A stretch of DNA of 64,000 nt from an uncultured Actinomycetes bacterium. GTDB taxonomy: Bacteria; Actinomycetota; Thermoleophilia; RBG-16-64-13. Made by a program: the position numbers and the translations under genes. The notes under the pieces were generated by a model. It did not search any database, was not told the DNA's origin, and saw nothing but the letters and a program-made list of their open reading frames with translations. Numbering within the stretch: the stretch's first letter is position 1; the number at the start of each line of letters is the position of its first letter. The DNA lies in the NCBI GenBank assembly GCA_963814365.1, contig CAWFCL010000010.1, positions 7,342-71,341 of the forward strand. The letters run 5' to 3'. Of this stretch, positions 1 through 64,000 are shown in pieces.

Positions 1-334
1 GCCGTCGTAGTCGCTTCTCGATCTCGATGCGCAACGCTACTAGTGCCAGGTTCGGATCGCCCTGGGCAACGTCGAGAAACTCAGGAAGGCTTGCTGGGCC
101 CGGGCGGCCAGATATCTGAGGTGTGATCTTCTCCCCAGCCTCTTTCAGATCCCGGAACTTTATCTCCCACCCTCCGGGGAACTTGGCGCTCTCGATCAGC
201 CTTGAAAGCCAGGGCAGGATGGCGACTATCAGAAGGCCGATCGCAATTGCATCCACCGGCAGACGTGGCCATATCAGGTGCACCGTGACTAGGGCGATTG
301 CCGCGAGTGAGATTATCAGTTTCAACCAGAACAC
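1..334 (-). CDS. hypothetical membrane-anchored protein, 3' end beyond window; possible fourth integron cassette ORF
   Basis: Own translation of the minus strand from GTG at 334 (GGGGGG 6 nt upstream) gives MFWLKLIISLAAIALVTVHLIWPRLPVDAIAIGLLIVAILPWLSRLIESAKFPGGWEIKFRDLKEAGEK...DPNLALVALRIEIEKRLRR, open to position 1. It has two hydrophobic helices. It is absent from the ORF track, presumably because it runs off the edge. Tracked ORFs 81..341(-) and 123..350(+) look like wrong frames. Confidence 0.5.
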   Translation of the reverse strand, partial: MFWLKLIISLAAIALVTVHLIWPRLPVDAIAIGLLIVAILPWLSRLIESAKFPGGWEIKFRDLKEAGEKITPQISGRPGPASLPEFLDVAQGDPNLALVALRIEIEKRLRR

Positions 335-340
335 AGGCCA

Positions 341-445
341 CCCCCCGTAAGGCTAACGTCTCTGCGCTTCAGCGGCTCCCGTTGGCCATGGTACTCCATG
401 CATTAGCCAGCGCAGGAAGTCCGGCTGCTAGCGCTTGTTAGCGTT
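341..445 (-). repeat. attC-like imperfect palindromic repeat (after cassette ORF 457..1518)
   Basis: Bounded by GGCTAAC (351-357) and GTTAGCG (437-443). It shares the core GTTGGCCATGGTACTCCATGC with the copies at 1621-1727 and 4027-4128, and its arms are complementary. Confidence 0.6.
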
Positions 446-456
446 CACCCTCACGA

Positions 457-1518
457 CTAATTGTCTACGGGTATCTCGTAGGTGTTGGAACCTGGTTGAC
501 CGCCCTCGTACACTTGGTACCATCCCGGGTCCGCCATATCGTGGAAGACGCCATACGTCTTGCCAGACTCAGAGTATGAACCAACTGCATACGTGCCACC
601 ATCCCCCCAGTACGCTACCTCGTTCCGCACGGTTGCGGCTTCGGGCGCGAGTGCAGCCTCGGCGCTACTGACTACGACGAACACAATGCTCGGCTGGATC
701 TCATTCAGCACGTTGGGTGTCACGACCGAGGGATCACACGTCCCCAGTTCACTGTATGCCTCTTCAATAGCGTGCTTCGCGTTCTCAACAAGCCCTTCAC
801 AGTCCGCGTCCTGTGCATATTTCTCCTGGTCGACGGTCTGCTTCGGGACATCGTATGGGGGCTTGACGGCGGCGGTATGCACGCTTGCCGCGAAGACGGC
901 TTCCAAGACGGCGTCGGGCCGGCCAACGTATGTGTAGTAGAACTCGTACATGTACTCTTGGGTGGCCATGAACACGATGTGTCGCTGGAGCGGCATGTCT
1001 GTCCCCAGAAGGTGGAGTGTCACATACGCTCTATCTTCTGTCAGGCTCTCAACCGACCATTCCGATTCTTCGTACACGAACATCTCCGCGCCCACGAGCG
1101 CTTCCATGGAAGAGTCACCGTCAGTCTGGACCAAGAGCCCTCCCTCTATGGGGAAACGTCTGACTTGAACACCCGGGATCGATCCGTCCTTGTCTGGCTG
1201 GCCCAACACAACAAGCAGGGGACCCAAGTTCTCGAGGCTGTAGTCATTGCGCTCTTGGATATCGGCCTTGAGACCCGACAGGTAGGACTGCATAGAGCTG
1301 CGGCTGCCTGGATCGGGATTAGACGCGGCTCGCTTCTCAAGCGCAGCCATCACGTCCGGATCTGCCGGATCGCCACCGACGAACGAACCTGGCAGTTGCA
1401 GAGAAACGTACTCACTATGGAAAGTGACTGACTCAGAAGATCGCGTGGAGCAACCGCTGAGCACCAACGCCAAGACCAGGAACGTGCCCAGAGCCATGAA
1501 GCATGATTTCCGCATCAC
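457..1518 (-). CDS. secreted lipoprotein, unknown function (cassette ORF)
   Basis: 353 aa ORF with N-terminus MMRKSCFMALGTFLVLALVLSGCSTRSS (signal peptide plus lipobox LSGC). It sits between two attC-like repeats. Confidence 0.75.
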   Translation of the reverse strand: MMRKSCFMALGTFLVLALVLSGCSTRSSESVTFHSEYVSLQLPGSFVGGDPADPDVMAALEKRAASNPDPGSRSSMQSYLSGLKADIQERNDYSLENLGPLLVVLGQPDKDGSIPGVQVRRFPIEGGLLVQTDGDSSMEALVGAEMFVYEESEWSVESLTEDRAYVTLHLLGTDMPLQRHIVFMATQEYMYEFYYTYVGRPDAVLEAVFAASVHTAAVKPPYDVPKQTVDQEKYAQDADCEGLVENAKHAIEEAYSELGTCDPSVVTPNVLNEIQPSIVFVVVSSAEAALAPEAATVRNEVAYWGDGGTYAVGSYSESGKTYGVFHDMADPGWYQVYEGGQPGSNTYEIPVDN

Positions 1519-1620
1519 GATGTGGCCCCCTCACGAGGAGACGTACTGACTCTCCGGAAAGAGCACGATACGCCGCTACTCAAGATGCAGTGTGACATTC
1601 GACTCTCCATCAGAACTCCG

Positions 1621-1727
1621 CCCCCCTTTGTAACGCTAACGTTCTAGCGCGTCAGCCGCGCCCGTTGGCCATGGTACTCCATGCGATAGCCAGCGCAGGA
1701 TGTCGGCTGCACGCGCTTGTTAGCGGT
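1621..1727 (-). repeat. attC-like imperfect palindromic repeat (belongs to cassette with ORF 2989..3990, now separated from it by IS30)
   Basis: CGCTAAC (1635-1641) ... GTTAGCG (1719-1725). The first ~34 nt are identical to the copy at 4027-4128. The central hairpin is CATGG-AGTA-CCATG. Confidence 0.6.
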
Positions 1728-1733
1728 CGCGAA

Positions 1734-2830
1734 TTCAGATACTAACTGCAACACCCCGCGGACCTCAAGGTGAGGCGACCTGGGACACTTCAGGTTCCTC
1801 CCATCCGCCAAGAAAAGGGGAACCGTTGCAGAAGTATCACCAGATCACCTCAGAGGAAAGATACGCCATCGCAGCTCTAAGGCGGCGAAGATTGTCCCTG
1901 CGCGAGATCTCGCGCGAGCTGGGTCGAGCTCCATCGACCGTGTCGCGAGAGATCAGGCGCAACCGTCGCGCCGACGGTGGGTACCGGGCCCAAGCGGCCT
2001 GTGAGCACACCAGCGCACGCCGTAGACGCTCAAGACGCAACGAGCGCATCGGACCTGAGGCATGGAGGCTCGTGGAGCGCCATCTGCGCCTGGACTGGAG
2101 CCCGGAGCAGGTCGCCGGCCACCTGCGCAAGGAGGGTCTCCTCAGAGTCAGCCACGAGACCATCTACGTGCGCATATGGAGCGACAAACGTGCCGGCGGA
2201 GACCTATACATGCATCTGCGCCAGGCCTCCAAGAAGCGCCGCAAACGCTACGGCGCTTATGACTCGCGGGGACGACTCCCTGGTAAACGCCACATATCGG
2301 AGCGACCGAGCGAGGTCGAGACCCGGCGGACGGTGGGCCACTGGGAGATCGATTCGGTCATGGGCACCGAGCATGGCCGCAACAGCGTGATCACCATGGT
2401 GGAGAGGGCCACAGGGTATCTCGTGATGGGCAAGCTCGAACGACACTGCGCGCTGGACGCCACCCAGTGCATCGTGGGGCTCATCGACGCGCATGCCGGC
2501 CGGGTGGCGACCATCACCGCAGACAATGGCACGGAGTTCCACTCCTACCGGGAGATCGAAGCGGCCACGGGTGTGCGGTTCTACTTCGCCACTCCGCACC
2601 ACTCCTGGGAGCGCGGCACCAACGAGAACACCAACGGCCTCATCCGTCAGTACTTGCCCAAGAAGACCAGCTTCGCCCATCTGACCCAAGCTGACTGCGA
2701 CGCCATCGCAGCCAAGCTCAACTCACGGCCCAGGAAGCGGCTGGGCTACAAGACTCCGGAGGAATGCTATGTACAAGCCGGGTAGAAGAGAGCGTCCTGC
2801 TCAGAGGAAACGTTGCACTTCAAACTTGAA
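1734..2830 (+). mobile_element. IS30-family insertion sequence (~1.1 kb)
   Basis: Contains a single IS30-type transposase ORF. Candidate imperfect terminal inverted repeats are TTCAGATACTAACTGCAAC (1734-1752) and GTTGCACTTCAAACTTGAA (2812-2830), with 13/19 matches. The exact ends and target duplication are not resolved. Confidence 0.7.
1826..2785 (+). CDS. IS30 family transposase
   Basis: 319 aa. N-terminal HTH: ITSEERYAIAALRRRRLSLREISRELGRAPSTVSREIRRN. DDE core: WEIDSV...TADNGTEF...HHSWERGTNENTNGLIRQYLPK. RBS GGGGAA lies upstream of the TTG start. Confidence 0.95.
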   Translation: MQKYHQITSEERYAIAALRRRRLSLREISRELGRAPSTVSREIRRNRRADGGYRAQAACEHTSARRRRSRRNERIGPEAWRLVERHLRLDWSPEQVAGHLRKEGLLRVSHETIYVRIWSDKRAGGDLYMHLRQASKKRRKRYGAYDSRGRLPGKRHISERPSEVETRRTVGHWEIDSVMGTEHGRNSVITMVERATGYLVMGKLERHCALDATQCIVGLIDAHAGRVATITADNGTEFHSYREIEAATGVRFYFATPHHSWERGTNENTNGLIRQYLPKKTSFAHLTQADCDAIAAKLNSRPRKRLGYKTPEECYVQAG

Positions 2831-2988
2831 CTTACAGGTCGGACTCACTCCTGAGTGATCCCCAGAGGTCTGCAAGGTATTGCAGCATTGCGTGAGTGGC
2901 GGGCCCCCTGCTTCTCCCACAACTCCTAGAGGTAGAAGCTTCGCTCTTCAGCGGGGCTTCTTGAACCGGCTCGAATACATGATGGCCC

Positions 2989-3990
2989 TCAGGGGAGAAT
3001 GCGGAAGCTATTGGCGCTCAGGTCGAAGTCGGCCAGTCTTGCCTGCAACTTCGTGCTAGGCACAGCATAGCGGACTATCCAGACGCCTGCGGGCGCTTTC
3101 ACGAAGTAGTCCACGAATGATGTGGGGTCTCCCTCCACCACGACCCGGGTTGCCTCCCGCCCGTCAATAGTAAGATCAGTCCTGCTTCGAAGCTTCGCCC
3201 CGGAGACCTGATAGTTCGCCCGATCAACGTATTCTTCGAGGGAAGGGTCCTCTGGTCCCGGCGGGATGGCAAACGCCTCCACAAGACTGAGGCCCTCGTA
3301 TTCGGTCAAACTTACGGAGTCGAGGACGTAGATGGGCTCCTTGAGATTCTCGAACTGGCTGGCGAAACTTCCCGGTCCCATCGCTTGGAGGCTGGAGACT
3401 GTCGTCGGGTCCTTCATATTCCAGTCGAAGTAGGGAGGCAGGTAGATTTCAGCACCTCCCCCCGAGACTTTGGTCCAGTCTGCGGGGGGTTCTGCCGGCA
3501 GACCCGATTCAGGAGCGATTGGAGATTGGTCCGACTCGGTTTTCGACAAATCGATCTGATTGGTGGCCCTCTCAATCGCGAAATTCCCGCTCGCCTTCTC
3601 TCCCTGGGCAACGATCTGGTCGAAGCTTGGCGTTTGCCATACTCCCGCAGGCTCTACAGGGTCAGGCAGCCAATAGAGTTCGTAGGTGTACTTTCCAGGA
3701 GATAAACCTCCCAGCTCGATTGAGTGGGAGGGGACGGGGGCCATGGAGTTTGAGTAGTTAGAAGACTCCCATGCAACGTTGCCGTTGGTATCGACAACAC
3801 GAACGGCGTAGGCGCCCACGGGGCCATCTGACCTGAGAGATATGGTTGCCTGCTGGGTATCGTCGTCCACAGAGATGGTCGCCTTCAGAGGGCCGATCTG
3901 CGTCTCGTTCGACGAACAGCCAGCCAAGAGGAATATGACGACCAGCGCTGATAGAGCCGCAAGAACCCTGATCTCTCTTCGCCAGGTCAT
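2989..3990 (-). CDS. secreted lipoprotein, unknown function (cassette ORF)
   Basis: 333 aa ORF with VLAALSALVVIFLLAGCSSNE lipobox. No recognisable catalytic motif. Confidence 0.75.
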   Translation of the reverse strand: MTWRREIRVLAALSALVVIFLLAGCSSNETQIGPLKATISVDDDTQQATISLRSDGPVGAYAVRVVDTNGNVAWESSNYSNSMAPVPSHSIELGGLSPGKYTYELYWLPDPVEPAGVWQTPSFDQIVAQGEKASGNFAIERATNQIDLSKTESDQSPIAPESGLPAEPPADWTKVSGGGAEIYLPPYFDWNMKDPTTVSSLQAMGPGSFASQFENLKEPIYVLDSVSLTEYEGLSLVEAFAIPPGPEDPSLEEYVDRANYQVSGAKLRSRTDLTIDGREATRVVVEGDPTSFVDYFVKAPAGVWIVRYAVPSTKLQARLADFDLSANSFRILP

Positions 3991-4026
3991 GCATCCCCCT
4001 CTCCAATACAGAATCGCTTGATTGCG

Positions 4027-4128
4027 CCCCCGTACCGCTAACGTTCTAGCGCGTCAGCCGCGCCCGTTGCCCATGGTACTCCATGCAGTAGGCAGCGCCG
4101 GTGTCGGACTGCACGCGCTGGTTAGCCT
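4027..4128 (-). repeat. attC-like imperfect palindromic repeat (end of cassette with ORF 4046..5293)
   Basis: CGCTAAC (4036-4042) ... GTTAGCC (4121-4127), with the same core as the other copies. The upstream ORF reads through it and stops at TAG 3 nt before the GTTAGCG box on the minus strand. Confidence 0.6.
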
Positions 4129-5293
4129 GGGGCATGAACTTTCCCACGAAAATCTCCAACCCCGAGTAGTTCGATTGCTCGCCAGCCCAGCCAATCCACG
4201 CCACTAGGTCTCCACATACGGCAGGGAACCAATCTTGGTAGTCGTTCTGGGTAAGCCGTCCGATACCGCCCGAAGGCGTCCAGACGTATATCTCCATGTC
4301 AGCGACCTCGTCATCATCTGAGCCGCTATACCAGACGACGCGATCTCCGGATACCGTCGGGAAGAGGTCATAGCGGTCGTCGGAGGTGAGCCGAGTCACA
4401 CCCTCCGACGGAGCCCACGTGAATACCTCGCTGCTCGTCATATCGTCGCCTAGGTCATCATCCCAGACCACACGATCGCCATCGACAAGAACCTCCGACC
4501 CGGAGGAGATGCTGAGTGTCGCCAATTGGACAACCCCGTCGGTCGGTGTCCAGCTAAGAACTCCGAAGCCGAGTTCGCCCTCCCCCTTCCACACAACCCT
4601 ATCGCCCGATACGTCGGGGATGCCTGTACTGTTCCCACTCTTGTTCAGTTCAACGACCCCGCCGGTGGGCGTCCAGGTGAATACTTTGTGGTAGTTGTTC
4701 TCGTCGTGGCTGCTTTCAATCCAGACCACTCGCTCCCCCGATATCTGTGGATAGCCGCAGAAATGGCCCTCCTGAGTGAGCTGGACTACGCCGGCGTCTG
4801 CTCTCCACATGAAGATCTCATGGCCTTTGCCGCTAGCGACATCACCATTGCCCATCCACACCACTCGGTCGCCGGAAACCTGTGGGACCTTGTCTTCGTA
4901 GTCGTTGGTCGTGAGTTGCAGAATGCCGTCCGCCAGCGTCCAGACGAATACTTCGTTGTCTTCTCCGCCGTCCGTACCACCAGGTGCCTGCCAGGCGATC
5001 AACTCGTCAGAGACCGCGATCGCCTCCTCGTCTACTTCGTTCACAGTCACCTGAACGACACAATCAGATGCCGTCCATGTGAAGACTTCCCAATCACGAT
5101 TCGCGTCAATGCCACCGCGGCCGCTCCACACCACACGTTCACCACAGACGAGCGGCGCTTGAACACTGTACGCGTCAGTCGTGAGCCGTGTGACTTCAAA
5201 ACCTTCCACGACGCCAGGTGAACACGCAGACACCGAGAAGAGAGAAAGACTCAGTAGGACAAACAGCACGATAGAAGTCTGGTAACGCTTCAA
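4046..5293 (-). CDS. lipoprotein with ~8 tandem beta-propeller-like repeats (SGDRVVW signature) (cassette ORF)
   Basis: 415 aa. TTG start with AGAGGGGGA RBS. Lipobox LFSVSACSPG. The recurring motif (V/I)SG(D/E)RVVW...E(I/V)F.W has ~45-50 aa periodicity. The last ~27 aa are encoded by the attC-like repeat. Confidence 0.8.
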   Translation of the reverse strand: MKRYQTSIVLFVLLSLSLFSVSACSPGVVEGFEVTRLTTDAYSVQAPLVCGERVVWSGRGGIDANRDWEVFTWTASDCVVQVTVNEVDEEAIAVSDELIAWQAPGGTDGGEDNEVFVWTLADGILQLTTNDYEDKVPQVSGDRVVWMGNGDVASGKGHEIFMWRADAGVVQLTQEGHFCGYPQISGERVVWIESSHDENNYHKVFTWTPTGGVVELNKSGNSTGIPDVSGDRVVWKGEGELGFGVLSWTPTDGVVQLATLSISSGSEVLVDGDRVVWDDDLGDDMTSSEVFTWAPSEGVTRLTSDDRYDLFPTVSGDRVVWYSGSDDDEVADMEIYVWTPSGGIGRLTQNDYQDWFPAVCGDLVAWIGWAGEQSNYSGLEIFVGKFMPQANQRVQSDTGAAYCMEYHGQRARLTR

Positions 5294-5304
5294 ATTCCCC
5301 CTCT

Positions 5305-5415
5305 GGCTAACAGTACTTCTGTAGTCTGCGCCAATAGACTGCGACAGCAGATCGGTGCCCGCATACTCCCAGAAATGTGACTCTCACTGCCCCCTCGGCT
5401 CCCGCGTCGTTAGCC
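5305..5415 (-). other. candidate attI/attC-type recombination site between integrase relic and first cassette
   Basis: 111 nt segment bounded on the plus strand by GGCTAAC (5305-5311) and GTTAGCC (5409-5415). On the cassette (minus) strand the GTTAGCC box lies 11 nt before the first cassette ORF start. The internal sequence is unrelated to the other three repeats. Confidence 0.35.
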
Positions 5416-5474
5416 TGAATCGGCACGGATGATGGTCCTCGAAAGCCGATGTTATGCAGACTGTATAGACAGAG

Positions 5475-5782
5475 CTACATCGAGTCAAGCGGGCTTCGGA
5501 CCCCAAGGCAACCTCGATTCAGCACGCGCGTAGATCATTACTGTGCTGAGGTCCACGTGACCGGGACGCTCTTGGGTAGTCTGCTCAACACCTCCTTCGC
5601 GGCGCATTGCACCAGCGTCTCGTGGACATGAGGGCGCGGATCTCGACCGGAGGGCGGAGGTGGTAAGACTGTATGTAGCGGCTCACTCAGGCGAGGTGAG
5701 CGCGCTCCTCCGTGCCGCGGCTGCAGTTCCGCGCACGTAGAGCGTCACGAACCTGGTCCAGGAGTCTTGGTGGTCGGTCCAC
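5475..5782 (-). pseudogene. intI: integron-type tyrosine recombinase relic (internal deletion, nonsense codon, frameshifts)
   Basis: Own translation. The N-terminal SAM-like segment is (GTG 5782) DRPPRLLDQVRDALRARNCSRGTEERAHLA-TGA(5687-5689, where Trp is expected)-VSRYIQSYHLRPPVEI. It then jumps to the extreme C-terminus EGGVEQTTQERPGHVDLSTVMIYAR / LNRGCLGVRSPLDSM* (stop 5475-5477). The catalytic core between them is missing. Confidence 0.7.
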
Positions 5783-5817
5783 GCCTGCCCGATGTCCAGA
5801 TGCGCAGCTCTTTGCCG

Positions 5818-6456
5818 CTAAGACTGGGCGATGGCCGCGGTTATGCCGTGTATCAGCATCTGCACCCCTATGACAGCAAGGATGAGACCCATCAGACGAG
5901 TCACTACCTTTATGCCGTTGTCGCCGATGTACTTCACGAAGCGCCCTCCGAAGACGAAGAAGACGTAGCTGATGACGCACAGCACCAAGAACGCTACGAC
6001 GGTCACGACGAAGTTCGATACACCCCCGGCCGAAGCGAAATTCATAGCGGTAGCGATAGTGCCGGGTCCCGCAAGAATGGGCATCGCTAACGGCGTTATG
6101 GCCACCTCCATCTCGGCCTCCAAGCTCTTCTGCTTGTCTTGCTCACTGGGGTGTTGGATGGGAGAGTGTTCGCCCCCCTGCAGCATGTGATAGCCGATGA
6201 TCGCGACCAGCGCCCCGCCTGTGATCTGAAAGGCCGCCAGCGTGATGCCGAAGAGTTCGAATATCAATTTCCCCGCAGCTGCGAATACAGTGACGATGAT
6301 GAAGCTCAGGATGAGTGCTTTGGCCGCGATCTTGCGTGTGGTTCTCCGGTCGTCCTGCGCGGTGAGGGCCAGAAACACGGGTGTATTGGCGATAGGATTC
6401 ATGATCGCAAAGAACCCCATGAATACCGAGATGGCGTGAGTGATGCTCGCGCTCAT
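5818..6456 (-). CDS. MarC family (UPF0056) integral membrane protein
   Basis: MSASITHAISVFMGFFAIMNPIANTPVFLALT... is the typical MarC N-terminus, and the protein has multiple TM segments. ATG at 6456 is chosen over the tracked upstream start. Confidence 0.85.
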   Translation of the reverse strand: MSASITHAISVFMGFFAIMNPIANTPVFLALTAQDDRRTTRKIAAKALILSFIIVTVFAAAGKLIFELFGITLAAFQITGGALVAIIGYHMLQGGEHSPIQHPSEQDKQKSLEAEMEVAITPLAMPILAGPGTIATAMNFASAGGVSNFVVTVVAFLVLCVISYVFFVFGGRFVKYIGDNGIKVVTRLMGLILAVIGVQMLIHGITAAIAQS

Positions 6457-6464
6457 GACGCCTG

Positions 6465-7235
6465 CTACGCCCCGTACCCGCAGGCCAGCCATCCACCGTC
6501 GACCGGCAGGACGGTGCCTGTGATGAAGTCCGCGTCATCTGACGCCATGAAGAGGATGGCCTTGGCCACCTCCTCCGGTTCGGCGGCACGACCCATGGGG
6601 CACCGCTTGGCTATCTCTTCATCAGAGGTGACGCCCTTGTCGATGGCGGTCTCCAGGCGCAGGGTTCGCGTCCAACAGGGCGCCACGCAGTTGACATTGA
6701 TGTTGAACTTGGCCCACTCCACCGCGAGGCTGCGGGTCAGGTTGTGGACGGCCGCTTTGGAGGGGCCGTAAGCATTCACGTAGGGTTGGCCGGCGACGCC
6801 GGTCTGCGAACCCACGTTGACGATCTTGCCGCCGCCGTGGTCTTTCATCCATTTCGCCGCCTGCTGCGAGCAGATGAAGACGCTGCGCACGTTGACATCC
6901 CAGACCTTGTCCCAGGCGTCCCAGTCATCGAAGTCAAACGTGTCACCCGCGGGCTTCGGGACGCCGGCGTTGTTCACCAAGATGTCCAGTCCGCCGAAGG
7001 CGGCGATGGCCTTTGCCATCATGTCCTTGGTCTGTGCGGGGTCGCCCAGGTCGGCGGCCAGGGCGACCGCCGTGCCACCGGCGCGCGTAATCTCGGCCAC
7101 CGTGGTGTCAGCCTCGGCTTGACTTAGGTCGGCTACCACCACGTTCGCGCCCTCTTGCGCGAAGAGCAGTGCGGTGGCTCGGCCTATGCCGCGGCCCGCC
7201 CCGGTCACCAGTGCCTTCTTGCCCTCAAGCCTCAT
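6465..7235 (-). CDS. SDR family oxidoreductase (FabG-like)
   Basis: TGAGRGIG Rossmann motif, NNAG, and the S...YGPSK catalytic triad region. 256 aa. Confidence 0.9.
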   Translation of the reverse strand: MRLEGKKALVTGAGRGIGRATALLFAQEGANVVVADLSQAEADTTVAEITRAGGTAVALAADLGDPAQTKDMMAKAIAAFGGLDILVNNAGVPKPAGDTFDFDDWDAWDKVWDVNVRSVFICSQQAAKWMKDHGGGKIVNVGSQTGVAGQPYVNAYGPSKAAVHNLTRSLAVEWAKFNINVNCVAPCWTRTLRLETAIDKGVTSDEEIAKRCPMGRAAEPEEVAKAILFMASDDADFITGTVLPVDGGWLACGYGA

Positions 7236-8196
7236 GTTCGGCGCCTCTGGTCACGATTACCTGAGGTCCCCTCATCGCCGCTCGCCGGCTCCCGCTGAAG
7301 GCGATGGCCGCAAGCGCTCCGGCCAGCAATAGGGGAACATTCCCGATCACCAAGAAGAAAGCATAGGCCGCGACCGCTGCATCATCGCCTGCAACAGCGG
7401 GCGCGTAGGTGACTATCGCCGCGGCGACAAGCAAGGCTTGGACCAGAGCAATCAAGATAGCCGATATCAACAGGAGCCCCTCTCTGCGGACAAGCCAATA
7501 CCCGTCTTCGTGGGCGGGCTCGTCGGGTCTGGTGACGACCGAGGCGGCAGCGGCTCCGTGGAAGGCATGCGATGCCACGCCAGCGGCCACCATGATGACC
7601 GCAAGGCTCACAAGAAGTGCCACCAGGGTAATATTCATGTCGTCGTACAAGTGTGCGATGCCGAAGAGAATCAGAAACGCCGCCAGAGCGAGCCCCGCCA
7701 TGACCGCGTACCAAGTCGCGGCAGAGCCCAAACGGTTGTTGCGCGTCTCCCTATCCTCGGTCGAGAACGCGCCTGCCAGGTACGCAAAGGGTGGTAAGAC
7801 TAGGGCAGCGAGCAGGACCGCAACAAGGACATCAAGCCAGAAGTAGCCGTCTCCCCCCGTGCGTCCAAGCACTGCCGCCACGATAGCCAGGATCACACCG
7901 GTCATGGCGATCAAGGCGCCGCGGCGCACTCCGCGAGTCCTGGGACACAATAGCCCCACAAGGGCCAGGCCCACCATCACTGCGCCGGTGGCCTCGACTA
8001 GGAGACCTGCCATCTGAAATCCAAGAGTCGCGACATCCCTTGCACCCTTGATATCGCTGGCGGCCCAGGCGATTGCCAAGGCGACCGCCGCTATGATCGA
8101 TTGCGCCCCGAACAGAATGCCCGCCGAACCTAGCAGCTTGTCACGTCTTGTCGTACTAGTCATACCCTCGTCGCACCCCTGTCCCTCTGAGATCAC
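7225..8196 (-). CDS. polytopic membrane protein, unknown function
   Basis: 323 aa, Ala/Leu/Val-rich with ~8 hydrophobic segments. The start is uncertain (alternative ATG at 8163). Confidence 0.6.
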   Translation of the reverse strand: MISEGQGCDEGMTSTTRRDKLLGSAGILFGAQSIIAAVALAIAWAASDIKGARDVATLGFQMAGLLVEATGAVMVGLALVGLLCPRTRGVRRGALIAMTGVILAIVAAVLGRTGGDGYFWLDVLVAVLLAALVLPPFAYLAGAFSTEDRETRNNRLGSAATWYAVMAGLALAAFLILFGIAHLYDDMNITLVALLVSLAVIMVAAGVASHAFHGAAAASVVTRPDEPAHEDGYWLVRREGLLLISAILIALVQALLVAAAIVTYAPAVAGDDAAVAAYAFFLVIGNVPLLLAGALAAIAFSGSRRAAMRGPQVIVTRGAEHEA

Positions 8197-8437
8197 GATC
8201 CCCCTCCGTTCGGCTCGGTATGGCGAAGTGCCCTGTTCATACTAGAGATGCCGCGTGCCTATGTGAAGAGCCGCCCGGCGCCGGTAGCCACGCGGCGGAC
8301 AAGGCGGCCGGATTTGCGTCTCTTGTCCCTGCCGGGCTAAAGTAACCGTCTGCGTGACCGGAAGCCCGGGCGCACCAACCGACTAAGGAGATGGTCACGT
8401 TGCCTGATCTGTCCAGCACCGCGACGGGAAGCCGGCA

Positions 8438-9738
8438 GTGAGGGTCACAGAGAAGCTAGTCCTACGCAGGCCTCGCATCTTCTATGGATGGTACGTACTG
8501 GCGGCCTCTTTCGCGCTGCTCTTCGTCGGCGCGGCAGCCCAGGCGCTCTTCGGACTCCTGGTGAAACCCATGCAGGTCGAATTCGATTGGAGCCGCGGCG
8601 CGGTCACCTCCGCCGCGCTCGTCAATCTCACCGTCTACGCCGTGTCCCTGTTGGTGACGGGCCGCCTTTACGATCGCTGGGGCCCAAAGTGGGTAGTAGC
8701 CGGATCGGCGGTTTTGGTCGCGCTGGGCTACTCGCTGATGTCCACCATCCATTCCCTCTGGCAGTTCCTTCTCTACTACGGCGTCCTGGCCGCCGCCGGT
8801 TTTGGCGGGACGTCCATAGCGCTCTTCGGCTCCATCATGGGGCGTTGGTTCGAGAAGCGCAGGGGATTAGCCATAAGCCTAGCCCTGGCCGGTTACCCTA
8901 TCGGCCAGTTCGTCCTGATACCCCTGCTTTCCGATGCCATCGCGATCGACGGCTGGCGCTCCACCTGCCTGTGGATAGCCGCGATAACGCTGGTAGCCAC
9001 CCTCGCGCTCACCTTTGGAGTCATACGCGGCGACCCCGCCAAGTTGAAGATGAGGCCATATGGCAGCGACTCCCCAGACTCAGGTCCGGGGGACACGGCG
9101 CCCCGACTGCTGGAGAGACTGTCGATGCGCTGCAAGTCGCGATTCCCGCCGACGACTTGTCGCTGACCCAAGCCATGCGCACGCGGTCACTGTGGCTCTT
9201 TACCGTGGTCATGTTCGTCTGCGGAGCGGGTGACTACCTGCTGGTCAACCACCTCGTAGCCATGGTGACCGACTACGGCATCTCGGAGGCGGCAGGGGCC
9301 GGCATGCTGGCCTGGTCGGGGCTGATGGGGCTAGCGGGGCTGCTGATCGCCGGCCCCGTCGTCGACGCCGTGGGCAACAAGCTGCCTGTCGCCGCTACCT
9401 TCGCGCTCAGGACCATCCTGTTCGCCATGCTGCTCTTCACCAAGGGCACGGCCGTCTTCTGGGTGTTCGCGCTGGGCATGGGCTTCACCCTGCCTATCAC
9501 GGCGCCCATACTGCCCACCCTGGTGGGCAAGCTCTATGGCATCCGCCACATAGGCTTCATATGCGGGTTCGTGACCACCGTCCACATGCTGGGCGGAGGA
9601 TTGTGGTCGTATCTGGGCGGAGTCATCTTCGACCACACTCAGAAGTACGACATGGTCATGCTCATCTCCGCCATCGCGTCGGCCGTGGCAGTGGTCTGCA
9701 CCCTGCTGATCCGCGAGGAACGGCATCTGCCCCGATAG
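8438..9738 (+). pseudogene. MFS transporter (oxalate/formate antiporter-like), one frameshift as assembled
   Basis: The N-half is in the frame of 8438..9166 (YGWYVLAASFALLFVGAAAQALFGLL...). The C-half is in the frame of 8488..9738 (DDLSLTQAMRTRSLWLFTVVMFVCGAGDYLLVNHL...). The switch lies somewhere in ~9085-9150. Confidence 0.8.
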
Positions 9739-9800
9739 GGCGCCTCGCGCCGAACCGCGTGGCGCGCGACGCCGCGGCGGCCCTGACGGTGCGCCGTCCG

Positions 9801-10643
9801 CTACATCTTGGCCATCTTGTCGTCTTTGTACTCGACCTTGTCGAACTCGTGCGACGACTTCACCAGGTTGAACGAGTACATCTCGGCATAGACGTGCTGA
9901 CGCAGGTTCTGCTCCACCACTTCGCGCCACGGGCGCGCGGCCACGTGATGGGTCAGGCGGCGGGTGGAGCGGCTGGTCTTCATGAGTATGCGGGCGATCT
10001 CCCAAGCGCGTTCGACGATCTGGTCGCGCTCGACGATCTCGTTCACCGCGCCCAGCCGCAGGCAGGTCTCGGCGTCGATGCCCTGGTTCAGGTAGCTCAT
10101 GTAGTTGCCGCGCTTGATGCCCAGGATCTTCTGCAACGCCAGGGTCATGCCGTCACCGGGCACATGGCCCATGAGGAAGTGGTCGTCTTGCAGGATGAAG
10201 TCCGGGGTGCACAGGGTGATGTCGCTCATCATGGCCATCTCCCAGTGGATGCCCCGGCCGTTGATGGCGGTGATGGTGGGGATCTCGATGTCGTTGACGA
10301 AGTTCTCGACCACCTTCAGCGTGTCGTAGATCTGCACGTTGAAGCGCTGGTCGTCGTCGTCGGACTGCTCCACGTCCTTGAACGAACTCGCGTCCACCTC
10401 GTTGATCCACTTCTCGCCGGTGGCCGTGAAGATGAGGATCTCGTTCTTGGTGTCGTGGCCGATCTGAGTCCAGAGCTCGGAGATGGCATGGTGCATCTGA
10501 TAACTCCAGCGCACGTGGCTATCCAAGGTGTGCATGCGCACCTCGAGGATGCCGTCCTCGGACCTCTTGAACTTGAAGAAGCGCTCGAACCGCTTTGAGT
10601 ACTCCTCAAGCGTGGGCATGTGGACGTAGTCTTGTTCCGCCAT
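9801..10643 (-). CDS. enoyl-CoA hydratase/isomerase (crotonase) superfamily protein
   Basis: 280 aa with a crotonase-fold pattern: ILIFTATGEKW..., PTITAINGRGIHWEMAMMSDITL. Confidence 0.8.
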   Translation of the reverse strand: MAEQDYVHMPTLEEYSKRFERFFKFKRSEDGILEVRMHTLDSHVRWSYQMHHAISELWTQIGHDTKNEILIFTATGEKWINEVDASSFKDVEQSDDDDQRFNVQIYDTLKVVENFVNDIEIPTITAINGRGIHWEMAMMSDITLCTPDFILQDDHFLMGHVPGDGMTLALQKILGIKRGNYMSYLNQGIDAETCLRLGAVNEIVERDQIVERAWEIARILMKTSRSTRRLTHHVAARPWREVVEQNLRQHVYAEMYSFNLVKSSHEFDKVEYKDDKMAKM

Positions 10644-10804
10644 CGCTGCTCACTCCTGTGTTTGGAAAGATTCGGGTCACGCAGTCTGGACGACCTCGCA
10701 CCCGGGACTAGTGGGTGAACAGTATAGCGCCGGCAAAGGTGCCCATGGCGCCGGCGCCCATCACAGCGATGCGGCCGCCGAGCGTGCGTCGTTCTGCGCT
10801 CAAC

Positions 10805-11143
10805 CTAGGACTGTTCCTTGTCTCGAATGCGCCTGAGGATGTCCCGATAGTACTTCAGATGCCAGCTGAGGTGGAACAGTGAGACCACCGTCATCACGAC
10901 CCCCGCCTCGACGTGCCAGAACAGCAGGTTGACGGGCGAACTGAACAGCAAAAGGTAGTCTCGCCGGATAGCCAGGATCAGACCGAATACCGCCGTCGTC
11001 AGGAACGTGACAAGCAAGAGCACGTTCCACACCTTGCGATGAGTGGTGACTCGGATAAGCTTCGTCTTGTAGAGGACGAAGCTCACGGCATAGATGGCGA
11101 ACAGGGCGATAGCGATGGGGCTGACGTTGTAGTGAGTGGACAA
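10805..11143 (-). CDS. small 3-4 TM membrane protein with conserved His, partner of the adjacent Moco protein
   Basis: 112 aa, hydrophobic, with His in TM segments (HRKVW, WHVEAG, FHLSWH). It lies immediately downstream of the YedY-like gene. I recall such proteins as DUF4405-like, but this is unverified. Confidence 0.6.
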   Translation of the reverse strand: MSTHYNVSPIAIALFAIYAVSFVLYKTKLIRVTTHRKVWNVLLLVTFLTTAVFGLILAIRRDYLLLFSSPVNLLFWHVEAGVVMTVVSLFHLSWHLKYYRDILRRIRDKEQS

Positions 11144-11204
11144 GGACAGCCCCTATGCGCCCAGGGACGCGCGGGCGCCTCGAGATAGCCGGAGTTGAAC
11201 CGAC

Positions 11205-11909
11205 CTACTCAAAAGCGGGCCCGCCGACCTCAGCGTCGTTGCTGTAGCCGCCGCGCTCCCAGAAGCCCCGGAACTCCGTGTCAGCCGACAACTCTATCCT
11301 GGTGACCCATTTGGCCCACTTGTAGCCGTACTTGCTCTTGGCCACCACCTGGAACGGGAACCCTCTGGAGTAGGGCAAGGTGATGTCGTTCAGCTTCAGC
11401 GCAAGAATGATGTCGTTCTGCAGTATGTAGTCCAGGGTAAGTGAGGTGTAGCCGGTGGGCACGTCCGCCGAGTAGAAGATCGCGATTAGCGCTTCGGGTT
11501 CGACCCCGGCGTCCGCCAATATCTCGCCGAGCTTCGGCCCCGTCCACTTCGCCGTGAAACTCCAGCCCTCTACGCAGTCAAGATCCATCAACCAGGACTG
11601 CTGCTGGTATGCCTGCAGGTCGGCGTACGAGAGAGATAGGGGCGTCTCCACCAAACCATCCACCGTGAGCGTGTAGGTGTCCTTGTCTATGACCTGCGTG
11701 CCCGCCAACGCGTTGTTGCGCTGCTGGTCTATGGGCGTCAGCTGGACGCCCTCGAACTCGGTGGCTTCGACCTCGCCGGTCACCTGCGGGCCTGAATTGT
11801 CGCCATCCGCTGCAGACCCGCCACTCCCGCAGCCTTGGACCATCAGCCCCGCACCAAGCATCATCGACACGAACATCAGCGTGACCACGGTAGTCTTCTT
11901 GGTACTCAT
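11205..11909 (-). CDS. molybdopterin-binding oxidoreductase domain protein (sulfite-oxidase/YedY-MsrP fold), lipoprotein
   Basis: LDCVEGWSFTAKWTGPKLGEIL...GFPFQVVAKSKYGYKWAKWVTRIEL is typical of the SUOX-fold Moco domain. Lipobox LMVQGCGSGG. ATG at 11909 is preceded by GGGGGA. Confidence 0.8.
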   Translation of the reverse strand: MSTKKTTVVTLMFVSMMLGAGLMVQGCGSGGSAADGDNSGPQVTGEVEATEFEGVQLTPIDQQRNNALAGTQVIDKDTYTLTVDGLVETPLSLSYADLQAYQQQSWLMDLDCVEGWSFTAKWTGPKLGEILADAGVEPEALIAIFYSADVPTGYTSLTLDYILQNDIILALKLNDITLPYSRGFPFQVVAKSKYGYKWAKWVTRIELSADTEFRGFWERGGYSNDAEVGGPAFE

Positions 11910-12032
11910 CGATCCCCCATTCTGTGGGTGTGCCTCACTCGTACCCATGCGACGGGGAAAGAATGCCTGCGGGTCCCCTCATGCGGCACCGGCGCAGAGG
12001 CACCGGCAGCGCCTGTGCTCGGGCGGCCCGCC

Positions 12033-12683
12033 CTAGCCCAAGTACTCCGCGTCGCCGGTCACAAAGTAGCGCACCTGTTCGGCCAGGTTGACCGCGTGAT
12101 CTCCGACCCGCTCGAAGTAGCGCCCCAGCATCGCCAGCCTGATGGCCCCCGCGACCGCCTCGTCGCCCTTCAGTTCTAGAATGGCCGCGATCACCTGCCC
12201 GTGTAGCTCATCGGAGCGGTCGTCTTGCCGCTCGACACTCGCGGCCAGGGTCTCGTCCTTCTGCGCCCAGGCATCTATGCTGGCGGCCAGTACCTCGGCC
12301 GATGCGGCGCCCAGTTGCGCCAGCAGGCTGCGCACCTCTTTGAACCCCTGCTCCGGAACGCATTCCGCCTGCACCAGCTTGGCGACGTTGTAGGCGATAT
12401 CTCCGGTGCGCTCCAACTCGCTTATCGCCCCCAGTATGGCGACCACCAGCCGCAGGTCGCCGGCCACCGGAGCCTGCTGGGCCATCAAGGCCAGGCAGCG
12501 CTTCTCGATGTCCATGAACATTGCGTCTATCTCATCGTCGCCATCACGCACTCGCTGGGCAAGCGCCTTGTCGTCCTCGATGAAGGCCTTCGTGGCTAGG
12601 TGGACACTCTTCTCCACCATAGCCCCCATGGCGACCACGCCTTGGTCGAGACTCTCCAGCTCCTTGTGAAACGCATCTCTCAT
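12033..12683 (-). CDS. phoU: phosphate signalling complex protein PhoU
   Basis: 216 aa with two PhoU repeats (E.R...D.I..) and pst operon context. Confidence 0.9.
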   Translation of the reverse strand: MRDAFHKELESLDQGVVAMGAMVEKSVHLATKAFIEDDKALAQRVRDGDDEIDAMFMDIEKRCLALMAQQAPVAGDLRLVVAILGAISELERTGDIAYNVAKLVQAECVPEQGFKEVRSLLAQLGAASAEVLAASIDAWAQKDETLAASVERQDDRSDELHGQVIAAILELKGDEAVAGAIRLAMLGRYFERVGDHAVNLAEQVRYFVTGDAEYLG

Positions 12684-12702
12684 CTCATGCCCTCCTGGGC
12701 TT

Positions 12703-13599
12703 CTAGCCGAAGCGGCCCGATACGTAGTCGTCCGTGCGCTTGTCTCGCGGTCGCGTGAATATCTGCCCTGTCTCGCCGAACTCCACTAGTATCCCCCAGC
12801 GGGCGGACGATGCTTCGTCCACCTCGGTGTAGAGAAAGGCGGTCTCGTCTGATACGCGCGCTGCCTGCTGCATGTTGTGCGTCACTATGATGATGGAGTA
12901 GTCCTGTTTGAGTTCCTGCATCAGGTCTTCGACGCGAGTGGTGGCAATAGGGTCGAGGGCCGAGGCCGGCTCATCCATCAGGATAACGTCCGGCTCGACG
13001 GCGATCGCCCGCGCGATACACAGGCGTTGCTGCTGGCCGCCCGATAGATCCAAGGCGCTCTTCTTGAGCTTCCCCTTGACCTCGTCCCACAGAGCGGCAC
13101 GCTGCAAAGACCGTTCGACCAGTTCGTCCATATCGCCCTTATACCCGTTGATCTTGGCGCCGAAGGCGACGTTGTCATAGATGCTCTTGGGGAAGGGGTT
13201 CGGACGCTGGAAGACCATCCCGATACGACGGCGCACCGCCACCGGGTCGACTCCCGGAGCGTAGATGTCCTCGCCGTGATAGAGCACCTGGCCGGACACC
13301 TGCGCACCGGGGATCAGTTCGTTCATGCGATTGAAACAGCGTATGAGCGTGCTCTTGCCACAGCCAGACGGACCGATGATGGCCGTGATGCGCCGCGGCT
13401 TGATGTCCATGGTCACGCCCTTTAGGGCCAAGCTCTTGCCGTAGTGCACGCCCAAGTCCTTGACCGAGAAGACGGGCTTCTCGTCCGCCGCTCTCGCCCG
13501 CCCGCTGTCGGAATCCGACCGGGCAGCCACCTCGGCCAGCGATCGTGTTTCGGGGCGCTCCACTTCCGCACCCGCCGTAGAAAGGGTCTCCTGATTCAT
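12703..13599 (-). CDS. pstB: phosphate ABC transporter ATP-binding protein PstB
   Basis: Walker [10 protein letters not shown], signature LSGGQQQRL, Walker B ILMDEP, and the PstB-specific [13 protein letters not shown] at 13599 (MNQETL). The tracked 594-aa ORF carries a spurious upstream extension. Confidence 0.95.
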
Positions 13600-14585
13600 G
13601 CTGACACTCGACTCCTTGAAGACATGATGCGCGCGACCACCGTGAACACCAACACTATAAAGAGCAGTTCCAAAGCGCCGGCCCAGGCCCGAGCCTGGGC
13701 GGCTGCGAACGGCTGGCCCGCACCGCTGTAGATGAGAAGGGTGAGCGACGAGATAGGTGCGTCGGTGAGCTTGGTCACCAGGTGCAGCGAGCCCAGCGCT
13801 GTCATTATCAGCGGCGCGGTCTCGCCCGCGGCGCGGGCCACCGCCAACATCACGCCGGTGGTGAGCCCCGGCGCCGCCGAAGGCAGCACGACTTTGGTGA
13901 CGGTCTTCCACTTGGGCGCCCCGAGCGCGTAGCTGGCATCCTTGAGCTCGTTGGGCACCAGCTTGAGCATCTCTTCGCTCGAGCGGACGATGATGGGCAT
14001 CATGATCAACGCCAGTGACGCCGCCCCCATCAGGGCTCCGTACTTGAACTTCACCACCAACGCCGTGTAGACGAACACACCCACAAAGATGCTGGGCACG
14101 CCGGTCATCACGTCGCTGAAGAAGCGGATGAGCTTGGCCAGGAAGTTGGTCTTGCCATATTCCACCAGGTATACGGCGGCCAGGATCCCAAAAGGTATAG
14201 AGACCACACACGCTAGACCCACCATGATGGCCGTGCCTACCAAGCCGTTCAGGAAACCGCCGCCCTCTTTCATCATGCTGAAGGGCAAGGACTGGCTCAG
14301 GAACTCCCAGCTCATGGCCGAGCCACCTTTGATGACTATCTGCACGATGATCCACACCACAGGGATGAGCGTGAGCCCGACAGAGATGGCTATGAGTGTG
14401 GTCAGGCTGCGGTCGCGCACCAACCTGTGCCTGGCCGGCCGGGCTCCCTTGAGGCCCGCACCGAGGTCGGCGTGAGGTCCGGCCCACCGAGCCGACCGGC
14501 TCCCGGCATCCACGCCGGGTGTGGTCGCACCCGAGACCCGGTCGCTCGCGCGGTTCGTGTCCTTCTTTCGTAGTCTGATGTTCAT
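13596..14585 (-). CDS. pstA: phosphate ABC transporter permease PstA
   Basis: Starts at ATG 14585 (MNIRLRKKD), overlapping the corrected pstC stop (ATGA). Permease EAA-type motif [11 protein letters not shown]. Confidence 0.9.
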
Positions 14586-15536
14586 CAGTTCTTGAACCGC
14601 CAGACCATGGCCCTCGCGGCCATGTTGACGATGATGGTTATGACGAACAGCACCACACCGGCGCCCACCAGGGCGCTCACCGTGCAGACCGGTGGCCTCG
14701 CCCCAGCTGTTGGCTATCAGTCCGGCGATGGAGCCGCCCGGCTTGAAGATAGAGGCGCTTATGGTCGGGCTGGAGCCGATGAGCAGAGCCACCACTATGG
14801 TCTCGCCCAGGGCCCGACCCAGACCCAGCATGGTCGCGCCCACCACTCCGCCCTTACTGCGCGGCAGTACCGCCTGCTTGATCATCTCCCACCTGGTAGC
14901 GCCCAGCGCGAAGGCGGCGTGCCTGTCGGCGACAGGTACCGCACGGAACACCTCCCGCGTCAGCGAGGTGATGATGGGCAGGATCATGATGGCCAGGATG
15001 ATGCCGGCAGCGAAGTAGGAGAGACCGGTGGACGGGCCGCCGAAGATGGGTATGAAGCCCAGGTACTTGGCCAGGAAGTCGCTCACCGGCCGCAGCACCC
15101 ACGGCAGCACCACCCACACTCCCCAGAGTCCGTAGATGACGCTGGGCACCGCGGCCAGCAGGTCGACTGCGTATTCGATAGGAGACCGCAGCCACTTGGG
15201 CGCGTACTCGGTAAGGAACAGGGCCACCCCCATGCTCATCGGGACGGCCAGTATCAGGGCGATGATCGAGGTGACGACGGTTCCGTAGATGAAGGGCAGT
15301 ATCTCGTACGACCCCTTGCTGGGAGCCCATTCACTGCCGGTGACAAAGGAGATGCCCTCCGCTTGAAACACGGGCACGGCCGTGCGTGTGGTGGAGATGA
15401 CCATCCAGGCAAGGGCAAACAGCACCAAGAGTCCGCAAGCGCCCGCGAGGATGGCGAAGAGGGAGTCGGCCCTGCGGCCGACCCCCTTCTTCTTCCAGAT
15501 ACTCGCGGATCTGCGGGTATCGGGGAGGGAGGACAT
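14585..15536 (-). pseudogene. pstC: phosphate ABC transporter permease PstC; 1-nt frameshift ~30 codons before the stop fuses it in frame to pstA as assembled
   Basis: After ...NSWGEATGLH the given frame reads GERPGGRRCG.... Removing one G in the run at ~14680 gives [31 protein letters not shown] with stop at 14585-14587. Confidence 0.85.
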
Positions 15537-15543
15537 GTCCGCG

Positions 15544-16654
15544 CTACTGGCCAATCAGTTCCACCTTCGCCAGAGCTGCCGCCTTGAGTGACTCGGGCAG
15601 GGGAGCGTAGCCCAAGTTGCGTGGCTATCGCGGTGCCGTCGTCGCCCAGCGCCCACACCAAGAAGGCTTTGAGAGCCTCAGCCTTGGCCGCATCGGGCAT
15701 CTTGTCGTAAGCCAGGATGTAGGTGCCGGTCACGATAGGGTAGGCCTGCGGGTTGGCGCTGTTGCTCACCAGCGCCAGCAGGTCCAGGTCCTCGGGGATC
15801 TCGATGCCGTCGGCGGCTGCAGAGGTGCTCTCCAGGCTGGGAGCGATGAAGTTACCCGAAGAGTTCTCCATCTCCGCCATGGTCATGTCGGCCAGCACCG
15901 CGTAGGCAAGCTCCAGGTAGCCGATCGAGCCCTCGGTCTGAAGTACCACGGCAGCCACGCCGTCGTTGCCCTTGCCGCCGACCCCCACGGGCCAGCTGAC
16001 TTCTTTACCCTTGCCTGGACCGGCCTCCCATTCAGCGTTGACCGCCGTCAGGTAGCTGGTAAAGGCGTTGGTGGTGCCCGAGGAGTCAGAACGATGCACG
16101 GTCTGGATAGCCTCGCTCGGCAGGGCCACGCCAGGGTTGAGAGCAGCTATGGCCGGATCGTCCCAACTGTTGATCGTTCCAAGGAAGATGCCCGCCGCTG
16201 TATCGGAGTCCAGCCTCAGCTCGTCCACGCCGGGCAGGTTGTAGGCGAGCACGATAGCCCCAAAGACCGTGGGGATGTGTATGACCGTGGCCCCAGGACG
16301 AGCAGCTTCAGCGGCGCTGAGCTCCTCAGCCTTCATGTAGGCGTCGGTGGCGCCGAAATCGACGGTCTGAGATGTGAACTGCTCGATGCCGGCACCTGAG
16401 CCGACGCCCTGATAGTTGACCCTTACGCCGGGGTTGGCCGTCTGGAAGCCGCCGATCCACTCGACGTAGACCGGCTGGGGAAAGGTTGCGCCGGCGCCGT
16501 TGAGGTCGGCAGACAGACCAGTGTCATCCGTGCCCGCTGTACTCCCGGCGGAGCCGCATCCGGCCGCCAGAACGCTCACGACCGAAACGACCACCACTGC
16601 CGCGACCACCATGACCGCTAAGCCCTTGCGCTTCTTCGAACGATACGGAGTCAT
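15544..16654 (-). pseudogene. pstS: phosphate-binding lipoprotein PstS; 1-nt frameshift near the 3' end as assembled
   Basis: MTPYRSKKRKGLAVMVV...LAAGCGS lipobox, and GAGATFPQPVY, SGAGIEQF, SDSSGTT motifs. After ...AIATQLG the corrected frame (one base fewer in the GGG run at 15611-15613) gives YAPLPESLKAAALAKVELIGQ* with stop at 15544-15546. Confidence 0.85.
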
Positions 16655-16693
16655 CCCTGTCTTCCTCACTTTCGCTGTCTTCTTCTTACATCG

Positions 16694-16712
16694 GTGGACA
16701 ACCTTTGTCCAC
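16694..16712. promoter_or_regulatory. perfect 8-3-8 palindrome in the pstS / response-regulator divergent promoter region
   Basis: GTGGACAA-CCT-TTGTCCAC, followed by TTGACA at 16715-16720. Candidate operator; its identity is unknown. Confidence 0.3.
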
Positions 16713-16831
16713 GATTGACAGCGTAATCCCTTCACTGCAATCTGGTGTTAACGCTCGGTTACCTATATGTTAAAAGTCGGGTCACGCCAGATCGACTGGC
16801 CAAGCCACAACTGAGAGCGGAGGTGGCGCGG

Positions 16832-17536
16832 ATGGAGCCGGAGAGCAAGTGCATCCTCCTGGTCGAGGACGACCCGACCATCTCCGACCTCCTGGCCTAC
16901 AACCTGACCCGCGCCGGATACGAGGTGCTGCAAGAAGGCAACGGTCGCGCGGGGCTCGAATCGGCCCTCAATCACCAGATAGACCTGGTGCTCATGGACC
17001 TCATGCTCCCCGGGCTGGACGGCATGACGGCGGCCAAAGAGGTCCGCCGGCGCAAGCCGGACGTCCCCATCATAATGCTCACCGCTCGCGGAGAGCGCGA
17101 GACCATCTTGGAGGGCTTCGAATCCGGTGCCGACGACTACGTGACCAAGCCGTTCGACCTGGACGTGCTGCTGGCCCGCATAGCCGCGCGCCTGCGGCGC
17201 AGCCCGTCCGCGTCGCCGCCGGCCGAGGCGGCCGCGGCTCCCCTGGTGATAGAAGACCTGACGCTGGATAGCGACGCCCACGAGGCGCACACCAGTCTGG
17301 GTAAGATCGCCCTCAACCCAAAGGAGCACGACCTCCTCGCCCTGCTGCTGTCTCGGCCCGGCCATCTCTTCCCTCGCGAGGAGATAGTCCAGAAGGTCTG
17401 GCACCAACGCTACATGCCGGCCTCCCGTACGCTCGACGTGCATGTGCGCCACGTGCGCGCCAAGCTCGAGGAGATACAAGCCAAAGTCACCATCCTCGCC
17501 GTTCGCGGCGTGGGTTACAGGCTGGGGCCAGTCTGA
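16832..17536 (+). CDS. OmpR/PhoB-family response regulator (Pho-type by context)
   Basis: ATG at 16832 with GAGCGGAGG RBS. Receiver ILLVEDDPTISDLL...DLVLMDLMLPGLDG...TKPF. Winged-helix C-terminus LRTLDVHVRHVRAKLE...VRGVGYRL. Confidence 0.9.
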   Translation: MEPESKCILLVEDDPTISDLLAYNLTRAGYEVLQEGNGRAGLESALNHQIDLVLMDLMLPGLDGMTAAKEVRRRKPDVPIIMLTARGERETILEGFESGADDYVTKPFDLDVLLARIAARLRRSPSASPPAEAAAAPLVIEDLTLDSDAHEAHTSLGKIALNPKEHDLLALLLSRPGHLFPREEIVQKVWHQRYMPASRTLDVHVRHVRAKLEEIQAKVTILAVRGVGYRLGPV

Positions 17537-19316
17537 TGCGCCTGCGCTGGAGACTACCCCTGGCTTTCGTGCTGGCGACTGCCGTTCTCGCGGGCGCGGT
17601 GGCACTGGTCTCGGCCCTGATGCTGCGGGGACTGTTTCTAGACCGCTTGCAGGACGACATGGCTCGACACGCGCAGCAATACGCAGCCGTCCTTTCCTTG
17701 GCAGGCGACGAGGCCACCACCCCGGATTCCCTACAGGCACTCACGAAGGCTACCGGCTCGGCGAGCGAGGTCAGACTGACCCTGATATCCAAGGACGGTA
17801 CGGTGCTGGCAGACTCCGAGGCCGAACCCGCTGCCCTGGACAACCACGCGACCAGGCCCGAGGTAGCTCAGGCGTTGGCCGGACACGAAGGCAGAGCCCG
17901 CCGCGACTCGGCCACCTTGGGTGTGGCGGAAGTCTACGTGGCCATCCCGCTGCCACAGAGTGAGTATCCCTGGTCGCAGGGAGCCCTCCGCGCCGCGCTC
18001 CCTGCCACTCGCGTCGATGAGACGGTGTCGGCCTCTTGGCGCATCCCCCTGATCGTCTGGGCCGTGCTACTGCTGCCTACCATCGCTATCGCCTACCTCT
18101 TCTCCCGCTCGCTCACTCGGCCCATAGGTCGCCTGGTGGGCGTGGCCGGCCGCGTAGCCGACGGCGACCTCGCCGCCCGCAATGCGGAGCTCCGCCGCGA
18201 CGAGTTGGGCCAGCTGGCGCGCGAACTCAACCGCATGACCGAACAACTGGAGCGCCGCGCCGACGAACTGGCCCGTGAGTCCGAACGCTCACGCGGAGTG
18301 CTGCGAGCCATGACCGAGGGCGTGGTACTGGTGGACGGCGACGGCAATCTGGTGCGCAGCAACCCGGCCACCACCGCGATACTGGGCGTCGAACTCGAGG
18401 GCAAAGAGGGCAAGCCGCTGGTGCACCTGGCCCGAGCCTTCCCCGCCGTCCGGCTTGCCCAGGCCGCCCGCGAAGCGGGCCGGCCCCTCACCGAGACAGT
18501 CGACTTACCCGACGGGCGGTCGCTCATGGTGGAGACGGTACCGCTTGGGTCCACGGCCAGAGAGCAGGGGCATACCCTCTTCGTCGTCCGCGACGAGACC
18601 GAACGCCGCAACACCGAAGCCATGCGACGCGACTTCGTCGCCAACGCCTCTCACGAGCTCAAGACCCCGCTCGCGGGCCTTTGTCTTACTCACCGACACT
18701 CTTGATGTCGCCCTGGGTGATGATCCTGAGAAGGCTCTGCAGTGTGTCGAGCGCCTGCGCACGGAGACTCAACGCCTCACCAACCTGACCAGCGATCTGC
18801 TCACCCTCTCTCAACTGGAAGAGCCGGAGACCCTCTGGGTCGACCACGTCGGCCCCGTGGACCTCGCCGCACTCGCGCGCGACGCCATCGAAGAAGTCAA
18901 GCCTCTCGCCGAGGCCAAACACCAGGAGTTGATCGTCGAAGCCCCCGCCGAGCTCGAACTCCAGGGCGACTCGGCGGCTCTGACCACGCTTATCCGCAAC
19001 CTACTGGACAACGCCATCCGCTATACCGACGAATCCGGTCACATCAGCCCTCCGTCTGCAGACGGCTGAAGACCCAGCCGGACACGGCTTCGCGATGCTG
19101 ACGGTGGAGGACGACGGACCCGGCATACCCGCCGCCGATCAGGCACGCATCTTCGAGCGCTTCTACCGAGTGGACAAGGCTCGCTCAAGAGAGACCGGCG
19201 GCACCGGTCTAGGACTCAGCATCGTCAAGCACGTGGTCGATAACCACGCAGGTCAGGTGACCGTCCAGAGCACGCTGGGCGTGGGCTCCACCTTCACCGT
19301 CACTTTGCCCAGGTAG
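17536..19316 (+). pseudogene. PhoR/SenX3-like sensor histidine kinase (TM-HAMP-PAS-HisKA-HATPase), two frameshifts as assembled
   Basis: There are three consecutive ORF pieces. H-box FVANASHELKTPLAG|(shift ~18680, TTT run)|LLTDTLDVAL. N/G boxes ...[16 protein letters not shown]|(shift at CCC 19048-19050)|[27 protein letters not shown]...[11 protein letters not shown]. Confidence 0.85.
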
Positions 19317-19994
19317 CGCCCGCCACAGACTCAAAGTCGTAGTCCACCCTCACCTCCACCGCCTCGATCCCGGCGCTCCGTAGCGCTGAGCACTGCATAC
19401 CCAGCCCGTGGGTCGCCATCCTTGGGACGGCCCACAGTGCCCGACGTTCACAAACAGCACCCCGCCGAATCGCTGCTGCCAGAACTGGTGCGTGTGCCCG
19501 AAGGCGAGCACGTCGTCGGTCTCAGAGGCAGCAAGACGCTCGTAGGTCTTCTGGTCGCGGTCGCGCAGAAGGTACTCGTTGATGCGTCGCGGACTCCCGT
19601 GCACCAGATGCACGCGCTCGTCGCCCAGTGCCAGGTGAGCCTCCCTGGGCAGACTGCGGAGATACTCTTTTCGGTCGCTGGTGACTTCGGCGACGGTGAA
19701 CGAGTATGAGGCCTTGCCCACTTCTTCCGCGGCCTTGTCCGGGTAGAAGCACCCACAATCGCCGGTCTCCTGACCCACACCCTCGTCATAGTTGCCCAAC
19801 AGACTCGGGATGCCGCGCTCGCGCATCAGGTCGATGACACCGTTGGGGTCCGGACCGTATCCCACTAGGTCGCCCAGGCAGTGCACCCGTGATATGCCTC
19901 GGGCGGCCACGTCGGCCAGGACCGCCTCCAGGGCTGGTAGATTGCCGTGAACATCGGAAAAGAGAGCCAGCCTCTCGCCGGTAGGTCCTGTCAT
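19300..19994 (-). pseudogene. metallophosphoesterase (YfcE/MJ0936-like), C-terminal frameshifts as assembled
   Basis: Motifs LFSDVHGN, CLGDLVGYGPDPN, GNYD, LVHGSPR, FGHTH. After FVNVG the corrected frames give TVGRPKDGDPRAGYAVLSATE then GIEAVEVRVDYDFESVA. The shifts are at CCC runs ~19441 and ~19370. The start ATG overlaps the acr3 stop (ATGA). Confidence 0.75.
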
Positions 19995-21088
19995 GTCTCC
20001 TCCGTCCGCTTGCCCCGCCAGTACCGGCGCTGGAACCAGAAGGCCACGTTCACCAGGCCTATCATCACCGGCACCTCTACCAGCGGTCCGATCACCGCCG
20101 CGAACGCCTGCGCCGAGCCCAGTCCGAACACCGCGACCGCCACGGCGATGGCAAGCTCGAAGTTGTTCGAGGCGGCAGTGAAGGCCAGCGTGGTGCTCTT
20201 GCCATAGTCGGCCCCTACCTTCTTGCCCATGTAGAAGCTCACCAGGAACATCACCACGAAGTAGACCAGCAGAGGCGCCGCCACGCGCAGCACGTCGAGC
20301 GGCAGCTGCACGATGATCTCGCCCTTTAGCGAGAACATGACCAAGATGGTGAAGAGCAGAGCGATCAGAGTGATGGGGCTGATGCGGGGGATGAACTCCT
20401 TCTCGTACCACTCCTTGGTCTTGAAGCGCAGCAGTACCACCCGCGTGAGGATGCCGGCCACGAAGGGGATACCCAGGTAGATGGCCACGCTCTTGGCGAT
20501 CTCGGCTATAGATACGCCCACGGCCGCGCCCTCGAGCCCGAACCAACCAGGCAGCACCGTGATGAACACGTAGGCATACACCGAGTAGAAGAGCACCTGA
20601 AAGACCGAGTTGAAGGCCACCAGACCGGCCGCATACTCCCGGTCGCCCTTGGCCAGGTCGTTCCACACGATCACCATGGCGATGCAGCGGGCCAAGCCGA
20701 TCATGATGACGCCCTGCATAAGACCCGGCTTGTCGAAGAGCATGAGGATGGCCAAGAAGAACATGAGCAGAGGCCCGATGATCCAGTTCTGGATGAGCGA
20801 CAGGCCCAGGATCCGCCAGTTGCGGAACACATCGCCCAGCTCCTCATAGTGCACCTTAGCCAGCGGCGGGTACATCATGACGATCAGACCGATGGCGATG
20901 GGGATGGAGGTGGTACCGATAGAGGCGCTCTCGATGGCCCGCCCGATAGACGGCCACAGGTAGCCGGCACCCACGCCGATGCCCATGGCCAGGAAGATCC
21001 ACAGCGTCAGATAGCGGTCAAGGAACCCGAGGCGGGGGAGCTTACGGACTTCCGCTTGCTCAAGGTGTCGGTTCTTCCGATCCGGCAT
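19991..21088 (-). CDS. acr3: ACR3 family arsenite efflux transporter
   Basis: 365 aa. [20 protein letters not shown]...MMYPPLAKV...[17 protein letters not shown] is typical of ACR3. Confidence 0.95.
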
Positions 21089-21402
21089 CAGAGATCCTCC
21101 ACCAGCTTCTTAAGCCGCGCGATCCCCTGAGGATCGAGACAGTAGCAGACACGAGGCCCCTCGACCTCGCCCTTGACCAACCCAGCTGCTTTGAGAATAC
21201 GCAGGTGCTCCGACACGGTCGACTGCGCCAGCGGCAGCAGATCGACTATCTCTCCACAGACGCATGCGGACCGAGCACTGAGCAAGCGCAGTATCTGCAG
21301 CCTCACAGGGTGCGCGACTGCCTTGGCGAGGGCGGCGAGCTCCTCATCCTTCTCGTCAAACGCCGAGCTCCCGAAGATCCAGCGCGGAGCAGGGTCCACC
21401 AA
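21088..21402 (-). CDS. arsR: ArsR family metalloregulator
   Basis: [15 protein letters not shown] with the CVCGEIV metalloid-binding motif. Its stop overlaps the acr3 start (ATGA). Confidence 0.9.
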
Positions 21403-21429
21403 GGGGATCTTCTGAGTGCTTCACCGTTC

Positions 21430-21445
21430 ATCGTCGATTGACGAT
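21430..21445. promoter_or_regulatory. candidate ArsR operator palindrome
   Basis: ATCGTC-GATT-GACGAT lies 28 nt upstream of the arsR start. Confidence 0.3.
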
Positions 21446-21563
21446 AGCAGGACATGAGCCTCTGGTCAATACGAAGACCGCTGGTCTCTGTGATAGAAGC
21501 GTGGGCGGCCCCGATCGTCACCGACCAGAGCCGCCCACGCGACTGAAGGTGTCTATCTAGGTC

Positions 21564-22709
21564 TTACTGAGCAGAGTACTGCTTGACCAGCTCGTTGACC
21601 TTATCCATGATCTCTTGAGAGGGAAGCTTCGACGCGTAGTCGGTGACCCACTTGTCCAACACCGGCTGCACTGCCGTCTTCCACAGGGCCTTGTCGTCGT
21701 CGGTCAGCACGTAGATGGAGCCACCAGCGGCCTCAGCTGCCGCCACGTCGGCCGCATAGTTATCGCCCGTCTCGTTGACAGCCACGTTGTCGTTGTTGTA
21801 CTCGACCGACTGCTCCAAGCCACTTGCATCCAGGAACATCTGTTGAATCGTGGTGGGTAGGCTGTCCCACTTCTCCTTGTTCATGGCAAGGATGAACATC
21901 CGATACTGAAGATCGGCCTGGGTGAAGTCAGTGGCCCAAGTATTGGCGCCCGTCACGTTCATGTACGCCCAAGAAAGGAAGATGCCGTCGAAAGGCACGA
22001 CCAAGTCTGGGGTCTTCTGAAGACTGTTCGTCTTGGTATCCCAGTAGACGAACGGGGGCACTTCCGTATCGACCGGGTTGGCACCCAAAGCGGCCATAGT
22101 GTCGTGCTCGGCCGAACCGGCCGACCTAAAGTTCATGCCGACCATGTCGGAGGGTGTATGCACCGGCGCCAGCCCGCAGTACTCAGAAGGAGTCAGGCTC
22201 ACGAGCCCCAGCATCTTGACGTCCTTCAGTTCGTCCGCCGCGTACTCGTTGAGGATATCCCACATGACCCTGGTAGCTACTTCGGGGCTCGGGAACAGCA
22301 TCGGCAGATAGGCCAACTCAAAGACTGGGAGTTCTCCTGGGACGAACTCCGTCGAAATCAGAGTCAGGTCGGCTTCACCGGCAATAAGATTCGGAAACTG
22401 CAGTGCTTCCTCGTAGAGTGCACTGTCCGGATACTCCGTGATGGTTATCCGGCCATTGGACCCGTCTTGCACGGCCGCCATCCACGGCATGAGATACGTG
22501 GAGTACAGGCTCGCCATCTGAGACATGGCGTGCGAGAAGATGAACTCGTAGTTCTCTCCTGTATCCGGGATAGTAACGGTCGTAGTCGGCGCCTCTGTGG
22601 TACTCGTAGTGGTCTCTTCGGTGGTGCCGCAGCCCACCGCCGCGAAGGCCACCAACCCTAGGATAAGGGCAACGGTCAGAACCATACCGATCCATCTCGC
22701 CTTCTTCAT
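21564..22709 (-). CDS. TRAP-type (DctP-like) solute-binding lipoprotein, orphan (no DctQM adjacent)
   Basis: ATG at 22709 preceded by AAGGAGGAGGAGGA. Lipobox AAVGCGTT. DctP-like stretches: ITITEYPDSALYEE...LIAGEADL...FELAYLPMLF...GMNFRSAGS. Confidence 0.65.
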   Translation of the reverse strand: MKKARWIGMVLTVALILGLVAFAAVGCGTTEETTTSTTEAPTTTVTIPDTGENYEFIFSHAMSQMASLYSTYLMPWMAAVQDGSNGRITITEYPDSALYEEALQFPNLIAGEADLTLISTEFVPGELPVFELAYLPMLFPSPEVATRVMWDILNEYAADELKDVKMLGLVSLTPSEYCGLAPVHTPSDMVGMNFRSAGSAEHDTMAALGANPVDTEVPPFVYWDTKTNSLQKTPDLVVPFDGIFLSWAYMNVTGANTWATDFTQADLQYRMFILAMNKEKWDSLPTTIQQMFLDASGLEQSVEYNNDNVAVNETGDNYAADVAAAEAAGGSIYVLTDDDKALWKTAVQPVLDKWVTDYASKLPSQEIMDKVNELVKQYSAQ

Positions 22710-22840
22710 ATCCTCCTCCTCCTTTGCCTTGCCCACAGACTGAAACGACTGTGTGGACTGTGATTCAGTCAGAGTAGGGGGCTATGATGAAAGGCAGATG
22801 AAAGAATGAAGTCGATCCCAGCCGGCTGTTGAGGCCCGGT

Positions 22841-24262
22841 CTAGTCCGTCCCTCTCGGCAGAGTGACCGTGAACGTGGAGCCCTCGCCCTCGCGGCTGTG
22901 GGCTGTCAGTGCCCCCATGTGGTTCTCGGCGATCTGCTGGGCAAGGGCTAGGCCCAGGCCTGCCCCAGGGGTCGAACGCGAAAGGTCGCCTCTGTAGAAG
23001 CGCTCAAAGATGTGGGGCAGCCGCTCGGCCGCTATCCCCACGCCCGTGTCGATTACCTCGACCACCACGCTGCCCTGTCTTGAGAATACAGAGACTGTGA
23101 TCCCGCCCCGGTCAGTAAACTTGATCGCATTCTCCACCAGGTTCACCAAGAGCCTTATCAGACTGTCGCTGTCACCCCGGACGATGAGGCCGGGCTCCAG
23201 CCGGCACTCCACTGTCAGCTCCTTGGCCTGTGAAAGCGGACGCAACGCCTCGCACACGTCATGCACCAGACTCGTCACGTCCAAGGGCGTGAACTCGGTG
23301 GCCGCAGCCCGGCCGCTGCGCGCCAACTCCAGCAATCTCTCCACCAGGGCGCGTAGTCGCGCGGCTTCGTCAGCCAGGTCATCCAGAGCCTGCTCGTAGT
23401 CCGCCGCCGCGCGTGGCTCCGACCTCACCACTCCGAGTATGGCTTCCATAGCGGCCAAGGGCGTACGCAGTTCATGAGACGCGTCGGCCGCGAACCGGCG
23501 CTCTCGCTGAAACGACTGGTCGAGCCGTTCGAGCATCTCATCAAAAGTAGAGGCCAAGCAACCGACCTCGTCACCGGATTCCGAGAGGTCCAACCTAGCC
23601 GATAGATCCTGCGCAGAGATACGTCTGGCGGTCTTGGTCATCGCACCCAGGGGCGCGAGGGCGCGCCTAGCTACCAGGTAGCCCACGAGACCAGTCACCA
23701 GCGCCACTACTCCGCCGCCTATCAGGAGGGCATCAAGCAGGCTACTCATAGCCTGCTTCAGAGATTTGGAGTCACGCAGAGCCTGGACGAACCCCACTAC
23801 CTCGCCGCCTCGCACCAAGGGCATCGTGTAGACACGATAGTCGCGACCGCTGACCTCGTCGACGGTGTACGAGAAGGCGCTCGTGCCGCTACGCACGGCT
23901 GCGAGAGCGGCCGGGTCCAACGGCAGGCTCCCCCATACCCCATAGCCCGCTACAACTCTCCCGGCAGTATCAAGATACTTGATCGAGTCACCCTGGGCGA
24001 GCAAGACCTCCAGCTCCAGGTTCACCTCCTCCATGCTCTCTGTGATGACAAGCTCTCCCTCCGCCACACTGACGTCCGAGGAGGCAAGTAAAGCACTGAC
24101 CTGGAGCGCATCATCGAAAGTGCGGAGCAGCGAGCGCTCCACCTGAAAGTACGCAAAGACGCCAAACACCAGCAGCGCCACCAACACTAGAGCGGCCGCC
24201 CACAGGCCTAGACGGGTTCGCAGCGAGCGAACGCGTGGCAGAGACAGCTTCGTCAGCCGCAC
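22841..24262 (-). CDS. membrane sensor histidine kinase (2 TM, HAMP, HisKA, HATPase_c)
   Basis: H-box FAADASHELRTPLAAM, N-box LVNLVENAIKFT, G-boxes DTGVGI and GAGLGLALA. Confidence 0.9.
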   Translation of the reverse strand: MRLTKLSLPRVRSLRTRLGLWAAALVLVALLVFGVFAYFQVERSLLRTFDDALQVSALLASSDVSVAEGELVITESMEEVNLELEVLLAQGDSIKYLDTAGRVVAGYGVWGSLPLDPAALAAVRSGTSAFSYTVDEVSGRDYRVYTMPLVRGGEVVGFVQALRDSKSLKQAMSSLLDALLIGGGVVALVTGLVGYLVARRALAPLGAMTKTARRISAQDLSARLDLSESGDEVGCLASTFDEMLERLDQSFQRERRFAADASHELRTPLAAMEAILGVVRSEPRAAADYEQALDDLADEAARLRALVERLLELARSGRAAATEFTPLDVTSLVHDVCEALRPLSQAKELTVECRLEPGLIVRGDSDSLIRLLVNLVENAIKFTDRGGITVSVFSRQGSVVVEVIDTGVGIAAERLPHIFERFYRGDLSRSTPGAGLGLALAQQIAENHMGALTAHSREGEGSTFTVTLPRGTD

Positions 24263-24272
24263 GCCGGACGCT

Positions 24273-24956
24273 CTAGCTCTTCGGCCCGGCGGTGAACTGG
24301 TAGCCGATACCCCTTATGGTCTGGATCAGCTTCGGCTCAAAATCGTCGTCCATCTTTCTCCGCAGAGTACGGACGTACACGTCCACGGCATTCGATTGAT
24401 GAAAGACATTGTAGTCCCACACGTGCTCGGTGATCATGGTGCGAGTCAATACTCGGCCGGCATTGCGCATCAGATACTCCAATATTGCGAACTCCCGGGC
24501 CGAGAGAACGATGTCCTTGCCCGCCCGAGTGACCTGATGCTTCGAAGGATCCAAGGAGAGGTCGGCGATGCTGAGAGTCGTACTCCGGGAGCCATCCGTG
24601 GCCCGTCGCGCTAGCGCGCGCAGCCGCGCCAGAAGCTCCTTCATGGCGAAGGGCTTGACGAGGTAGTCATCCGCTCCCGCGTCGAGACCGGCTACGCGAT
24701 CATCGACTGTGTCCCGAGCGGACAGCATGAGAACCGTGGCTTTCATCCCCCGCTTGCGTATCTCCCTGCACACCGTGAGACCGTCCACCTCCGGCAGCAG
24801 GATATCGAGGATCATAGCATCATAATCTGCCTTCTCTACCCAGTCCAAGGCCTCCGAGCCCGTATACGCAACATCTACGGCATAACCCGCTTCTTCCAGC
24901 CCCCGTCGCAGATAGGCCGATATCTTCCGTTCGTCTTCGACAAGAAGGACTCTCAT
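24273..24956 (-). CDS. OmpR-family DNA-binding response regulator
   Basis: MRVLLVEDERKI...DAMILDILLPEVDG...VKPF, with winged helix VDVYVRTLRRKMD...IRGIGYQF. Confidence 0.95.
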   Translation of the reverse strand: MRVLLVEDERKISAYLRRGLEEAGYAVDVAYTGSEALDWVEKADYDAMILDILLPEVDGLTVCREIRKRGMKATVLMLSARDTVDDRVAGLDAGADDYLVKPFAMKELLARLRALARRATDGSRSTTLSIADLSLDPSKHQVTRAGKDIVLSAREFAILEYLMRNAGRVLTRTMITEHVWDYNVFHQSNAVDVYVRTLRRKMDDDFEPKLIQTIRGIGYQFTAGPKS

Positions 24957-25051
24957 GGTCGGACATTATCGCTGAAACATGAAGAATAGATGAAGACATG
25001 AGCCGTGCCGACAGGTCGGCTCGGTGTCCAGCGACGATCCCCCAGTCGTTC

Positions 25052-26500
25052 CTACCCCGGCAGCGACACCGAGAAGGTCGAACCCACACCCTCTTCACTC
25101 GCCACGTCGAGGCGTCCACCGGCTCGCTCGACCAGGCGCTTGGCTATGGTCAGACCCAGCCCGCTGCCCTCCAGCCCTCGCGTCTGCGGACGTTTCTCGC
25201 GGAAGAACTCGGTCAGCACTCGGTCGAGGTTCTCACTGGAGATGCCTATGCCGGTGTCCTTGACGTCTATGCGCACCCACTCCCCGTCACGCAGTGCGGT
25301 CACGGTCACAGAGCCGCCGTCGCGGTTGTACTTCACCGCGTTGCCCACCAGATTCGAGAGCACCAGCTCCAGATCGCCGTCTGGCAATAGCACAGGCGGA
25401 AGCTCCGGCTCCAGATCCGTCCGCACGGTGATGTCGCGGGCAGCGAGCCTATCCGCCTCGAGGCCCAAGACCGCGTCCACGGCCGAGGCGACGTCCTGTA
25501 GTCGTGGCTCGGTTTGGGGCTGCTCGCTGCGCGAGAGCGACAGCAGGTCGCCGATGAGCTGCACCAGGCTGTCGATGCGGTCCTCCGCCCGGCGCAGCAT
25601 GGGCAAGTAGCTATCCAGGTCCTCACCCAGGCTCTTGTCGGTGGCCACCTCGATCATCGCGCGCACGGCTCCTAACGGCGACTTCATCTCGTGCACCATG
25701 GTACGGATGAAGCGCTCCTTCTCCATGGCCAGACGCCGGACCTGGGAGATGTCCGACAAGGTAAGGATGCGCCCCAGCGCAGTGCCGTCCTCGGCCCTGA
25801 AGGTGACGATGCTGGTCATGTAGGTCTCGTCCCCGATGGCGAGCTGGCCCACAGTGCGATCCTTCTGGGGAGCCGCCAGAGCCTCGCTCAGCGAGGACAA
25901 GGGACCTTCCTGCAGCAGTTCGACGGCGGACCGACGGAGCGCCTCTTCTTCGGGAAGCCCAAGCAAGACGGTCATGGCCCGGTTGGCGAGCACCACGTCT
26001 CCGTCGCGGTTCACCACCATCACTGCGTCACGCAGCGAGCTGACCAGAGAGTGCGTCTGAGTCTTCTCCTCGGCCAGGGCCAGCAGCCCGGCTTCGTGTT
26101 CCACGCGGAGCCGCTCGGCCTCGTCGCGCGCCCGTTTGTGCCTCACCAGGGTCTCGACCACGCCCAGCAGGTCGTCAGGCAGGAACGGCTTGGGCAGGAA
26201 GAAGTCGACGCCCTCCCGGGTGGCGGCGATGGCGGTGTCGATGTTCGCGTAGGCGGTGATCATGCAGGTCATCAACTGCATGCCCTCGCTCTTGATGGCC
26301 TGTTGGATGGTGAGACCGTCCATGTCGGGCAGACGGTAGTCCAGCAGTCCGACGTCGTAGTCGCTGCTGCGCAGGAGCGTGAGGGCCTCCTCGCCCGTAG
26401 CCGCCTCTTCTACCTCGTACCCTTCGATCTCGAGTATCTGGCGGATGCCGGAGCGCACGCCGTACTCATCGTCTACCACTAGGATGCGGGCCGTGTTCAT
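25052..26500 (-). CDS. hybrid receiver-PAS-histidine kinase
   Basis: ATG at 26500 (MNTARILVVDDEYGVRSG) overlaps the upstream gene's stop. It has a receiver domain, a PAS-like segment, H-box MVHEMKSPLGAV, N-box LVGNAVKYN and G-box GSGLGLTIA. Confidence 0.9.
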   Translation of the reverse strand: MNTARILVVDDEYGVRSGIRQILEIEGYEVEEAATGEEALTLLRSSDYDVGLLDYRLPDMDGLTIQQAIKSEGMQLMTCMITAYANIDTAIAATREGVDFFLPKPFLPDDLLGVVETLVRHKRARDEAERLRVEHEAGLLALAEEKTQTHSLVSSLRDAVMVVNRDGDVVLANRAMTVLLGLPEEEALRRSAVELLQEGPLSSLSEALAAPQKDRTVGQLAIGDETYMTSIVTFRAEDGTALGRILTLSDISQVRRLAMEKERFIRTMVHEMKSPLGAVRAMIEVATDKSLGEDLDSYLPMLRRAEDRIDSLVQLIGDLLSLSRSEQPQTEPRLQDVASAVDAVLGLEADRLAARDITVRTDLEPELPPVLLPDGDLELVLSNLVGNAVKYNRDGGSVTVTALRDGEWVRIDVKDTGIGISSENLDRVLTEFFREKRPQTRGLEGSGLGLTIAKRLVERAGGRLDVASEEGVGSTFSVSLPG

Positions 26501-26926
26501 GCCGGGACGGTCACAGAGTGATCGTCGGAAGCGCCGCCCAGGAACTCCTGAGCTATGCCCAGCAACTGCTTGCCGGTGGCGGGCTTGTCTACGAACCGGT
26601 CCAAGCGGGTCCATGACAAGAGTCCCTTGCCCTCTTGGTCGAAGCGCTCACCGGTCTCTCTCGCGACCCCGCTCAACATCACCAGCGGCACGTGGGCGAA
26701 CTGCTCGCGCTTGCGTATCTCGTAGGCCAGGCGGAAACCGCTGTCGTAGCGCTCCATCATCAGGTCGATGAAGATCAGGTCGGGAGTGTTCGTCGCCAGG
26801 AACTCGTAGAGCTTCTTCGCTGCTCTCGACGGTGTGCACGGTGTGACCGCGGCTGCCGAAGAACGCTGACTGGGCAAGCAAGAAGTCCCGGTCGTCATCT
26901 ACGAAGAGGATGTTCCAGCCGCTCAT
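26497..26926 (-). pseudogene. single-domain CheY-like response regulator, one frameshift as assembled
   Basis: MSGWNILFVDDDRDFLLAQSAFFGSRGHTVHTVESS|(shift ~26815-26825)|AKKLYEFLATNTPDLIFIDLMMERYDSGF...PLVMLSG...DKP. Both ends overlap their neighbours by ATGA. Confidence 0.8.
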
Positions 26927-28947
26927 ACGGGGCTCCTTTCGCCGCCTGCACGGACCATGGGTATCTCGACATGAAAAGTGGTGCCGGCACCGGGTTCTGA
27001 ATCGAACCAGATGTTGCCTTGGTGCATCTTGACGATGCCGTACGAGATGGGCAGCCCCAGACCCGTACCCTTGCCGATACTCTTGGTGGTAAAGAAGGGT
27101 TGAAAGACCTTGTCAGCGGCCCCGGCGCCTATGCCGCTACCTTGATCGGACACGCTGAAGCGCACCCGCCCAGTATCGAGGTGCGTGCGGGCGATCACTC
27201 GTACCTCGCCCGAGCTACCCTCCATGGACTCCACCCCGTTCTTGATCAGGTTGACGAGCACCTGCGTCATCTGGTCGCGATCGAGGTCCGCGTACGATCC
27301 CGGCGTGACATCCACGACTATCTCGACCTCGCGGTCGGGACCCGGCGGCAGATTGCAGGCCGCTCCATCAGCGGCCGACGCCACCAACTCCTCCAACGAC
27401 ACGGACTCGATGCGAACGCGACTCTGCCGGGCGAAGTCCAACAGGCTGCCGATGATCTTCTTGCAGCGCTCCGACTCCTCAGACATCAGCTTGAGATCGT
27501 GGTCCAGGTCGCCGCGATCCTGTAGCTTGCGCTGCAGTATGTGGGAGTAGAGCAGGATGGTGCTGAGAGGATTGTTGAGCTCATGAGCCACGCCCGCCGC
27601 CATCTGGCCCATCGACGCAAGCTTCTCGCTGTTGATGAGGTGGCGATGCACGTCGCGCAGGTTGTTCCACGGCACGTTCAGCTCGCTGCAGACCCGTTCA
27701 GACTGGTCGATTATGAACGGTAGACACATGGCTTCCTCGGCCATGCCTTCGTAGACTGCCCTGGCTTTTGTCCGGCACGTCGCGTATCCGCAGGCGCCGC
27801 AATTGAGTTCGTCCTCGGGGAAGAACTTGTTGGTGTGAGCCAAGATCTCGCGGATCTCTTCCTCAGTGGGACCCACCGACCTCTGGTCGTCAGGCTCGAA
27901 GCGGCGAATCAGCGACAAGGACGCGCCGCCGGACTCGTAGGCCGGCATGGCACCTTCGTCTTGGCGATGCCGGCTGGCCTCGGCGAATTCGGCCACGCGG
28001 CGCCGGCGGGTCACCCCAGGCTCGTCGCTCCCGGCGCCGGGTCCCGCATAGCAGCCTCGGCACATCAGGGCCTCTACCAGTAGGGGGCCGGCCAATTTGC
28101 TGGAGAGGCTATCCAGCGTCTCCACCGTCTCGTCCTTGCCACTCACCACCACCAGGCGGGGGTCCATGACACCGTCCCCTATGCCGGCGCTCTCGAACAT
28201 GCCGCCCGGGACCGGATAGATGCGAGCCGTGCCCGCATACGGCGGGTCAAAATCCTTCGGCGGCGCTAGGGCCGGGTCCGCACCCCGCGCGGCCAGGACA
28301 CGGTGCACCTCGTCCAACGTCAACACCTCATCCACGACCCCGACGATCTCTGGGTCCAGTATCTCCGCCTTTTTGGCCACGCAGGGGCCGATGAAGACGC
28401 AACGTACATCCTGCCCGTAGCGCCGCTTGACCGCCAGGGCGGTCGCCACCATGGGCGAGACCAGGGGCATGATGGAGGCTGTGAGCTCCGGGTGATACTT
28501 GCGCACGTAAGACACGACCGCCGGGCAAGCGCTTGCGATGTGTAGACCCGTCGGGTCGCTCGCCAAGAGGTCGCGGCAGGCTTCGTTCACTAGGTCGGCT
28601 CCGTACGCCACCTCGACCACATACGTGAAACCGGCCTTGCGTAGAGCGCCGACGATCTGTTCCGGCGGCGCCGTGAACCCTACCGGGAACGAGGGAGCCA
28701 ACAGCGCGGCGGCGATGCCGCGATCGAGAAGGGCGAGAGTGCCCTCGATACTGCTCGTGTACGCTTTGGCACCCTGCGAGCACACCATGGTGCAGTTGCC
28801 ACAGCTGATGCAGCGGTCGGCCACCACCGAGGCCTGGCCGTCCTCGATGCGGATTGCCTTGGCCGGGCAGTCCCGCACGCAGGTGTAGCAGCGACGACAG
28901 TTCTGTTTGATAGTGGTTATGACGCCGGTCATGGTCTCTTGGCTCAC
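26923..28947 (-). CDS. sensory [FeFe]-hydrogenase-like domain (HydS-type) fused to a histidine kinase
   Basis: 674 aa intact ORF. It contains two 4Fe-4S ferredoxin motifs (CRRCYTCVRDCP, CISCGNCTMVC). The H-domain motifs are ASACP (canonical TSCCP), GPCVAKKAE (MPCxxKxxE) and EALMCRGCYAGPG (ExMxCxxGCxxG). CGACGYATC-x16-C forms a Cx2Cx4Cx16C motif. This is followed by HisKA (AAGVAHELNNPLSTI) and HATPase_c (NLIKNGVES, DQGSGI, GTGLGLPISY). Confidence 0.85.
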   Translation of the reverse strand: MSQETMTGVITTIKQNCRRCYTCVRDCPAKAIRIEDGQASVVADRCISCGNCTMVCSQGAKAYTSSIEGTLALLDRGIAAALLAPSFPVGFTAPPEQIVGALRKAGFTYVVEVAYGADLVNEACRDLLASDPTGLHIASACPAVVSYVRKYHPELTASIMPLVSPMVATALAVKRRYGQDVRCVFIGPCVAKKAEILDPEIVGVVDEVLTLDEVHRVLAARGADPALAPPKDFDPPYAGTARIYPVPGGMFESAGIGDGVMDPRLVVVSGKDETVETLDSLSSKLAGPLLVEALMCRGCYAGPGAGSDEPGVTRRRRVAEFAEASRHRQDEGAMPAYESGGASLSLIRRFEPDDQRSVGPTEEEIREILAHTNKFFPEDELNCGACGYATCRTKARAVYEGMAEEAMCLPFIIDQSERVCSELNVPWNNLRDVHRHLINSEKLASMGQMAAGVAHELNNPLSTILLYSHILQRKLQDRGDLDHDLKLMSEESERCKKIIGSLLDFARQSRVRIESVSLEELVASAADGAACNLPPGPDREVEIVVDVTPGSYADLDRDQMTQVLVNLIKNGVESMEGSSGEVRVIARTHLDTGRVRFSVSDQGSGIGAGAADKVFQPFFTTKSIGKGTGLGLPISYGIVKMHQGNIWFDSEPGAGTTFHVEIPMVRAGGERSPV

Positions 28948-30662
28948 TTGACCGCGGTAGTCTCTGCGAGCAGAGAACCGCTCCGGTCCACATAGCTACG
29001 ATGCAGCAGCCGGTGCGAGACCTCACCCAGCGGCCTGCCCAAGTACTCCTCGTACAGGGAGGCTACGCTCTGGTTCTGGTGCGAAGCGCGGGTCAGTGCC
29101 TGATCGTCGGTGTCGCGCAACTGATCGAGGCGCTTACGCAGATCGCCTGCTCCCGCCCCGTATGGCTGGCCCCCACCACCGGCGCACCCGCCCGGGCAGG
29201 ACATCACCTCGACGAAGTGCATGTCACGGAGCGTCTCCTCCAGAGCCTGACCGAGACGTCCCAGACCGTTCACCACCGCCAACTTGAGCGTGGTGTCGCC
29301 GGCCTCCACTGTGAAGCACTTGACCCCTTCCGGGCCGCGCGCCTCGGTAAGCGGACCTTCGGGCACCTCTGCCCCCACCATGGTGGCCGCTGTCCTGACC
29401 GCGGCCTCCATCACGCCTCCGGTGCCGCCGAACAGCCGGGCCGCGCCCGTCGCCTCGGCGAAGGGCGCGTCAAGAGGCATCCGCTCCTCACATCTGTCGA
29501 AGTCGATGCCGAACCGCTGCCATAGATCGCTCAGCTCACGGGTGGTGAGCACATAGTCCACGTCGCCCAAATCCTGAGCCTCGTACTTCTTGGCGGTGCA
29601 GGGCATCAGCGAGAGGATCACCAGCCGCTTGTGCCCTATGCCGGCGAGCTGGGGGTAGATCTCCTTGATGAGCGCCCCCGCCATCTGCTGGGGCGACTTG
29701 CAGCTGGACATGTGCGGTATCAGGTCCGGCCGATGCAACTCGACGTAGTTGACCCAGGCCGGAGAACAACTGGTGAACATGGGGAGCGGTCCGCCGTTCT
29801 GCAGTCTCTCGACCAGTTCGGTTGCCTCCTCCATGATGGTGAGGTCGGCCGCGAACCCGGTATCGAACACGGCAGCCACGCCGATGCGCTTGAGCGCAGC
29901 GGTCAGGTGTTCCAACATGGCGGGGACCGTGGGGGACTTGCTGCGCGCCGCCGCCAAGGTGGCCGGCACCGCCGGAGCGATCTGCGCCACCACGACCGTG
30001 TCGGGGTCGGCCAAGGCTGCGACCACCTCGTCCACGTGACTACGCTCCATCAAGGCTCCGGTGGGACAGACGCGCACGCATTGGCCGCAATAGGTGCAGC
30101 CCGAGACGTTGATGCCCTTGTAGAAGCCCGGACCCACTTGGGTGCGAAAGCCCCGATCGATGAAGTCGATGGCCCCGATACCCTGGATCTCATGGCACAT
30201 GGTCACACAACGACCACATAGCACGCACTTGTTGGGGTCGCGCCATATCGAGGGCGACGAGATGTCCAGCGGCTGGTCCTTCTTCATGCCCACGTACTGT
30301 CTGGGACGGGCGCCCACTTCTCGCGACAACTCGGCCAACTCGCAACTGCCGGAGCGGTGACACACCAAGCAGTCTTGCGGATGGTTGGCGACCAGAAGTT
30401 CGACTATTGCCCGGCGGGCCTTTAGGACGCGCGGCGTGTGCGTCTTGACAGACATGCCGTCCGCAGCGGTCAGCGTGCAGCTGGTCTGCAGCTTGGGCGA
30501 ACCTTCGACCTCCACCACGCACAGACGGCAAGAGGCGGAGGGACCGGGCGCCCCGTCCAAGGCACAGAGATGGGGGATATCTATGCCGGCTTTGCTCGCT
30601 ATCTTGAGTACCGTCTCGCCCGGCGCGAACTCGAGGACTCTTCCGTTGATGGTGATGCTCAC
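28944..30662 (-). CDS. hydA: [FeFe] hydrogenase catalytic subunit HydA (NuoG-like N-terminus)
   Basis: GTG start at 30662, 6 nt after AGGAGAG. N-terminal 2Fe-2S and His-ligated 4Fe-4S region (CRLCVVEV, HPQDCLVCHRSGSCEL), then 2x4Fe-4S (CVLCGRCVTMC, CTYCGQCVRVCP). H-cluster motifs are FTSCSPAW (non-canonical), MPCTAKKYE and EVMSCPGGCAGGGGQP. The tracked 701-aa ORF includes a spurious N-terminal extension over hydB. Confidence 0.9.
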   Translation of the reverse strand: MSITINGRVLEFAPGETVLKIASKAGIDIPHLCALDGAPGPSASCRLCVVEVEGSPKLQTSCTLTAADGMSVKTHTPRVLKARRAIVELLVANHPQDCLVCHRSGSCELAELSREVGARPRQYVGMKKDQPLDISSPSIWRDPNKCVLCGRCVTMCHEIQGIGAIDFIDRGFRTQVGPGFYKGINVSGCTYCGQCVRVCPTGALMERSHVDEVVAALADPDTVVVAQIAPAVPATLAAARSKSPTVPAMLEHLTAALKRIGVAAVFDTGFAADLTIMEEATELVERLQNGGPLPMFTSCSPAWVNYVELHRPDLIPHMSSCKSPQQMAGALIKEIYPQLAGIGHKRLVILSLMPCTAKKYEAQDLGDVDYVLTTRELSDLWQRFGIDFDRCEERMPLDAPFAEATGAARLFGGTGGVMEAAVRTAATMVGAEVPEGPLTEARGPEGVKCFTVEAGDTTLKLAVVNGLGRLGQALEETLRDMHFVEVMSCPGGCAGGGGQPYGAGAGDLRKRLDQLRDTDDQALTRASHQNQSVASLYEEYLGRPLGEVSHRLLHRSYVDRSGSLLAETTAVK

Positions 30663-30672
30663 GGCGACTCTC

Positions 30673-32664
30673 CTAGGCGACGAGGGCGATGGATTGTTTG
30701 GGACAAGCGTCGACACAGGCGCCGCAACCGATGCAGCGGTCGACCACGATGTAGTGAGCGGCCTTGCGCTCACCCACGATCGCCCCCGACGGGCACTGCT
30801 TCCTGCACGCCCCGCACCCGGTGCACGTCGCGTTATCCACGGCATAGATACGGAGCCCCTGACACACACCGGCAGGACAGCGGTCCTCCATGATGTGCGC
30901 CTCGTACTCATCGCGGAAGAAGCGGAGTGTGGACAGCACCGGATTGGCGGCCGACTGTCCCAGACCGCATAGCGACGTGTCCTTGATGGTCTCGGCCAAC
31001 TCTTCCAGATGGAGCAGTCCGCGGAAGCGCTCCAACCGCCCCACCTCATCGCCCACCGGGCGCTCCGTGAGAGCGGTCAGGATCTCGTGCATGCGGGTGG
31101 TGCCCTCGCGACAGGGGGCACACTTGCCACAAGACTCGTTGCGGATGAACTCCATGAAGTACTTGGCCACGTCCACCATGCAGGTGCGCTCGTCCATGAC
31201 CACCATGCCGCCCGAACCCATCATGGCGCCCAATTCCTGCAGCTTGCCGTAGTCGGTGGCCACGTCCAGGTGAGCTTCGGGGATGCAGCCCCCGCTGGGG
31301 CCACCTATCTGCACGGCCTTGATATCGTGACCCTCGGGTGCGCCCCCGCCGATGCCGCACACCAGGTCGCGCAGGGGCAGACCCACCGGCACCTCCACCA
31401 GACCGGTGTTGCGCACCCTGCCACTGAGCGCGAACACCTTGGTCCCAGCGGCCTCACCCAACCCCAGGTCGCGGAACCACTCCGCCCCGTTGCGCAGGAT
31501 GCCGGGGATGTTGGCCAGAGTCTCCACGTTGTTGAGCACGGTGGGCATGCCGTGAAGACCCGCTACCGCCGGGTACGGCGGCCGCGGCCGCGGCATACCC
31601 CGTCCGCCTTCGATGCTCGCCAAGATGGCGGTCTCTTCGCCACAGACAAACGCCCCGGCGCCCTGCTTGATCACCACATCAAAGTCGGTGAGACTGCCCA
31701 GGATGTTGGCGCCCAGGAGCCCGGCCGCCTTGCACTGCGCGATAGCGCTCTGCAGACGTTCGATAGCCAAGGGATACTCGGCGCGACAGTAGATGTAGCC
31801 CTTGCTCGCCCCGATAGTGTAGGCCGCGATGAGCATGCCTTCGAGCACGCGGAAGGGGTCACCCTCCAAGACTGCCCGGTCCATGAAAGCACCGGGGTCA
31901 CCCTCGTCGGCGTTGCAGATGAGGTACTTGGTGGCGGCCACTGTATCCAGGGCCACCTTCCACTTCTGCCCCGTGGGGAAGCCCGCCCCACCCCGTCCGC
32001 GCAGTCCGGACTCGATGACCAGGTCGCATACCTCTTCGCGGGTCATGGTGGTGAGCGCTCGGGCCGCTGCGGCGAAGCCGCCGGCGGCCAGGGCCGCATC
32101 CAACGAGGCGGGATCTACCAGCCCACAGTTGTCCAACACCACCCGGGTCTGGCGACTGAAGAACGGGGTGTCCATGACCAGGGGCACGTCCTCGAACCCC
32201 TCTGCCTGACCGTACCGTCCGTACAAGAAGCGATTGCGCAGGTCGCGCTTCTCAAAGACGGCCTCCAGGAACTCCCCGACGTTCTCGGGGCTCAGGTCGC
32301 AGTACGACAGGCGCGGACCGTCGTCGAGTCTGACGTCCACGAAGACCTCGCGCTGGCAGAACCCCACGCAACCGACCTCCACCAGGCTCGCCTGCACTGA
32401 GTGTTCCCGCAGATACGCTTCGATCTTGTCGATGACATGCAGGGCACCGTTCGCGCGGCCGCAGGTGCCGGCGCCGACGAAGAGCACGGTGCCCTCACCG
32501 CCACGCCGCGCGCTCTCCAGGCGCCGCCCCCTCAGGGCGCGGCACGCTTGGTCCGTATGACAGAGTGGTCCCGTCTCGACGCAGGCGATCAGATCTCTGC
32601 AAGGGCGTTCCGGCGAGTGCGTGCACTCATCACAGCAGGCCTCGACCAGCCGCGTCGCGCTCAT
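30673..32664 (-). CDS. hydB: NADH-binding FMN/Fe-S subunit HydB (NuoF-like) of bifurcating hydrogenase
   Basis: GLRGRGGAGFPTGQKW (FMN), ESCGKCAPCREG (N3 cluster), a thioredoxin-like 2Fe-2S N-domain (GTCGRANG ... GCVGFCQRE), and C-terminal 2x4Fe-4S (CTGCGACRKQCP, CIGCGACVDACP). Confidence 0.95.
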   Translation of the reverse strand: MSATRLVEACCDECTHSPERPCRDLIACVETGPLCHTDQACRALRGRRLESARRGGEGTVLFVGAGTCGRANGALHVIDKIEAYLREHSVQASLVEVGCVGFCQREVFVDVRLDDGPRLSYCDLSPENVGEFLEAVFEKRDLRNRFLYGRYGQAEGFEDVPLVMDTPFFSRQTRVVLDNCGLVDPASLDAALAAGGFAAAARALTTMTREEVCDLVIESGLRGRGGAGFPTGQKWKVALDTVAATKYLICNADEGDPGAFMDRAVLEGDPFRVLEGMLIAAYTIGASKGYIYCRAEYPLAIERLQSAIAQCKAAGLLGANILGSLTDFDVVIKQGAGAFVCGEETAILASIEGGRGMPRPRPPYPAVAGLHGMPTVLNNVETLANIPGILRNGAEWFRDLGLGEAAGTKVFALSGRVRNTGLVEVPVGLPLRDLVCGIGGGAPEGHDIKAVQIGGPSGGCIPEAHLDVATDYGKLQELGAMMGSGGMVVMDERTCMVDVAKYFMEFIRNESCGKCAPCREGTTRMHEILTALTERPVGDEVGRLERFRGLLHLEELAETIKDTSLCGLGQSAANPVLSTLRFFRDEYEAHIMEDRCPAGVCQGLRIYAVDNATCTGCGACRKQCPSGAIVGERKAAHYIVVDRCIGCGACVDACPKQSIALVA

Positions 32665-33118
32665 GCCGCCTCATCCTCGGCCGCGGACCCGCTGACCGCG
32701 TCCAGTAGCGCGTCGAGCTTCTCCACGGTCAGGTGCCCGTGGAACTCACCGTCCAATTTGATCACCGGAGCGATGGAACAGGCCCCGAGACACGCCACGC
32801 TCAACACCGAGAACCGGCCGTCGGCGGAGTTACCGTCGGAACGTAGCTTGAGCCTCCGCTGGAGGTGCTGCGCCAAGGTCAGGCTCTGCTTCACGTGGCA
32901 CGCCGTCCCCCTGCACACCTCTATGACGTGCTCACACAGAGGTACAAAGCGGAACTGGTTGTAGAAGGTGGCAACGCCGTACACACTGGCGACGGGAGTG
33001 CCCAAAGCCTCGGCCAACTCCGACCATAGCGGATTGCGCGAGGATACCCTTCTCTCTCTTGTAGCTCTTGCAGAAGGGGTATCAGGTCGTCCCGGCTGAG
33101 GTCGCTGCGTCCCTGCAA
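32661..33118 (-). pseudogene. hydC: 2Fe-2S subunit HydC (NuoE-like), one frameshift as assembled
   Basis: MQGRSDLSRDDLIPLLQELQEREGY|(shift at CCC 33047-33049)|SRNPLWSELAEALGTPVASVYGVATFYNQFRF...CRGTACHV...CLGACSIAPV. The stop overlaps the hydB start (ATGA). Confidence 0.85.
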
Positions 33119-33136
33119 GCATCGCCGCGACCGTGC

Positions 33137-33580
33137 TCACACCCGCCCGCCATTCTCGGGCAAGACGGCCCGCTCCGGGCTAGGACGGTCGAGCAGTTCC
33201 TTCACTTTGTCGGCAAGCTCGGCCAACTTCACCGGTTTCTGCATGAAGGTCTCTACCGGCAGGTCCTGCCCCAGCAGAGAGGCGATGACCTTCTCGCGGA
33301 CGTCTGTCTGCACGTTGAAGCCGGAGAGCATGAGGATAGGCATGTCGTGGGTCGGACCGTCGGTCTTGAGCGCACCGGCGAACACCATGCCTTCCTCGTC
33401 GTAGTCCATCATGACGTCCAAGATCATCAGATCGGGGCGTTTCTCGACGATGCGAGCGTAGGCCTCCTTGCTGTTTCCCGCCGTGACCACGGCATAGCCG
33501 CGCGCTGTTAGAAAGGCCTCCACCGACGCCACCAGGTCGGGGTCGTCGTCTACCACCAGGATCAACTTCTTGTCCATCAC
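33137..33580 (-). CDS. single-domain CheY-like response regulator
   Basis: KKLILVVDDDPDLVASV...DLMILDVMMDYDEEG...MLSG...QKPV. 147 aa. Confidence 0.9.
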   Translation of the reverse strand: MMDKKLILVVDDDPDLVASVEAFLTARGYAVVTAGNSKEAYARIVEKRPDLMILDVMMDYDEEGMVFAGALKTDGPTHDMPILMLSGFNVQTDVREKVIASLLGQDLPVETFMQKPVKLAELADKVKELLDRPSPERAVLPENGGRV

Positions 33581-33628
33581 AGCTCCTCTGACTCGCGGAT
33601 GTCGCTCTTGCTCAATGGGCGCGATCTA

Positions 33629-34275
33629 TCAGTCTTCACGGCGGCTCAAGAACGAGAGCTTCTCGAGCTTGGCCGAGATGTCCATCGGTTCGATGAAGCA
33701 GTCCGGCGGGGCGCTTATCATCTTGGGTACGAAGTTCATGAACCCGCGCACCCCAGCATCCGCCGCTCTGTCCACTAGCTCCTGCAGACCGTCGGCCTTG
33801 GCAGCCAGAACGAGTATGCGGACGTCCATCTCTGCTATCACACTCTCCAGGTCGTCAAGCGAGTAGCACCGACAACCAGCGAAAACCCGTCCGATCTTGT
33901 CAGGGTCGGTGTCGAAGGCCGCGACCACGCGGAAGCCCCGCTCCTCAAACCCTCGATAGGAGAGGAGAGCCTGACCCAGGTAGCCCACGCCCACCACCGC
34001 GATGTTCTGCACCACGTCGGTGCCGACGATGCGGCTGATGGTGAGCGACATCTCCCGCACGTCATAGCCTTTGGAGATGTTGCCGAAGCTGCCGCAGACT
34101 GGCCAGATCGCGCCGCAGTTGGGCGGGCGTGACTCCCACCAGACGCCGCCAGACGATGAGAGTGTACGAACTGCACCCCATCGTGGCCGAGTTCTTCGAG
34201 AGCCCGGCGATAGGCACTCAACCGTTCGATGGTCCGGAGCGAGACACCGCGATCATTGCGAGAAGAGCCTGTCAC
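33629..34275 (-). pseudogene. rex: redox-sensing transcriptional repressor Rex, two frameshifts as assembled
   Basis: RTIERLSAYRRALEELGHDGVQFVHSHRLAA|(~34140)|LVGVTPAQLRRDLAS|(~34100)|CGSFGNISKGYDVREMSLTISRIVGTD..NIAVVGVGYLGQALLSY...RGFRVVAAFDTDPDKIGR. This gives a winged helix plus an NAD(H) Rossmann domain. Confidence 0.85.
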
Positions 34276-34312
34276 AGTGAGTCGACACCTTGTCCCTTTG
34301 TGACACTTGTCA

Positions 34313-34330
34313 CTGTGAAGTCTTTCACAA
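34313..34330. promoter_or_regulatory. Rex operator upstream of rex
   Basis: CTGTGAAGTCTTTCACAA matches the known Rex box TTGTGAA-N4-TTCACAA at 17/18 positions. A second palindrome, GTGACA-CT-TGTCAC, lies at 34300-34313. Confidence 0.55.
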
Positions 34331-34371
34331 CCGTGGGCGTGCTGTCAAGCGGATTGCCCAAGAGAACTCGG

Positions 34372-35404
34372 CTAGGGCGCCACTGCCACCTTGACCAACG
34401 ACCGGTCGGCGAGCGAGACGTTCGAAGCCCCCCTCTACCAGGTCCTCCAGCGGGATCACGTCGGACAGCATGCCCGTGGCCTTCAACCGACCGTCAGCAA
34501 GGTACTCGACGCAGAGACTGCGCTTCGTCCGCAGTGTAGGCGAGGCTTGACACGAGACGGGTCTCCTGAAGGATCAGCATAGACACCGCCACCGGCACCG
34601 GCTCCGGACCGTGTCCCAGGACGACCACCTGACCGCCTCGCTTGGTCAGGCCTAGGCAGGTCTCCAGCGACTTGGCCGCTCCGGCGCACTCGAAGACCAG
34701 ATCGGCGCCCACGCCGCCGTAGAGCTGGGCCAACTTCCCTCAGGGAAGTCGCCTTCGACGGCCGGGTCGAGCGCTAGGTCGGCGCCGAACCTGACGGCGA
34801 GCTCGCGCTTCTCCGGGACTACGTCCAACGCGGTCACGTGTCTTGCTCCGCCCAGCTTGAGCAGTTGAACGGCCGAGAGACCGATCGAGCCCGCACCGGA
34901 GACCACCGCGCTGTCGCCGATCTTGAAGGCAGACTGCTGGATCCCGCGCAGGGCCACGGCCATGGAATCCATCGAGTACGGCGTCCTCAAAAGGCAGGTG
35001 GTCGGGCAACGGATGCAATTGGCGCACGTCTCTGACCAACAGGTACTCGGCCATACCGCCGTCCTGCCGCAGACCGGGGGTGTTCTCGAACCCGTACGCG
35101 CAGAGGTTGGGCCGCCCGTGCAGACACTGGTAGCAGTGCGCCGCAGGGACCCGGAGGTGCGGCCACCGCCACCCGGTCTCCCACCTTGAAGCCCTCGACC
35201 CCTGGCCCACCTGGTCGATGACTCCCACATTCTCGTGACCGGGAGTGATACCCGGAGGGAGGATCCCGGCGAAGTACATCTCGATGTCGGTACCGCATAT
35301 GCCGCAGAGAGCGATCTGGACCACCACTTCGCCCGGACCCGCCTCGGCTGAGGTCGGTCGATAAGGCGGAATGATTTCGTCCCCTCGTAGAGCCAGGCCT
35401 TCAT
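34372..35404 (-). pseudogene. zinc-dependent alcohol dehydrogenase (MDR family), at least 5 frame changes as assembled
   Basis: Pieces are spread over three frames: MKAWLYEGTKSFRLIDRPQP / GEVVVQIALCGICGTDIEMY..GHENVGVIDQVG / VEGFKVGDRVAVA / CYQCLHGRPNLC...GGMAEYLLV / VVSGAGSIGLSAVQLLKLGGARHVTALD / ADLVFECAGAAKSLETCL...GGQVVVLG / ...LVKVAVAP*. Confidence 0.8.
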
Positions 35405-35918
35405 AGCCGACCTCCTCGCAGTCGGTGCCGGCTGATCGGAGACTTAGCAGGCAACTCGACCGTGGCCCCACCCACCAACCAGATGTCACCGACGATGGTC
35501 TCGATCCACCGGGCGAGGTCCACGAGGAAGGCACCGTCGCAGTCGCACTTGTCGTATACGTAGGACTTGACCAGCGCCGGGTCGCCGGTGAGGCCGCGCG
35601 CGTTGCAGAACCTGTCCTCATGTGAGGGACCTTAGCCAGGAAGTCCTCAAGCCAAGGGTTGGCCGGTACCGGCTTGCCGGCGGCAGCAGAGGCCACGGCG
35701 GGCATGACGCCCCACCGTATGTTATGCAGCCAACCGTGGTAGCCCATCCAGTTGTTGACATGGCGCGCAGCGGTACCCGCCCACTCTGACAGAGATGGGC
35801 TGGATATGTCAATAGGTATCTCGATTGTTCCATTAGGAGGTTGGCGCGCGCGACACCGAAGTCGCTTGATCAGCACGTGGGCTAGAATCCTACGGACACT
35901 CGAGATAGCCAAGGACAT
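35403..35918 (-). pseudogene. hypothetical protein, at least one frameshift; stop overlaps the ADH start
   Basis: NWMGYHGWLHNIRWGVMPAV...NPWLEDFLAKV|shift|SHEDRFCNARGLTGDPALVKSYVYDKCDCDGAFLVDLARWIETIVGDIWLVGG.... I recognise no family, and the start is uncertain. Confidence 0.3.
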
Positions 35919-37428
35919 GTGACATCGACAGACTCACCTCCCAGAAGCTGGACACCGAGCTAGGACGTCATCGCTGGCAGATACTCATCCTGAGTTCTGT
36001 CGGCATGTTCATGGGGACCATGCTCACCACGATCGTCGCGGTAGCCCTACCCAATCACATGGCGCCCGATCTGGGGCTCACCTACTCGCAGGCGCTGTGG
36101 GTGCAGGCCATCTACCCGCTCACCATGGCCATCTGCCTCATCCCGGTCGGCCGACTGGCGCAAAGGGCGGGCTTGCTGCGCTTCTACTGCTGGGCGTTGC
36201 CATCAACGGCGGCTTCTCGATAGCCTGCGGTCTTGCCTTCTCCGGCCCCTTCCTGGTGGCCATGCGCTGCCTCCAGGCTAGCGGCGGAGCGATGATGTCC
36301 GCTACCGCCATGGCCCTGGTCACTACCGTCTTCCCTCCACAGGAGCGAGGACGCGGACTGGGCTTCAACGCCATGGCAGGCTACCTAGGCCTCACAGTGG
36401 GCCCGCCCCTCGGAGGCGTGATCGTAAGTCACGTGAGTTGGCGCTGCGATCTTCTTCATCCACATCCCCCTGATCCTTGGGACGTTGGTCTGGGGTTGGT
36501 TCTTCCTGGGGGCCGAGCGCCGCGATCGCACAGCCGCAAACGAGCCCACGTCCTTCCGGGGTGGTGCACGTTTGGACCTGACCGGGACCGTGCTCCTGGC
36601 CGCCGGCGCTGACGTGCCTCATGGTGCCGCTCATCTCGGTACCGTTCTGGGGTTGGACGAATCCGCTGACGCTGGGGCTGCTCGGCGGTTTCTTGCTGCT
36701 ATGGTCGTCTTTGTATGGGTGGAGTTGCGCGTGCATGATCCAGTGCTCGATCTCAATCTTGTGCGCAAGAACCGTGTCTTCGCGGCCGGTACCATAGCGG
36801 CCCTGCTCAACTACGCCGCGATATACGGAGTGACCACGCTGACGGCCGCCTTTCTCGAGATCGTCGAGGGAGTCTCCGCTCGCAGGCCGGCCTCGTGTTG
36901 CTCGCCTCCCCCGTGTTCATAGTCGCGCTCTCTGCCGTCTTCGGCAGACTCTCCGACCGCATCGGCCAACGTGTCCCCGCGACCGGGGGCATGCTCCTCG
37001 CCGGTGTGGGCACGATGCAATTGGGCCTGCTACCCTCGCCCGCTCCGCTTTGGCGGATCGTCGTGGCCCTCTGTTTCATCGGCTTCGGTATGGCCGCTTT
37101 TAGCTCGCCCAACAGCTCCTCCGTGATGGGCGCGGTGAAGCGCTCGGAACTGAGCCTGGCCTCGGGATTCCTGGGGACGATGCGCACGGGCGGTCAGGCG
37201 ATGTCCATAGGGCTGCTGGGCGCCATAGCCGCCTCCAGCCTGGGACCCACCGGTGGCCGTGTGCTCTTTCTGGGCGAAAAGGCCAGCGCGGCGGCGGCAG
37301 AGTCTTTCTCGGGAGGCTACCGCACGGCCATGCTCGTAGCTGCCGGGCTGGCGTTCGTGGGTGCGATGGTCTCTATGGTGAGGGGGCCTCGGGAGACTAC
37401 TGTCCGACGGGAGACTCCTGCTGAGTGA
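35919..37428 (+). pseudogene. MFS transporter (drug:H+ antiporter-like), at least 5 frame changes as assembled
   Basis: Consecutive pieces in different frames: RWQILILSSVGMFMGTMLTTIVAVALPN... / LLLLGVAINGGFSIACGL...LQASGGAMMSATAMALV / AIFFIHIPLILGTLVWGWFFLG / ...VFAAGTIAALLNYAAIYG / VFIVALSAVFGRLSDRIG...GFGMAAFSSPNSSSVMG. Confidence 0.75.
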
Positions 37429-38664
37429 CGGATGTCCGTCTGGCCGACCATGCGTAGCCCAGAGCCAGAAACAGCCCGACGGCAGTGAGTAGCGCCGCCA
37501 CCAAGAATGATCGGGAGTAGTCCCCGCATCCGCCTCGACGATCGCCGCCGCCAGGCGAGGTCCCCCGAAAGATGCCACCGCCACACTCAGATACATGATG
37601 CCGAAATTGACCGCGAAGTGCCTGTGACCGAAGGCCTCACCGGTCGACGGGCCTATGAGGGCAAGAAAGCCTCCATAACAAAGGCCCACTGCGAATATCC
37701 CCACTACCACAAGAGCGTATACGTTCGTCTGCCACAGCAAGATCAACGCGGCCACAGAGATCGCGAGCACGGACAGCAGTACAGCGACACGGCCGAGGCG
37801 GTCGGATAGCGCTCCCCAGACTATCTTGCCCGCGACCATCCCAAAGGCAAGGTAGCTCACGAAGGCCCCGGCCGCCGTGGCCGAGATCCCCAACTTCTGC
37901 TGGGCTATCGGCGAGGCGTGCGCGGTCACCATCATCCCGGACATCACGCCCAACACGAAGACAGCTGCCAGCAACCAGAAGGATATGGTCTGCAACATGC
38001 GCTTCCAGTCCAAGCTCAGGTGCTCTTCCGCCAAGGCGGACACCACCGCAGGGGCGATCCATCCGCGCGGCGCATACCCGACGGGCGCGATACTGACTAG
38101 CCGTGAGCAACTGGCGATGACGACGGCGAAGACGATGCCGAGAACGCGAAGAGACCAGACTAGACCGACTCGGTCTACCAGAAGCACGGTGACCGGTCCC
38201 CATACCATCGCCCCCACACCGAATCCTCCGGTAAGGATGCCCGAGACAAGTCCCCGCTTGTCCGGAAAGAAGTGCATCAGGTTCGCCATGGTCGCCCCTG
38301 GATACGCCATGCCGCCGAGCCCAGTGATGAAGGCGAAGGTGTAGAGGAGACCCAGCGAAGTCGCAAAACTGAGTAGGACAGTGCCTAGACCGAGGATGAT
38401 CCCAGCTAGCAGCAGTAGACTCGACGGCTTCATGTACTGCTGCAGCTTCCCCGCCAGCAACGCACACACAGCTGGGATGCCGACCAATATGGTGAAGGCC
38501 AGAGCCACTTGAGCCGAGGTCCAGCCGTACATCTGCATCATCGGCTTGGATAGCACGCTCCAAGCGTAGAAGAACCCGCAACACATGGCGGCCAAGGTGG
38601 AGGCACCTAGCGTCACCCAACGCCGGATGGCGTAGGGGTCGTGCTCTCTAGTCCTGCTGATCAA
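37397..38664 (-). pseudogene. MFS transporter (oxalate/formate antiporter family), one frameshift near the 3' end as assembled
   Basis: WVTLGASTLAAMCCGFFYAWSVLSKPM... has the typical OFA layout. After ...AAIVEADAG the corrected frame gives DYSRSFLVAALLTAVGLFLALGYAWSARRTSVTQQESPVGQ* (stop 37397-37399). The tracked 544-aa ORF tail is out of frame. Confidence 0.8.
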
Positions 38665-38728
38665 AGGTAGATCGGCCTCCCGGTACGCGAACGCTCCGCG
38701 GACCGGCTACCGACCTCCCCTCGTGCTG

Positions 38729-39685
38729 CTAGTCCTCCACGCAGATCTGCCGTCGCTTCACGCTTCTGACCGTGAAGAACGCCAGCGTCAGTATGACGGC
38801 GACCAGGGCGGCGAAGACCACAAAGGCTAGGTAATAGAAGAACCGCGTGTCGGTCTGATGGTACATGAGGATGCTCGCGATGGTGAGTGCCGCCAGCGGG
38901 AAAGAATACGCCCACCAAGATAGGAAGAAGCGCGCTCTGCGTAGCATGCGCAGTTGCACCAGCAAGAACACGAAGGTGAAGAGAGCGAAGTAGTAGAGCA
39001 CGTTGGCGAAGGCGTCCACCGAGCCGGTCAGCTTCACGTATGCGATGAAGCCCACCGCCGGCGGAGCCAGCAAGATGAAGAAGGTCGGCAGCAATCTCTC
39101 AGGCAACGGCCGGTGGAAGAAAACTCGGTAGAAGAAGAGCGTCTGCAGAACCACCCAGAAGACCAGCCCTACGCTAAAGAAGAACCAGGAGATCTCTTGA
39201 GGGGCGTGCTCTACCCCAGCGAGAGGCACCAAGATGTTGCCCACCACCGGGATAAACCAGGCCGGGTTCATGTGTGTGATCTCGAACTTCTCCTGTTGCA
39301 CCCAGATCGAAAGGACGGCCAGTGTCAACGCAAGGTGAAGGACGGTGCCAATGACCCAGAACACGAAGGATGTGGTCTCGCTGATGGACAAGAACGCGAT
39401 ACTAACCAACAGCAGACCGATGGAGAACGTGGGAAAGAAGCTGAGCCGCACCGGGTCGTTGAATTCGGCCACGACGAGATCCCTGTGGCGCATCAGCTTG
39501 TAGGCGTATGCCAAAGCAAGAATGAGAAAGACGAAGAGCGCCACACCGAGCAGCACCGTACTCGCGATGTCGCCAGCGCCCACCATGGTTTCGAGCTTCT
39601 GAGTAGCAATGGCTAGGCCGCAAAGGCCCATCACCACCGCGAAGAATGAAACGGGGAAGTTGGTGATCCTCTTCGATTCGCTCAT
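38729..39685 (-). CDS. TehA/SLAC1 (TDT) family anion channel/transporter
   Basis: 318 aa with 10 TM. The N-terminus ITNFPVSFFAVVMGLCGLAIA is typical of the tellurite-resistance/dicarboxylate transporter family. Confidence 0.85.
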   Translation of the reverse strand: MSESKRITNFPVSFFAVVMGLCGLAIATQKLETMVGAGDIASTVLLGVALFVFLILALAYAYKLMRHRDLVVAEFNDPVRLSFFPTFSIGLLLVSIAFLSISETTSFVFWVIGTVLHLALTLAVLSIWVQQEKFEITHMNPAWFIPVVGNILVPLAGVEHAPQEISWFFFSVGLVFWVVLQTLFFYRVFFHRPLPERLLPTFFILLAPPAVGFIAYVKLTGSVDAFANVLYYFALFTFVFLLVQLRMLRRARFFLSWWAYSFPLAALTIASILMYHQTDTRFFYYLAFVVFAALVAVILTLAFFTVRSVKRRQICVED

Positions 39686-39694
39686 CTTGACCCC

Positions 39695-39946
39695 CTACTC
39701 GCAACTCCGCCGATTCTCATCCAGCTCCGCGTAGGCGCTGCAGCAACAGCAGCTGCCCTTGTAGCGTGCGTTTCGTAGAGACTCCTCGGTGAACAACGGG
39801 CCGTTGCGCAGGTAGCTCTTAAAAGTCTGGTGTACGGCGTCGGTGCCGCACTCCGGACAATGCTTGTCGTCCTCGACCCAAGCTGAGTCCGACTCTACGT
39901 GATAGCGATGCCTGCAATCGTTACATATCAGGTCGAACGACCTCAT
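39695..39946 (-). CDS. FmdB-like zinc-ribbon protein with C-terminal CCCC motif
   Basis: CNDC...CPECG zinc ribbon, then KGSCCCCSAY. The ATG overlaps the ferredoxin stop (TGATG). Confidence 0.6.
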   Translation of the reverse strand: MRSFDLICNDCRHRYHVESDSAWVEDDKHCPECGTDAVHQTFKSYLRNGPLFTEESLRNARYKGSCCCCSAYAELDENRRSCE

Positions 39947-40140
39947 CAGCACACCCCCACTTCATCGGGCACCATGGCGAACACGCGGCAGATGCGAGTG
40001 CACGCTCCGCAACCGGTGCAAAGCTCCTGGTCTACGCGCGGAGCCGAGAAGATGTCGTCTTGCAAGATCGCCCCCTCGGGGCACCGGCTGCTGGCAGGGC
40101 AGGCATGGTTCTTTGGACAGTAGTCGGGATTGGCAACCAT
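39946..40140 (-). CDS. small 4Fe-4S ferredoxin-type protein
   Basis: 64 aa from ATG 40140 (overlaps the ArsR-family stop, ATGA). Motifs CPKNHACPASSRCPEGA and CTGCGACTRIC. Confidence 0.7.
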   Translation of the reverse strand: MVANPDYCPKNHACPASSRCPEGAILQDDIFSAPRVDQELCTGCGACTRICRVFAMVPDEVGVC

Positions 40141-40460
40141 CACTTCGCTAGGACCTCCATCTTCTGGGCCAACTGTTGAGATAGCACCTCGTCGATCAAC
40201 TCGCACGCTTGCGAAAGCCGCGGGTCGATGACCTCCCAAGTCACCCGCCGACCCTGTCGAGAACGAGTCACCAGACCCTCTCGCTGAAGCAGGGCCAGGT
40301 GCTGAGAGACGTTCGGCCGACTGAGCTCCAACTCTTCGGCCAGTTCGCTGGGCGTCCGACCACCCTTGCACAACATGTGCATGAGTTCGTGGCGTTTAGG
40401 ATGAGCCAAAGCACCAAACACGGCCGCATGCAGCACGCAACGCTGTCGATCTAAGTTCAT
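40140..40460 (-). CDS. ArsR/SmtB family transcriptional regulator
   Basis: ALAHPKRHELMHMLCKGGRTPSELAEELELSRPNVSQHLALLQREGLV. Confidence 0.9.
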   Translation of the reverse strand: MNLDRQRCVLHAAVFGALAHPKRHELMHMLCKGGRTPSELAEELELSRPNVSQHLALLQREGLVTRSRQGRRVTWEVIDPRLSQACELIDEVLSQQLAQKMEVLAK

Positions 40461-40572
40461 GCTCGTATTATTGCACGATTTCTAAATCTTGAAACTATTG
40501 TTTGCCTGTTTCTCGTCCGATATCTGATCGAGAGCTATTGATTCATCGTCTCGGTCGCGCGTTAATGGTCCG

Positions 40573-41487
40573 GTGACACTCTGCGGCGGTATAGAGACAG
40601 GCGGCACCACAGTCGGCTGCATCATCGGCAGTGGACCAGACAACGTGGTCGCCGAGAAGCGCTTCGCCACCACCACCCCCGACGAGACGCTCGCCTGCAT
40701 CGTCGGTTTCTTTAGGGAGCACGGCGCCACTCATCCCGTCTCGACTATCGGCATCGGGGCCTTCGGACCTCTGGACCTCGATCCCATATCCGACACCTTC
40801 GGTTTCGTCACCACCACTCCCAAGCCCGGCTGGCAGCAAGTGGATCTGTGCGGCCCTCTCGAGGACGCACTGGAGGTAGCGGTGGTTATCGACACTGACG
40901 TCAACGCAGCCGCTCTGGGCGAGTACTTGTGGGGAGGGCACGGCCAGTCCGAGCGGCCAGACCCACTGCTGTATCTCACAGTGGGCACGGGCATAGGTCT
41001 TGGCGTCGTCGTCGGGGGCAAGCCGCTGCATGGTCTCGTGCATCCGGAAGCCGGGCACATGCTCATTCCCCACGACCGCGAGCGCGACCCTTTTGCCGGC
41101 AGCTGTCCCTATCACTATGACTGCTGGGAGGGTTTGGCCTCTGGAGCAGCCCTGGCCCAACGCTGGGGAAGACCCGCGGAAGAACTGTCTGCGGACCACC
41201 CCGCCTGGGAGCTGGAGGCCCACTACTTGGGACTTGGGATAGCCAACTTGATCTACTGCTTCTCGCCGAAGAAAGTGGTGGTGGGTGGCGGGGTGGCCAC
41301 CCGACCGGGGCTGCTCGATAGAATGCGCCGCGAGACCCAGAGCGCAATACGCGGCTACCTGCAGTCGGCGACACTACAAGGGGAAGTCGACCGGCTTCTG
41401 GTGTCACCCACTCTGGGCGCGCGTGCGGGAGTCTTAGGTGCGTTGGCGCTGGCTCTGTGCCCCCAACATCTGGATACCGCGATATAG
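40573..41487 (+). CDS. ROK family sugar kinase (fructokinase/glucokinase-like)
   Basis: GIETGGTTVGC, DTDVNAAALGE, GTGIGLGVVVGGK, and the Zn motif HPEAGH...CPYHYDCWE. Confidence 0.85.
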   Translation: MTLCGGIETGGTTVGCIIGSGPDNVVAEKRFATTTPDETLACIVGFFREHGATHPVSTIGIGAFGPLDLDPISDTFGFVTTTPKPGWQQVDLCGPLEDALEVAVVIDTDVNAAALGEYLWGGHGQSERPDPLLYLTVGTGIGLGVVVGGKPLHGLVHPEAGHMLIPHDRERDPFAGSCPYHYDCWEGLASGAALAQRWGRPAEELSADHPAWELEAHYLGLGIANLIYCFSPKKVVVGGGVATRPGLLDRMRRETQSAIRGYLQSATLQGEVDRLLVSPTLGARAGVLGALALALCPQHLDTAI

Positions 41488-41531
41488 TATTCACCGTTCG
41501 TTTCAGCCACGATGCCCGAAGGGGATTGTTC

Positions 41532-42266
41532 TTGAACAGGTTCGCAAGCAAGAGCGGGTCTCTTCCCGCCAACCACCTACCTCGGCTCGCGGCGTTGCTG
41601 CTTTCGGTCATCATTCTGTCGCTGGCGACGTTGGGCTGCGGCGTCGGCTCCAGCGGAACGCCCGACTTGACCGGGATCTCCCTGGACGAGGCACAGAAGG
41701 CCGCCGCCGATGCCGGTCTGGACTTGGTGCAGGATGAGGAGGTGCCCAGCTTCTTGCCGGCGGGCACGGTGCTGGCGCAGGACCCACTGCCTGGAACAGC
41801 ATCCGGCGACGGCACCATGCGGGTCACAATCAGCCGCGATCCGATACCCGTAGCGGTCGACCGCTTGGCAGCCTACGATCCTGACGGTGCCCCTACCACC
41901 GAAAACGACGAGCTCCTCCCCAGACTGTACGACGGAAACCTCGATACCTATTGGTCGACCGACACCAACTACAGGACTCCTGATTTCGAAGGGCTCGGTA
42001 ACAAGATCGGGGTAGGCTTCTCCTTCTGGCTGGAGGAAGGGGCCACGATGCTCAAGATCAGCTATACCCTCACCGGCTGGGAGGGTGAGGTGCAGAGGAT
42101 CAGCTCCAGCGAACTGGCTATCGCGATTGCACAGCTGACCAACAAGCAGCAGGTCAGTTGGCGCGATCCGGTCACCAGCGGCCGCATCTGGTTCACGCGG
42201 CTCGCGCCGTTGCCCGACAGCAACAGCTACGGCGCTGTGATCAACGAGGTCGAGTTCTACCGGTAG
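41532..42266 (+). CDS. lipoprotein with PASTA-like and discoidin (F5/8 type C)-like domains
   Basis: TTG at 41532, 6 nt after GAAGGGGA. Lipobox LATLGCG. LTGISLDEAQKAAADAGL...VLAQDP is PASTA-like. YDGNLDTYWST...INEVEFYR is discoidin-like. The start is uncertain. Confidence 0.55.
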   Translation: MNRFASKSGSLPANHLPRLAALLLSVIILSLATLGCGVGSSGTPDLTGISLDEAQKAAADAGLDLVQDEEVPSFLPAGTVLAQDPLPGTASGDGTMRVTISRDPIPVAVDRLAAYDPDGAPTTENDELLPRLYDGNLDTYWSTDTNYRTPDFEGLGNKIGVGFSFWLEEGATMLKISYTLTGWEGEVQRISSSELAIAIAQLTNKQQVSWRDPVTSGRIWFTRLAPLPDSNSYGAVINEVEFYR

Positions 42267-42298
42267 TCCACAACCCGAACCCAGCCGAGTCCGCACCT

Positions 42299-43499
42299 AT
42301 GGACAGACTCAGGTACCACGACATCCTTTACGACGACACCCAGCTGGGTCCGTATCCGGACCACCTTCTCAAGCGTGTGGCCGAGCCCACCAACCGGATA
42401 CCCGGGCCGATAGAGCGCCGCTCCGAAAGAGAGAACGTCTTCAACAAATCGCTGATGGGTGACTTCGGTGACGAGACCCAGCGCGAGTTCAAGCGACTCT
42501 CAGAACGCTACCCCATCGTCGCTGCGATCCACGATCTGCAGACGCACATCGCCGCCTAGGGCAAGAACCGCACCCCGGTCGCCGCAAAGAAGGCGCCCAT
42601 CCCCGAAAACCCTCGAGTGATGAGCCGCCACCTCAAGGCTCTCGGCTATTACCTAGGCGCGGACCAAGTGCGTATCGGGCCTCTGCCGCCGTCGGCCGTC
42701 TACACCGAAAACGTGATGGGCAAGCCCATCGACGCTCCCTACAAGTACGCCATCGTGTTCGCCTGTCGCAAGAACCCCCAGGCCATGACCGCCTCCAACG
42801 GCTGGGACAACATCGTCAGCCCTCTCAGCCACCAGGTCTATCAGAAACTGGCAGTCATCACCGAGGTCGCCACCGGCTACTTCGTCGGCTGGGTATCGAT
42901 GCGGTGCCCTCGTATTTCCGCGGCTACGTGACTCTGATGCCGGAGATAGTGCTGCGGGCCGGTATGGGCGAAGTCTCGCGCATGGGCATCGTCCTCAACC
43001 CGTTCTTCGGTTGCCACTGCAAGTACGCGGCAGTGCTGACCGACCTCGAGCTCGAGCCGGACGGCTGCGTCGACTTCGGTCTGCAGCAGTACTGCGACGA
43101 CTGCACCATCTGCTCCGAGCAGTGCCCGTCACGGGCCATCCCTCGCGGGAAACAGACCCTGCACAACGGTTACTACACCTGGAAGCTGAACGCACGCGCC
43201 TGCTCCGACTTCGGCATCCTGAACAAGGAAGGCACCGTCTGCGGTCGCTGCACCAAGGTGTGCCCTGGAACCGCCCCGACATGGGTCCCCGCGATTTCGC
43301 CGAATGGGACGGAAGCTTGGAGTGGCTGCACAAGACCGTGAACGAACAACGTGAGCGCAATATCGCGAACGATTTCGTCGACCCACGCGAGTACACTCAT
43401 AAGTGGTGGTTCCGCCTAGAGGACCGTGACGGTGAGGTCATACGACCCTCAGACAAGAACTCGCAGAGAATCTGCCGGGAATACCCGATACAGGAGTGA
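42299..43499 (+). pseudogene. reductive-dehalogenase-like (RdhA/QueG superfamily) Fe-S protein without Tat signal; in-frame TAG plus two frameshifts
   Basis: MDRLRYHD... then TAG at 42557-42559 in frame. It continues RVMSRHLKALGYYLGADQVRIGPLP...YKYAIVFA. After a shift at ~42900 it reads ...GMGEVSRMGIVLNPFFGCHCKYAAVLTDLELEPD..FCDDCTICSEQCPSRAI...CGRCTKVCP, and after a shift at ~43270 it reads WNRPD.... Confidence 0.55.
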
Positions 43500-43503
43500 T
43501 GTC

Positions 43504-43874
43504 ATGGACGCATTCGCACCTCTGACCACTACTACCGACATGTCGCCGGGAAGCATGAAGCTGGTCTCTCTAGGTGGACAAGACTACCTGGTGGCCCGAG
43601 TCGCAGACGAGTACTTCGTCACCGACAGTAGGTGCCCCCACCTGGGCGGGCATCTCGACAAGGGCACGCTTCAGGGTGCAGTGATCACCTGCCCGCGCCA
43701 CGGCTCACAGTTCGACCTGCGGGACGGACGCGTCGGCGGTGGACTGACTGGCAGGGAGCCACACTCAAGGTCGCCACGACGATCAAACATCCGCGTGGGC
43801 TGAAGACCTACGCCGTGAGGGTCGACGGCGACACCTTGCTGGTGGGACCCGAGGTGGCTGCCCCGGCCGACTGA
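43504..43874 (+). pseudogene. Rieske [2Fe-2S] ferredoxin-like protein, one frameshift as assembled
   Basis: CPHLGG...CPRHGSQFDLRDGRV|(~43735)|RWTDWQGATLKV...LKTYAVRVDGDTLLVG. Confidence 0.7.
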
Positions 43875-43928
43875 CCAGCCAGGAGGGGGCGCCGGGCAAA
43901 GTCAGCGCCGCGTGAGCCGCAACGCCTG

Positions 43929-44127
43929 CTACTTGTCCTCGAGCATCTGCTCCACCTCCGACATGCGGCCTTCGGCCAGCTCTTCAGAGATGTAGACCTT
44001 CCCGCACTTGGGGCAGGCGGGGACCTCGTGAGCGACGGTGTGCCCCATGTACTCGAACACCACCTTCTCTAGCTGCCAACTCCCGGTCGCACTTCATGCA
44101 CCTCAGCACCGGCTCTTCCGCGCTCAC
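43929..44127 (-). pseudogene. small zinc-ribbon protein (YgiT/MqsA-type finger-like), one frameshift; not in ORF track
   Basis: Own translation from GTG 44127 (overlaps the corrected stop of the upstream oxidoreductase, GTGA): SAEEPVLRCMKCDREL|(~44070)|EKVVFEYMGHTVAHEVPACPKCGKVYISEELAEGRMSEVEQMLEDK*. Confidence 0.5.
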
Positions 44128-46409
44128 TTGGAATCCCCCCCTTGTTCGAAGCGCATGCGGTGGTAGTACGCCCGGACGACCTCATATGTCGCCGGGTCCC
44201 GCCTGCCTGTAGCGGACCCAGTAGGTGACCACCTGCTTGATCATGCTGCAAACATAGGTGTCGTCAGCTGCGTCATAGAACTTGTCCCCAGACTCCTCCG
44301 CCAGCCAGATGGCCTCCCTGAGGTCGGCGGCGGATATGAGCTGGCCGTCCAATCTCCTGCTGCAGCTCGTCGCCTATGACCAGGGTCAAGCGCATCCCAG
44401 GGGTGAGACTCCGGCTGGAAGTCCAGGTCTTGCATCTGCTTCATCAGCTCCCTCTTCACCCTCAGGCTGTTGTCACGCTTCTGCTGCAGGCTCGGCACTC
44501 GCGCGCCTGGGTCCAGTCCAAAGACCACATCCAGCACATGGGCGCACGGCTTGCCCCGGGAGACGAACACCTCTTTACAGTTGGCACAATATACGATGTA
44601 CGGGCTGTCGCCGGCCTCCGCTCTATGCCGGGTGATCTCGTCATACAGGCCAGGGTTTGCCACCCGGATGTGGCCGCCGTGCCCACAGCAACGATTGTGC
44701 TCTTTGAGCTCCTCCAGCTCCACCCCTGCCTTGCCGGCCAACTCCCTTACCCCGGACTCCATCCCCGTATCACCTCTAGCCGCGCAGGGATCGAACACCG
44801 CCGCCTTGGCGTAGGGCGCCCCGGGCGCGGAAGCCGCCGGGGACGCTGAAGGCGCAACGCTATCTGCCTGAGCAAGCAGCTCATAGAGCGAGACCCCGGG
44901 AACCTCCGGCAAGAACGAGCGGAAGAGACTCACACAGGTGGCGCAGGCGAACACCAGCGTGGGCTTGCCGAGGTCGTCCCAGGTCCTCTTGGTCGCCTCC
45001 AGGTTGGCCTGCAGACGGACGTCGTCACCCGCCCAGTAGGCCGGGGCTCCGCAACACCCCAGCATCACACCCGCCTCGTGGGTCTCTCGCAAGAAGTCGT
45101 ATGCCCGCAGCACGTGCTCGGGGTTCGACGCGCCCAGTTGGCAACCGGGATAGAAGGCGTATTCGCACGTCTGCTTCCCCTCCGGCGCGGAGGCGAACGC
45201 ACCCTCGGCGGTAGCGAAGTCCATCTCGCGCAGCCAGAAGTCGTGCAGCGCAGCCGGATGCACACCGGCGCTCATCCGAGCGGACCGGGAGAACTGCAGC
45301 AGCGCTCCCATATCCACGTCCACCGGGCAAACGGATTTGCAGTAGCCGCAGATGTTGCAGGAGTAGGTCTCCCTGGTGAGGGAACGGCTTGATAGTGGGG
45401 GGCTCGCGCCCATGTCCGTGAACACCTCGTCCGCGATCTTGTGTGGGTCCTTACGGAAGGCCTTGAGCATCTCGCAGGCCTCTATACACGTTTCGCAGTC
45501 GCACAGCATGCACCGAGAAGCTTCGCGTTTCGCCTCCTCTTCCGTGTAGCCGTCAGGACCGGAGGGCTGCACCAGAGGCGCAGAAGCCACCCCGCGATGC
45601 TCCAAGAAACGACCACAGCCTTCCTGGTCTTCGCGCTCGTGCACCCGCGCAGGCTTGCCCGTCTGCAAGAAGGCCTCGATCACCCGAGAGGCGCCGGCCC
45701 CCTGGGCGATGCCCTCCATCAGCCCGGCTCCGCACATCGCACCTCCCGCGAACACTTTGGGCACCGCGGTGGTGAACAGATCGCCGTCCCATCCGGAACA
45801 TAGGCCAAAGGAGTCGCCCGCCGAGCCCGCGGCCACATAGACCGCGTCAAAGTCGGCGACTTCGGCGAGATCCCGGACTTCGGCGCCGTAGCGGAAGTCC
45901 ACCTGCACGGCCGAGAACTGCAGGGCGATGTCCGCGTCGAACTCGGCGAAGCGAGGGTGCGAGCGCAGGGCCCCGCCCCACCCCTCCTGTCTGTCAAACA
46001 CAGTGACCTGGTACCGCTTCTGGGCCAGATGCAGAGCGCAGGAGAGCCCCGCCGGTCCCGCTCCGATCACGGCGACACGCTGGCTCTTGGGGGGTATCAC
46101 ATACGACTGCGGCTTCCGTTCACGCACGTGTCGCAGACAGGCGGCCTCCAAGTCGCGCAGTGCCAAAGGTTCATCGCCGAGTACCACTCGCTGGCAGCAC
46201 TCCCTGCATGGCTGCTCGCAAAGCGCGCTGACGATAGCCGGGAACACGGTGGCATCGCGCAACACCTTGTAAGCGGCGCCCCACCTACCCTTGGCCGTCT
46301 TGTCCAGAAGAGACCGGATGTCCATGCGAAAGGGGCACGCATACGAGCAGGAGGCAGGCTCCCCTCGAAAGCAGGCCGCGGTGTACGCCGTGGCGTCCTC
46401 TGGTCTCAC
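44124..46409 (-). pseudogene. FAD/NAD(P)-dependent oxidoreductase (GltD-like) fused to Fe-S and CCG (HdrD-like) domains; three frame changes in the last ~100 codons
   Basis: VAVIGAGPAGLSCA dinucleotide fold; CMLCDCETCIEAC and CNICGYCKSVCP clusters; CCG motifs GCCGAP and NRCCGHGG. The corrected tail is ...ESHPWDAL/TLVIGDELQQEIGR/QLISAADLREAIWLAEESGDKFYDAADDTYVCSMIKQVVTYWVRYRQAGPGD/EVVRAYYHRMRFEQGGDSK*. Confidence 0.8.
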
Positions 46410-46431
46410 TGGTGCACGACCCGACCAGCCC

Positions 46432-49259
46432 TTATAGCGGGTTGGCTTTGATCATCTCCAGCTCTTCCTCGAAGTCGGTGCCCAGATAGTACTTGGGCGG
46501 AGTCAGGTCCTCGCCGCGCTGCTTGGCTTCCCACCCAGCCTTCACCTTCTCGGGCGTGGCCGGTAGGGCAGTAGATCCGCACTCCGCAAGCATTGTTGAT
46601 GGCGTTGATCACAGCCATATGGTTTGAGCTCTGGAACACCTCCGAGCACCCGCACGAACCATGCGGCCCCGCCGGACGGGGAGTCTCAAGGAACACGACG
46701 TTGATGTCGTCCGGGATCACGTCCACCGTCGGGATGCCGCAGCCGATCATGTTGCCGTGCTTGTCCTGGGCGTCGTAGTCCTCACTCAGCGCGAAGCCGA
46801 TGGAGTGGGAGAGTCCACCGTAGCCCTGCCCCTCCACAGAGAGCATGTTGCCTACGACCCCCACATCTCCCACCCAGGTGAACCTGAGCACCTGCGTCTT
46901 GCCGGTCTGCACGTCCACCTCCACCAGAGCGACGTTGACCCCGTACATGTAGGTGGGGTTCTTCTCCCCGTGGCCGGTGTTGGGGTCCAGCCCCGGAGGC
47001 AGGCCAATGTTGAATTGGTCGTAGTGACCCAAATACTTGGTGGGGATGCCCTCCGCCACCATCTCTTCGTAGGTGCGGTACGTGCCGTCCTCTTTGCGCA
47101 TGGCCTCCATCAACTTGTTGGCGCCGTCGATGGTGGCGTTGCCGGCCATGTAGTGGGAGCGGCTGGCCGCGGCCAGGTTGGTGTCGGGGCAGGTCTTGCT
47201 GTCGTTCATCACCAGCCGTACTTGTTCGGGCTTGATGCCTAGCGGAGCGAGCGCCTTGACGGTGTGAGTGAGCGTCCCGATGTCGCCGCCTTGGCCCATG
47301 TCCTCCCACGTGTTGAAGTGGGTGATGGTGCCGTCGGGGTTCAACTCCAGTGCTATCTCGGCCGAGTCGAACATGCCTATGGTGATGATGAACCCGCCCA
47401 GGCCTAGGCCTACTCCCACATGCCGACCCTCAGCCTTGGCCGCTTCGGCCTCAGCCTTGTACTTGTCGTAGATGGGCTTGGCCATCTCCAGCAGTTTGGG
47501 ATACACGTAGTCGTGATAAGGGGCGCTGTTGATGGTGAGATCGCCTGGCCGCGCGGCGTTCTTGTACCGGAACTCCCAAGGGTCGATACCGGCCTTCTCC
47601 GCGGCCATGTCGATGAGGGCCTCTGTGGTCGTGTACACCTGAGGAGAGCCGAACCCGCGATATGCAGTGTTGAAGTTGTGGTTGGTGGTGCCTCCGCGGG
47701 CGAGCGCCTTGAAGTTCGGGATGTTGTAGCCGTGAAAGCCCACCGAGACCAGGTTCATGAAGATGGGCACGGTACCGTAGGCGCCTTGGTCCAAAGCTAT
47801 GTCGTACTCGGCGGCGATGATCTTGCCGTCCGAATCGCAGGCCAGCCGGCCGTTGGAGTAAGTGGCCGATCTCTTGCCGGTGGCATGATTGAACTCGTCG
47901 TAGCTGAGGCTCAAGGTGCAGGGCATATCCAGGTTCTGAGCAGCTGTGGCCACAAGAGCGTGGATATTCGGGGCTATGGTGTATCCGAAAGAGCCGCCGA
48001 CGGTGTTCAGGATCATGCGGATGTTCTCTGTGGGGATGCCACATGCCTGAGCCACAAGCCCGGAGTTCTCGGAGAGGTTCTGGCACTTGCACTGTATGGT
48101 CATCATGCCATCGACGCCCCAATAAGCCTGGACGACATCAGGCTCGATGGGCAGGTGGGGCTCGTGCTGAGAATGGAAGCTGCCCTCCACCACCACCGGC
48201 GCCGTCTCGAACAGCTCGACGGTGTCCTCACCTTTGAACACCGGCTGCTCCAAGTACCAATTGGGCAAGGTCTCGTGCAGCTGAATGGCGTTGGGCATGA
48301 CCGCCTCGGGGAAGGTCATGTAAGAGGGCAGCACCTCCAGGTCCTGCTTCACCTTCTTGGCGGCCTCGCGAGCGTGCTCCTCGGTATCTGCCGCGACCAG
48401 CGCGACCACATCGCCCCGCCGGTTGATCTTCTTGCCGGCGATCACCGGGAACTCCGTGACTCCTCTGCCCTTCTGCCGAGGCACGTGCGCAGGCCCGGCC
48501 ACGTTGTTGGTGCCCTTCACGTCTGCGGCGGTCAGGACCCTGATGACACCGGGCATCTTCTCCGCTTCTGAGGTGTCGATGCCGTTGATCTTCGCGTGGT
48601 GGGCCTCGGCGAGCACGACGGCCAGATGGGCGACCCCTTCGGGCATCTGCAGAGCCACGTCCCTACCGTAGTCGGCCAGACCTGTCACCTTGGCCAGAGC
48701 AGTGGGTCGCGGATGGTTCGATCCGTAGATCTCCTCTTCGCTCTCGAAGTCGTAAGTGATGTCCTGCATGGTGGCCTCGCCCCGCATCACCTTGGCCGCC
48801 TCCATCACGGCATCCACCAGCGGCTTGTAGCCGGTACAGCGACAGACGTTGTGATGAGCCTTGAACCAGTCGCGGACTTCCTCGCGAGTCGGTGAGAGGT
48901 TCTCCGCCAGCAGTCCGTACGAGGAGACGATGAAACCCGGGGAGCAGAAGCCACATTGCGCCCCACCGTAGGTGATCCAAGCCTGCTGTAGAGGATGCAG
49001 ATGTTGCGGAGTGCCTATGCCCTCGATCGTGGTGATCTCGCTGTGTTCGGGCACCCGCTTCATCTTCTTGGTGCACGAACGAACCACCTCGCCGTTCAGG
49101 ATGCACCGAGCAGGCTCCGCACACCCCCGTGCCGCACCCGACCTTGACTCCAGTCAGACCCATGCGACGGAGGACTTCCGCCAGCGAGTCTTTCTCGGGA
49201 TCACACAGAACGAATCTCTCGACGCCGTTGATCTTGTAGCCCAGTCTCGCGAGTCTCAT
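46432..49259 (-). pseudogene. mop: Mop-type aldehyde oxidoreductase (2x[2Fe-2S] + molybdopterin, no FAD domain); one frameshift near each end as assembled
   Basis: N-terminus MRLARLGYKINGVERF...GLTGVKVGCGTGVCGACSV|(~49103)|ILNGEVVRSCTKKMKRV...GGAQCGFCSPGFIV...CRCTGYKPLVDAV closely parallels Desulfovibrio gigas MOP as I recall it. The central 893-aa ORF is intact. The C-terminus GVRIYC|(GGG run 46566-46568)|LPATPEKVKAGWEAKQRGEDLTPPKYYLGTDFEEELEMIKANPL* has its stop at 46432-46434. Confidence 0.9.
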
Positions 49260-49261
49260 GC

Positions 49262-49375
49262 TTCCCTCTCCGTATCGTGTCAGGAATAGAGTCTGCTCCC
49301 GGTCACCTGCGCCGCGCGCCTACTTGTATAGTCTAGCGCACGGTTCCAGGCGGGCGCCATATCTATATAGGCTCG
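49262..49375 (-). promoter_or_regulatory. candidate structured 5' leader of mop (possible Moco-riboswitch-like element)
   Basis: The 103-nt intergenic region reads on the minus strand ...ACCCGAGAGGCGAGCC-UAUAUAGAUAU-GGCGCCCGCCUGG-AACCGUGCGC-UAGACUAUACAAGUAG-GCGCGCGG-CGCAGGUGACCGGGAGC.... It has GC stems with AT-rich loops, and the CGAGCC and GCCUGG elements are reminiscent of the Moco motif. This rests on memory only; no covariance model was run. Confidence 0.25.
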
Positions 49376-50733
49376 CCTCTCGGGTACAGACGCGCACCCG
49401 TCGAACTGGTGAGATTCCACAGGCAAAATGGTACGAGTCCTCGCTCCGGTACCAGCACGTGGATGCAGCAACGTCGAACTCGCTCCAGGTCGACAGTCCA
49501 TGCATCCTGGAACACCATGCCCGAGATGCAAAGGATCCTGTCCCCCTGCTCCAGCAGACGGTCGAACCCGTCACTCTCTCCCGTTCCTTTGCCCATCGCC
49601 TTGCCTGGCGCGCCCGTCGTCGGGCGCCTACCCCACTGTCGCGAAGTGGCCTTGATGGCCCGACGCGCAGCCCCCTCTGTCTCCGGCTGACAACACGAAC
49701 GGGTCGAGCTCAGCAGTTCCAACCCGCCGTCTTCGCGCAGCCAGTAACGCGCCCGGAACGAGCAGCGCACATGCTCGCAACAACTGGGAGAGAAGTCGCC
49801 CACCCGCACGCTGCCGGATGTCTGCTCCTCTAGGAGCCGCAGAGCCTCGGGCAACGTGAGTCGAGGACGGTCGCCTTGCGCGAACCTGCCGAAGTAGCTC
49901 ACCGGTTGCAGATGAACGCCACGCACCACACCCGGCCACTGGGTGGCCAGGCGGACAAGTGCACCCACCTCATGGTCGTTGACTCCCGGGACCACCGTGG
50001 GCACCAACACCACCGCAAGACCGGCTTCAGCGCAGCGCCGCAAAGCTGACATCTTCTGGGCGGCCAGAGGCCGCCCCCTGAGCGTGCGATACACCGCGTC
50101 GCTGACACCGTCGAACTGCAAGAACACAGACACCAAGCCGGCGTCACGCAGTCTCTCCGCGTACCCGGCTTCCGCCGCCAGCCGCAGGCCGTTGGTGTTC
50201 AGCTGCACGAAAGTGAAACCGACCTCTCTGACAGTACGGATGATGTCCGGCAGGTCGTCCCGCACCGTAGGTTCTCCACCGGACAACTGGATGTTCACCG
50301 CACCTTGGGAGGCAAACAGCTCCCGCAACATCCCCTCCATCTGCGGGAGCGAAGGGTCAGGCTCCACTGCGTCCGACGCAGATTCGGCGAAACATATGGG
50401 GCAACCCAGGTCACACCGGCGCGTCACCTCTAAGAGCGCAGTGCAGGTGTGCTGCTCGTGTCGCTCGCAGAGCCCGCACTCCCCGGGACAACTGTGCGAG
50501 ACAAGGCCATCGGCGTCGGTAGCGGCCCGGGCGGCGTCGCGCCTGTCGCCCCGGGCGGCGCCCGGAGCGGCGCTCGGGCCGCACCAGGACTCCATCGAGG
50601 GCGGGCCTATCCAGACAGGGGTGCTCCACTCCCCGTGATCGGGGCATCGCCCGCGCAGAGTCACCGTCTCCCCATGCGTCTGCAGCTCAGCCGGTACCGC
50701 GCTGAGACAGACCGGGCATAGGCTCTCCGTCAA
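49363..50733 (-). CDS. radical SAM protein with N-terminal zinc-ribbon and C-terminal Cys-rich domain
   Basis: CDLGCPIC (CX3CX2C) followed by the GGEPT motif (LSGGEPTV). The N-terminus has CPVCL...CPDHG and the C-terminus has CCIHVLVPERGLVPFCLWN. 456 aa, intact. Confidence 0.85.
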   Translation of the reverse strand: MTESLCPVCLSAVPAELQTHGETVTLRGRCPDHGEWSTPVWIGPPSMESWCGPSAAPGAARGDRRDAARAATDADGLVSHSCPGECGLCERHEQHTCTALLEVTRRCDLGCPICFAESASDAVEPDPSLPQMEGMLRELFASQGAVNIQLSGGEPTVRDDLPDIIRTVREVGFTFVQLNTNGLRLAAEAGYAERLRDAGLVSVFLQFDGVSDAVYRTLRGRPLAAQKMSALRRCAEAGLAVVLVPTVVPGVNDHEVGALVRLATQWPGVVRGVHLQPVSYFGRFAQGDRPRLTLPEALRLLEEQTSGSVRVGDFSPSCCEHVRCSFRARYWLREDGGLELLSSTRSCCQPETEGAARRAIKATSRQWGRRPTTGAPGKAMGKGTGESDGFDRLLEQGDRILCISGMVFQDAWTVDLERVRRCCIHVLVPERGLVPFCLWNLTSSTGARLYPRGEPI

Positions 50734-50750
50734 GCGGACACCGGCGGCCG

Positions 50751-51478
50751 TCAGACGCCTGCCCGCGGTCGTGCCACCATCAGGTAGTATCCCGGCCGAG
50801 AGGCCTCGACGGCCGCTGCGGAGCTCGGCGTCGTCGCCCAGCGCAGCCTCCCAGAAGTCGCGCTGCCGACCCGTACGCGAAGATCAACGAGGCCATGAGT
50901 CTCTTGAGCGTCTCCGATCTGTCTTGCCAGACGCATATCTCAAAACCGGCGCTCTCGAAGAGCGCGATGGTCACCTCCTGCCCGGATGCTCCTCGCAGAC
51001 AATTTGCCGTAGCGATCGCTCCGAGCGGTGCACCTTCTTCCGGTGCCCTTAGATACAGGTCGGTCACACCCAGCACCCCGTTGGGCCGTAGGATGCGCCG
51101 CACCTCGCGCAGCACAAGCGCCGGATCATCCAACGCAGACAAGAGACACTCACAGAAGCAGGCGTCGAAGTAGCCGTCGGGATAGCCGATATCCTCGGCC
51201 CGGCCCAGCACCCAAGTGACTTGCTGGTCACGCGCCCCGGCTTCCGCGATGGATGCAGCAGAGCCGTCCAGGCCTACGGCGGTCACACCGCATGTACGAG
51301 TCAAGAAGGACGCGGTCGCTCCCACCCCACAACCTACGTCTAGGACCCGCTGACCCGCCTCAAGAGCACATGCGAAGGCAAGTTCTGCGGTCAGGTCCAA
51401 ACCGCCGGGGCGGAGCTCCGCACCTGAGGCGATTCGGAAGCGGGGCTGTTCGTATAGGCTACGGGTAATCTGTGGCAC
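50751..51478 (-). pseudogene. class I SAM-dependent methyltransferase, two frame changes in the last ~40 codons
   Basis: VLDVGCGVGATASFL motif I; LRPNGVLGVTD. The corrected tail is ...LIFAYGSAA/DFWEAALGDDAELRS/AVEASRPGYYLMVARPRAGV* (stop 50751-50753). Confidence 0.8.
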
Positions 51479-51570
51479 GCATCACTCCCACACCGCCGCT
51501 TGGTCGCTTTCCGACCTATCCAGAGTTACCATTCTGCCACAGTCTCGTGTCCTAACCGGAGGAGAGGGCC

Positions 51571-52020
51571 ATGAACAGGAGTGAGCATGCAGCGGAGCGG
51601 CTGCGTTCGGGACTCAACTGCGCGCAATCCGTCCTGGGAGAATTCGCCGAGGGGTTGGGACTCGATCTGGACCTAGCCGACCAGGTGGCCTGCGGTTTCG
51701 GAGGTGGCATGGGGGGCCTGGGGGGAGCGTGCGGAGCCTTAACCGGCGGCATCATGACGATAGGCCTGACTGTGTGCGGCTCCGGCGCCGGTGACCAATC
51801 TCCTAACGAGCGCATAGACGGCCTTGTCCAAGAGTTCGTCGGCCGGTTTGAGAAAGAGCACGGCTCCACCCTATGCCGTGAGCTCATAGGTTGCGATGTG
51901 AGCACCCCGGAGGGCCTCGCACAGGCTCAGAGCCAGGGACTTTTCGCCACGCTCTGCCCCCGGTTCGTGGGATATGCGGCCGGCATCCTGCAAGAGATGT
52001 TCCCAGAAGAGCTATCGTAG
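51571..52020 (+). CDS. C_GCAxxG_C_C family protein
   Basis: LNCAQSVL ... GGACGALTGG ... TLCREL ... ATLCPRFV gives the C / GCAxxG / C / C pattern. RBS GGAGGAGAGG. Confidence 0.85.
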   Translation: MNRSEHAAERLRSGLNCAQSVLGEFAEGLGLDLDLADQVACGFGGGMGGLGGACGALTGGIMTIGLTVCGSGAGDQSPNERIDGLVQEFVGRFEKEHGSTLCRELIGCDVSTPEGLAQAQSQGLFATLCPRFVGYAAGILQEMFPEELS

Positions 52021-52043
52021 AGCAGACGGGGCACTGCCAGCGA

Positions 52044-53384
52044 ATGCCCGTCTCCTTGACACCTCTCGAGCCTTGGATCGCCCACAAGATCGGACAGTCG
52101 GGCGGACCGCTGCATCGAGAGACGCTTGCCGCCTACCAACTGACGAATCTCAACCGGACGCTGGCCTTGGCCCAGACGCGAAGCCGGTTCTACGGTCGCC
52201 TCCTGGGCGCCGACGATATTCGACTGGCGCGGTTGGACGGACTGGCGGACCTGCCCTTCACCACCGCCGACGAGCTCCGAGCCGCACCACTCGACTTCCT
52301 GTGTGTACCTCAACAAGAAGTCGAGAGGATCGTCACCCTACCTACCTCTGGCACCACCGGAACGCCAAAGCGGATCTTCTTCAACGCCCGCGACCAAGAG
52401 CTGACCATAGACTTCTTCCATCGGGGCATGTCGACCATGGTCGTCCCCGGAGACAGAGTCCTGATACTCCTTCCGGGCAGCCTCCCTGGGAGCGTCGGGG
52501 CGCTTCTGCAAGAAGGCCTATCGCGTATGCAGGTGGAAGGCATCCCCCACGGTCCCGTGCGCGACCTCCGCCACACCCTGGAAGTCATAGAACAACAGCG
52601 GGTGACGGCGCTGGTGGGAATACCCATCCAGGTCCTGAACCTCGTCAAGCAGGCCCAAGCCGACCGTCGGCCTACGCCCTCGACGCTCAAGACTGTGCTC
52701 CTTACCACCGACAGAATGCCCCGCTCCGCGGTCCAGAAGATCGAACGGACCTGGGGCTGCGACGTCTACGATCACTACGGCACTACAGAGATGGGATTGG
52801 GCGGAGGCGTCGACTGCAGAGAGCGCGCCGGCTACCATCTGCGAGAGGCCGACCTTCTGTTCGAGATCGTCGACCCGGCCACAGGTCGCCTGATGCCCGA
52901 CGGAGAAGTCGGCGAGGTGGTCTTCAGCACTCTCACCCGCGAGGCCATGCCGCTGCTCCGCTACCGGACCGGCGACATGGGACGCTTCCTACCCGAGCCC
53001 TGCCCCTGCGGGACCACACTCAAACGGATGGCACACATCGACCGGCGAGTCTCGGGCGTCATCACCCTACCCGGCGGCCGCACGCTCAGCCAGGGCGACT
53101 TCGATGAGTCACTCCTTCCCGTAGACGGACTGGCTGATTTCAAGGTACTGTTCGACCACGGTCCCAGCGGGGCGAACATCGTCATCCGCGTCCGCGCGCT
53201 AGAGGGTACTGCCGGGCCAGACAGGGACGAGATTAGGCGGGGGCTCGACGGCATCCCGGCACTGGCCGCCGAGATGGACGAGGGGCGAGTGTCCGTCACT
53301 GTGTCGGACTGGGAGAAAAGTGGCGTGGTCAACTCCGGTACAGCGAAACGGACGATCGAGCACCTGCGGGAGACCGCCGTATGA
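52044..53384 (+). CDS. AMP-dependent CoA ligase, phenylacetate-CoA ligase (PaaK)-like
   Basis: ATG at 52044. TSGTTGTPK P-loop-like AMP motif, YGTTEMG, RYRTGDMGR. The tracked ORF start at 51891 overlaps the previous gene and is rejected. Confidence 0.85.
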   Translation: MPVSLTPLEPWIAHKIGQSGGPLHRETLAAYQLTNLNRTLALAQTRSRFYGRLLGADDIRLARLDGLADLPFTTADELRAAPLDFLCVPQQEVERIVTLPTSGTTGTPKRIFFNARDQELTIDFFHRGMSTMVVPGDRVLILLPGSLPGSVGALLQEGLSRMQVEGIPHGPVRDLRHTLEVIEQQRVTALVGIPIQVLNLVKQAQADRRPTPSTLKTVLLTTDRMPRSAVQKIERTWGCDVYDHYGTTEMGLGGGVDCRERAGYHLREADLLFEIVDPATGRLMPDGEVGEVVFSTLTREAMPLLRYRTGDMGRFLPEPCPCGTTLKRMAHIDRRVSGVITLPGGRTLSQGDFDESLLPVDGLADFKVLFDHGPSGANIVIRVRALEGTAGPDRDEIRRGLDGIPALAAEMDEGRVSVTVSDWEKSGVVNSGTAKRTIEHLRETAV

Positions 53385-54415
53385 ACCTGGACACCGCTCG
53401 TATGGGCCTCTCTCTCCTTGAGCAGGGAGAAGACTTCGCCTGGACGGCCATCCTTGTCACCCATGGATCTTCCCCCCGGCACACCGGAGCCTCCATGTTG
53501 GTGAGGGTCGACGGCTCGATTTCGGGCACCATAGGCGGTGGCCCCCTAGAGGCTACCTGCATCGCGCAGGCCGTGGACGCGATCAGGACCCACAGCAACC
53601 GGTTGGTGCAGTTCGATTCCGCCGAACTCGGGATGGCCTGCGGCGGTGGAGGCCGAGTGCTCATCGAATCCGTCCAGGCCGGCCGACCCGGCACGGCCGA
53701 CCTCTTGCGGGCCATAGTCCGGCTCTGGGAGCTGGGGACCAGAGGGTGGCTGGTCACGTCGGTGCCACAAGAGCAAGGCCTGGATGCCCCGATACGCCGA
53801 TGCCTTGTCCACTCAGATGGCTCAGTCACAGGCGAACCGGTCTGCGAGCCAGAGGATCTGCAGGTGTTGGCTGAGCGGGGTGGGACATATGACCGCCTGT
53901 TGGCGGATGACCCGGCCCGCATCCACATCCAGTCGATAGGCGCCAACGGGAAAGCGTATGTGTTCGGGGCCGGGCATTGCAGCCACAGCTTGGTGCCCGT
54001 GCTCTCGGCATTGGCCTTCTTCACCGTCGTCGTCGACGATCGCTCGGACTTCGCAAGCAGGGAGCGTTTCCCGACCGCGGATCAGATCCATATCCCCAGG
54101 TCGTTCGACAACGCCGTGGCACCGCTGTCCGTGGACGAAGACAGCTATCTGGTGATCGTCACCCGAGGTCACAATCACGATAGGAGCGTTCTCGCCCAAG
54201 CGCTTAGGACGCCGGCGGCCTACATCGGCATGATAGGCAGCAAGAAGAAGGTCGCGGCAACGTTCGCGGCCCTCAGCGAAGAAGGCTTCTCCAAGGACGA
54301 ACTGGCGCGCGTGCATGCGCCCATCGGGCTCCCCATAGGCGCGGAGACTCCCGAAGAGATCGCCATCAGCATCGCCGCCGAACTCATCCAGGTAAGAGCC
54401 GCCAAGAACCGGTGA
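53381..54415 (+). CDS. xdhC: XdhC/CoxI family molybdenum cofactor insertion chaperone
   Basis: GSSPRHTGASMLV...GTIGGG N-domain and a Rossmann-like C-domain (YVFGAGHCSHSLVP...IVTRGHNHD...YIGMIGSKKK...APIGL.IGAETPEEIAISIAAELI). The start overlaps the ligase stop. Confidence 0.9.
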   Translation: MNLDTARMGLSLLEQGEDFAWTAILVTHGSSPRHTGASMLVRVDGSISGTIGGGPLEATCIAQAVDAIRTHSNRLVQFDSAELGMACGGGGRVLIESVQAGRPGTADLLRAIVRLWELGTRGWLVTSVPQEQGLDAPIRRCLVHSDGSVTGEPVCEPEDLQVLAERGGTYDRLLADDPARIHIQSIGANGKAYVFGAGHCSHSLVPVLSALAFFTVVVDDRSDFASRERFPTADQIHIPRSFDNAVAPLSVDEDSYLVIVTRGHNHDRSVLAQALRTPAAYIGMIGSKKKVAATFAALSEEGFSKDELARVHAPIGLPIGAETPEEIAISIAAELIQVRAAKNR

Positions 54416-54443
54416 GGCTGATGTCATCGACCCGCGATTCCGG

Positions 54444-55595
54444 ATGATCCGCGGCGCGAAGACAGCGGCCATCGTCTTAGCGGCCGGTAGGTCGTCGCGC
54501 ATGGGGAGCTTCAAGCCCCTCCTGCCGCTTGGATCCTGCACAGTGCTGGAGCGAGTTGTCGGGGCCGTTACCGAGGCTGGTGTACAGGACATCGTAGTGG
54601 TCACCGGACACGAGTCCGCAAGACTCACGCCCGTGCTCGACAGGCTGCCGGTCCGATCCGCCCACAACGCCGACTACGACAGCGGGATGTTCTCCTCCGT
54701 GCTCGCGGGCGTAGCTGCCCTGCCGGCCGATGTAGAGGCATTCTTCGTACTACCGGCCGACTACCCTCTGGTGAGAAGCCAGGTCTGTAGCCGCCTGCTC
54801 GCCGCCTTTACTGATGGCGACTACGGGATCGTTCACCCCACCACTTGTGGGCGGCGCGGCCACCCTCCCCTGCTCGCCGGACGATACGCGAAGTCCCTGC
54901 TGCAAGACCCCGATGCACGCGACCTGGGCAGCTTCTTGCAGAGACACACCACGGACACAGGGCACGTGGAAGTCCAAGACCTCTCCATCCTGATCGATAT
55001 CGACACCGAAGACGACTACCGTAGGACGTGCCGATTGGCGGACCCCGATCCACAGAGGTGCTTGTCTCGCCAGGACGCCCTGTACCTTCTCGCGTTGCTC
55101 GGCACGCCAGAGCGCGTGCTCGAGCACTGCCAGGCCGTCTCTGCCGTCGGCGAGGCCCTGGCCCGCGCACTGCAGCCTCATGTGCCCACTCTGGACGTCG
55201 AACTCGTGAGCACGGCCGGCCTGCTGCACGACATGGCACACGCTTGCGAGAGACATGCCGAAGTAGGAGCGGCGCTGCTGTACAACCTCGGTCTGGACCA
55301 CCTGGCGTCAGTGGTGGAGTGCCACATGGTGCTGCCCGAGAGCCTTCAGCAGACTCGGGAACTCACGGAGGAGCATCTGGTCTATCTGGCCGACAAGTTG
55401 GTGGCCGGCAGCGAGTTGGTCGGTCTGGAAGAGAGGGCCGCCCGCAAGACCCGCGAACTGGGCGGCAGCGAAGCCAGCCCCGAAGCGCTCCAGGGTATGG
55501 GGGACAGGATGGCGGTAGCCCGCGCCATCCGCGACAAGGTGGAGGCGGCGCTGGGCGCCCCGATCCAAGAGGTGCTCACACGAGCGGTACAGTAG
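54444..55595 (+). CDS. MobA/MocA-like NTP transferase fused to an HD domain
   Basis: AAIVLAAGRSSRMGSFKPLLPL...VVTGH...LPADYPLV (nucleotidyltransferase), then GLLHDMAH...VVECHM (HD). Confidence 0.85.
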   Translation: MIRGAKTAAIVLAAGRSSRMGSFKPLLPLGSCTVLERVVGAVTEAGVQDIVVVTGHESARLTPVLDRLPVRSAHNADYDSGMFSSVLAGVAALPADVEAFFVLPADYPLVRSQVCSRLLAAFTDGDYGIVHPTTCGRRGHPPLLAGRYAKSLLQDPDARDLGSFLQRHTTDTGHVEVQDLSILIDIDTEDDYRRTCRLADPDPQRCLSRQDALYLLALLGTPERVLEHCQAVSAVGEALARALQPHVPTLDVELVSTAGLLHDMAHACERHAEVGAALLYNLGLDHLASVVECHMVLPESLQQTRELTEEHLVYLADKLVAGSELVGLEERAARKTRELGGSEASPEALQGMGDRMAVARAIRDKVEAALGAPIQEVLTRAVQ

Positions 55596-55597
55596 AC

Positions 55598-56242
55598 ATC
55601 GTCGTTTACCTGGTGCGGCACACCGAGCCGGCCTCGGCGGAAGGTCAGTGGCGCTTCCTGGGACGCGCGGACCCGCAGCTAAGCCCCGCCGGAGTCGAGC
55701 ACGCGCACAGACTGGCTCGGGCGCTCGGCCCAGTCCACTTCGACTCCATCTACAGCAGCGACCTGACCAGATGCCTGCAGACCGCGCAGATCATCGCGGG
55801 CTCGGGCGGCCCGCCGCACGCAGAGCGTGATGTCCCGGTGCAGCCGGACGCCCGGTTCAGAGAGATCGATGTCGGGCTGTGGGAAGGCCTCACGCGCGCA
55901 GAAGCGGCGGAACGCTACCCCAAGGAGTACGAGCGGCGAGAGCGCGACGTGGTCGCAAGTCCCTTCCCGGGCGGGGAGAGCTTCGCGGACGTCCGCGAAC
56001 GAGCACTGCCGGCTTTCTACGACATGGTCGCCCACAGCGGCGACAGCGTCCTTATCGTCGCCCACAAGGGAGTCAACCGAGTGCTCCTCTGTGAGTTCCT
56101 GGGCCTGCCCCTGGACCAGCTCTTCTCACTCCGCCAAGACTACGGCTGTGTGAATATCGTCAGGGCTTCTCGCCACGCCGACGGCCCCCTGAGCATAGAG
56201 GCCGTCGAACCCGACGTCCGTCTCGGCGGAGACTACTTGTAG
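55598..56242 (+). CDS. histidine phosphatase family protein (CobC/phosphoglycerate-mutase-like); start codon unresolved
   Basis: VYLVRHTEP (RH catalytic motif), REIDVGLWEG, IVAHKGVNR. There is no canonical in-frame start between the upstream stop (55593-55595) and the RH motif except GTG 55613, which would delete strand beta1. Confidence 0.75.
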   Translation: MVVYLVRHTEPASAEGQWRFLGRADPQLSPAGVEHAHRLARALGPVHFDSIYSSDLTRCLQTAQIIAGSGGPPHAERDVPVQPDARFREIDVGLWEGLTRAEAAERYPKEYERRERDVVASPFPGGESFADVRERALPAFYDMVAHSGDSVLIVAHKGVNRVLLCEFLGLPLDQLFSLRQDYGCVNIVRASRHADGPLSIEAVEPDVRLGGDYL

Positions 56243-56694
56243 GTAGTCTTCCCTTCATAGAGCGGATTCATCACGATCGAGAAGTGAAATATCGGCTTGC
56301 GGACTTCGAGGATCCGCATGGGGTTGTGAGTAGCATCGGACGGTATCCATATCATGGTGGAACGTGTGAGCCGGTGCGCCTCGCCGTTGATGGAGAACTC
56401 GATGACTCCGCCCAGCTCATAGGGATCGTCCGGGTCGCTGCCGTAGAATCCGATCAGCTCATCGTGACCGTGGGCGTGCTCCGTGAAGATAGGGTCTCTC
56501 GGGGGGACCGCGAAGTACCAAGCCGTGTTCATCTGAAAGGCACCCTCGCACACATTGCTGTCCATCCAGAGTATGCGTTTGGCGAACTTCTGGTACATCT
56601 CGCGGAACTCTGGCGTCCCCATGTTCGGGGGCTCCTTCAGTTCCTGCACAAAGCAGTGTGCGTATTCTCCGCCCGAATTATTCTCGTACACCAT
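56233..56694 (-). CDS. cupin-like small protein, unknown function
   Basis: 153 aa with the His-rich stretch EHAHGHDELIGFYG...GEAHRL, suggestive of a cupin metal site. The family was not recognised. Confidence 0.45.
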   Translation of the reverse strand: MVYENNSGGEYAHCFVQELKEPPNMGTPEFREMYQKFAKRILWMDSNVCEGAFQMNTAWYFAVPPRDPIFTEHAHGHDELIGFYGSDPDDPYELGGVIEFSINGEAHRLTRSTMIWIPSDATHNPMRILEVRKPIFHFSIVMNPLYEGKTTYK

Positions 56695-56707
56695 GGTCAG
56701 ACCTCTC

Positions 56708-57658
56708 TCACTCCTTGGGCATGTCCCAGTCGATGAAGCGCCAGTAGGGGGCGTTCACCCTCTTGCGGTACGCATCCATGTCCACATCGCGCCAGTCGTA
56801 GAAACCCACTCCGGTCTTGACGCCCAGGTCGCCTCTAGCGACTCTGTCGGCGACGGCCGGGGGGGCCTCCTTGGCGTCACTGAGCGTGGGGAACACGGCG
56901 TTGCAGGTGTGCATGTTCAGAGTCAGATCACCGTTGTCGAAGTGCTCGAACATGCCTATGGAGGTATAGCGCGGACAGAAGCTGTAGTTGAGGCAGGTAT
57001 CGACATCCCTAGGGTCGGCGATGCCGCTCTCCACCAGATTGAGGGCCTCCCTCCAGAGCGCGAACTGCAAACGGTTGCCTATGAACCCAGGCGCGGGCTT
57101 CTTGAGGATCACAGGCTTGCGGTCGAGCGACTCCAGCAGTGCCTTGGCGAACTCCAACACACCCGGGTCGGTGGCACCGCCGCCACACAGCTCAAAGAAG
57201 GGCACCATGTGGGCCGGGTTGAAGGGGTGTGTGACTATGATGCGGTCCTTGTACTTGGTGGCCTTCTCGGCCAGGACATCCGGCACTATGGATGAACTCA
57301 CCGAGCAGATGGCCCTCACCTGGGGACAAGTCTGTTCGATACGAGAGTAGATCTCGTGCTTCAGATCCTTGTTCTCGGTGACGCACTCAAAGATCACGTC
57401 ACAATCGGCCAGATCACCGTAGTCGCTGGAGTACTTCAGGTACCTGGAGCAGACCTCAAGCTGCTTCTCAGGCATCAGCCCCTGGTCGATCATCTGGCGG
57501 AAGTAGCCATCGTAGCCCTGCTTGAACTCGGGGAACATCTCCTCGCGGTTGTCCACGCTTGTGGTCCGGTAGCCGTGACCCGTGGTAAGCACCGCCAGAC
57601 TGTTGCCGATCATCCCCGCGCCGATTATGCCGACGTGTTCTACGCCTTGCAGCTTCAT
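56708..57658 (-). CDS. 3-hydroxyacyl-CoA dehydrogenase family protein (carnitine/3-hydroxybutyryl-CoA dehydrogenase-like)
   Basis: VGIIGAGMIGNS Rossmann motif, ECVTENKDLK, HPFNPAHMVPFFEL, PGFIGNRLQFALWREA. Confidence 0.85.
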   Translation of the reverse strand: MKLQGVEHVGIIGAGMIGNSLAVLTTGHGYRTTSVDNREEMFPEFKQGYDGYFRQMIDQGLMPEKQLEVCSRYLKYSSDYGDLADCDVIFECVTENKDLKHEIYSRIEQTCPQVRAICSVSSSIVPDVLAEKATKYKDRIIVTHPFNPAHMVPFFELCGGGATDPGVLEFAKALLESLDRKPVILKKPAPGFIGNRLQFALWREALNLVESGIADPRDVDTCLNYSFCPRYTSIGMFEHFDNGDLTLNMHTCNAVFPTLSDAKEAPPAVADRVARGDLGVKTGVGFYDWRDVDMDAYRKRVNAPYWRFIDWDMPKE

Positions 57659-57680
57659 CGTGAGCGTCCGTTTCTCCGCG

Positions 57681-58565
57681 TTACTTGAGCGGGCGAAGTT
57701 TAAGGATCTCTCTCGCTTCTTCGGGAGTGGCGACCTCCATTTCCAGTTCGTGGATGATCCGCACCATGCGCTCGACTAGTTGAGCGTTGCTCTTAGCCAA
57801 CTCCCCGTATGAGTAGTAGATGTTGTCCTCCATGCCCACCCGCGCGTTGCCGCCCTTGAGCAGTCCGTAGGTCACACCTTGCAGTTGGTGGGATCCGATA
57901 GCCATGGTGGACCAGTTGACGTAGCGGTCCTTGGGCAACAGGCTGATCATGAAGTCCAGGTTCTGTTGACTGAATGAGATAGCGCCCTGGCTGACCTTGT
58001 TCATGCCCATGACGAAGGTCAGCGAGGGGGGATCGGCGATCACGCCACCGGGGACCAGGACGTTGAATACATCCTCGACACTAGAGGGGTTGAAGACTTC
58101 CATCTCCGGCTTGATGCCCAAATCCATCATCTTCTGTGCGTTCTTGAGCAACCAGGCGCGTTCCCACCTGTAGATGAACGACATATCGCCCCACACAGTG
58201 GTGATGAGTGAGCAATCCAGAGAGCACATCTCCGGCAGACATGACTTGTCCTTCATCTCAAGCAGCGCCACACCGTCGTCCGCCTCGGAGCCGGGTTTGG
58301 TAGCCGGCGCCGTGGAATTCTGGATGATTATGGGGCACTTCGCTCGGATGCTGGTGTTGATCTCGGCGAATATCTCCGGGTCGTTGCTCGAATTACCTTG
58401 CTTGTCCCGAGCGTGTACATGCACGATCGCCGCACCGGCGTTGTAGCAGTCGTATGCCGAAGAGACGATCTCTGAGGGCTGTTCGGGCAGGTGAGGATTC
58501 GCGGCCTTGCCCTGAAAGTTGCCCGTCTGCGCAACGGTGATGATCACCTTTCTCTTGTCAGCCAA
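57681..58565 (-). CDS. beta-keto acid cleavage enzyme (BKACE / 3-keto-5-aminohexanoate cleavage, DUF849) family
   Basis: TTG at 58565 after GAAGGGAG. KVIITVAQTGN...PEQPSEIVSSAYDCYNAGAAIVHVHARD...GNARVGMEDNIYY is the typical BKACE pattern. Confidence 0.85.
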   Translation of the reverse strand: MADKRKVIITVAQTGNFQGKAANPHLPEQPSEIVSSAYDCYNAGAAIVHVHARDKQGNSSNDPEIFAEINTSIRAKCPIIIQNSTAPATKPGSEADDGVALLEMKDKSCLPEMCSLDCSLITTVWGDMSFIYRWERAWLLKNAQKMMDLGIKPEMEVFNPSSVEDVFNVLVPGGVIADPPSLTFVMGMNKVSQGAISFSQQNLDFMISLLPKDRYVNWSTMAIGSHQLQGVTYGLLKGGNARVGMEDNIYYSYGELAKSNAQLVERMVRIIHELEMEVATPEEAREILKLRPLK

Positions 58566-58732
58566 CGCCCACTCCCTTCTCTGCTCGCGCTCGAAAGCAA
58601 GAACGTGATGCGGATCCGTGATCCCGTAGCCTCTCCACTGTACATCCCCCCGGCGACTGGGCAAAGCCCCACAGCGAGAGCGACCGGCTGCGGCGGACCG
58701 GCCGGGACTCGACAGCCCCTCTGCCGGTCTAT

Positions 58733-61102
58733 ATGCTGGAGCCCATGCGTCAAGGTGGACAAGAACAGCAGCCTCTGTCGACTGTGGGCAAGAGCCTGCC
58801 CCGGGTGGACGCCCGCGACAAGGTGACCGGCACGGCGGAGTACGCCAGCGATCTGCAGTTGCCCGGGATGCTATACGCCAAGGTGCTGCGCAGCGCGCAC
58901 GCGCACGCCAAGATACTCTCTGTCGACACCAGTAGGGCGGTAGCCCTCCCCGGGGTCAAAGCGGTCATCACCGGCGCCGACATGCCCAAGGACCCGCCGC
59001 TGGAGGCCCTGCGCAAGGAGTTGTTCGCGGTCCCGCCCTACTCGCTGGCCACCGACAGAGCACGCTACACGGGCGAAGAGATCGCGGCGGTGGCAGCCAC
59101 AGACGAGCGCACAGCCCAGGAGGCGCTGAGTCTGATCGTCGTGGAATACGAGGAGCTGCCGGCGGTGGTCGATCCCATGGAGGCCATGAGACCTGGCGCC
59201 CCCCTCATCCATGACGACGCCCCGGACAACGTCCACTACCAGAACGAGTTCGAATATGGCGATGTTGACGGAGGGTTCGCTGAGGCCGACCGCATCTTCG
59301 AAGACACCTACAGCACCCAACTCGTGCACCCCAGTACGCTGGAGCGGACGGTATGCCTCGCCAGCTTCGACAGATTCGGGTATCTGACCTTCTACGACAA
59401 CTCCATCGACCCCTACAAGCAGAGCCGCTACCTGCCCAAGTTGTTGGGCATCGCGCCCAGCAACATGCGGATAGTGCAGAAGTCCAACGGCAGCAACTTC
59501 GGTGCCCTGCAGGGCAACCTCACCCCCTACATCATCTGCGCCCTGCTGGCCAAGAAGGCAGGCAGGCCGGTCAAGCTCGTCTACACTCGCGAAGAGGAGT
59601 TCGTGAACGCTGGGCCTAGGGCCGTCGCCGTGTGCCACCTAAAGACCGGCGTCAAGAATGACGGCACCATCACCGCCAGAGATATCCGAGTAGTCACCAA
59701 CGCCGGCGCCCATGCCTATCTGGGGCCGCCCATGATGATCAGTGGCTTCACCCCCTGTGCCGGTCTGTACCGCTGCCCCAACGTGCGCTTCGAGGGCAAG
59801 TGCGTCCACACCAACACAGCGGTGGTCTCGCCCTACCGGTCGTTCGGAGTCGTACCCGTCGCCTTCGCGGTGGAAGCGATGATGAACCTCATCGCCGAGG
59901 AGCTGGGCATCGACCCGGTGGAGCTCAGACTGAAGAACATGACCCAGCAGGGTGACGTCACCGTGGTCGGTCAGAAGATAGGCAGTTGCGGACTACCGGA
60001 GTGTATTCAAAGGGTCGCAGACCACATCGGCTGGAACGCTAAGCGGGGCCAGTTACCTGCCAATCGGGGAGTGGGCATGGCCTGCGGCATGTTCGATTCC
60101 GAGGTACGCAACGCACCTTTCTCAGGGTCGGTGGCCTACGTCAAGGTGCTGGAGGACGGCAAGGTCAAAGTGATCTCGGGCGAGTTCGAATGGGGACAAG
60201 GTTCGCACACGGTGCTTTCGCAGATCGCTGCCGAAGAACTGGGGGTCCCGCTCGACCAAGTGCTCTTCTCCGAGCTCGACACCGCGGCAGTCCCCTATGC
60301 CTTGGGCCCCTACGGGGGCGGACCAGTGACCATGCGCGGCGGCAACGCCGTACGCCTAGCCGCCATCGAAGCCCGCAGACAACTGCTGCAGACGGCCGCC
60401 GGCCTGCTGGCGGCGGACCCGGAAGACTTGGAGTTGGCCGAGCAGAGGATCACGGTAAAGACGGACCGCACCAAGTCGCTATCTGTGGCCGAGGTGGCTC
60501 ACCACGCCAAGTTCATCCTAGCCGAGGAGGTCATCGGCCGCGGGCACTTCGAGCCCGACACGGTGATGCGCGACCCCCGCAACTACTACGGCGACTACTC
60601 CAGTGGATACACCTTCACGGCGCAGACCATGGAGGTCGAGGTAGACCCCGATACCGGGCAGGTCAAGATCCTGGACGTCGCCTCGGCCATCGATCTGGGC
60701 AAGGCCATCAACCCGATGGCGGCCGAGGGTCAGAACGAAGGTTGTCTGGGCCAGGAGTTGGGCCCGGTGATGCTGGAGGGTATCGTCTACGACGGACAGG
60801 GCAGAGTGGTCAATCCCAACCTGATCGACTACCGGCTCCCGACGGCCCTGGACGTGCCGCCCATCAAGGGTTTCCTGGTGGAATCCCACGAGCCCAACGG
60901 ACCGTACGGCGCCAAGGCCTGCGGACAGGTAAGCAACATACCGCCCGCGGCCGCGCTGGTCAGCGCCATCTACGATGCAGTGGGGGTACGCATCAAGGAG
61001 CAGCCCATCACGCCAGAGAAGATCCTGAAGGCTCTCGCCGAGAAACGGCAGAACGAGAAGTCTGAGGGCGCGAAGGAAGCGGGGCGGGATGCGACTGCCT
61101 AA
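58733..61102 (+). CDS. xanthine dehydrogenase family molybdopterin-binding large subunit
   Basis: GKSLPRVDARDKVTGTAEYASD, GGNFG-type motif (SNGSNFGA), and a C-terminal dimerisation domain. 789 aa, intact. Confidence 0.9.
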   Translation: MLEPMRQGGQEQQPLSTVGKSLPRVDARDKVTGTAEYASDLQLPGMLYAKVLRSAHAHAKILSVDTSRAVALPGVKAVITGADMPKDPPLEALRKELFAVPPYSLATDRARYTGEEIAAVAATDERTAQEALSLIVVEYEELPAVVDPMEAMRPGAPLIHDDAPDNVHYQNEFEYGDVDGGFAEADRIFEDTYSTQLVHPSTLERTVCLASFDRFGYLTFYDNSIDPYKQSRYLPKLLGIAPSNMRIVQKSNGSNFGALQGNLTPYIICALLAKKAGRPVKLVYTREEEFVNAGPRAVAVCHLKTGVKNDGTITARDIRVVTNAGAHAYLGPPMMISGFTPCAGLYRCPNVRFEGKCVHTNTAVVSPYRSFGVVPVAFAVEAMMNLIAEELGIDPVELRLKNMTQQGDVTVVGQKIGSCGLPECIQRVADHIGWNAKRGQLPANRGVGMACGMFDSEVRNAPFSGSVAYVKVLEDGKVKVISGEFEWGQGSHTVLSQIAAEELGVPLDQVLFSELDTAAVPYALGPYGGGPVTMRGGNAVRLAAIEARRQLLQTAAGLLAADPEDLELAEQRITVKTDRTKSLSVAEVAHHAKFILAEEVIGRGHFEPDTVMRDPRNYYGDYSSGYTFTAQTMEVEVDPDTGQVKILDVASAIDLGKAINPMAAEGQNEGCLGQELGPVMLEGIVYDGQGRVVNPNLIDYRLPTALDVPPIKGFLVESHEPNGPYGAKACGQVSNIPPAAALVSAIYDAVGVRIKEQPITPEKILKALAEKRQNEKSEGAKEAGRDATA

Positions 61103-62111
61103 GTTCGACTACTTCGCCCCCGAAACCTTGCAGGAGGCCTGCAACCTGCTCTCGCGACCGGGTGCAAAGCTCATGGCAGGAGGCACCGAGCTGCTGATCA
61201 AACTCAAGCAAGGCATCGCCCAAGCCGACGCGGTGGTGACCCTTAAGGGCATAACCGGGCTCAACAAGATCCAGGCCGGCGCAGACGGGGGGCTGATCAT
61301 CGGTGCCACGGCCACCCTGCGGTCCGTAGCCGAGTCGCCTTTGGTGCTCGAGCGTTGCCCTCCGCTGGCGACCGCGGCCGCGAGCGTCGGTAGGCCACGC
61401 CTGCCCTATATGGCCACCTTGGGAGGCAATCTCTGCCTAGATGCTCGCTGCTTCTACTACAACCAGTCGTCGCTGTGGAAGCAGTCGCTGGCCCCCTGCT
61501 ACAAGGACGGGGGCGACCGCTGCCACGTGGTCAAAGGCAGCGATCACTGCAACGCCCTCTTTGTGGCCGACACGGCACCGATCTTGGTCGCGCTCGGCGC
61601 CCAGGTCACGATAGCCTCGGTCGACGGCGAGACACAGATGCCTCTTGCAGAGTTCTACTCCGGCACAGGGGAGCCCGTGAACGTCATGCGTGCAGGGCAG
61701 GTGCTGACCCAGATCAGCGTGCCGGCGCCGCCCACCCATGGCGCCACCGTCTATCTCCGACATAGCCCGCGCGCGGCCATCGACTTCGCCGTGGTCAGCG
61801 CCGCGGTGGCACTCCAGATAGACCCCGACAACGGATCGTGCGCTCAGACCCGGATCGTGTTGGGCAGCGTGTCCACCGCCCCGCTGCGAGCGACCGAGGC
61901 CGAAAGTGCCCTCAAGGGCAGGCCCCTGGACGAGACCACGGCTAGCGCCGCGGCTGCGCTTGCGGCCCGAGAGGCGCGCCCTCTTGGCCATCTGGGATTC
62001 TCCGCCGCATACAAGCGGTCCCTGGTCGAGACTCTGGTGCACAGAGCTGTGATGCAGGCCTGGCAGCAGACCTCCTCCGCGGCGACAACAGACAAGAGGG
62101 GTGCGGGTTGA
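61089..62111 (+). CDS. FAD-binding medium subunit with HcrB-type Cys-rich insertion
   Basis: LMAGGTELL FAD motif. The insertion is CLDARC-x15-C-x7-C-x8-C (CFYYNQSSLWKQSLAPCYKDGGDRCHVVKGSDHC). Confidence 0.9.
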   Translation: MRLPKFDYFAPETLQEACNLLSRPGAKLMAGGTELLIKLKQGIAQADAVVTLKGITGLNKIQAGADGGLIIGATATLRSVAESPLVLERCPPLATAAASVGRPRLPYMATLGGNLCLDARCFYYNQSSLWKQSLAPCYKDGGDRCHVVKGSDHCNALFVADTAPILVALGAQVTIASVDGETQMPLAEFYSGTGEPVNVMRAGQVLTQISVPAPPTHGATVYLRHSPRAAIDFAVVSAAVALQIDPDNGSCAQTRIVLGSVSTAPLRATEAESALKGRPLDETTASAAAALAAREARPLGHLGFSAAYKRSLVETLVHRAVMQAWQQTSSAATTDKRGAG

Positions 62112-62635
62112 CACCTGACATGAACAGCTCCCGCGCGCCCGGGGCCGATGATGCACCGGTGGGCAGCCCGGTCTCGCTGACCCTCCGAGTGAACGAACAG
62201 GGTCACACTCTGGTGGTCCAACCAAGCAAGACCCTGCTTGAGTTGTTGCGCGAAGACCTGGGTCTCATGGGCGCCCGAGAGGCCTGCGACACCGGCGGCT
62301 GCGGGGCCTGCACAGTCCTTGTGGATGATCTACCGGTGTACTCCTGCATGGTCTTAGCCTTGGACTGCCGTGACAAGAGCGTACTGACTATCGAGGGGCT
62401 CGCCCAAGATGGCCGGCTGCACGCTCTCCAGCAGGCCTTCATCGATCACGGCGCAATCCAGTGCGGCTTCTGCACGCCGGGCATGGTGCTCACAGCCAAG
62501 GCCCTGCTCGATGTCAATCCGAACCCCACCGAACAGGAAGTCCGGGAAGCCATCTCCGGCAACATCTGCCGGTGCACAGGCTACGTCAAGATCGTCGAGG
62601 CCATCATGGCAGTGGCCCAAGGAAGTACAGAATGA
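62108..62635 (+). CDS. [2Fe-2S]-binding small subunit
   Basis: CDTGGCGACTV and GAIQCGFCTPG...CRCTGY motifs. The start is uncertain (TTG 62108 or ATG 62120). Confidence 0.9.
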   Translation: MTPDMNSSRAPGADDAPVGSPVSLTLRVNEQGHTLVVQPSKTLLELLREDLGLMGAREACDTGGCGACTVLVDDLPVYSCMVLALDCRDKSVLTIEGLAQDGRLHALQQAFIDHGAIQCGFCTPGMVLTAKALLDVNPNPTEQEVREAISGNICRCTGYVKIVEAIMAVAQGSTE

Positions 62636-63606
62636 CTGGAACGCTTGTCCTGTGGCTGGCCATCTTCGCGGTGTCCGTGATCGCGCTGGTCAAGTCCGCG
62701 GACTGGTTCACCGAGGGGGCCGAGGAGCTCGGGGTGTTCCTGGGAGTTCCCGTCTACGTGGTCGGCTTGACGATAGTCGCCATGGGTACTTCGCTGCCCG
62801 AACTGGTCAGCTCCATATTCGCTGTGGTCGGCGGTTCATCAGAGATCGTGGCCGGCAATGCCATCGGCTCCAACATCACCAATATCTGCCTAGTCTTGGC
62901 CTTGGGAGCGATAGTCGCCGGGCGGCTGACCGTGGTCAGAGAGATCGTCCAGGTAGACCTGCCCATCCTGGCGAGCGCGACCGCCCTGCTCGGCCTTATG
63001 GCCCTGGACAGGACCATCAGTCGCCTGGACGGGGCTTTGCTTCTCGCTGGAGCGATCATCTACGGCTTCTACGGGTTGTTGATCTCCCGGCCTACTCGAG
63101 CGACCCAAGCCAAGGTGGAAGCGGTGGTCGAGGAGGATCTGAAGCCGGAACGAGGCCACCTACGCCCTCTGGTGTTCGTCAAGTTGATCGGCGGCGCCGC
63201 GGTCATCTACTTCGGTGCCGAATACACCATCAAGTCGGTGATCGAACTTTCCGACCTGCTCGATGTCGGCAAAGATGTGATCGCCATATCCGCGGTCGCT
63301 CTGGGGACCTCACTGCCGGAACTGGTGGTGAGCTTGGTGGCCGCACGACGAGGCAAGCTGGAGATAGCCATAGCCAACGTGTTGGGCTCCAACATATTCA
63401 ACTCGTTTGCGGTGGTCGGCATACCCGCTATGATCTCGCCGCTCAAGGTGACAGACCCCGTACTCACCATCGGTCTCCCCTTCATGGCGGTTTCGACGAT
63501 CCTCTACTTCTTCATGTCACAGGATCGCGAAGTCACGCGGTGGGAAGGCATGCCACTGGTGCTTATCTACATCCTGTTCTTGGCCACCCTGTTCGGGTTT
63601 GCCTAG
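62632..63606 (+). CDS. CaCA family Ca2+/Na+ antiporter (YrbG-like)
   Basis: ATG at 62632 overlaps the previous stop (ATGA). Two alpha-repeats: GTSLPELVSSI...GNAIGSNITN and GTSLPELVVSL...ANVLGSNIFN. Confidence 0.9.
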   Translation: MTGTLVLWLAIFAVSVIALVKSADWFTEGAEELGVFLGVPVYVVGLTIVAMGTSLPELVSSIFAVVGGSSEIVAGNAIGSNITNICLVLALGAIVAGRLTVVREIVQVDLPILASATALLGLMALDRTISRLDGALLLAGAIIYGFYGLLISRPTRATQAKVEAVVEEDLKPERGHLRPLVFVKLIGGAAVIYFGAEYTIKSVIELSDLLDVGKDVIAISAVALGTSLPELVVSLVAARRGKLEIAIANVLGSNIFNSFAVVGIPAMISPLKVTDPVLTIGLPFMAVSTILYFFMSQDREVTRWEGMPLVLIYILFLATLFGFA

Positions 63607-63621
63607 GCGCCCCGCGAGGGG

Positions 63622-64000
63622 TCAGTCGACGTTGGCGACGACGGTCGCCAGGGCATGCGCAGTGGGGTCGACGTGCCCCCCGAAGTCGGTGGTCCAGTAG
63701 TGGCCCCAGTCCGAGTCACTGTCGTGCACCAGCGCGATACCTATGACCTTGAAGTCCTCGCAGAGTAGGTTGGCGTCATGTGTGGGCGAGGCCTTGAGGG
63801 CTTCCAGGGCCTGCGCGGCAGTGGGTTGGCCGGCGGCCAGGTTCTCGCCCATGATGGTCCTGTAGTCGTAGCCGCAGGCGATCATGCGCTCGGCTGGGTC
63901 GGTGCCTGTCGAGAAGTACTCAGAACGCGTCCCGTCAAGAGGCAGGTCGCGACCGCTGGAGGCGCGGTAACAACCGGTGAAGTGATTCAAGAAGTCATAG
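63622..64000 (-). CDS. CAP/SCP (YkwD-like) domain protein, 5' end beyond window
   Basis: The C-terminal part MGENLAAGQPTAAQALEALKASPTHDANLL...IGIALVHDSDSDWGHYWTTDFG is typical of the CAP superfamily. Confidence 0.6.
   Translation of the reverse strand, partial: YDFLNHFTGCYRASSGRDLPLDGTRSEYFSTGTDPAERMIACGYDYRTIMGENLAAGQPTAAQALEALKASPTHDANLLCEDFKVIGIALVHDSDSDWGHYWTTDFGGHVDPTAHALATVVANVD

Follow-up and report, generated by a model that had tools for sequence, protein, structure and literature searches.

A sedentary chromosomal integron with a destroyed integrase gene in an uncultured Actinomycetota lineage

The minus strand at the left end of a 64,000-nt stretch of DNA from an uncultured Actinomycetes bacterium (here called the window) carries a broken recombinase-like gene followed by a series of units, each made of an ORF and a palindromic repeat. 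This raises the question of whether the units are integron cassettes, whether the shared orientation of integrase and cassettes is native, and whether the array can still move. We conclude that the integron is genuine, that its integrase gene has been destroyed by deletions and that, by the labels of the MAGs concerned, it belongs to an integron family of uncultured Actinomycetota. With high confidence, we read window 1-5797 on the minus strand as the end of a sedentary chromosomal integron next to its integrase gene, an intI that has decayed. The elements that a sequence-only reading had listed on this strand (integrase relic, boxed site, ORF-repeat units and a run-off ORF) were all found, with slightly amended coordinates (Table 1). 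The identity of the IntI, the attC family and its hairpin, the signature at the cassette boundaries, the layout and the decay of intI are directly demonstrated.

Table 1. Features at the left end of the window, ordered along the minus strand; attC bit scores come from a covariance model built from this attC family
Feature	Position	Strand	Description or basis
marC-family gene	5818..6456	-	PF01914 180.5 bits; chromosomal neighbour at the intI 5' end; integron boundary
intI pseudogene	5478..5797	-	tblastn and blastn against intact IntI genes of L001, L010 and L007
Candidate cassette promoter	5460..5488	-	TTGACT-17-TACAGT, consensus scan; points into the array
attI region	5305..5415	-	111 nt, GGCTAAC ... 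GTTAGCC; conserved block and attC-model null
Cassette 1	4042..5310	-	1269 bp between G|TT points
ORF1	5293->4046	-	415-aa lipoprotein, lipobox VSAC, beta-propeller repeats
attC B	4036..4127	-	92 nt, GGCTAAC ... GTTAGCG; 112.6 bits
Cassette 2	1640..4041	-	2402 bp; 1298 bp without the IS
ORF2	3990->2989	-	333-aa lipoprotein, lipobox LAGC; no family assigned
IS30-family IS	1733..2836	+	1104 bp; boundaries by comparison with the L012 copy
IS30 transposase	1826..2785	+	NF033563 transpos_IS30 300 bits (cutoff 80)
attC C	1634..1725	-	92 nt, CGCTAAC ... GTTAGCG; 120 bits
Cassette 3	357..1639	-	1283 bp between G|TT points
ORF3	1518->457	-	353-aa lipoprotein, lipobox LSGC; no family assigned
attC D	351..443	-	93 nt, CGCTAAC ... 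GTTAGCC; 113.3 bits
Cassette 4 start	1..356	-	Cut by window end
ORF4	GTG at 334	-	Membrane/DUF4145 protein; runs off the window

The proposed integron-type integrase relic, placed at 5782->5475, was borne out, with an aligned span of 5797->5478. Residues ~5-51 of IntI are recognisable at 5781->5640, with an in-frame TGA inside, residues ~246-259 at 5630->5591, and residues ~293-327 at 5575->5478, where the alignment is split between two frames; the stop codon occupies 5477-5475. The deletions took out nt ~153-735 of the gene (about 583 bp) and nt ~776-877 (about 100 bp), so that ~31% of a gene for a reference IntI of ~325 aa remains and ~69% is deleted. The damage thus comprises one in-frame stop, two frameshifts and two deletions, and three of the four catalytic regions (Arg, Lys, His-x-x-Arg) are lost together with the IntI-specific domain. 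The window therefore holds no intact, potentially functional intI, and no second intI was found in its 64 kb. The spacing of 525 nt between marC and ORF1 recurs in an independent short-read assembly (Logan, ERR12035938), which rules out misassembly as the source of the integrase deletion.

The relic fragments are 50-64% identical to the intact proteins of related loci and, when concatenated, match solely TIGR02249 (E 6e-13, 48.8 bits) and PRK15417, both integron-integrase models. A Xer or phage integrase identity is ruled out by these exclusive matches; the grouping with XerC/D or phage integrases against which the sequence-only reading had cautioned did not appear, and the relic is of the IntI type by its model matches.

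A comparison with related genomes, as that reading had advised, yielded intact counterparts. In three Actinomycetes-labelled MAGs (L010, L001 and L007), on contigs of up to 1.77 Mb, an intact IntI is followed directly by an array in the same orientation. These proteins score 457-486 bits with TIGR02249 (cutoff 265) over positions 1-315 of 315, far above their Xer scores, and all three orthologous loci encode the IntI-specific additional domain. One of them aligns end to end with VchIntIA (PDB 2a3v; E 2.7e-87), ungapped through the IntI-specific region, W219 included. The best 8000 IntI matches are environmental IntI at 72-89% identity; they include one that is Aminicenantes-labelled (73% identity), a label to be weighed against the Actinomycetota assignment.

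The three attC sites of the window share 78.5-90.3% pairwise identity. Folding of the plus (bottom) strand gave -27.6 kcal/mol (z = -3.5) for attC B, -31.4 kcal/mol (z = -5.2) for attC C and -22.7 kcal/mol (z = -2.6) for attC D. A 16-mer from the core has three occurrences in 64 kb, all at these sites, where chance would give 0.55. The covariance model, which shows the coherence of the family from which it was built and not membership of the general attC class, likewise found only these three sites in the window (112-120 bits), the next best match scoring 14 bits, and gave them scores equal to those of attC sites adjoining intact IntI. Scattering of the repeat outside ORF-repeat units, which had been named as an argument against cassettes, was thus not seen: the model detected no further copy in the 64-kb window. 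In Rfam, no family matched the repeats.

Beyond the window, a 22-mer from the repeat core was found at 15 loci in five Actinomycetes/Actinomycetota-labelled MAGs (185,579 species genomes searched) and in 23 metagenome contigs. The covariance model gave 120 matches in 170 kb of related loci, where the sites within one locus all lie on one strand at a spacing of 0.3-3 kb; one relative has 29 sites over 19 kb. The sites are 90-95 nt long with cores NNCTAAC / GTTAGNN, and have the build of attC, with R''/R' cores, an imperfect L''/L' stem and extra bases on the R''-L'' arm within a length of ~57-141 nt. Over 59 sites the hairpin positions are paired in 94.8% of cases, nine pairs show compensatory changes, and the covariation score is 0.110 compared to 0.052 in shuffles (none of 500 reached 0.110). 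A bulged base is present on the R''-L'' arm in 58 of the 59 sites, and the central spacer is strongly asymmetric, with 2 nt against 6 nt.

The orientation of these features can be compared with published rules. A conserved G directly after AAC lies on the non-coding strand in 58/59 sites, the attI precedes the array, at its 5' end in coding-strand terms, and the R''-L'' arm bears the extra bases; this polarity agrees with the rules of PMC2727003, and the strand recombined is probably the bottom strand of attC. Bottom-strand folding, which the sequence-only reading had suggested as a check, gave hairpins in all three window sites. However, in 57 of 59 sites the strand presumed to recombine has C as its first extrahelical base, corresponding to G on the coding strand, whereas in published attC sites this base is almost exclusively G (PMC2727003).

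The cassette boundaries carry a further signature. The four variable nucleotides ahead of each CTAAC are complementary to the four that follow the preceding GTTAG. Uninterrupted pairing extends over 3.09 nt on average, compared to 1.02 with the site's own R', and matches average 3.66 of 6, compared to 2.18 with the own R' and 1.82 with random sites (Wilcoxon p = 5e-6, n = 44). At both testable junctions of the window, the R''/R' extensions pair at 4/4 nt. The half-sites of a cassette would thus reconstitute one attC on circularisation, with the crossover located to within the conserved GTTAG. This R''/R' complementarity is the footprint left by excision and insertion of cassettes, and it shows past mobility in the family rather than in this genome. 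Together with the conserved, covarying imperfect hairpin and the same-strand arrays beside intI, it upholds the identification of the repeats as attC.

The 111-nt site between intI and the first cassette is present with its GGCTAAC and GTTAGCC boxes, but its proposed kinship with the attC palindromes did not hold, and it is instead the attI. As an attC the site was rejected: its left GGCTAAC box is not conserved in the other genomes and the self-built attC model gives the site no score. It folds weakly (z = -1.7 and -2.2), and other genomes conserve only its right-hand part (AGAAGTACTGTTAGCC) beside intI. The conserved block, AGAAGTACT-GTTAGCC, spans 5320->5305, with the core GTTAGCC at 5311->5305 and the crossover G|TT between 5311 and 5310. 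The motif AGAAGTA(C/T)TGTT(A/C)G(C/A)C is kept 150-170 nt past the intI stop in the window, L010 and L001, and was not found in L007. The array thus opens with an attI adjacent to intI, and the R'' of the first cassette matches the 3' extension of the attI block.

A sigma-70-like match at 5488->5460, overlapping the final intI codons, is a candidate cassette promoter (Pc) by its consensus match. Three of four loci (the window, L001 and L007) keep TTGAC ... TATACAGT downstream of intI; promoter-like sites in the region are no more frequent than chance.

The predicted unit size of about 1.27-1.31 kb after subtraction of the IS agrees with the measured 1269, 1298 and 1283 bp. The final ~27 codons and stop of ORF1 sit within attC B; the protein matches the TIGR04275 beta-propeller repeat (90.7 bits, cutoff 85) and has a homologue, 36-39% identical, in a cassette of L003. 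ORF2 is found alone on short-read contigs of 1252-1253 bp, which end inside attC B upstream and ~28 nt into the IS downstream, and ORF3 on contigs of 1254-1264 bp that break inside attC sites; a 62% identical homologue of ORF3 is in a cassette of L007, downstream of the intact intI. The run-off ORF was also as described: the start codon of ORF4 lies 22 nt beyond the last G|TT, and the complete version of this ORF in L039 is 189 aa long (DUF4145, 24.5 bits, cutoff 23.1).

The 96%-identical contig L039 provided the leftward extension of the array that the sequence-only reading had called for. It continues with the DUF4145 gene, several toxin-antitoxin pairs, Zn-ribbon, ADH and other cassettes, with at least 13 attC sites. 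All three complete cassettes of the window do encode lipoproteins, which are mutually unrelated, but the array as a whole is not lipoprotein-only.

The IS30-family element in cassette 2 lies directly outside the R'' box of attC C. In each of three independent cassettes an IS copy occupies the same place with respect to attC, as in the IS1111-attC group, from which these copies differ in having an IS30-family transposase (DDE; HTH_38 and rve) instead of an IS110/IS1111 one and in inserting just outside the R'' box rather than inside attC. The three cases suggest that this IS30 group may target attC.

The array adjoins 58 kb of metabolic and regulatory genes on a contig of 125 kb. This fits a chromosomal context without a transposon or plasmid backbone. 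The attC identity is 78-90%, and the array is long; metabolic neighbours, homogeneous attC sites, toxin-antitoxin cassettes, and the long arrays and large contigs of relatives bear out the proposal of a sedentary chromosomal integron.

Other explanations must be set against this one. The repeats are ~92-nt imperfect palindromes between genes and several MAGs have them at more than one locus, as might be expected of REP/MITE-like extragenic palindromes that happen to lie near a dead tyrosine-recombinase gene, with no cassette system. This is exceedingly improbable, given that every copy in a locus is on one strand, that none occurs in the remaining 58 kb of the window and that arrays begin at a conserved site right after intact IntI genes; nor would complementary variable half-boxes flanking each gene be expected of a dispersed repeat. 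The co-orientation of intI and cassettes could similarly be a local inversion or rearrangement tied to intI decay, since intI is heavily rearranged here by its two deletions and Acinetobacter baumannii 1656-2 offers an isolated case of an inverted intI in a class 1 integron (PMC4889954). We give this very little credence: the three intact relatives have the same order on one strand (intI 3' end, attI, cassettes), with the attI block at the same place in L010 and L001. The inverted layout claimed for the window is therefore real and is typical of the lineage, as intI is co-oriented with the array in 3/3 intact relatives and in the window relic. It is probably also present in the distant relative L041 (75% identity IntI), which has co-oriented small genes and weak attC-model matches downstream.

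Whether the array is still live is a separate matter. With intI destroyed, it would be frozen unless served by an IntI encoded at another locus of the genome, and a second intact IntI could shuffle the cassettes in trans (CALIN). The attC family does occur at several loci per MAG (two contigs in CAWFCN01, three places in CAWJDT01), the window attC sites are intact and score as high as those beside intact IntI, and 22% of IntI-encoding genomes have been reported to have more than one IntI (PMC9024848). However, the 64 kb, the part of the genome examined, contain no second intI, and L039 has the same cassette order across the shared 2.5 kb. We therefore regard a live array as possible but somewhat unlikely, and the array as presumably inactive at present.

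The sedentary integron described here resembles the Vibrio cholerae superintegron (VCR attC) in its chromosomal location, its long one-directional arrays (in the relative with 29 attC sites), its homogeneous, lineage-specific attC sites, its toxin-antitoxin cassettes, some of them reversed, and its TIGR02249-type IntI, which aligns with VchIntIA throughout. It differs in that intI is co-oriented with the cassettes rather than divergent and is a pseudogene in the window, that the host belongs to an uncultured and apparently anaerobic lineage of Actinomycetota, that the first extrahelical base of the bottom strand is C, not G, and that the spacer arms are unequal, in contrast to 5 nt each in VCR. 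With the inverted-integrase integrons of Treponema spp. and others (Boucher 2007, discussed in PMC4889954), a group reported as paraphyletic (PMC4889954), it shares an integrase on the attC/cassette strand and an array at the intI 3' end; the host phylum and the attC family differ. Having three or more attC sites and a destroyed intI, the locus would probably be called a CALIN (an IntegronFinder category) by automated annotation. Unlike a CALIN, however, it still has a recognisable intI relic and attI attached, and its origin as a complete integron is therefore directly readable.

In relatives with an intact gene, the IntI tyrosine recombinase, encoded upstream of its own cassettes on the same strand, would recombine the folded bottom strand of the attC hairpin with the attI immediately behind intI (AGAAGTACT-G|TTAGCC), so that cassettes would enter in a single orientation. 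They may be read from a promoter at the intI 3' end or by read-through from intI, and the three attI-nearest lipoprotein cassettes should then be expressed best, with a presumed gradient along the array. In this genome, two deletions and several frameshifts have destroyed intI, and the IS30-family element landed later beside one attC.

The window element is a well-preserved example of integron decay and otherwise an ordinary sedentary chromosomal integron, another representative of a known type that is unusual in its host phylum and in C as the first extrahelical base. No complete integron turned up in Actinobacteria in surveys of complete genomes, and one survey proposed an unknown mechanism hindering their establishment there (PMC4889954, PMC9024848); a 2021 review lists Actinobacteriota among the phyla with integrons detected (PMC8618304), and a 2026 metagenome study reports a "virtual absence" of integrons in abundant Actinomycetota (PMC13323075). 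The locus and its relatives are concrete Actinomycetota examples, with intact IntI, attI and arrays of up to about 30 cassettes, and the attC family is common to at least five species-level MAGs. A more far-reaching proposal, which we consider unlikely, is that these are native, vertically kept integrons of anaerobic Actinomycetota, with an IntI adapted to C, in place of the near-universal G, as strand-selecting extrahelical base and to a 2/6-nt spacer, and that the family is apparently parasitised by an IS30 group targeting its attC sites. If true, that base and spacer would amount to a mechanistic variant of attC recognition. The locus family could be used to ask what lets integrons persist in this lineage, and to test whether IntI tolerates or prefers an extrahelical base other than G.

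On its minus strand, the left end of the window is a decayed sedentary chromosomal integron whose integrase is co-oriented with the cassettes, a kind of element that is already known. Reading down from position 6492, we found a marC-family gene, integrase-like translations in three frames (the intI relic), a non-coding interval, three units each consisting of one ORF and one imperfect palindrome of ∼92 nt, and the start of a fourth ORF that leaves the window at its left end. The sequence-only reading had proposed such an element, and the proposal was found to be real and mainly well interpreted, with an IntI relic, an attI site and attC arrays. Searched against Rfam at gathering thresholds, the whole window gave no match, and a tRNA search of it found none. 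A conserved chromosomal position for the integron was considered and dropped, since the MarC and SDR genes are not adjacent to intI in related loci.

Coordinates of the integron features in the window and in related loci
Feature	Locus	Position	Strand	Remark
marC-family gene	window	ends 5818	minus	PF01914, 180 bits
intI remnant	window	5781->5640	minus	IntI residues ~5-51
intI remnant	window	5630->5591	minus	IntI residues ~246-259
intI remnant	window	5575->5478	minus	IntI residues ~293-327
candidate promoter	window	5488->5460	minus	TTGACT-17-TACAGT
site A, attI	window	5415->5305	minus	block AGAAGTACTGTTAGCC
attI	L010			block ATAAGTACTGTTAGCC
attI	L001			block AGAAGTATTGTTCGAC
attC B	window	4127->4036	minus	imperfect palindrome
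attC C	window	1725->1634	minus	imperfect palindrome
attC D	window	443->351	minus	imperfect palindrome
bulged L'' base	window	4112, 1710, 428	minus	alignment A2 column 23
leader examples	window	4037-4026, 1635-1624, 352-341	minus	
IS30-family element	window	1733-2836	opposite to cassette ORFs	interrupts middle unit
IS30-family element	L012	~4537-5640		88% identical to window copy
IS30-family element	L039	~3862-4953		74% identical to window copy
full-length integrase gene	L010	1320-2303	+	tblastn with relic peptides
full-length integrase gene	L001	5266-4289	-	tblastn with relic peptides
full-length integrase gene	L007	1592-2575	+	tblastn with relic peptides
IntI and following genes	L041	8001-11459		
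weak attC-model matches	L041	9740-9814; 10263-10374		
~300-bp repeated cassette	L002	2810-5886		
~300-bp repeated cassette	L010	2643-5521		
~300-bp repeated cassette	L015	7875-7984		
shorter attC type	L019	631-707		
shorter attC type	L029	2005-2083		
shorter attC type	L012	4459-4536		
shorter attC type	L038	252-329		
shorter attC type	L015	1626-1704		
shorter attC type	L004	2672-2748		
anaerobe-pointing genes	window	28944-32664; 44241-49087; 58733-61102		

The relic peptides (RLLDQVRDALRARNCSRGTEERAHLA*VSRYIQ in frame 1, VEQTTQERPGHVDLSTVMIYA in frame 2 and RVLNRGCLGVRSPLDSM in frame 0) were concatenated for searching. Within NCBIfam they matched only two integron-integrase models, TIGR02249 (E 6e-13) and PRK15417, and within Pfam the N-terminal SAM-like domain. 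DNA and protein alignment to intact relatives placed three remnants along IntI. Nucleotides ∼153–735 and ∼776–877 of the gene are lost, which held the box I arginine, the lysine, the IntI-specific domain and the HxxR box, and there are also an in-frame TGA and two frameshifts. With only the surroundings of the tyrosine left of the catalytic regions, the window intI gene is dead. The spacing from marC to ORF1, the first cassette gene, is identical in a short-read assembly of another run, showing that the deletion is real.

Intact relatives were found with a 22-mer of the repeat core (CATGGAGTACCATGGNCAACGG). Searched in 185,579 species, each represented by a single genome, it gave 15 loci distributed over five MAGs, which all come from sample MFD04716 and bear the label uncultured Actinomycetes or Actinomycetota; JGI metagenomes gave 23 contigs, mostly short. 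None of these is the window locus, and only the repeats and the IS match the window. Three related loci, L010, L001 and L007, carry full-length integrase genes, on contigs of 0.11, 1.10 and 1.77 Mb. Their products score 457–486 bits over the whole TIGR02249 model (cutoff 265) and far under the cutoffs on Xer models. The L007 protein also aligns end to end with Vibrio cholerae IntI (VchIntIA, PDB 2a3v; E 2.7e-87), and the alignment covers the IntI-specific segment and W219. By these scores and this alignment the integrase is assigned to IntI rather than to Xer or phage-type enzymes, in line with what had been claimed for the relic. The environmental IntI clade is very large, with at least 8000 relatives at E ≤ 1e-60 and top matches 72–89% identical; the relatives include one, at 73% identity, that is labelled Aminicenantes. 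A 433-kb JGI contig (3300027536, L041) has a 75%-identical IntI with co-oriented Polyketide_cyc2, SnoaL and beta-lactamase-family genes downstream of it, and two weak attC-model matches, the second lying between the SnoaL and beta-lactamase genes; it may be another co-oriented integron.

The three window palindromes, attC B, C and D, are 78.5–90.3% identical in pairs, and their 16-nt core is absent elsewhere in the 64 kb (chance expectation 0.55). We found 72 copies of the repeat with nhmmer; a covariance model trained on 59 aligned copies of the same family, run over 170 kb of related loci, found 120. At every locus all copies lie on a single strand, spaced 0.3–3 kb apart; on contig CAVQZD010000002 the array starts 340 nt past the intI stop and runs for 29 sites over 19 kb (L010, L009, L011). 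Within the window the model returned only the three sites, at 112–120 bits (12–13 bits on their opposite strand), with the next match at 14 bits. The coding-strand consensus is NNNN-CTAAC-AA-GCGCGT-G-CAG-(N)-CCG ... stem-loop ... CGG-CTG-ACGCGC-TAGAAC-GTTAG-NNNN, with a central spacer of 2 nt versus 6 nt. Across the 59 sequences, the fold has 31 pairs, 94.8% of them paired, and compensatory changes occur at nine pairs. The covariation score was 0.110 compared with 0.052 after shuffling (0 of 500 shuffles reached 0.110), and at most 0.04 when the pairing partners were slid. The attC reading of the repeats thus held, with one-strand arrays, a conserved covarying hairpin and no further family-model site in 64 kb. 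Arrays of the 92-nt type also contain a shorter type of ∼77 nt, which shares its strand and scores 25–42 bits on the family model.

Both half-boxes of a cassette derive from one attC of the circular form, and the variable bases outside CTAAC (R'') are expected to pair with those outside the GTTAG (R') of the preceding site. In 44 consecutive pairs, the uninterrupted complementary run averaged 3.09 nt with the preceding site versus 1.02 nt with the site's own R'. Of six positions, 3.66 matched the preceding site, compared with 2.18 for the site's own R' and 1.82 for randomly chosen sites (Wilcoxon p = 5e-6, n = 44). In the window, CGGT after attC B is complementary to ACCG before attC C, and CGTT after attC C to AACG before attC D. 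This footprint is symmetric and does not by itself give polarity. Polarity was read from the position of attI at the 5′ end of the array on the coding strand, from most of the longer cassette ORFs lying on that strand (including all four in the window), from unpaired extra bases on the R''–L'' arm, and from a conserved G that in 58 of 59 sites follows AAC directly on the non-coding strand, a bottom-strand feature of known attC sites (PMC2727003). The non-coding (window plus) strand is on these grounds the presumed recombined bottom strand. Bottom-strand folds of attC B, C and D, a check suggested along with the search for extrahelical bases, gave −22.7 to −31.4 kcal/mol (z −2.6 to −5.2), and the extra bases were present on the R''–L'' arm. 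A longest-ORF test in the related arrays put 39 cassettes co-oriented and 20 opposite, a qualitative result only, as the test is noisy in GC-rich DNA, above all for inserts of ∼190 bp.

In 57 of 59 sites the L'' box has G as its conserved bulged base on the coding strand, and so a C on the presumed recombined strand. In contrast, the first extrahelical base of known attC sites is 'almost exclusively a G' on the recombined strand (PMC2727003). Since replacing that G by C lowered IntI1-mediated integration only 2.7-fold (PMC2727003), the C may represent tolerated variation rather than a new mechanism.

Site A, the 111-nt site beside the relic, had been described as a site bounded by GGCTAAC and GTTAGCC boxes. 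As an attC it was rejected: it has no covariance-model match, a weak fold and a left-hand GGCTAAC that is not conserved between the window, L010 and L001, and this left 'box' is probably coincidental. Alignment of the three regions downstream of intI revealed a conserved block with the crossover core at its end, and in L010 and L001 the bases following the core match the R'' of the first cassette, which argues that site A is instead attI. The window, L001 and L007 share a conserved TTGAC-17/18-TATACAGT just past the intI stop; a consensus scan reports the same element as TTGACT-17-TACAGT, which we infer to be a candidate cassette promoter.

The cassettes had been described as lipoprotein-only. 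This applies to the three attI-nearest cassettes in the window. ORF1 encodes a beta-propeller-repeat lipoprotein (TIGR04275, 90.7 bits, cutoff 85), with a 36–39% identical homologue in another attC array (L003), and ORF2 and ORF3 encode lipoproteins without a family. ORF2 and ORF3 are unrelated past the signal peptide, and a domain common to all three was rejected, the resemblance being confined to signal peptides. An ORF3 homologue (62% identical) lies in a cassette downstream of the intact L007 intI. The last ∼27 codons and stop of ORF1 lie inside attC B (4046–4127), the stop being the TAG of the conserved spacer CTAGAAC, so that its C-terminal peptide matches almost every family attC in tblastn. 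Past the left end the array is known only through a 96.2%-identical ENA contig (L039, ERZ25039527; matching 2476->1), which has 13 attC matches in 12 kb. Its cassettes encode the complete ORF4 (189 aa, DUF4145), ParE with an antitoxin, a zinc-ribbon protein, HigB with an HTH protein, Fic with a MazE-type antitoxin (reversed), an alcohol dehydrogenase, Phd with ParE, and a nucleotidyltransferase with HEPN. The suggested leftward extension and cassette count thus show an array that is long, as is typical of the sedentary integron proposed, and not lipoprotein-only. When 39 co-oriented cassette ORFs were screened with a crude lipobox pattern, only 5 were lipoprotein-like, two of them ORF2 and ORF3; the ORF1 cassette was outside this set. 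Lipoproteins in all three promoter-proximal positions may be meaningful, as a post hoc observation.

Other features of the arrays were noted. Two MAGs contain many copies of a ∼300-bp cassette (∼190 bp plus attC, R'' extension GGGTGCAGG) that has no convincing ORF; it is also the first cassette past attI in L010, where 2945–3054 is identical to 5412–5521, indicating that a block of several cassettes was probably duplicated. Many cassettes carry a leader, NNNN-AC-(A/G)(A/G)GGG(G/T), right after the crossover point and within the first 12 nt past GTTAG; its G-rich run is Shine-Dalgarno-like, a few nt ahead of the start codon. IS30-family copies occupy the same position in three different cassettes, with the coding-strand junction ...TGAAT, then 9 nt made up of (T/C)CGCG and the 4 variable R'' nt, then CTAAC, which suggests that this IS30-family group inserts in a targeted manner at attC sites.

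The rest of the window, within a 125-kb contig, has ordinary chromosomal functions of an apparent anaerobe, including a group A6 [FeFe] hydrogenase with a NuoF-like subunit, molybdopterin aldehyde oxidoreductases, two-component kinases and PstB. The anaerobe-pointing genes include a molybdopterin aldehyde oxidoreductase beside a dicluster oxidoreductase and a protein like the 4-hydroxybenzoyl-CoA reductase alpha subunit or xanthine dehydrogenase. The WhiB-like motif, an actinobacterial marker, was not found in the window, and the phylum assignment comes from the MAG titles of loci with the same attC family, IS and cassette homologues. Co-oriented ('inverted') integrases, arranged as in the window, are known from Treponema and others and are handled by standard software (PMC4889954, PMC13323075). 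Surveys of complete genomes in 2016 and 2022 found no complete integron in Actinobacteria (PMC4889954, PMC9024848) and a 2026 study reported their virtual absence from Actinomycetota (PMC13323075); Actinobacteriota is one of the integron-bearing phyla named in a 2021 review (PMC8618304). Therefore, the element is of a known kind in an unusual host lineage, as named in those MAG titles. In Logan contigs (ERR12035938, ERR15459710), ORF2 and ORF3 each occur alone on 1252–1264 bp, the ORF3 contigs ending inside attC C and D and the ORF2 contigs inside attC B and ∼28 nt into the IS. Breaks of this sort are how short-read assemblies fragment at repeated attC sites, and they may explain why integrons of this kind are under-reported.

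Follow-up and report, generated by a model that had tools for sequence, protein, structure and literature searches.

A cluster of eight genes on the minus strand of the window, the 64-kb stretch of DNA analysed here, combines the redox repressor Rex, a bifurcating-type [FeFe] hydrogenase, a putative H2-sensing kinase, two single-domain response regulators and a second, receiver-controlled kinase. Spacing and conservation argue for a single operon. The complete reading, comprising Rex control, enzyme, sensor, signal flow and output jointly, is given a probability of about 0.65. Clusters of this kind, in which Rex stands with an [FeFe] hydrogenase linked to NADH and ferredoxin and with a hydrogenase-like sensor kinase, are real and conserved in many bacteria. 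They have already been published as Rex-hydCBA-sensor operons (Caldithrix abyssi), as kinase-fused sensory hydrogenases (BfuT) and as HydDB group C; the conserved extension by receivers and a second kinase was not discussed in the literature within reach of our search. The host would be an anaerobic Thermoleophilia-like actinobacterium.

Gene order and conservation

The following features were assigned, all on the minus strand; promoter hexamer and junctions were read directly in the DNA.

25052..34348: whole cluster, Rex operator/promoter to receiver-PAS-kinase
34343..34348: -35-like hexamer TTGACA of the operon promoter
34313..34330: Rex operator TTGTGAAAGACTTCACAG over the -10 region, differing from TTGTGAANNNNTTCACAA at one position
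34301..34316: second Rex-like box AGTGACAAGTGTCACA, overlapping the first, one mismatch in the 10-nt core
33629..34275: rex, NADH/NAD+-sensing repressor (N-terminal frame PF06971, C-terminal frame PF02629)
33137..33580: cheY-1, single-domain response regulator (Pfam Response_reg, 4.5e-17)
33137..33140: cheY-1/hydC junction, GTGA
32661..33140: hydC, NuoE-like [2Fe-2S] subunit (Pfam 2Fe-2S_thioredx, 6.5e-34)
32661..32664: hydC/hydB junction, ATGA
30673..32664: hydB, NuoF-like FMN/NADH subunit with C-terminal 2x[4Fe-4S] (Pfam Complex1_51K, NADH_4Fe-4S, 2x Fer4)
28944..30662: hydA, catalytic [FeFe]-hydrogenase subunit (Pfam Fer2_4, NADH-G_4Fe-4S_3, Fe_hyd_lg_C, Fe_hyd_SSU)
28944..28947: hydA/hydS-HK junction, GTGA
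26923..28947: hydS-HK, hydrogenase-like sensor kinase (Pfam Fer4, Fe_hyd_lg_C, FeS PF04060, HisKA, HATPase_c)
26923..26926: hydS-HK/cheY-2 junction, ATGA
26497..26926: cheY-2, single-domain response regulator, frame-broken (Pfam Response_reg)
26497..26500: cheY-2/receiver-kinase junction, ATGA
25052..26500: REC-PAS-HisKA-HATPase kinase (Pfam), starting at M39 of the long open reading frame and overlapping cheY-2 by ATGA
25000..25022: hairpin GAGCCGACCTGTCGGCACGGCTC, rich in GC, with a T-rich tract behind it; a weak candidate for the operon terminator
24273..24956: OmpR-type regulator gene, its own kinase gene 10 nt downstream

Operator, rex, cheY-1, hydC, hydB, hydA, hydS-HK, cheY-2 and receiver-kinase follow each other in this order. 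Pfam agrees with the gene identities and the strand order of the original prediction, and every assignment is also backed by matches to solved structures; nine genes had been announced, the count from rex to the receiver-kinase is eight. From cheY-1 on, the genes overlap by 4 nt or are separated by at most 11 nt, and 48 nt lie between rex and cheY-1. The three ATGA overlaps had been listed correctly and the GTGA between cheY-1 and hydC had been missed, while the GTGA between hydA and hydS-HK depends on picking the GTG start of hydS-HK. An alternative ATG at 28932, 11 nt past the hydA stop, is used in the database entry P0001 (669 aa) and in the related contig L001. A sequence scan found no promoter-like or terminator-like sites inside the operon. 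Compact and conserved as it is, the cluster conforms to the one coupled operon that had been proposed.

The same eight-gene order was found in 20 other loci, 18 species-representative genomes and two contigs (L001, L127), mostly Thermoleophilia/Gaiellales MAGs, at 57–87 % protein identity and with the operator at the corresponding position. This recurrence puts the arrangement far beyond chance. Conservation in no relative had been named as one observation that would speak against the prediction; the order is decisively kept. A core of hydCBA, hydS-HK, cheY and REC-kinase also occurs in Bacteroidales, where rex lies at the 3' end, and in one Melioribacteraceae MAG.

Rex operator and frame breaks

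A Rex box had been placed ahead of rex. It is present with one mismatch to the consensus, is the sole good match in the 64-kb window and is conserved in relatives. In 15 loci the core TGTGA-N6-TCACA is present exactly once, each time upstream of rex; by our estimate about 0.5 exact matches would be expected by chance in the 546 kb of loci, compared with the 15 found. Five further loci have a one-mismatch operator at the same site. TTGACA precedes the operator half-site by 10–13 nt in 20 of 20 loci, and the operator overlies the -10 region of this promoter in all of them. The tandem arrangement of boxes recurs only in locus L003. Bacteroidales carry the variant TGTTA-N6-TAACA at the equivalent place upstream of hydC, and locus L020 has a second copy before cheY-2. 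The -10 inside the operator of the window (spacer AAGACT) is poorer than that of the relatives.

Rex, the product of the first gene and the sole DNA-binding protein conserved with the cluster, would repress the operon via the operator over the -10. A rising NADH/NAD+ ratio would release Rex from the DNA and allow transcription of the whole unit, a step suggested by the conserved operator and the established behaviour of the Rex family. In hydrogenase-including Rex regulons elsewhere, rex does not usually head the hydrogenase operon, and a co-transcribed sensor kinase is not known. A study on Caldicellulosiruptor bescii counts hydrogenase genes among the Rex regulon; regulons of this type have the TTGTGAA-N4-TTCACAA operator in common with the window and, as predicted there too, repress H2-producing enzymes in an NADH-responsive way (PMC6391272). 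A close counterpart is Cabys_3675-3679 of C. abyssi, consisting of rex, hydCBA and a downstream gene, with a candidate Rex site cTGTGAATCAATTCACAt 38 bp upstream; its authors read the operon as derepressed at high NADH (PMC5317091). Rex first, an upstream Rex site and then a trimeric bifurcating-type [FeFe] hydrogenase are thus common to both loci. The C. abyssi cluster has been classified as sub-type V organisation, carrying the kinase-fused group C sensor BfuT (PMC11406978). The description of the operon, however, mentions neither a cheY gene separating rex from hydC nor one following the sensor, and no second receiver-kinase (PMC5317091).

As sequenced, neither rex nor cheY-2 can be fully translated, whereas the prediction had tacitly taken all genes as intact; the breaks went unmentioned there. 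Alignment of the DNA with four relatives located two 1-nt insertions in rex, near 34143 and 34095, so that the gene reads in three frames, and cheY-2 has one 1-nt insertion near 26807. Frame-corrected Rex has 214 aa and aligns over its full length with the solved Rex structures 5zz5, 3wg9 and 1xcb. In L001 and L127 the orthologous genes are unbroken. An assembly error is the likelier cause, because the same kind of break affects genes close by: a nearby Zn-ADH gene and a HisKA/HATPase kinase gene are each split over three frames, and a GC3 frame plot indicates further frame switches in the window. If rex and cheY-2 were instead real pseudogenes, the hydrogenase operon would be constitutively derepressed and the signalling module crippled. 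Such decay could explain why all three insertions, none in a long homopolymer, fell into regulatory genes and left the four large genes (~7.2 kb) unbroken. At the local rate of about one break per 2.5 kb (our count), however, zero breaks in 7.2 kb are only mildly unlikely (~0.05). Many related long-read MAG loci have similar breaks in different genes, and both genes are, apart from the three inserted bases, uninterrupted and alignable with homologues over their whole length. Decay of the locus is therefore considered unlikely.

Hydrogenase and hydrogenase-like sensor kinase

HydABC is, at the level of homology, an [FeFe] hydrogenase of the electron-bifurcating/confurcating type, as had been predicted: structurally characterised electron-bifurcating enzymes were matched over the full length. 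HydB aligned along nearly its whole length with the HydB subunits of bifurcating enzymes (7t2r, 8a6t, 7q4v, 7p5h; E 1e-172 to 1e-201), and the best PDB matches of HydA were the bifurcating HydA1 of T. kivui, A. woodii and T. maritima. The start of hydA was set to GTG 30662, 10 nt past the hydB stop, with a ribosome-binding site AGGAGA overlapping this stop; it replaces the ATG of the long open reading frame at 31049. The enzyme would reoxidise NADH and reduced ferredoxin by making H2.

HydS-HK consists of two [4Fe-4S] motifs, an H-domain, a Cx2Cx4Cx16C cluster, HisKA and HATPase_c. Across 37 homologues the 16 cluster cysteines and the phospho-His never vary; the four H-cluster cysteines persist even down to ~27 % identity. 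Ala occupies the position of C299 of CpI and Gly that of M353; the proton-relay cysteine is absent. Both substitutions and the Cx2Cx4Cx16C motif are traits described for the sensory groups C and D (PMC8163306). The complete set of H-cluster and FeS cysteines with substitutions typical of sensory [FeFe] hydrogenases supports the earlier designation as a putative H2 sensor. HydS of T. maritima (M2f, group C) and of T. mathranii (M2e, group D) share with HydS-HK the two N-terminal [4Fe-4S] motifs, the C299-less H-domain, altered M353/M497, the C-terminal Cx2Cx4Cx16C and the location beside a bifurcating group A hydrogenase; HydDB lists C1 and C3 as putative sensory [FeFe] hydrogenases. In place of the C-terminal PAS of M2f, HydS-HK has a full HisKA-HATPase core, uniting sensor and transmitter in one polypeptide. 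Kinase-fused HydS proteins are not known to bind H2.

The sensor part is joined via a helical linker to the kinase core, which is NtrB-like and has LvrB among its PDB matches. In the AlphaFold model, pLDDT is below 50 at linker and DHp (residues 403-466), a region where the coupling is not reliably readable. H2 may set the redox state of the H-cluster and thereby shift the kinase/phosphatase balance. HydS-HK might instead use its FeS clusters to report electron flux or the redox state of ferredoxin/NADH, or it might be an accessory 'BfuT' subunit on HydABC whose kinase activity reflects turnover. Three accessory FeS clusters and the translational coupling to hydA would suit such a role, such a protein is named subunit T of BfuABC in the literature (PMC11406978), and characterised group C enzymes keep some catalytic activity (PMC8163306). 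A pure FeS redox sensor, however, would not need invariant H-cluster cysteines, and locus L007 has rex, cheY-1, hydS-HK and REC-kinase without hydCBA, so that an adjacent enzyme is not required. Moreover, the same sensor part is fused to varied outputs and thus behaves as a signalling input domain: among its 71 nearest 50 %-cluster representatives, HisKA/HATPase was the partner in 32–34, PAS in 13, sigma54 activators in 10 and GGDEF in two. We regard a function other than H2 sensing as rather unlikely.

In the [NiFe] regulatory systems HoxBC/HupUV - HoxJ/HupT - HoxA/HupR (HydDB group 2b), a hydrogenase of low activity signals H2 to the histidine kinase governing hydrogenase genes. The logic proposed for HydS-HK is the same, but the [NiFe] and [FeFe] metal sites are unrelated, sensor and kinase are separate proteins there and fused in the [FeFe] protein, and HoxA/HupR is an NtrC-type DNA-binding regulator whereas the cluster of the window has no linked DNA-binding regulator.

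Second kinase, receivers and output

Acidic pocket, phospho-acceptor Asp, Ser/Thr and Lys of CheY-1 are conserved in 24 orthologues and the receiver residues of CheY-2 in 26; conservation of the phospho-acceptor residues extends to all three receiver families, including that of the second kinase. The receiver of this kinase resembles NtrC1 receivers, its kinase core VicK/WalK. The cluster had been interpreted as a multi-step phosphorelay, but Pfam detected no Hpt domain in it, and the receiver is N-terminal. Rec-controlled kinases are built in this way, whereas the hybrid kinase of a His-Asp-His-Asp relay is not. In Leptospira, LvrA phosphorylates the N-terminal receiver of the kinase LvrB, which acts on LvrC, a non-DNA-binding regulator (PMC13269768). 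The genes fit a multi-step phosphorelay less well than a scheme like that of LvrA and LvrB, where one kinase feeds a second, Rec-controlled one, with single-domain receivers in addition. The second kinase differs from LvrB by a PAS domain between receiver and DHp and by single-domain receivers as putative partners.

HydS-HK would transfer phosphate to the NtrC-like receiver of the second kinase, as LvrA does to LvrB. This order is suggested by the family resemblance only, NtrB-like kinase to NtrC-like receiver; in both kinases the DHp helices vary too little to give any covariation. The PAS domain may bring a second input, and the paralogous CheY-1 and CheY-2 would serve as substrates, sinks or protein-binding outputs. 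Since the conserved unit contains no DNA-binding response regulator, its output would run through an unlinked regulator or else through protein-protein interaction. The circuit may control hydrogenase expression.

Originally, Rex, HydS-HK and the second kinase had been thought to converge on the OmpR-type regulator at 24273..24956 for the control of hydrogenase expression. It is the nearest DNA-binding response regulator, encoded on the same strand just 95 nt downstream, a gap correctly given in the prediction, and its receiver is 38–40 % identical to that of the second kinase. However, it has a cognate membrane kinase of its own 10 nt downstream, and in none of about 25 related loci does this pair adjoin the cluster; arginase, MMPL or other genes are found there. 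The gap holds the hairpin GAGCCGACCTGTCGGCACGGCTC, not called by a simple terminator scan, followed by a GATAAT placed for a leaderless OmpR transcript. A role of the OmpR regulator as output is thus very unlikely; the pair looks like a separate, unrelated two-component system.

Gene order, conservation and frame breaks

The original prediction described an operon of nine genes; eight were counted on the minus strand, from rex through the receiver-PAS-kinase. All genes were assigned by Pfam with strong scores, the two promoter elements by reading of the sequence.

34348..34343, minus strand, TTGACA hexamer
34330..34313, minus strand, Rex operator TTGTGAAAGACTTCACAG
34275..33629, minus strand, rex
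33580..33137, minus strand, cheY-1
33140..32661, minus strand, hydC
32664..30673, minus strand, hydB
30662..28944, minus strand, hydA
28947..26923, minus strand, hydS fused to a histidine kinase (hydS-HK)
26926..26497, minus strand, cheY-2
26500..25052, minus strand, receiver-PAS-kinase (kinase 2)

Start and stop codons overlap by 4 nt at cheY-1/hydC, hydC/hydB, hydS-HK/cheY-2 and cheY-2/kinase 2, and the 10-nt spacer between hydB and hydA contains an AGGAGA ribosome-binding site. The proposed GTGA overlap of hydA and hydS-HK holds with a GTG start and turns into an 11-nt spacer with the ATG at 28932, the start used in the database entry of the protein (P0001) and in the related contig L001. 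The 95-nt gap ahead of the gene for an OmpR-type regulator had been described correctly. The fold of this gap was not more stable than shuffled sequence (z = 0.74), and its hairpin is a weak terminator candidate only. A simple promoter and terminator scan gave no match inside the cluster, nor at the operon's own promoter or end, and Rfam had no match in 22000..37000.

Conservation of the gene order in relatives was confirmed: the eight genes are present in identical order in 18 genomes of a species-representative collection and on the contigs L001 and L127. The labels of the 18 genomes are Actinomycetota, Thermoleophilia or Gaiellales, with two Deltaproteobacteria. A search with HydS-HK yielded at least 120 database clusters of the same domain architecture with an identity of at least 61 %, and the named sources were mostly Thermoleophilia. 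When genomes were scanned with a diverse HydS-HK alignment, generic kinase motifs were picked and the hits were mostly unrelated kinases; useful were only a locus of Melioribacteraceae (L040) and one of Bacteroidales (L041). In three Bacteroidales loci (L020, L021, L041), hydCBA is followed by hydS-HK, cheY, a receiver-kinase and then a 3' rex. The Melioribacteraceae locus presents hydCBA, hydS-HK, cheY, receiver-PAS-kinase, cheY and then a second hydCBA, so that two hydCBA sets lie on either side of the sensor module (L040:5887-17896). A second HydS-like gene was seen upstream on the opposite strand in one Bacteroidales locus (L020:3827-5224), as has also been reported from some Bacteroidota (PMC11406978). 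The cluster is real and strongly conserved, corrected to eight genes with three frame breaks, and the window holds one more instance of this widespread arrangement. It probably marks uncultured Thermoleophilia and Gaiellales of soil and sediment as fermentative H2 producers with a hydrogenase tied to the NADH status.

The frame breaks affect rex and cheY-2. For Rex, the predicted redox-sensing repressor, Pfam found both domains, the N-terminal DNA-binding PF06971 and the C-terminal NAD(H) domain PF02629, and the sequence as it stands has them in separate reading frames. When rex was aligned at the DNA level with four relatives, single-base insertions showed near 34143 and near 34095, at a distance of about 49 nt; in cheY-2 a single extra base lies near 26807. 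Without the two extra bases, rex encodes a protein of 214 aa that can be aligned along the whole chain with solved structures of Rex (E 1e-27 to 1e-33), and its GVGYLG motif agrees, by eye, with GxGxxG as in the NAD(H) folds of the Rossmann type. Likewise, cheY-2 without the inserted base encodes a 142-aa receiver with all functional residues. Taken at face value, the broken frames would make rex and cheY-2 real pseudogenes, which we consider improbable. We think that the insertions are assembly errors, because neighbouring genes are broken in the same manner, the GC3 frame plot reveals more frame switches across the window, and in many related long-read MAG loci the same cluster is broken in other genes. 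Broken neighbours are the zinc alcohol dehydrogenase gene directly upstream, with two domains over three frames, and a kinase gene (17305..19313) with HisKA cut mid-domain and HATPase_c in a third frame. On L001 and L127 all eight genes are intact. In the window, frame errors would mislead an automatic annotation of rex and cheY-2. The alcohol dehydrogenase gene (34372..35933, minus strand), directly upstream of the Rex operator, occupies at least three frames, with ADH_N in one and the profile positions 2-46 and 50-123 of ADH_zinc_N in two others. The region 16853..19313 (plus strand) encodes a second OmpR-type regulator and a sensor kinase (sCache-like, HAMP, PAS, HisKA, HATPase) that is broken twice, in HisKA between the profile positions 20 and 30 and by HATPase_c in the third frame. 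Overlapping ORFs at 12706..15554 were considered as a further frameshift and rejected, because the Pfam hits there belong to a permease and to an ABC ATPase, which are distinct proteins.

The predicted bifurcating hydrogenase and the Rex operator

HydABC is predicted to be an electron-bifurcating [FeFe] hydrogenase of group A3 (Bfu family). The genes for HydA, the NuoF-like HydB and the NuoE-like HydC are adjacent, as is characteristic for this group. Best PDB matches of HydA were HydA1 of the bifurcating enzymes of Thermoanaerobacter kivui, Acetobacterium woodii and Thermotoga maritima (E 1e-122 to 1e-150). HydB matched the HydB subunits of the same three organisms and of a bifurcating [NiFe] enzyme, with matches that extend into the double-[4Fe-4S] domain at the C-terminus. 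Pfam identified Complex1_51K, NADH_4Fe-4S and two Fer4 domains (residues 609-660), and the alignment to 7t2r_B and 8a6t_B reaches the C-terminus, thus covering the FMN/NADH core and the C-terminal 2x[4Fe-4S] part. The HydA motifs L2 (MPCTAKKYE; reference MPCxxKxxE) and L3 (EVMSCPGGCAGGGGQP; reference ExMxCxxGCxxGGGQP) are present. In L1, TSCSPAW, a serine replaces the second cysteine of TSCCPxW. This was rejected as the mark of a defective enzyme, since HydA1 of A. woodii (7q4v) has the same motif and all actinobacterial relatives keep it; such a variant has been noted earlier (PMC3787301). The Melioribacteraceae locus has two hydA genes, one of each L1 type. The first ~55 residues of HydB (32500..32664; CCDECTHSPERPCRDLIACVETGPLCHTDQAC) form a cysteine-rich N-terminal extension, which precedes the part alignable to solved HydB subunits. 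The extension aligns from residue 1 in many relatives (tblastn) and may present an extra metal site. The ten largest other ORFs of the window showed no HydE/F/G maturase. The regions 44244..49153 and 58622..61099 encode two molybdoenzymes of the xanthine-dehydrogenase/aldehyde-oxidase family, together with a gene in which an FeS domain of the dihydropyrimidine-dehydrogenase type is combined with a flavin-binding and a CCG domain.

The promoter of the cluster contains the Rex operator TTGTGAANNNNTTCACAA with one mismatch at 34313..34330, the only good match across the whole 64 kb. In the related loci, 546 kb together, the core TGTGA-N6-TCACA was counted 15 times, once in each locus and in every case 35-120 nt upstream of rex, against an estimated chance expectation of ~0.5 for a palindromic pattern of 10 bases. 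At the equivalent place of five further loci the operator has one mismatch. In 20/20 loci TTGACA is located 10-13 nt upstream of the first half-site; the operator therefore extends across the −10 region, and its own spacer is TATAAT-like in several loci. The spacer AAGACT of the window is a poorer −10. This geometry fits a repression via promoter occlusion, and with the operator over its own promoter rex would be autoregulated. A second, overlapping Rex box is present at 34316..34301, likewise in the related locus L003. Bacteroidales have tandem TGTTA-N6-TAACA inverted repeats ~70-90 nt upstream of hydC (L020:5765-5800; L041:5338-5375). In one of these loci the identical 16-mer is repeated in the gap between hydS-HK and cheY-2 (L020:12135-12150), so the signalling genes and rex may form a second unit under Rex control.

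HydS-HK as putative sensor

The N-terminal 420 residues of HydS-HK comprise two Cx2Cx2Cx3C motifs, the H-domain and a Cx2Cx4Cx16C motif. Two N-terminal [4Fe-4S] motifs together with the C-terminal Cx2Cx4Cx16C define the putative sensory group (PMC8163306). The H-cluster motifs ASACP, GPCVAKKAE and LMCRGC keep all four H-cluster cysteines. Across 37 homologues there is no variation at any of the 16 cluster cysteines or at the phospho-histidine; these cysteines include the FeS ligands C12/15/18/22, C41/44/47/51 and C378/381/386/403 of P0001. In 71 distant homologues the H-cluster cysteines are invariant or nearly so. Assigned by motif and by eye, alanine occupies the position of the proton-relay Cys299 (CpI numbering) and glycine that of Met353; the same two substitutions have been described in groups C and D, the putative sensory ones (PMC8163306). 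Pfam found no PAS domain in HydS-HK; HisKA and HATPase_c follow the FeS motif. T. maritima HydS (M2f) has a C-terminal PAS domain, whereas the kinase core here is an NtrB/ZraS-like HisKA-HATPase, so that the protein would work in the manner of a HydS with an architecture other than M2f.

The sensor part alone was searched against 1.84 billion cluster representatives. It had 820 matches at E ≤ 1e-30, and the nearest 71 were scanned for domains. Fusions to HisKA/HATPase (32-34), PAS (13), sigma-54 activator (10) and GGDEF (2) were found. The sensor part appears to behave as a sensory input domain, because it is fused to many signalling outputs while the H-cluster ligands are kept; no stronger computational support is available for reading HydS-HK as a putative sensor than this fusion pattern. 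The sigma-54 fusions (within P0122-P0200 of the nearest sensor-part representatives) carry an AAA+ activator module, some with HTH, and would be one-component H2-responsive transcription activators. In the AlphaFold2 model of HydS-HK the H-domain is confident and the linker and DHp region have a pLDDT below 50. H2-dependent signalling is, to our knowledge, putative in every member of the HydS family.

In HydDB, group C [FeFe] hydrogenases are classified as putative sensors, including a histidine-kinase-linked subtype (PMC5037454). A kinase-fused group C protein beside a bifurcating hydABC was named 'BfuT' in 2024, with the arrangement reported in Hydrogenedentota, Caldithrix abyssi and three Bacteroidota (PMC11406978); cultured carriers of this cluster type named there are C. 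abyssi, Tenuifilum thalassicum and Perlabentimonas gracilis. In the Caldithrix genome paper, rex, hydCBA and a further gene are treated as one operon, preceded at 38 bp by a Rex site (PMC5317091). Thus the main message is already in print. In the literature searched, we found no discussion of two conserved components, the cheY genes and the Rec-controlled kinase 2, nor of the absence of a travelling DNA-binding response regulator. The signal transfer by putative sensory [FeFe] hydrogenases has been posed explicitly as a question (PMC8163306). A natural sensor-kinase fusion makes this signalling testable with one purified protein, a tractable route to the question of H2 sensing. The fixed partners, i.e., two CheY-like receivers, a Rec-controlled kinase and Rex, provide a short list for phosphotransfer and binding assays.

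Receivers, kinase 2 and signal flow

CheY-1 and CheY-2 share 30-33 % identity and a D-x-MM-D/E motif and an insertion after β4; each has 23-26 % identity to the third receiver, that of kinase 2. They are, judged by their sequences, paralogues of a distinct subfamily. All three receivers retain the acidic pocket, phospho-acceptor Asp, Thr/Ser and Lys in every orthologue; for kinase 2, the residues DDE, D, T and K are shared by 26 orthologues. Kinase 2 consists of an NtrC1-like receiver, PAS and a VicK/WalK-like kinase core. With an N-terminal receiver bearing the phospho-Asp ahead of DHp-CA, this REC-PAS-HisKA-HATPase order is the architecture of a Rec-controlled kinase. The multi-step phosphorelay of the original prediction was not supported: the receiver is N-terminal and Pfam detected no Hpt family in any product, therefore a His-Asp-His-Asp relay is not encoded. 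HydS-HK would instead pass phosphate to the receiver of kinase 2, as the pairing of an NtrB-like kinase with an NtrC-like receiver and the gene order suggest. The nearest studied logic is LvrA→LvrB→LvrC, in which phosphate passes from one kinase to the N-terminal receiver of another, which in turn phosphorylates a non-DNA-binding regulator (PMC13269768); kinase 2 differs from LvrB by the extra PAS domain. The DHp helices of both kinases are nearly invariant across the orthologues, so partner covariation was not detectable there.

The OmpR-type regulator (24273..24956) had been proposed as the DNA-binding output. In no related locus is the cluster followed by the OmpR/membrane-kinase pair. The earlier interpretation is right in outline and wrong on this output and on the term phosphorelay. 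A different output is conceivable, although we rate it as a long shot: an H2-sensing two-component network without a DNA-binding response regulator, in which phosphorylated CheY-1 and CheY-2 would act directly on Rex or HydABC. Rex or the enzyme would then be the point where NADH/NAD+ and the H2 partial pressure are integrated. Such direct action is allowed because Rex, encoded at the 5' end of the module in Actinomycetota and at the 3' end in Bacteroidales, is the only DNA-binding protein travelling with it, because a second Rex-type box precedes cheY-2 in L020, and because an actinobacterial locus keeps rex, cheY-1, the sensor and kinase 2 without the enzyme genes. In the 15 kb of this locus, L007, neither hydCBA nor cheY-2 was seen, and rex, cheY-1, hydS-HK and the receiver-PAS-kinase are directly adjacent (L007:2149-6896).

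What the first reader, a model, noticed from the sequence alone, without database searches (positions are those of the whole stretch)
26923..28947. Sensory [FeFe]-hydrogenase-like domain fused directly to a histidine kinase
This single intact 674-aa ORF carries two ferredoxin clusters and an H-domain. In the H-domain, L1 reads ASACP: the first Cys of TSCCP, the proton-relay Cys in catalytic enzymes, is Ala, as reported for HydS-type sensory hydrogenases. L2 (PCVAKKAE) and L3 (MCRGCYAGPG) are retained. The Cx2Cx4Cx16C motif typical of putative sensory (group C) hydrogenases follows. There is no PAS domain; the motif runs straight into a HisKA/HATPase kinase. This matches the bioinformatically defined but, to my knowledge, experimentally uncharacterised 'histidine-kinase-linked' sensory hydrogenase class. 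It sits immediately downstream of, and is start/stop-coupled (GTGA) to, the catalytic hydA it would be expected to report on.
Basis: partly seen in the sequence, partly recalled or inferred. Interest (0 to 1): 0.8.

Follow-up and report, generated by a model that had tools for sequence, protein, structure and literature searches.

The report
Hydrogenase-like sensor fused to histidine kinase
This is a real, intact gene in which a hydrogenase-type metal domain that has lost its proton-relay residues is joined directly to a signalling kinase, most likely so the cell can sense hydrogen gas. The type is widespread and already catalogued from genomes, but no one has tested it in the laboratory.

Summary
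The gene lies on the minus strand. It most likely starts at ATG 28932 (669 aa), not at the GTG that overlaps the hydA stop.

Pfam finds 2x[4Fe-4S] ferredoxin, an [FeFe]-hydrogenase H-domain, a C-terminal Cx2Cx4Cx16C Fe-S domain, HisKA and HATPase_c. No PAS is found, and there is no room for one.

- **H-cluster site:** All four H-cluster cysteines and the residues lining the 2Fe site are conserved. All five residues of the canonical proton path are replaced.
- **L3 is not canonical:** Its two cysteines are spaced Cx2C, not Cx3C. In a 117-representative sample this spacing goes with the kinase-, sigma54- and GGDEF-fused sensors. The PAS-only TmHydS-like proteins mostly keep Cx3C.
- **The fusion is genuine:** More than 100 full-length orthologues exist, and at least 543 stretches of species-representative genomes encode relatives. 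The 80 loci kept are all full-length and span more than 12 named phyla.
- **Conserved context:** The usual order is hydC-hydB-hydA, sensor kinase, then a single-domain receiver, often with a REC-HisKA kinase and Rex. No DNA-binding response regulator belongs to the module.

This is a new member of a kind known only from genome surveys (HydDB group C; "BfuT" sub-type V). H2-dependent signalling is inferred, not shown.

The parts
26923..28932 (-). hydS-HK: sensory [FeFe]-hydrogenase-domain histidine kinase, 669 aa from ATG 28932. The upstream in-frame GTG at 28947 would give 674 aa.
   Evidence: ORF and translation. Pfam architecture. Start inferred from orthologue L001 and the 669-aa gene call P0001. 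A single-frame tblastn match covers residues 1-669 at 81% identity.
28765..28908 (-). N-terminal 2x[4Fe-4S] ferredoxin domain (CxxCxxCxxxCP and CxxCxxCxxxC).
   Evidence: Pfam Fer4_10/Fer4_9. All eight Cys are invariant in 66 orthologues. Coordinates.
28039..28707 (-). H-domain (Fe_hyd_lg_C).
   Evidence: Pfam E 9.6e-42. The AF2 model reaches pLDDT about 90 in this region. Foldseek top PDB hits are [FeFe]-hydrogenases at E about 1e-18.
28522..28536 (-). L1 = ASACP. The proton-relay Cys (CpI C299) is Ala. The [4Fe-4S]H ligand Cys (C300) is kept.
   Evidence: Gap-free HMMER alignment to TSCCP of solved HydAs. C136 is invariant and A135 is >=90% conserved in orthologues. The TmHydS A131 parallel comes from PMC10055695.
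28363..28389 (-). L2 = GPCVAKKAE. M353 is Gly. C355, K358 and E361 are kept.
   Evidence: Alignments. Conservation.
28036..28074 (-). L3 = EALMCRGCYAGPG. The two Cys are spaced Cx2C (canonical is Cx3C). The M497 position is Leu.
   Evidence: Weak HMMER alignment that needs a one-residue gap. C291 and C294 are invariant. The Cx2C versus Cx3C split by output type is shown.
27724..27801 (-). C-terminal Cx2Cx4Cx16C putative [4Fe-4S] site (Pfam FeS, PF04060).
   Evidence: Pfam. The four Cys are conserved in 43/43 kinase-fused representatives. The motif is described for groups C and D in PMC8163306.
27613..27723 (-). 37-residue predicted helical linker between the Fe-S domain and the DHp. There is no PAS.
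   Evidence: AF2 secondary structure is helical here but pLDDT is below 50.
27424..27612 (-). HisKA (DHp) domain. The H-box is AHELNNPL, with the phospho-acceptor His at 27583-27585.
   Evidence: Pfam. H450 is invariant. Matches ZraS/FixL-type kinases in the PDB.
26956..27282 (-). HATPase_c catalytic domain with N, G1, F and G2 boxes.
   Evidence: Pfam. N561, D596/G598/G600, F610-F614 and G622-G626 are invariant.
28944..30662 (-). hydA: the large subunit of a HydABC-type [FeFe]-hydrogenase. It starts at GTG 30662 behind AGGAGA. Its L1 is TSCSP.
   Evidence: Pfam. Start site. Motifs. NCBIfam FeFe_hydrog_A scores above its cut-off.
30673..32664 (-). hydB (NuoF-like flavoprotein subunit).
32661..33140 (-). 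hydC (NuoE-like [2Fe-2S] subunit).
33137..33580 (-). REC1: a single-domain receiver whose stop overlaps the hydC start by 4 nt.
   Evidence: Pfam. The sequence carries DD, D, S and K signature residues. Conserved in L001-L010.
26497..26926 (-). REC2: a single-domain receiver whose ATG overlaps the sensor's TGA (ATGA). In this window it is broken by a +1 nt frameshift near 26807.
   Evidence: Intact 132-167-aa orthologues exist in L001 and L003-L005.
25052..26500 (-). REC-PAS-HisKA-HATPase hybrid kinase, the last gene of the conserved module.
   Evidence: Pfam. The true start at 26500 comes from tblastn. Synteny.
33632..34275 (-). rex (redox-sensing repressor). In this window it is split over three reading frames.
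   Evidence: tblastn with L001 Rex. NCBIfam identifies L001 Rex.
34314..34329 (.). Perfect palindromic Rex operator TGTGAAGTCTTTCACA, about 40 nt upstream of rex.
   Evidence: Similar sites lie upstream of rex or REC1 in related loci.

Best explanation
The gene encodes a cytoplasmic one-protein sensor kinase. Its input module is a HydS-type [FeFe]-hydrogenase made of two relay [4Fe-4S] clusters, an H-cluster site and a C-terminal 4-Cys cluster. Its output is a standard HisKA/HATPase transmitter.

Proposed mechanism:
1. (Inferred.) H2 binds or is slowly turned over at an H-cluster. Its catalytic proton path has been removed: C299A, E279A, S319M, E282D and R286S.
2. (Inferred.) The resulting redox or conformational change passes through the C-terminal Fe-S domain and a 37-residue helical linker to the DHp.
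3. (Inferred.) This shifts the balance between kinase and phosphatase activity at His450.
4. (Inferred from adjacency and conservation.) The phosphoryl group goes to the translationally coupled single-domain receiver REC2, and probably to REC1 and the REC-PAS-HisKA kinase.

The whole cluster is rex-REC1-hydCBA-sensor-REC2-REC-PAS-HK. It is tightly packed and carries a Rex operator, so hydrogenase control would combine NADH/NAD+ (through Rex) with H2 (through the kinase).

Shown here: the architecture, the motif positions, the conservation and the synteny. Not shown: cofactor content, the H2 response, phosphotransfer partners and the final output.
For: - **Architecture:** Pfam.
- **H-domain fold:** AF2 pLDDT about 90 in this region, with best PDB matches to CbA5H, HydABC HydA, DdH and CpI.
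- **H-cluster Cys:** L1 and L2 Cys align position for position with solved HydAs. All four Cys are invariant in 66 orthologues. In 43 kinase-fused representatives at 29-67% identity they are conserved in 42-43 of 43.
- **2Fe-site residues under selection:** P231 38/43, S232 34/43 (+4 Thr), S323 and P324 41/43 each, K358 34/43 (+5 Arg), E361 42/43.
- **Proton path:** The canonical residues are replaced, as in characterised sensory enzymes (PMC10055695; PMC8163306).
- **Kinase boxes:** Invariant in orthologues.
- **Synteny:** hydA ends <=400 nt upstream in 57 of the 72 loci that hold enough upstream sequence. A 121-167-aa ORF or a ~380-aa ORF follows in most loci. All 10 sampled are REC-only or REC-HisKA-HATPase respectively.
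- **Maturases nearby:** hydG and hydE directly follow the module in L066.
- **Rex control:** A perfect Rex operator lies upstream, with similar sites in relatives.
- **Operon structure:** No terminator-like site lies inside the cluster.
Against: - No experiment exists for any kinase-fused member.
- L3 has Cx2C instead of Cx3C between the [4Fe-4S]H ligand and the bridging Cys. The effect on 2Fe binding is unknown, and no characterised enzyme I know of has this spacing. TmHydS has Cx3C.
- A survey of Hydrogenedentota could hardly find the P1-P3 motifs in group C1 proteins and doubted that they sense H2 (PMC11406978).
- In TamHydS the C-terminal cluster is not reduced by H2. The simple model of a redox relay to the output domain is therefore questionable (PMC13104023).
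- No hydEFG maturase genes lie in this window.
- The module holds no DNA-binding regulator, so its output is unknown.
- REC2 and rex are frameshifted in this window.
- The AF2 model of the junction has low confidence.
Confidence: 0.6

Rival explanations
1. It is a redox or Fe-S sensor kinase, not an H2 sensor. The H-domain binds only a [4Fe-4S] cluster, as in Nar1-like proteins, or its clusters exchange electrons with ferredoxin or HydABC. The kinase would then report the redox state of the low-potential pool, or O2, rather than H2.
For: - The L3 spacing is non-canonical (Cx2C) throughout this clade.
- The proton-relay position is never Cys among the 60 Cx2C representatives scored.
- Published doubt exists that C1-type proteins keep P1-P3 (PMC11406978).
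- The protein has three accessory clusters.
- No hydEFG genes lie in the window.
Against: - Residues that contact only the 2Fe subcluster (P231/S232, S323/P324, K358, E361) are strongly conserved at 29-67% overall identity. That would not be expected if the site were empty.
- The gene is almost always next to hydA.
- The related enzymes TmHydS and TamHydS do bind a functional H-cluster (PMC10055695, PMC8163306).
Confidence: 0.22
2. It is a regulatory subunit docked on the HydABC complex (the 'BfuT' idea). It would read the enzyme's electron flux or state directly. Its single-domain receivers would act on the enzyme after translation rather than on transcription.
For: - The gene order hydC-hydB-hydA-sensor is tight and conserved across phyla.
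- A single-domain REC is translationally coupled to hydC in this clade. It recurs upstream of a second hydC'B'A' in Ignavibacteriales.
- No DNA-binding output lies in the module.
- The 2024 survey names the protein a T subunit.
Against: - L002 keeps rex-REC1-sensor-REC-PAS-HK with no hydCBA adjacent.
- The solved HydABC complexes that match HydA here are named as HydABC only, with no HydS-like partner in their titles.
- There are no interaction data.
Confidence: 0.12
3. The fusion is an assembly or indel artefact, or the gene is a decaying pseudogene.
For: The window does carry frameshifts in neighbouring genes: rex, REC2 and a HAMP kinase.
Against: - The same 669-700-aa architecture appears in >100 independently assembled orthologues at 61-87% identity.
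- All 80 genome loci kept match over about 650 or more of the 669 residues.
- The gene matches its orthologue in one frame over residues 1-669.
- Codon-position GC favours this frame (GC3 0.80).
Confidence: 0.01

Closest known systems
TmHydS, the putative sensory [FeFe]-hydrogenase of Thermotoga maritima (group C, M2f)
   Same: - It has two N-terminal [4Fe-4S] clusters, an H-domain and a C-terminal Cx2Cx4Cx16C cluster.
- Ala sits at the proton-relay position (A131) and Gly at the M353 position (G177).
- Local motifs are very similar: ITTACPVV and VFVGPCIAKK.
   Different: - TmHydS ends in a PAS domain and has no kinase.
- Its L3 keeps the canonical Cx3C spacing (IEASACYGSC), where this protein has Cx2C.
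- Its M497 position is Ser, where this protein has Leu.
TamHydS, Thermoanaerobacter mathranii (group D, M2e)
   Same: - It has no PAS domain.
- It has the N-terminal clusters and the C-terminal 4-Cys cluster.
- The M497 position is Leu and the canonical proton path is absent.
- Its gene lies next to a bifurcating hydrogenase (PMC8163306).
   Different: - It is a stand-alone protein. A kinase-like ATPase is a separate neighbouring gene.
- The M353 position is Ser, where this protein has Gly.
- It has been characterised biochemically; this protein has not.
'BfuT' sub-type V, a group C protein with a histidine-kinase domain downstream of bfuA in Hydrogenedentota, Calditrichota and Bacteroidota (PMC11406978)
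   Same: - The gene order is the same: hydC-hydB-hydA, then the sensor.
- Both have a kinase domain.
- Relatives in Hydrogenedentota (L022, L040, L065) and Calditrichaeota (L045) are 42-44% identical over the full length.
- The partner BfuA often reads TSCSP.
   Different: - It is known only from genome surveys, where HydDB filed it under C3.
- This copy is from an Actinomycetota (Thermoleophilia/Gaiellales-like) genome and adds rex, REC1 and a REC-PAS kinase to the cluster.
HydDB [FeFe] group C1, 'histidine kinase-linked (putative)' (PMC5037454)
   Same: The concept is the same: a putative H2-sensing [FeFe] hydrogenase that signals through a histidine kinase.
   Different: - In HydDB, 'linked' is defined by association with a kinase. 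Here the kinase is fused.
- Subgroup assignment needs the HydDB classifier, which I could not run.
HoxBC-HoxJ regulatory [NiFe]-hydrogenase and histidine kinase (HydDB [NiFe] group 2b)
   Same: It is a functional analogue. A slow, sensor-type hydrogenase controls a histidine kinase that governs hydrogenase expression.
   Different: - It uses an unrelated metal site and fold.
- Sensor and kinase are separate subunits, and HoxJ has a PAS-like region.
- Its output is a DNA-binding regulator (my own knowledge). None is encoded in this module.

Membership tests
[FeFe]-hydrogenase H-domain | Sequence and fold of the Fe_hyd_lg_C domain | tested here: met
   Pfam PF02906 at E 9.6e-42. Foldseek hits to CbA5H, HydA, DdH and CpI at E about 1e-18.
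[FeFe]-hydrogenase H-domain | Four H-cluster Cys (CpI C300, C355, C499, C503) positionally conserved | tested here: met
   L1 and L2 align position for position. The L3 Cys align with a one-residue gap. All four are invariant in 66 orthologues and present in 42-43 of 43 diverse relatives.
[FeFe]-hydrogenase H-domain | Canonical L3 signature ExMxCxxGCxxGGGQP (Cx3C) | tested here: not met
   The motif reads EALMCRGCYAGPG, which is Cx2C with Leu at M497 and GPG in place of GGGQP.
[FeFe]-hydrogenase H-domain | Second-sphere residues of the 2Fe site (A230/P231/S232, S323/P324, K358, E361) | tested here: met
   APS, SP and the K and E of PCVAKKAE are present and conserved.
[FeFe]-hydrogenase H-domain | Binds a [2Fe] subcluster and reacts with H2 | not testable with these tools
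   This needs maturation followed by FTIR, EPR or activity assays.
Putative sensory [FeFe]-hydrogenases (group C/D, HydS-type) | Loss of the proton-relay Cys and of the canonical proton-transfer path | tested here: met
   C299A, E279A, S319M, E282D and R286S, read from the alignments to HydA.
Putative sensory [FeFe]-hydrogenases (group C/D, HydS-type) | Two N-terminal [4Fe-4S] motifs plus the C-terminal Cx2Cx4Cx16C motif | tested here: met
   The defining description is in PMC8163306.
Putative sensory [FeFe]-hydrogenases (group C/D, HydS-type) | Gene located next to a group A hydrogenase operon | tested here: met
   It lies directly downstream of hydCBA. The same holds in 57 of 72 informative loci.
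M2f / TmHydS subclass | C-terminal PAS domain | tested here: not met
   No PAS family hit. Only 37 residues lie between the Fe-S domain and HisKA.
HydDB subgroup C1 versus C3 | k-NN classification against the HydDB reference set | not testable with these tools
   HydDB is not available here. PMC11406978 reports kinase-domain BfuT proteins as C3 and some HATPase_c-bearing proteins as C1.
HisKA-family sensor histidine kinases | H-box His plus N, G1, F and G2 boxes | tested here: met
   Pfam HisKA and HATPase_c. H450, N561, D596/G598/G600, F610-614 and G622-626 are invariant. ZraS and FixL chimeras are the best PDB sequence matches.
HisKA-family sensor histidine kinases | Dimeric DHp four-helix bundle joined to the sensor by a signalling helix | tested here: inconclusive
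   The AF2 monomer model predicts helices for residues 404-502, but pLDDT is below 50 over 401-462.
HisKA-family sensor histidine kinases | Adjacent cognate receiver | tested here: met
   REC2 is ATGA-coupled to the sensor. The pairing is conserved across phyla. In this window REC2 carries a frameshift.

The most novel reading that the evidence does not exclude
The Cx2C-L3 sensors (kinase-, sigma54- and GGDEF-fused) may be a distinct, uncharacterised variant of the H-cluster site. In the kinase branch the output may not be transcription. Instead, H2-dependent phosphorylation of single-domain receivers could act directly on the HydABC enzyme. One such receiver is translationally coupled to hydC. 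This would amount to post-translational control of a (con)furcating hydrogenase by its own product, layered on Rex control of transcription.
Probability: 0.12. Interest if true: 0.75.

Novelty: new member of a known kind. Interest (0 to 1): 0.4.

Why it matters
No sensory [FeFe]-hydrogenase has yet been shown to transmit a signal. The characterised examples, TmHydS and TamHydS, have no enzymatic output that can be assayed. [quoted passage not shown]

A sensor fused directly to a histidine kinase gives a one-protein readout: autophosphorylation with and without H2. That could settle whether these proteins sense H2 and how the signal leaves the H-domain.

The family is large, spans many phyla and sits almost always next to HydABC. 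It is therefore probably a main route by which anaerobes adjust fermentative H2 metabolism. This particular copy adds little beyond another lineage (Actinomycetota) and a clear operon context.

Tried and rejected
- **Plus strand:** Translating the given coordinates on the + strand gives a frame full of stops. The gene is on the - strand.
- **GTGA coupling:** Rejected in favour of ATG 28932.
- **S319:** I first read S319 of the proton path as retained. Re-indexing against the window's HydA shows it is Met; the retained Ser is S323.
- **hydE/F/G in the window:** Pfam over about 50 window ORFs found none. The radical-SAM gene at 49363-50733 has an HMPTM zinc ribbon and is not HydE or HydG.
- **Terminator and promoter scan of the cluster:** Nothing informative beyond the absence of internal terminators.
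- **BLASTP against the window's HydA:** It misaligns L1 by one residue because HydA reads TSCSP. I relied on the HMMER alignments to canonical enzymes instead.
- **NCBIfam:** No model for this protein; every hit is far below its cut-off.
- **Literature:** Searches for an experimentally studied kinase-fused sensory hydrogenase found none.
- **HydDB:** Classification could not be run.
Full report
**1. What is there**

The coordinates hold one uninterrupted ORF, but on the minus strand. The plus-strand frame is full of stops. Codon-position GC supports this frame (GC3 0.80, GC2 0.47).

Pfam finds the following, in 674-aa numbering:
- a 4Fe-4S dicluster domain (14-60);
- Fe_hyd_lg_C (81-303, E 9.6e-42);
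- the small FeS domain PF04060 (381-410);
- HisKA (446-508);
- HATPase_c (556-664).

No PAS family is found. Only 37 residues separate the last Fe-S cysteine from HisKA, so a PAS domain cannot fit.

**2. Start codon**

Three results argue against this:
- The gene call on record for this very protein is 669 aa (P0001).
- Most orthologues are 669-671 aa.
- In orthologue L001 the gene starts at the equivalent ATG, 11 nt after the hydA stop, with no overlap.

I therefore place the start at ATG 28932. The two genes remain only 11 nt apart.

**3. Is the H-cluster site intact?**

*Alignment to solved enzymes.* HMMER alignments to solved [FeFe]-hydrogenases put ASACP on TSCCP and GPC on MPC without gaps. 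The proton-relay Cys (CpI C299) is Ala and the cluster ligand C300 is kept. M353 is Gly. C355, K358 and E361 are kept.

*L3.* L3 aligns only with a one-residue gap. The two Cys are spaced Cx2C rather than Cx3C, and the M497 position is Leu.

*Proton path.* Comparison with the window's own HydA, whose numbering coincides with CpI at L1 and L2, shows the whole canonical path replaced. The changes are E279A, E282D, R286S and S319M, together with C299A.

*Conservation.* In 66 orthologues at 62-87% identity, the following are all invariant:
- the four H-cluster Cys;
- the eight ferredoxin Cys;
- the four C-terminal Cys;
- the A-P-S triad.

In 43 kinase-fused cluster representatives at only 29-67% identity:
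- the four H-cluster Cys are present in 42-43 of 43;
- P231 in 38, S232 in 34 (+4 Thr), S323 and P324 in 41 each;
- K358 in 34 (+5 Arg), E361 in 42.

Selection on residues that contact only the 2Fe subcluster is the best available argument that the site is occupied.

*Fold.* An AF2 model built on the orthologue alignment reaches pLDDT about 90 through most of the H-domain. Its best PDB matches are CbA5H, HydABC HydA, DdH and CpI at E about 1e-18.

**4. The kinase**

The H-box (AHELNNPL) and the N, G1, F and G2 boxes are invariant in orthologues. The nearest solved sequences are ZraS and FixL-type transmitters. The H-E-x-x-N arrangement is typical of bifunctional kinase/phosphatases; this last point rests on my own knowledge of HisKA kinases. 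The AF2 model of the linker and DHp is helical but of low confidence, with pLDDT below 50 for 401-462. The junction is therefore not resolved.

**5. The fusion is not an artefact**

- A search of 5.8 billion proteins returned >100 full-length relatives at 61-87% identity with the same Pfam architecture. The few that carry an NCBI name are mostly Thermoleophilia MAG proteins.
The 80 loci kept are all full-length and all come from metagenome-assembled genomes.
- Those 80 come from Actinomycetota, Ignavibacteria, Bacteroidota, Planctomycetota, Hydrogenedentota, Myxococcota, Desulfobacterota, Acidobacteriota, Verrucomicrobiota, Spirochaetota, Elusimicrobia, Melainabacteria, Calditrichaeota, Chloroflexi and Fibrobacteres.
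- The window gene matches its orthologue in one frame over residues 1-669.

**6. Where it sits among sensory hydrogenases**

An exhaustive HMMER search of 1.84 billion cluster representatives gave 10,040 hits at E<=1e-30. I examined 117 near-full-length representatives:
- 44 matched the kinase region of this protein. Pfam on 43 kinase-fused sequences, including this one, found PAS families in at most about 6, a receiver in 4 and GAF in 1.
- Of 67 others scanned, 15 carry a sigma54 AAA+ module and 2 carry GGDEF. PAS families were detected in about 20. By length, about 45 look like PAS-only proteins of roughly 520-640 aa.

L3 spacing tracks the output type:

| Output type | Cx2C | Cx3C |
|---|---|---|
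| Kinase-fused | 35 (6 more mis-scored, see below) | 1 |
| Sigma54-fused | 13 | 2 |
| PAS-only-like | 4 | 41 |

Six kinase-fused sequences scored as spacing 0 or 1. At least some carry an extra adjacent Cys that confused my pattern; the motifs printed show Cx2C for these (for example LEILCCN-GCIM).

TmHydS belongs to the Cx3C type. Mutagenesis primers give its motifs as ITTACPVV, VFVGPCIAKK and IEASACYGSC.

The proton-relay position is never Cys among the 60 Cx2C sequences scored (Pro 18, Ala 17, Thr 8, others 17). In the Cx3C set it is Cys in 5 of 47.

I did not see this L3 split described in the papers I read.

**7. Genomic context**

The genes are tightly packed on the minus strand, with 4-nt overlaps or gaps of about 11 nt. 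In order:
- rex
- REC1
- hydC (NuoE-like)
- hydB (NuoF-like)
- hydA
- the sensor kinase
- REC2
- a REC-PAS-HisKA-HATPase kinase

No terminator-like site lies inside the cluster.

The same eight-gene order occurs in L001 and L003-L005. tblastn finds all eight genes in the same order in L006-L008 and L010. L009 lacks a separate REC1 hit.

Across the 80 loci from the genome scan:
- hydA ends <=400 nt upstream of the sensor in 57 of the 72 that hold enough upstream sequence.
- The next gene downstream is usually a 121-167-aa ORF and otherwise often a ~380-aa ORF.
- All five sampled of each class are REC-only or REC-HisKA-HATPase respectively.

No DNA-binding response regulator belongs to the conserved module.

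Both single-domain receivers carry the acidic pocket, the acceptor Asp, and the Ser and Lys signature residues.

A perfect Rex operator (TGTGAAGTCTTTCACA) lies about 40 nt upstream of rex. Similar sites recur upstream of rex or REC1 in relatives from several phyla.

In a Victivallales locus, hydG and hydE directly follow the signalling genes. Both score above the NCBIfam cut-offs.

One relative (L002) keeps rex-REC1-sensor-REC-PAS-HK without hydCBA.

**8. Mechanism**

The best-supported reading is an H2-responsive, H-cluster-based sensor kinase. It feeds a small phosphorelay made of single-domain receivers and a receiver-kinase. The operon that encodes it is also under NADH/NAD+ control through Rex.

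What is shown is the architecture, the motif positions, the conservation and the synteny. Cofactor content, H2 response, partners and output are inferred.

Two cautions apply:
- The Cx2C loop has no characterised precedent that I know of.
- In TamHydS the C-terminal cluster is not reduced by H2. Signal transfer is therefore more likely conformational than a simple redox relay (PMC13104023).

The main rival is a redox or Fe-S sensor without a 2Fe subcluster. A second rival is a regulatory subunit acting on HydABC itself. That idea is suggested by a receiver translationally coupled to hydC, an arrangement that recurs in Ignavibacteriales.

**9. Comparison with what is known**

- HydDB defines group C1 as 'histidine kinase-linked (putative)' (PMC5037454).
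- A 2024 survey of Hydrogenedentota describes 'BfuT' proteins with a histidine-kinase domain downstream of bfuA. It finds them in Hydrogenedentota, Caldithrix and some Bacteroidota, and files them under C3 by HydDB. The same paper notes Ser at the fifth position of P1 in many BfuA subunits (PMC11406978).
- The window protein is 42-44% identical over its full length to homologues from those phyla.

It is therefore a new member of a kind known only bioinformatically. Whether HydDB would call it C1 or C3 I cannot tell. Searches found no biochemical or genetic study of a kinase-fused member.

**10. Verdict**

The feature is real, intact and well conserved. It overstates the novelty, is wrong on the start-codon coupling and misses the L3 deletion.

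Interest is moderate. Many other copies exist, including in cultured organisms. The family is nonetheless a practical route to testing how sensory [FeFe]-hydrogenases signal.

Noticed in passing
window 28944-30662 (-), L1 at HydA residues 297-301: The HydA next to the sensor reads TSCSP. The [4Fe-4S]H ligand Cys (CpI C300) is Ser, while L2 and L3 are canonical. The same variant occurs in 41 of about 77 hydA genes found in the 85 sensor loci, across many phyla. It has been noted before for Hydrogenedentota BfuA and for Melainabacteria (PMC11406978, PMC3787301), but I found no biochemistry on it.
   Followed up: partly
window 34314-34329: A perfect palindromic Rex operator (TGTGAAGTCTTTCACA) lies about 40 nt upstream of rex. 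Sites with at most one mismatch lie upstream of rex or REC1 in L001-L010 and in loci from other phyla. The sensor operon appears to belong to the Rex regulon.
   Followed up: partly
window 33632-34275 (rex), about 26807 (REC2), 17536-19310 (HAMP kinase): Three regulatory genes are frameshifted. rex is spread over three frames. REC2 has a +1 nt insertion relative to three orthologues. A HAMP-HisKA kinase is split from its HATPase part. The large genes between them are intact. These are either residual indel errors in the assembly or real pseudogenes; I could not tell which.
   Followed up: partly
window 33137-33580 (-); L026 13950-14315: A single-domain receiver sits directly upstream of hydC and overlaps it by 4 nt in this clade. 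The same REC-then-hydC arrangement precedes a second hydC'B'A' cluster in an Ignavibacteriales genome. This hints at a receiver functionally tied to the hydrogenase itself.
   Followed up: partly
L066 13600-16099: In a Victivallales genome the H-cluster maturase genes hydG and hydE directly follow sensor kinase-REC-REC-kinase. Both score above the NCBIfam cut-offs.
   Followed up: yes
L002 8748-13615: A related genome keeps rex-REC1-sensor kinase-REC-PAS-kinase with no hydCBA between REC1 and the sensor. The signalling module can therefore exist apart from the hydrogenase genes.
   Followed up: no
alignment A3 (proteins P0102-P0269): The same sensory H-domain plus C-terminal Fe-S module is also fused to sigma54 AAA+ activators (15 of 67 non-kinase representatives) and to GGDEF domains (2 of 67). 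These share the Cx2C L3 spacing with the kinase fusions.
   Followed up: partly
window 22841-24956 (-) and 16745-19310 (+): Two further two-component pairs (OmpR-type regulator plus HAMP kinase) flank the module. They are not conserved next to it in the related loci I examined (L001-L005). One of them lies next to phosphate-transport genes (PBP, PstC-like, PhoU).
   Followed up: no
window 1826-2785 (+); 44241-49087 (-); 58733-62111 (+): There is an IS-type integrase (HTH_38 + rve). There are also two xanthine-dehydrogenase-family molybdoenzyme clusters, with XdhC and MobA-like maturation genes between them.
   Followed up: no
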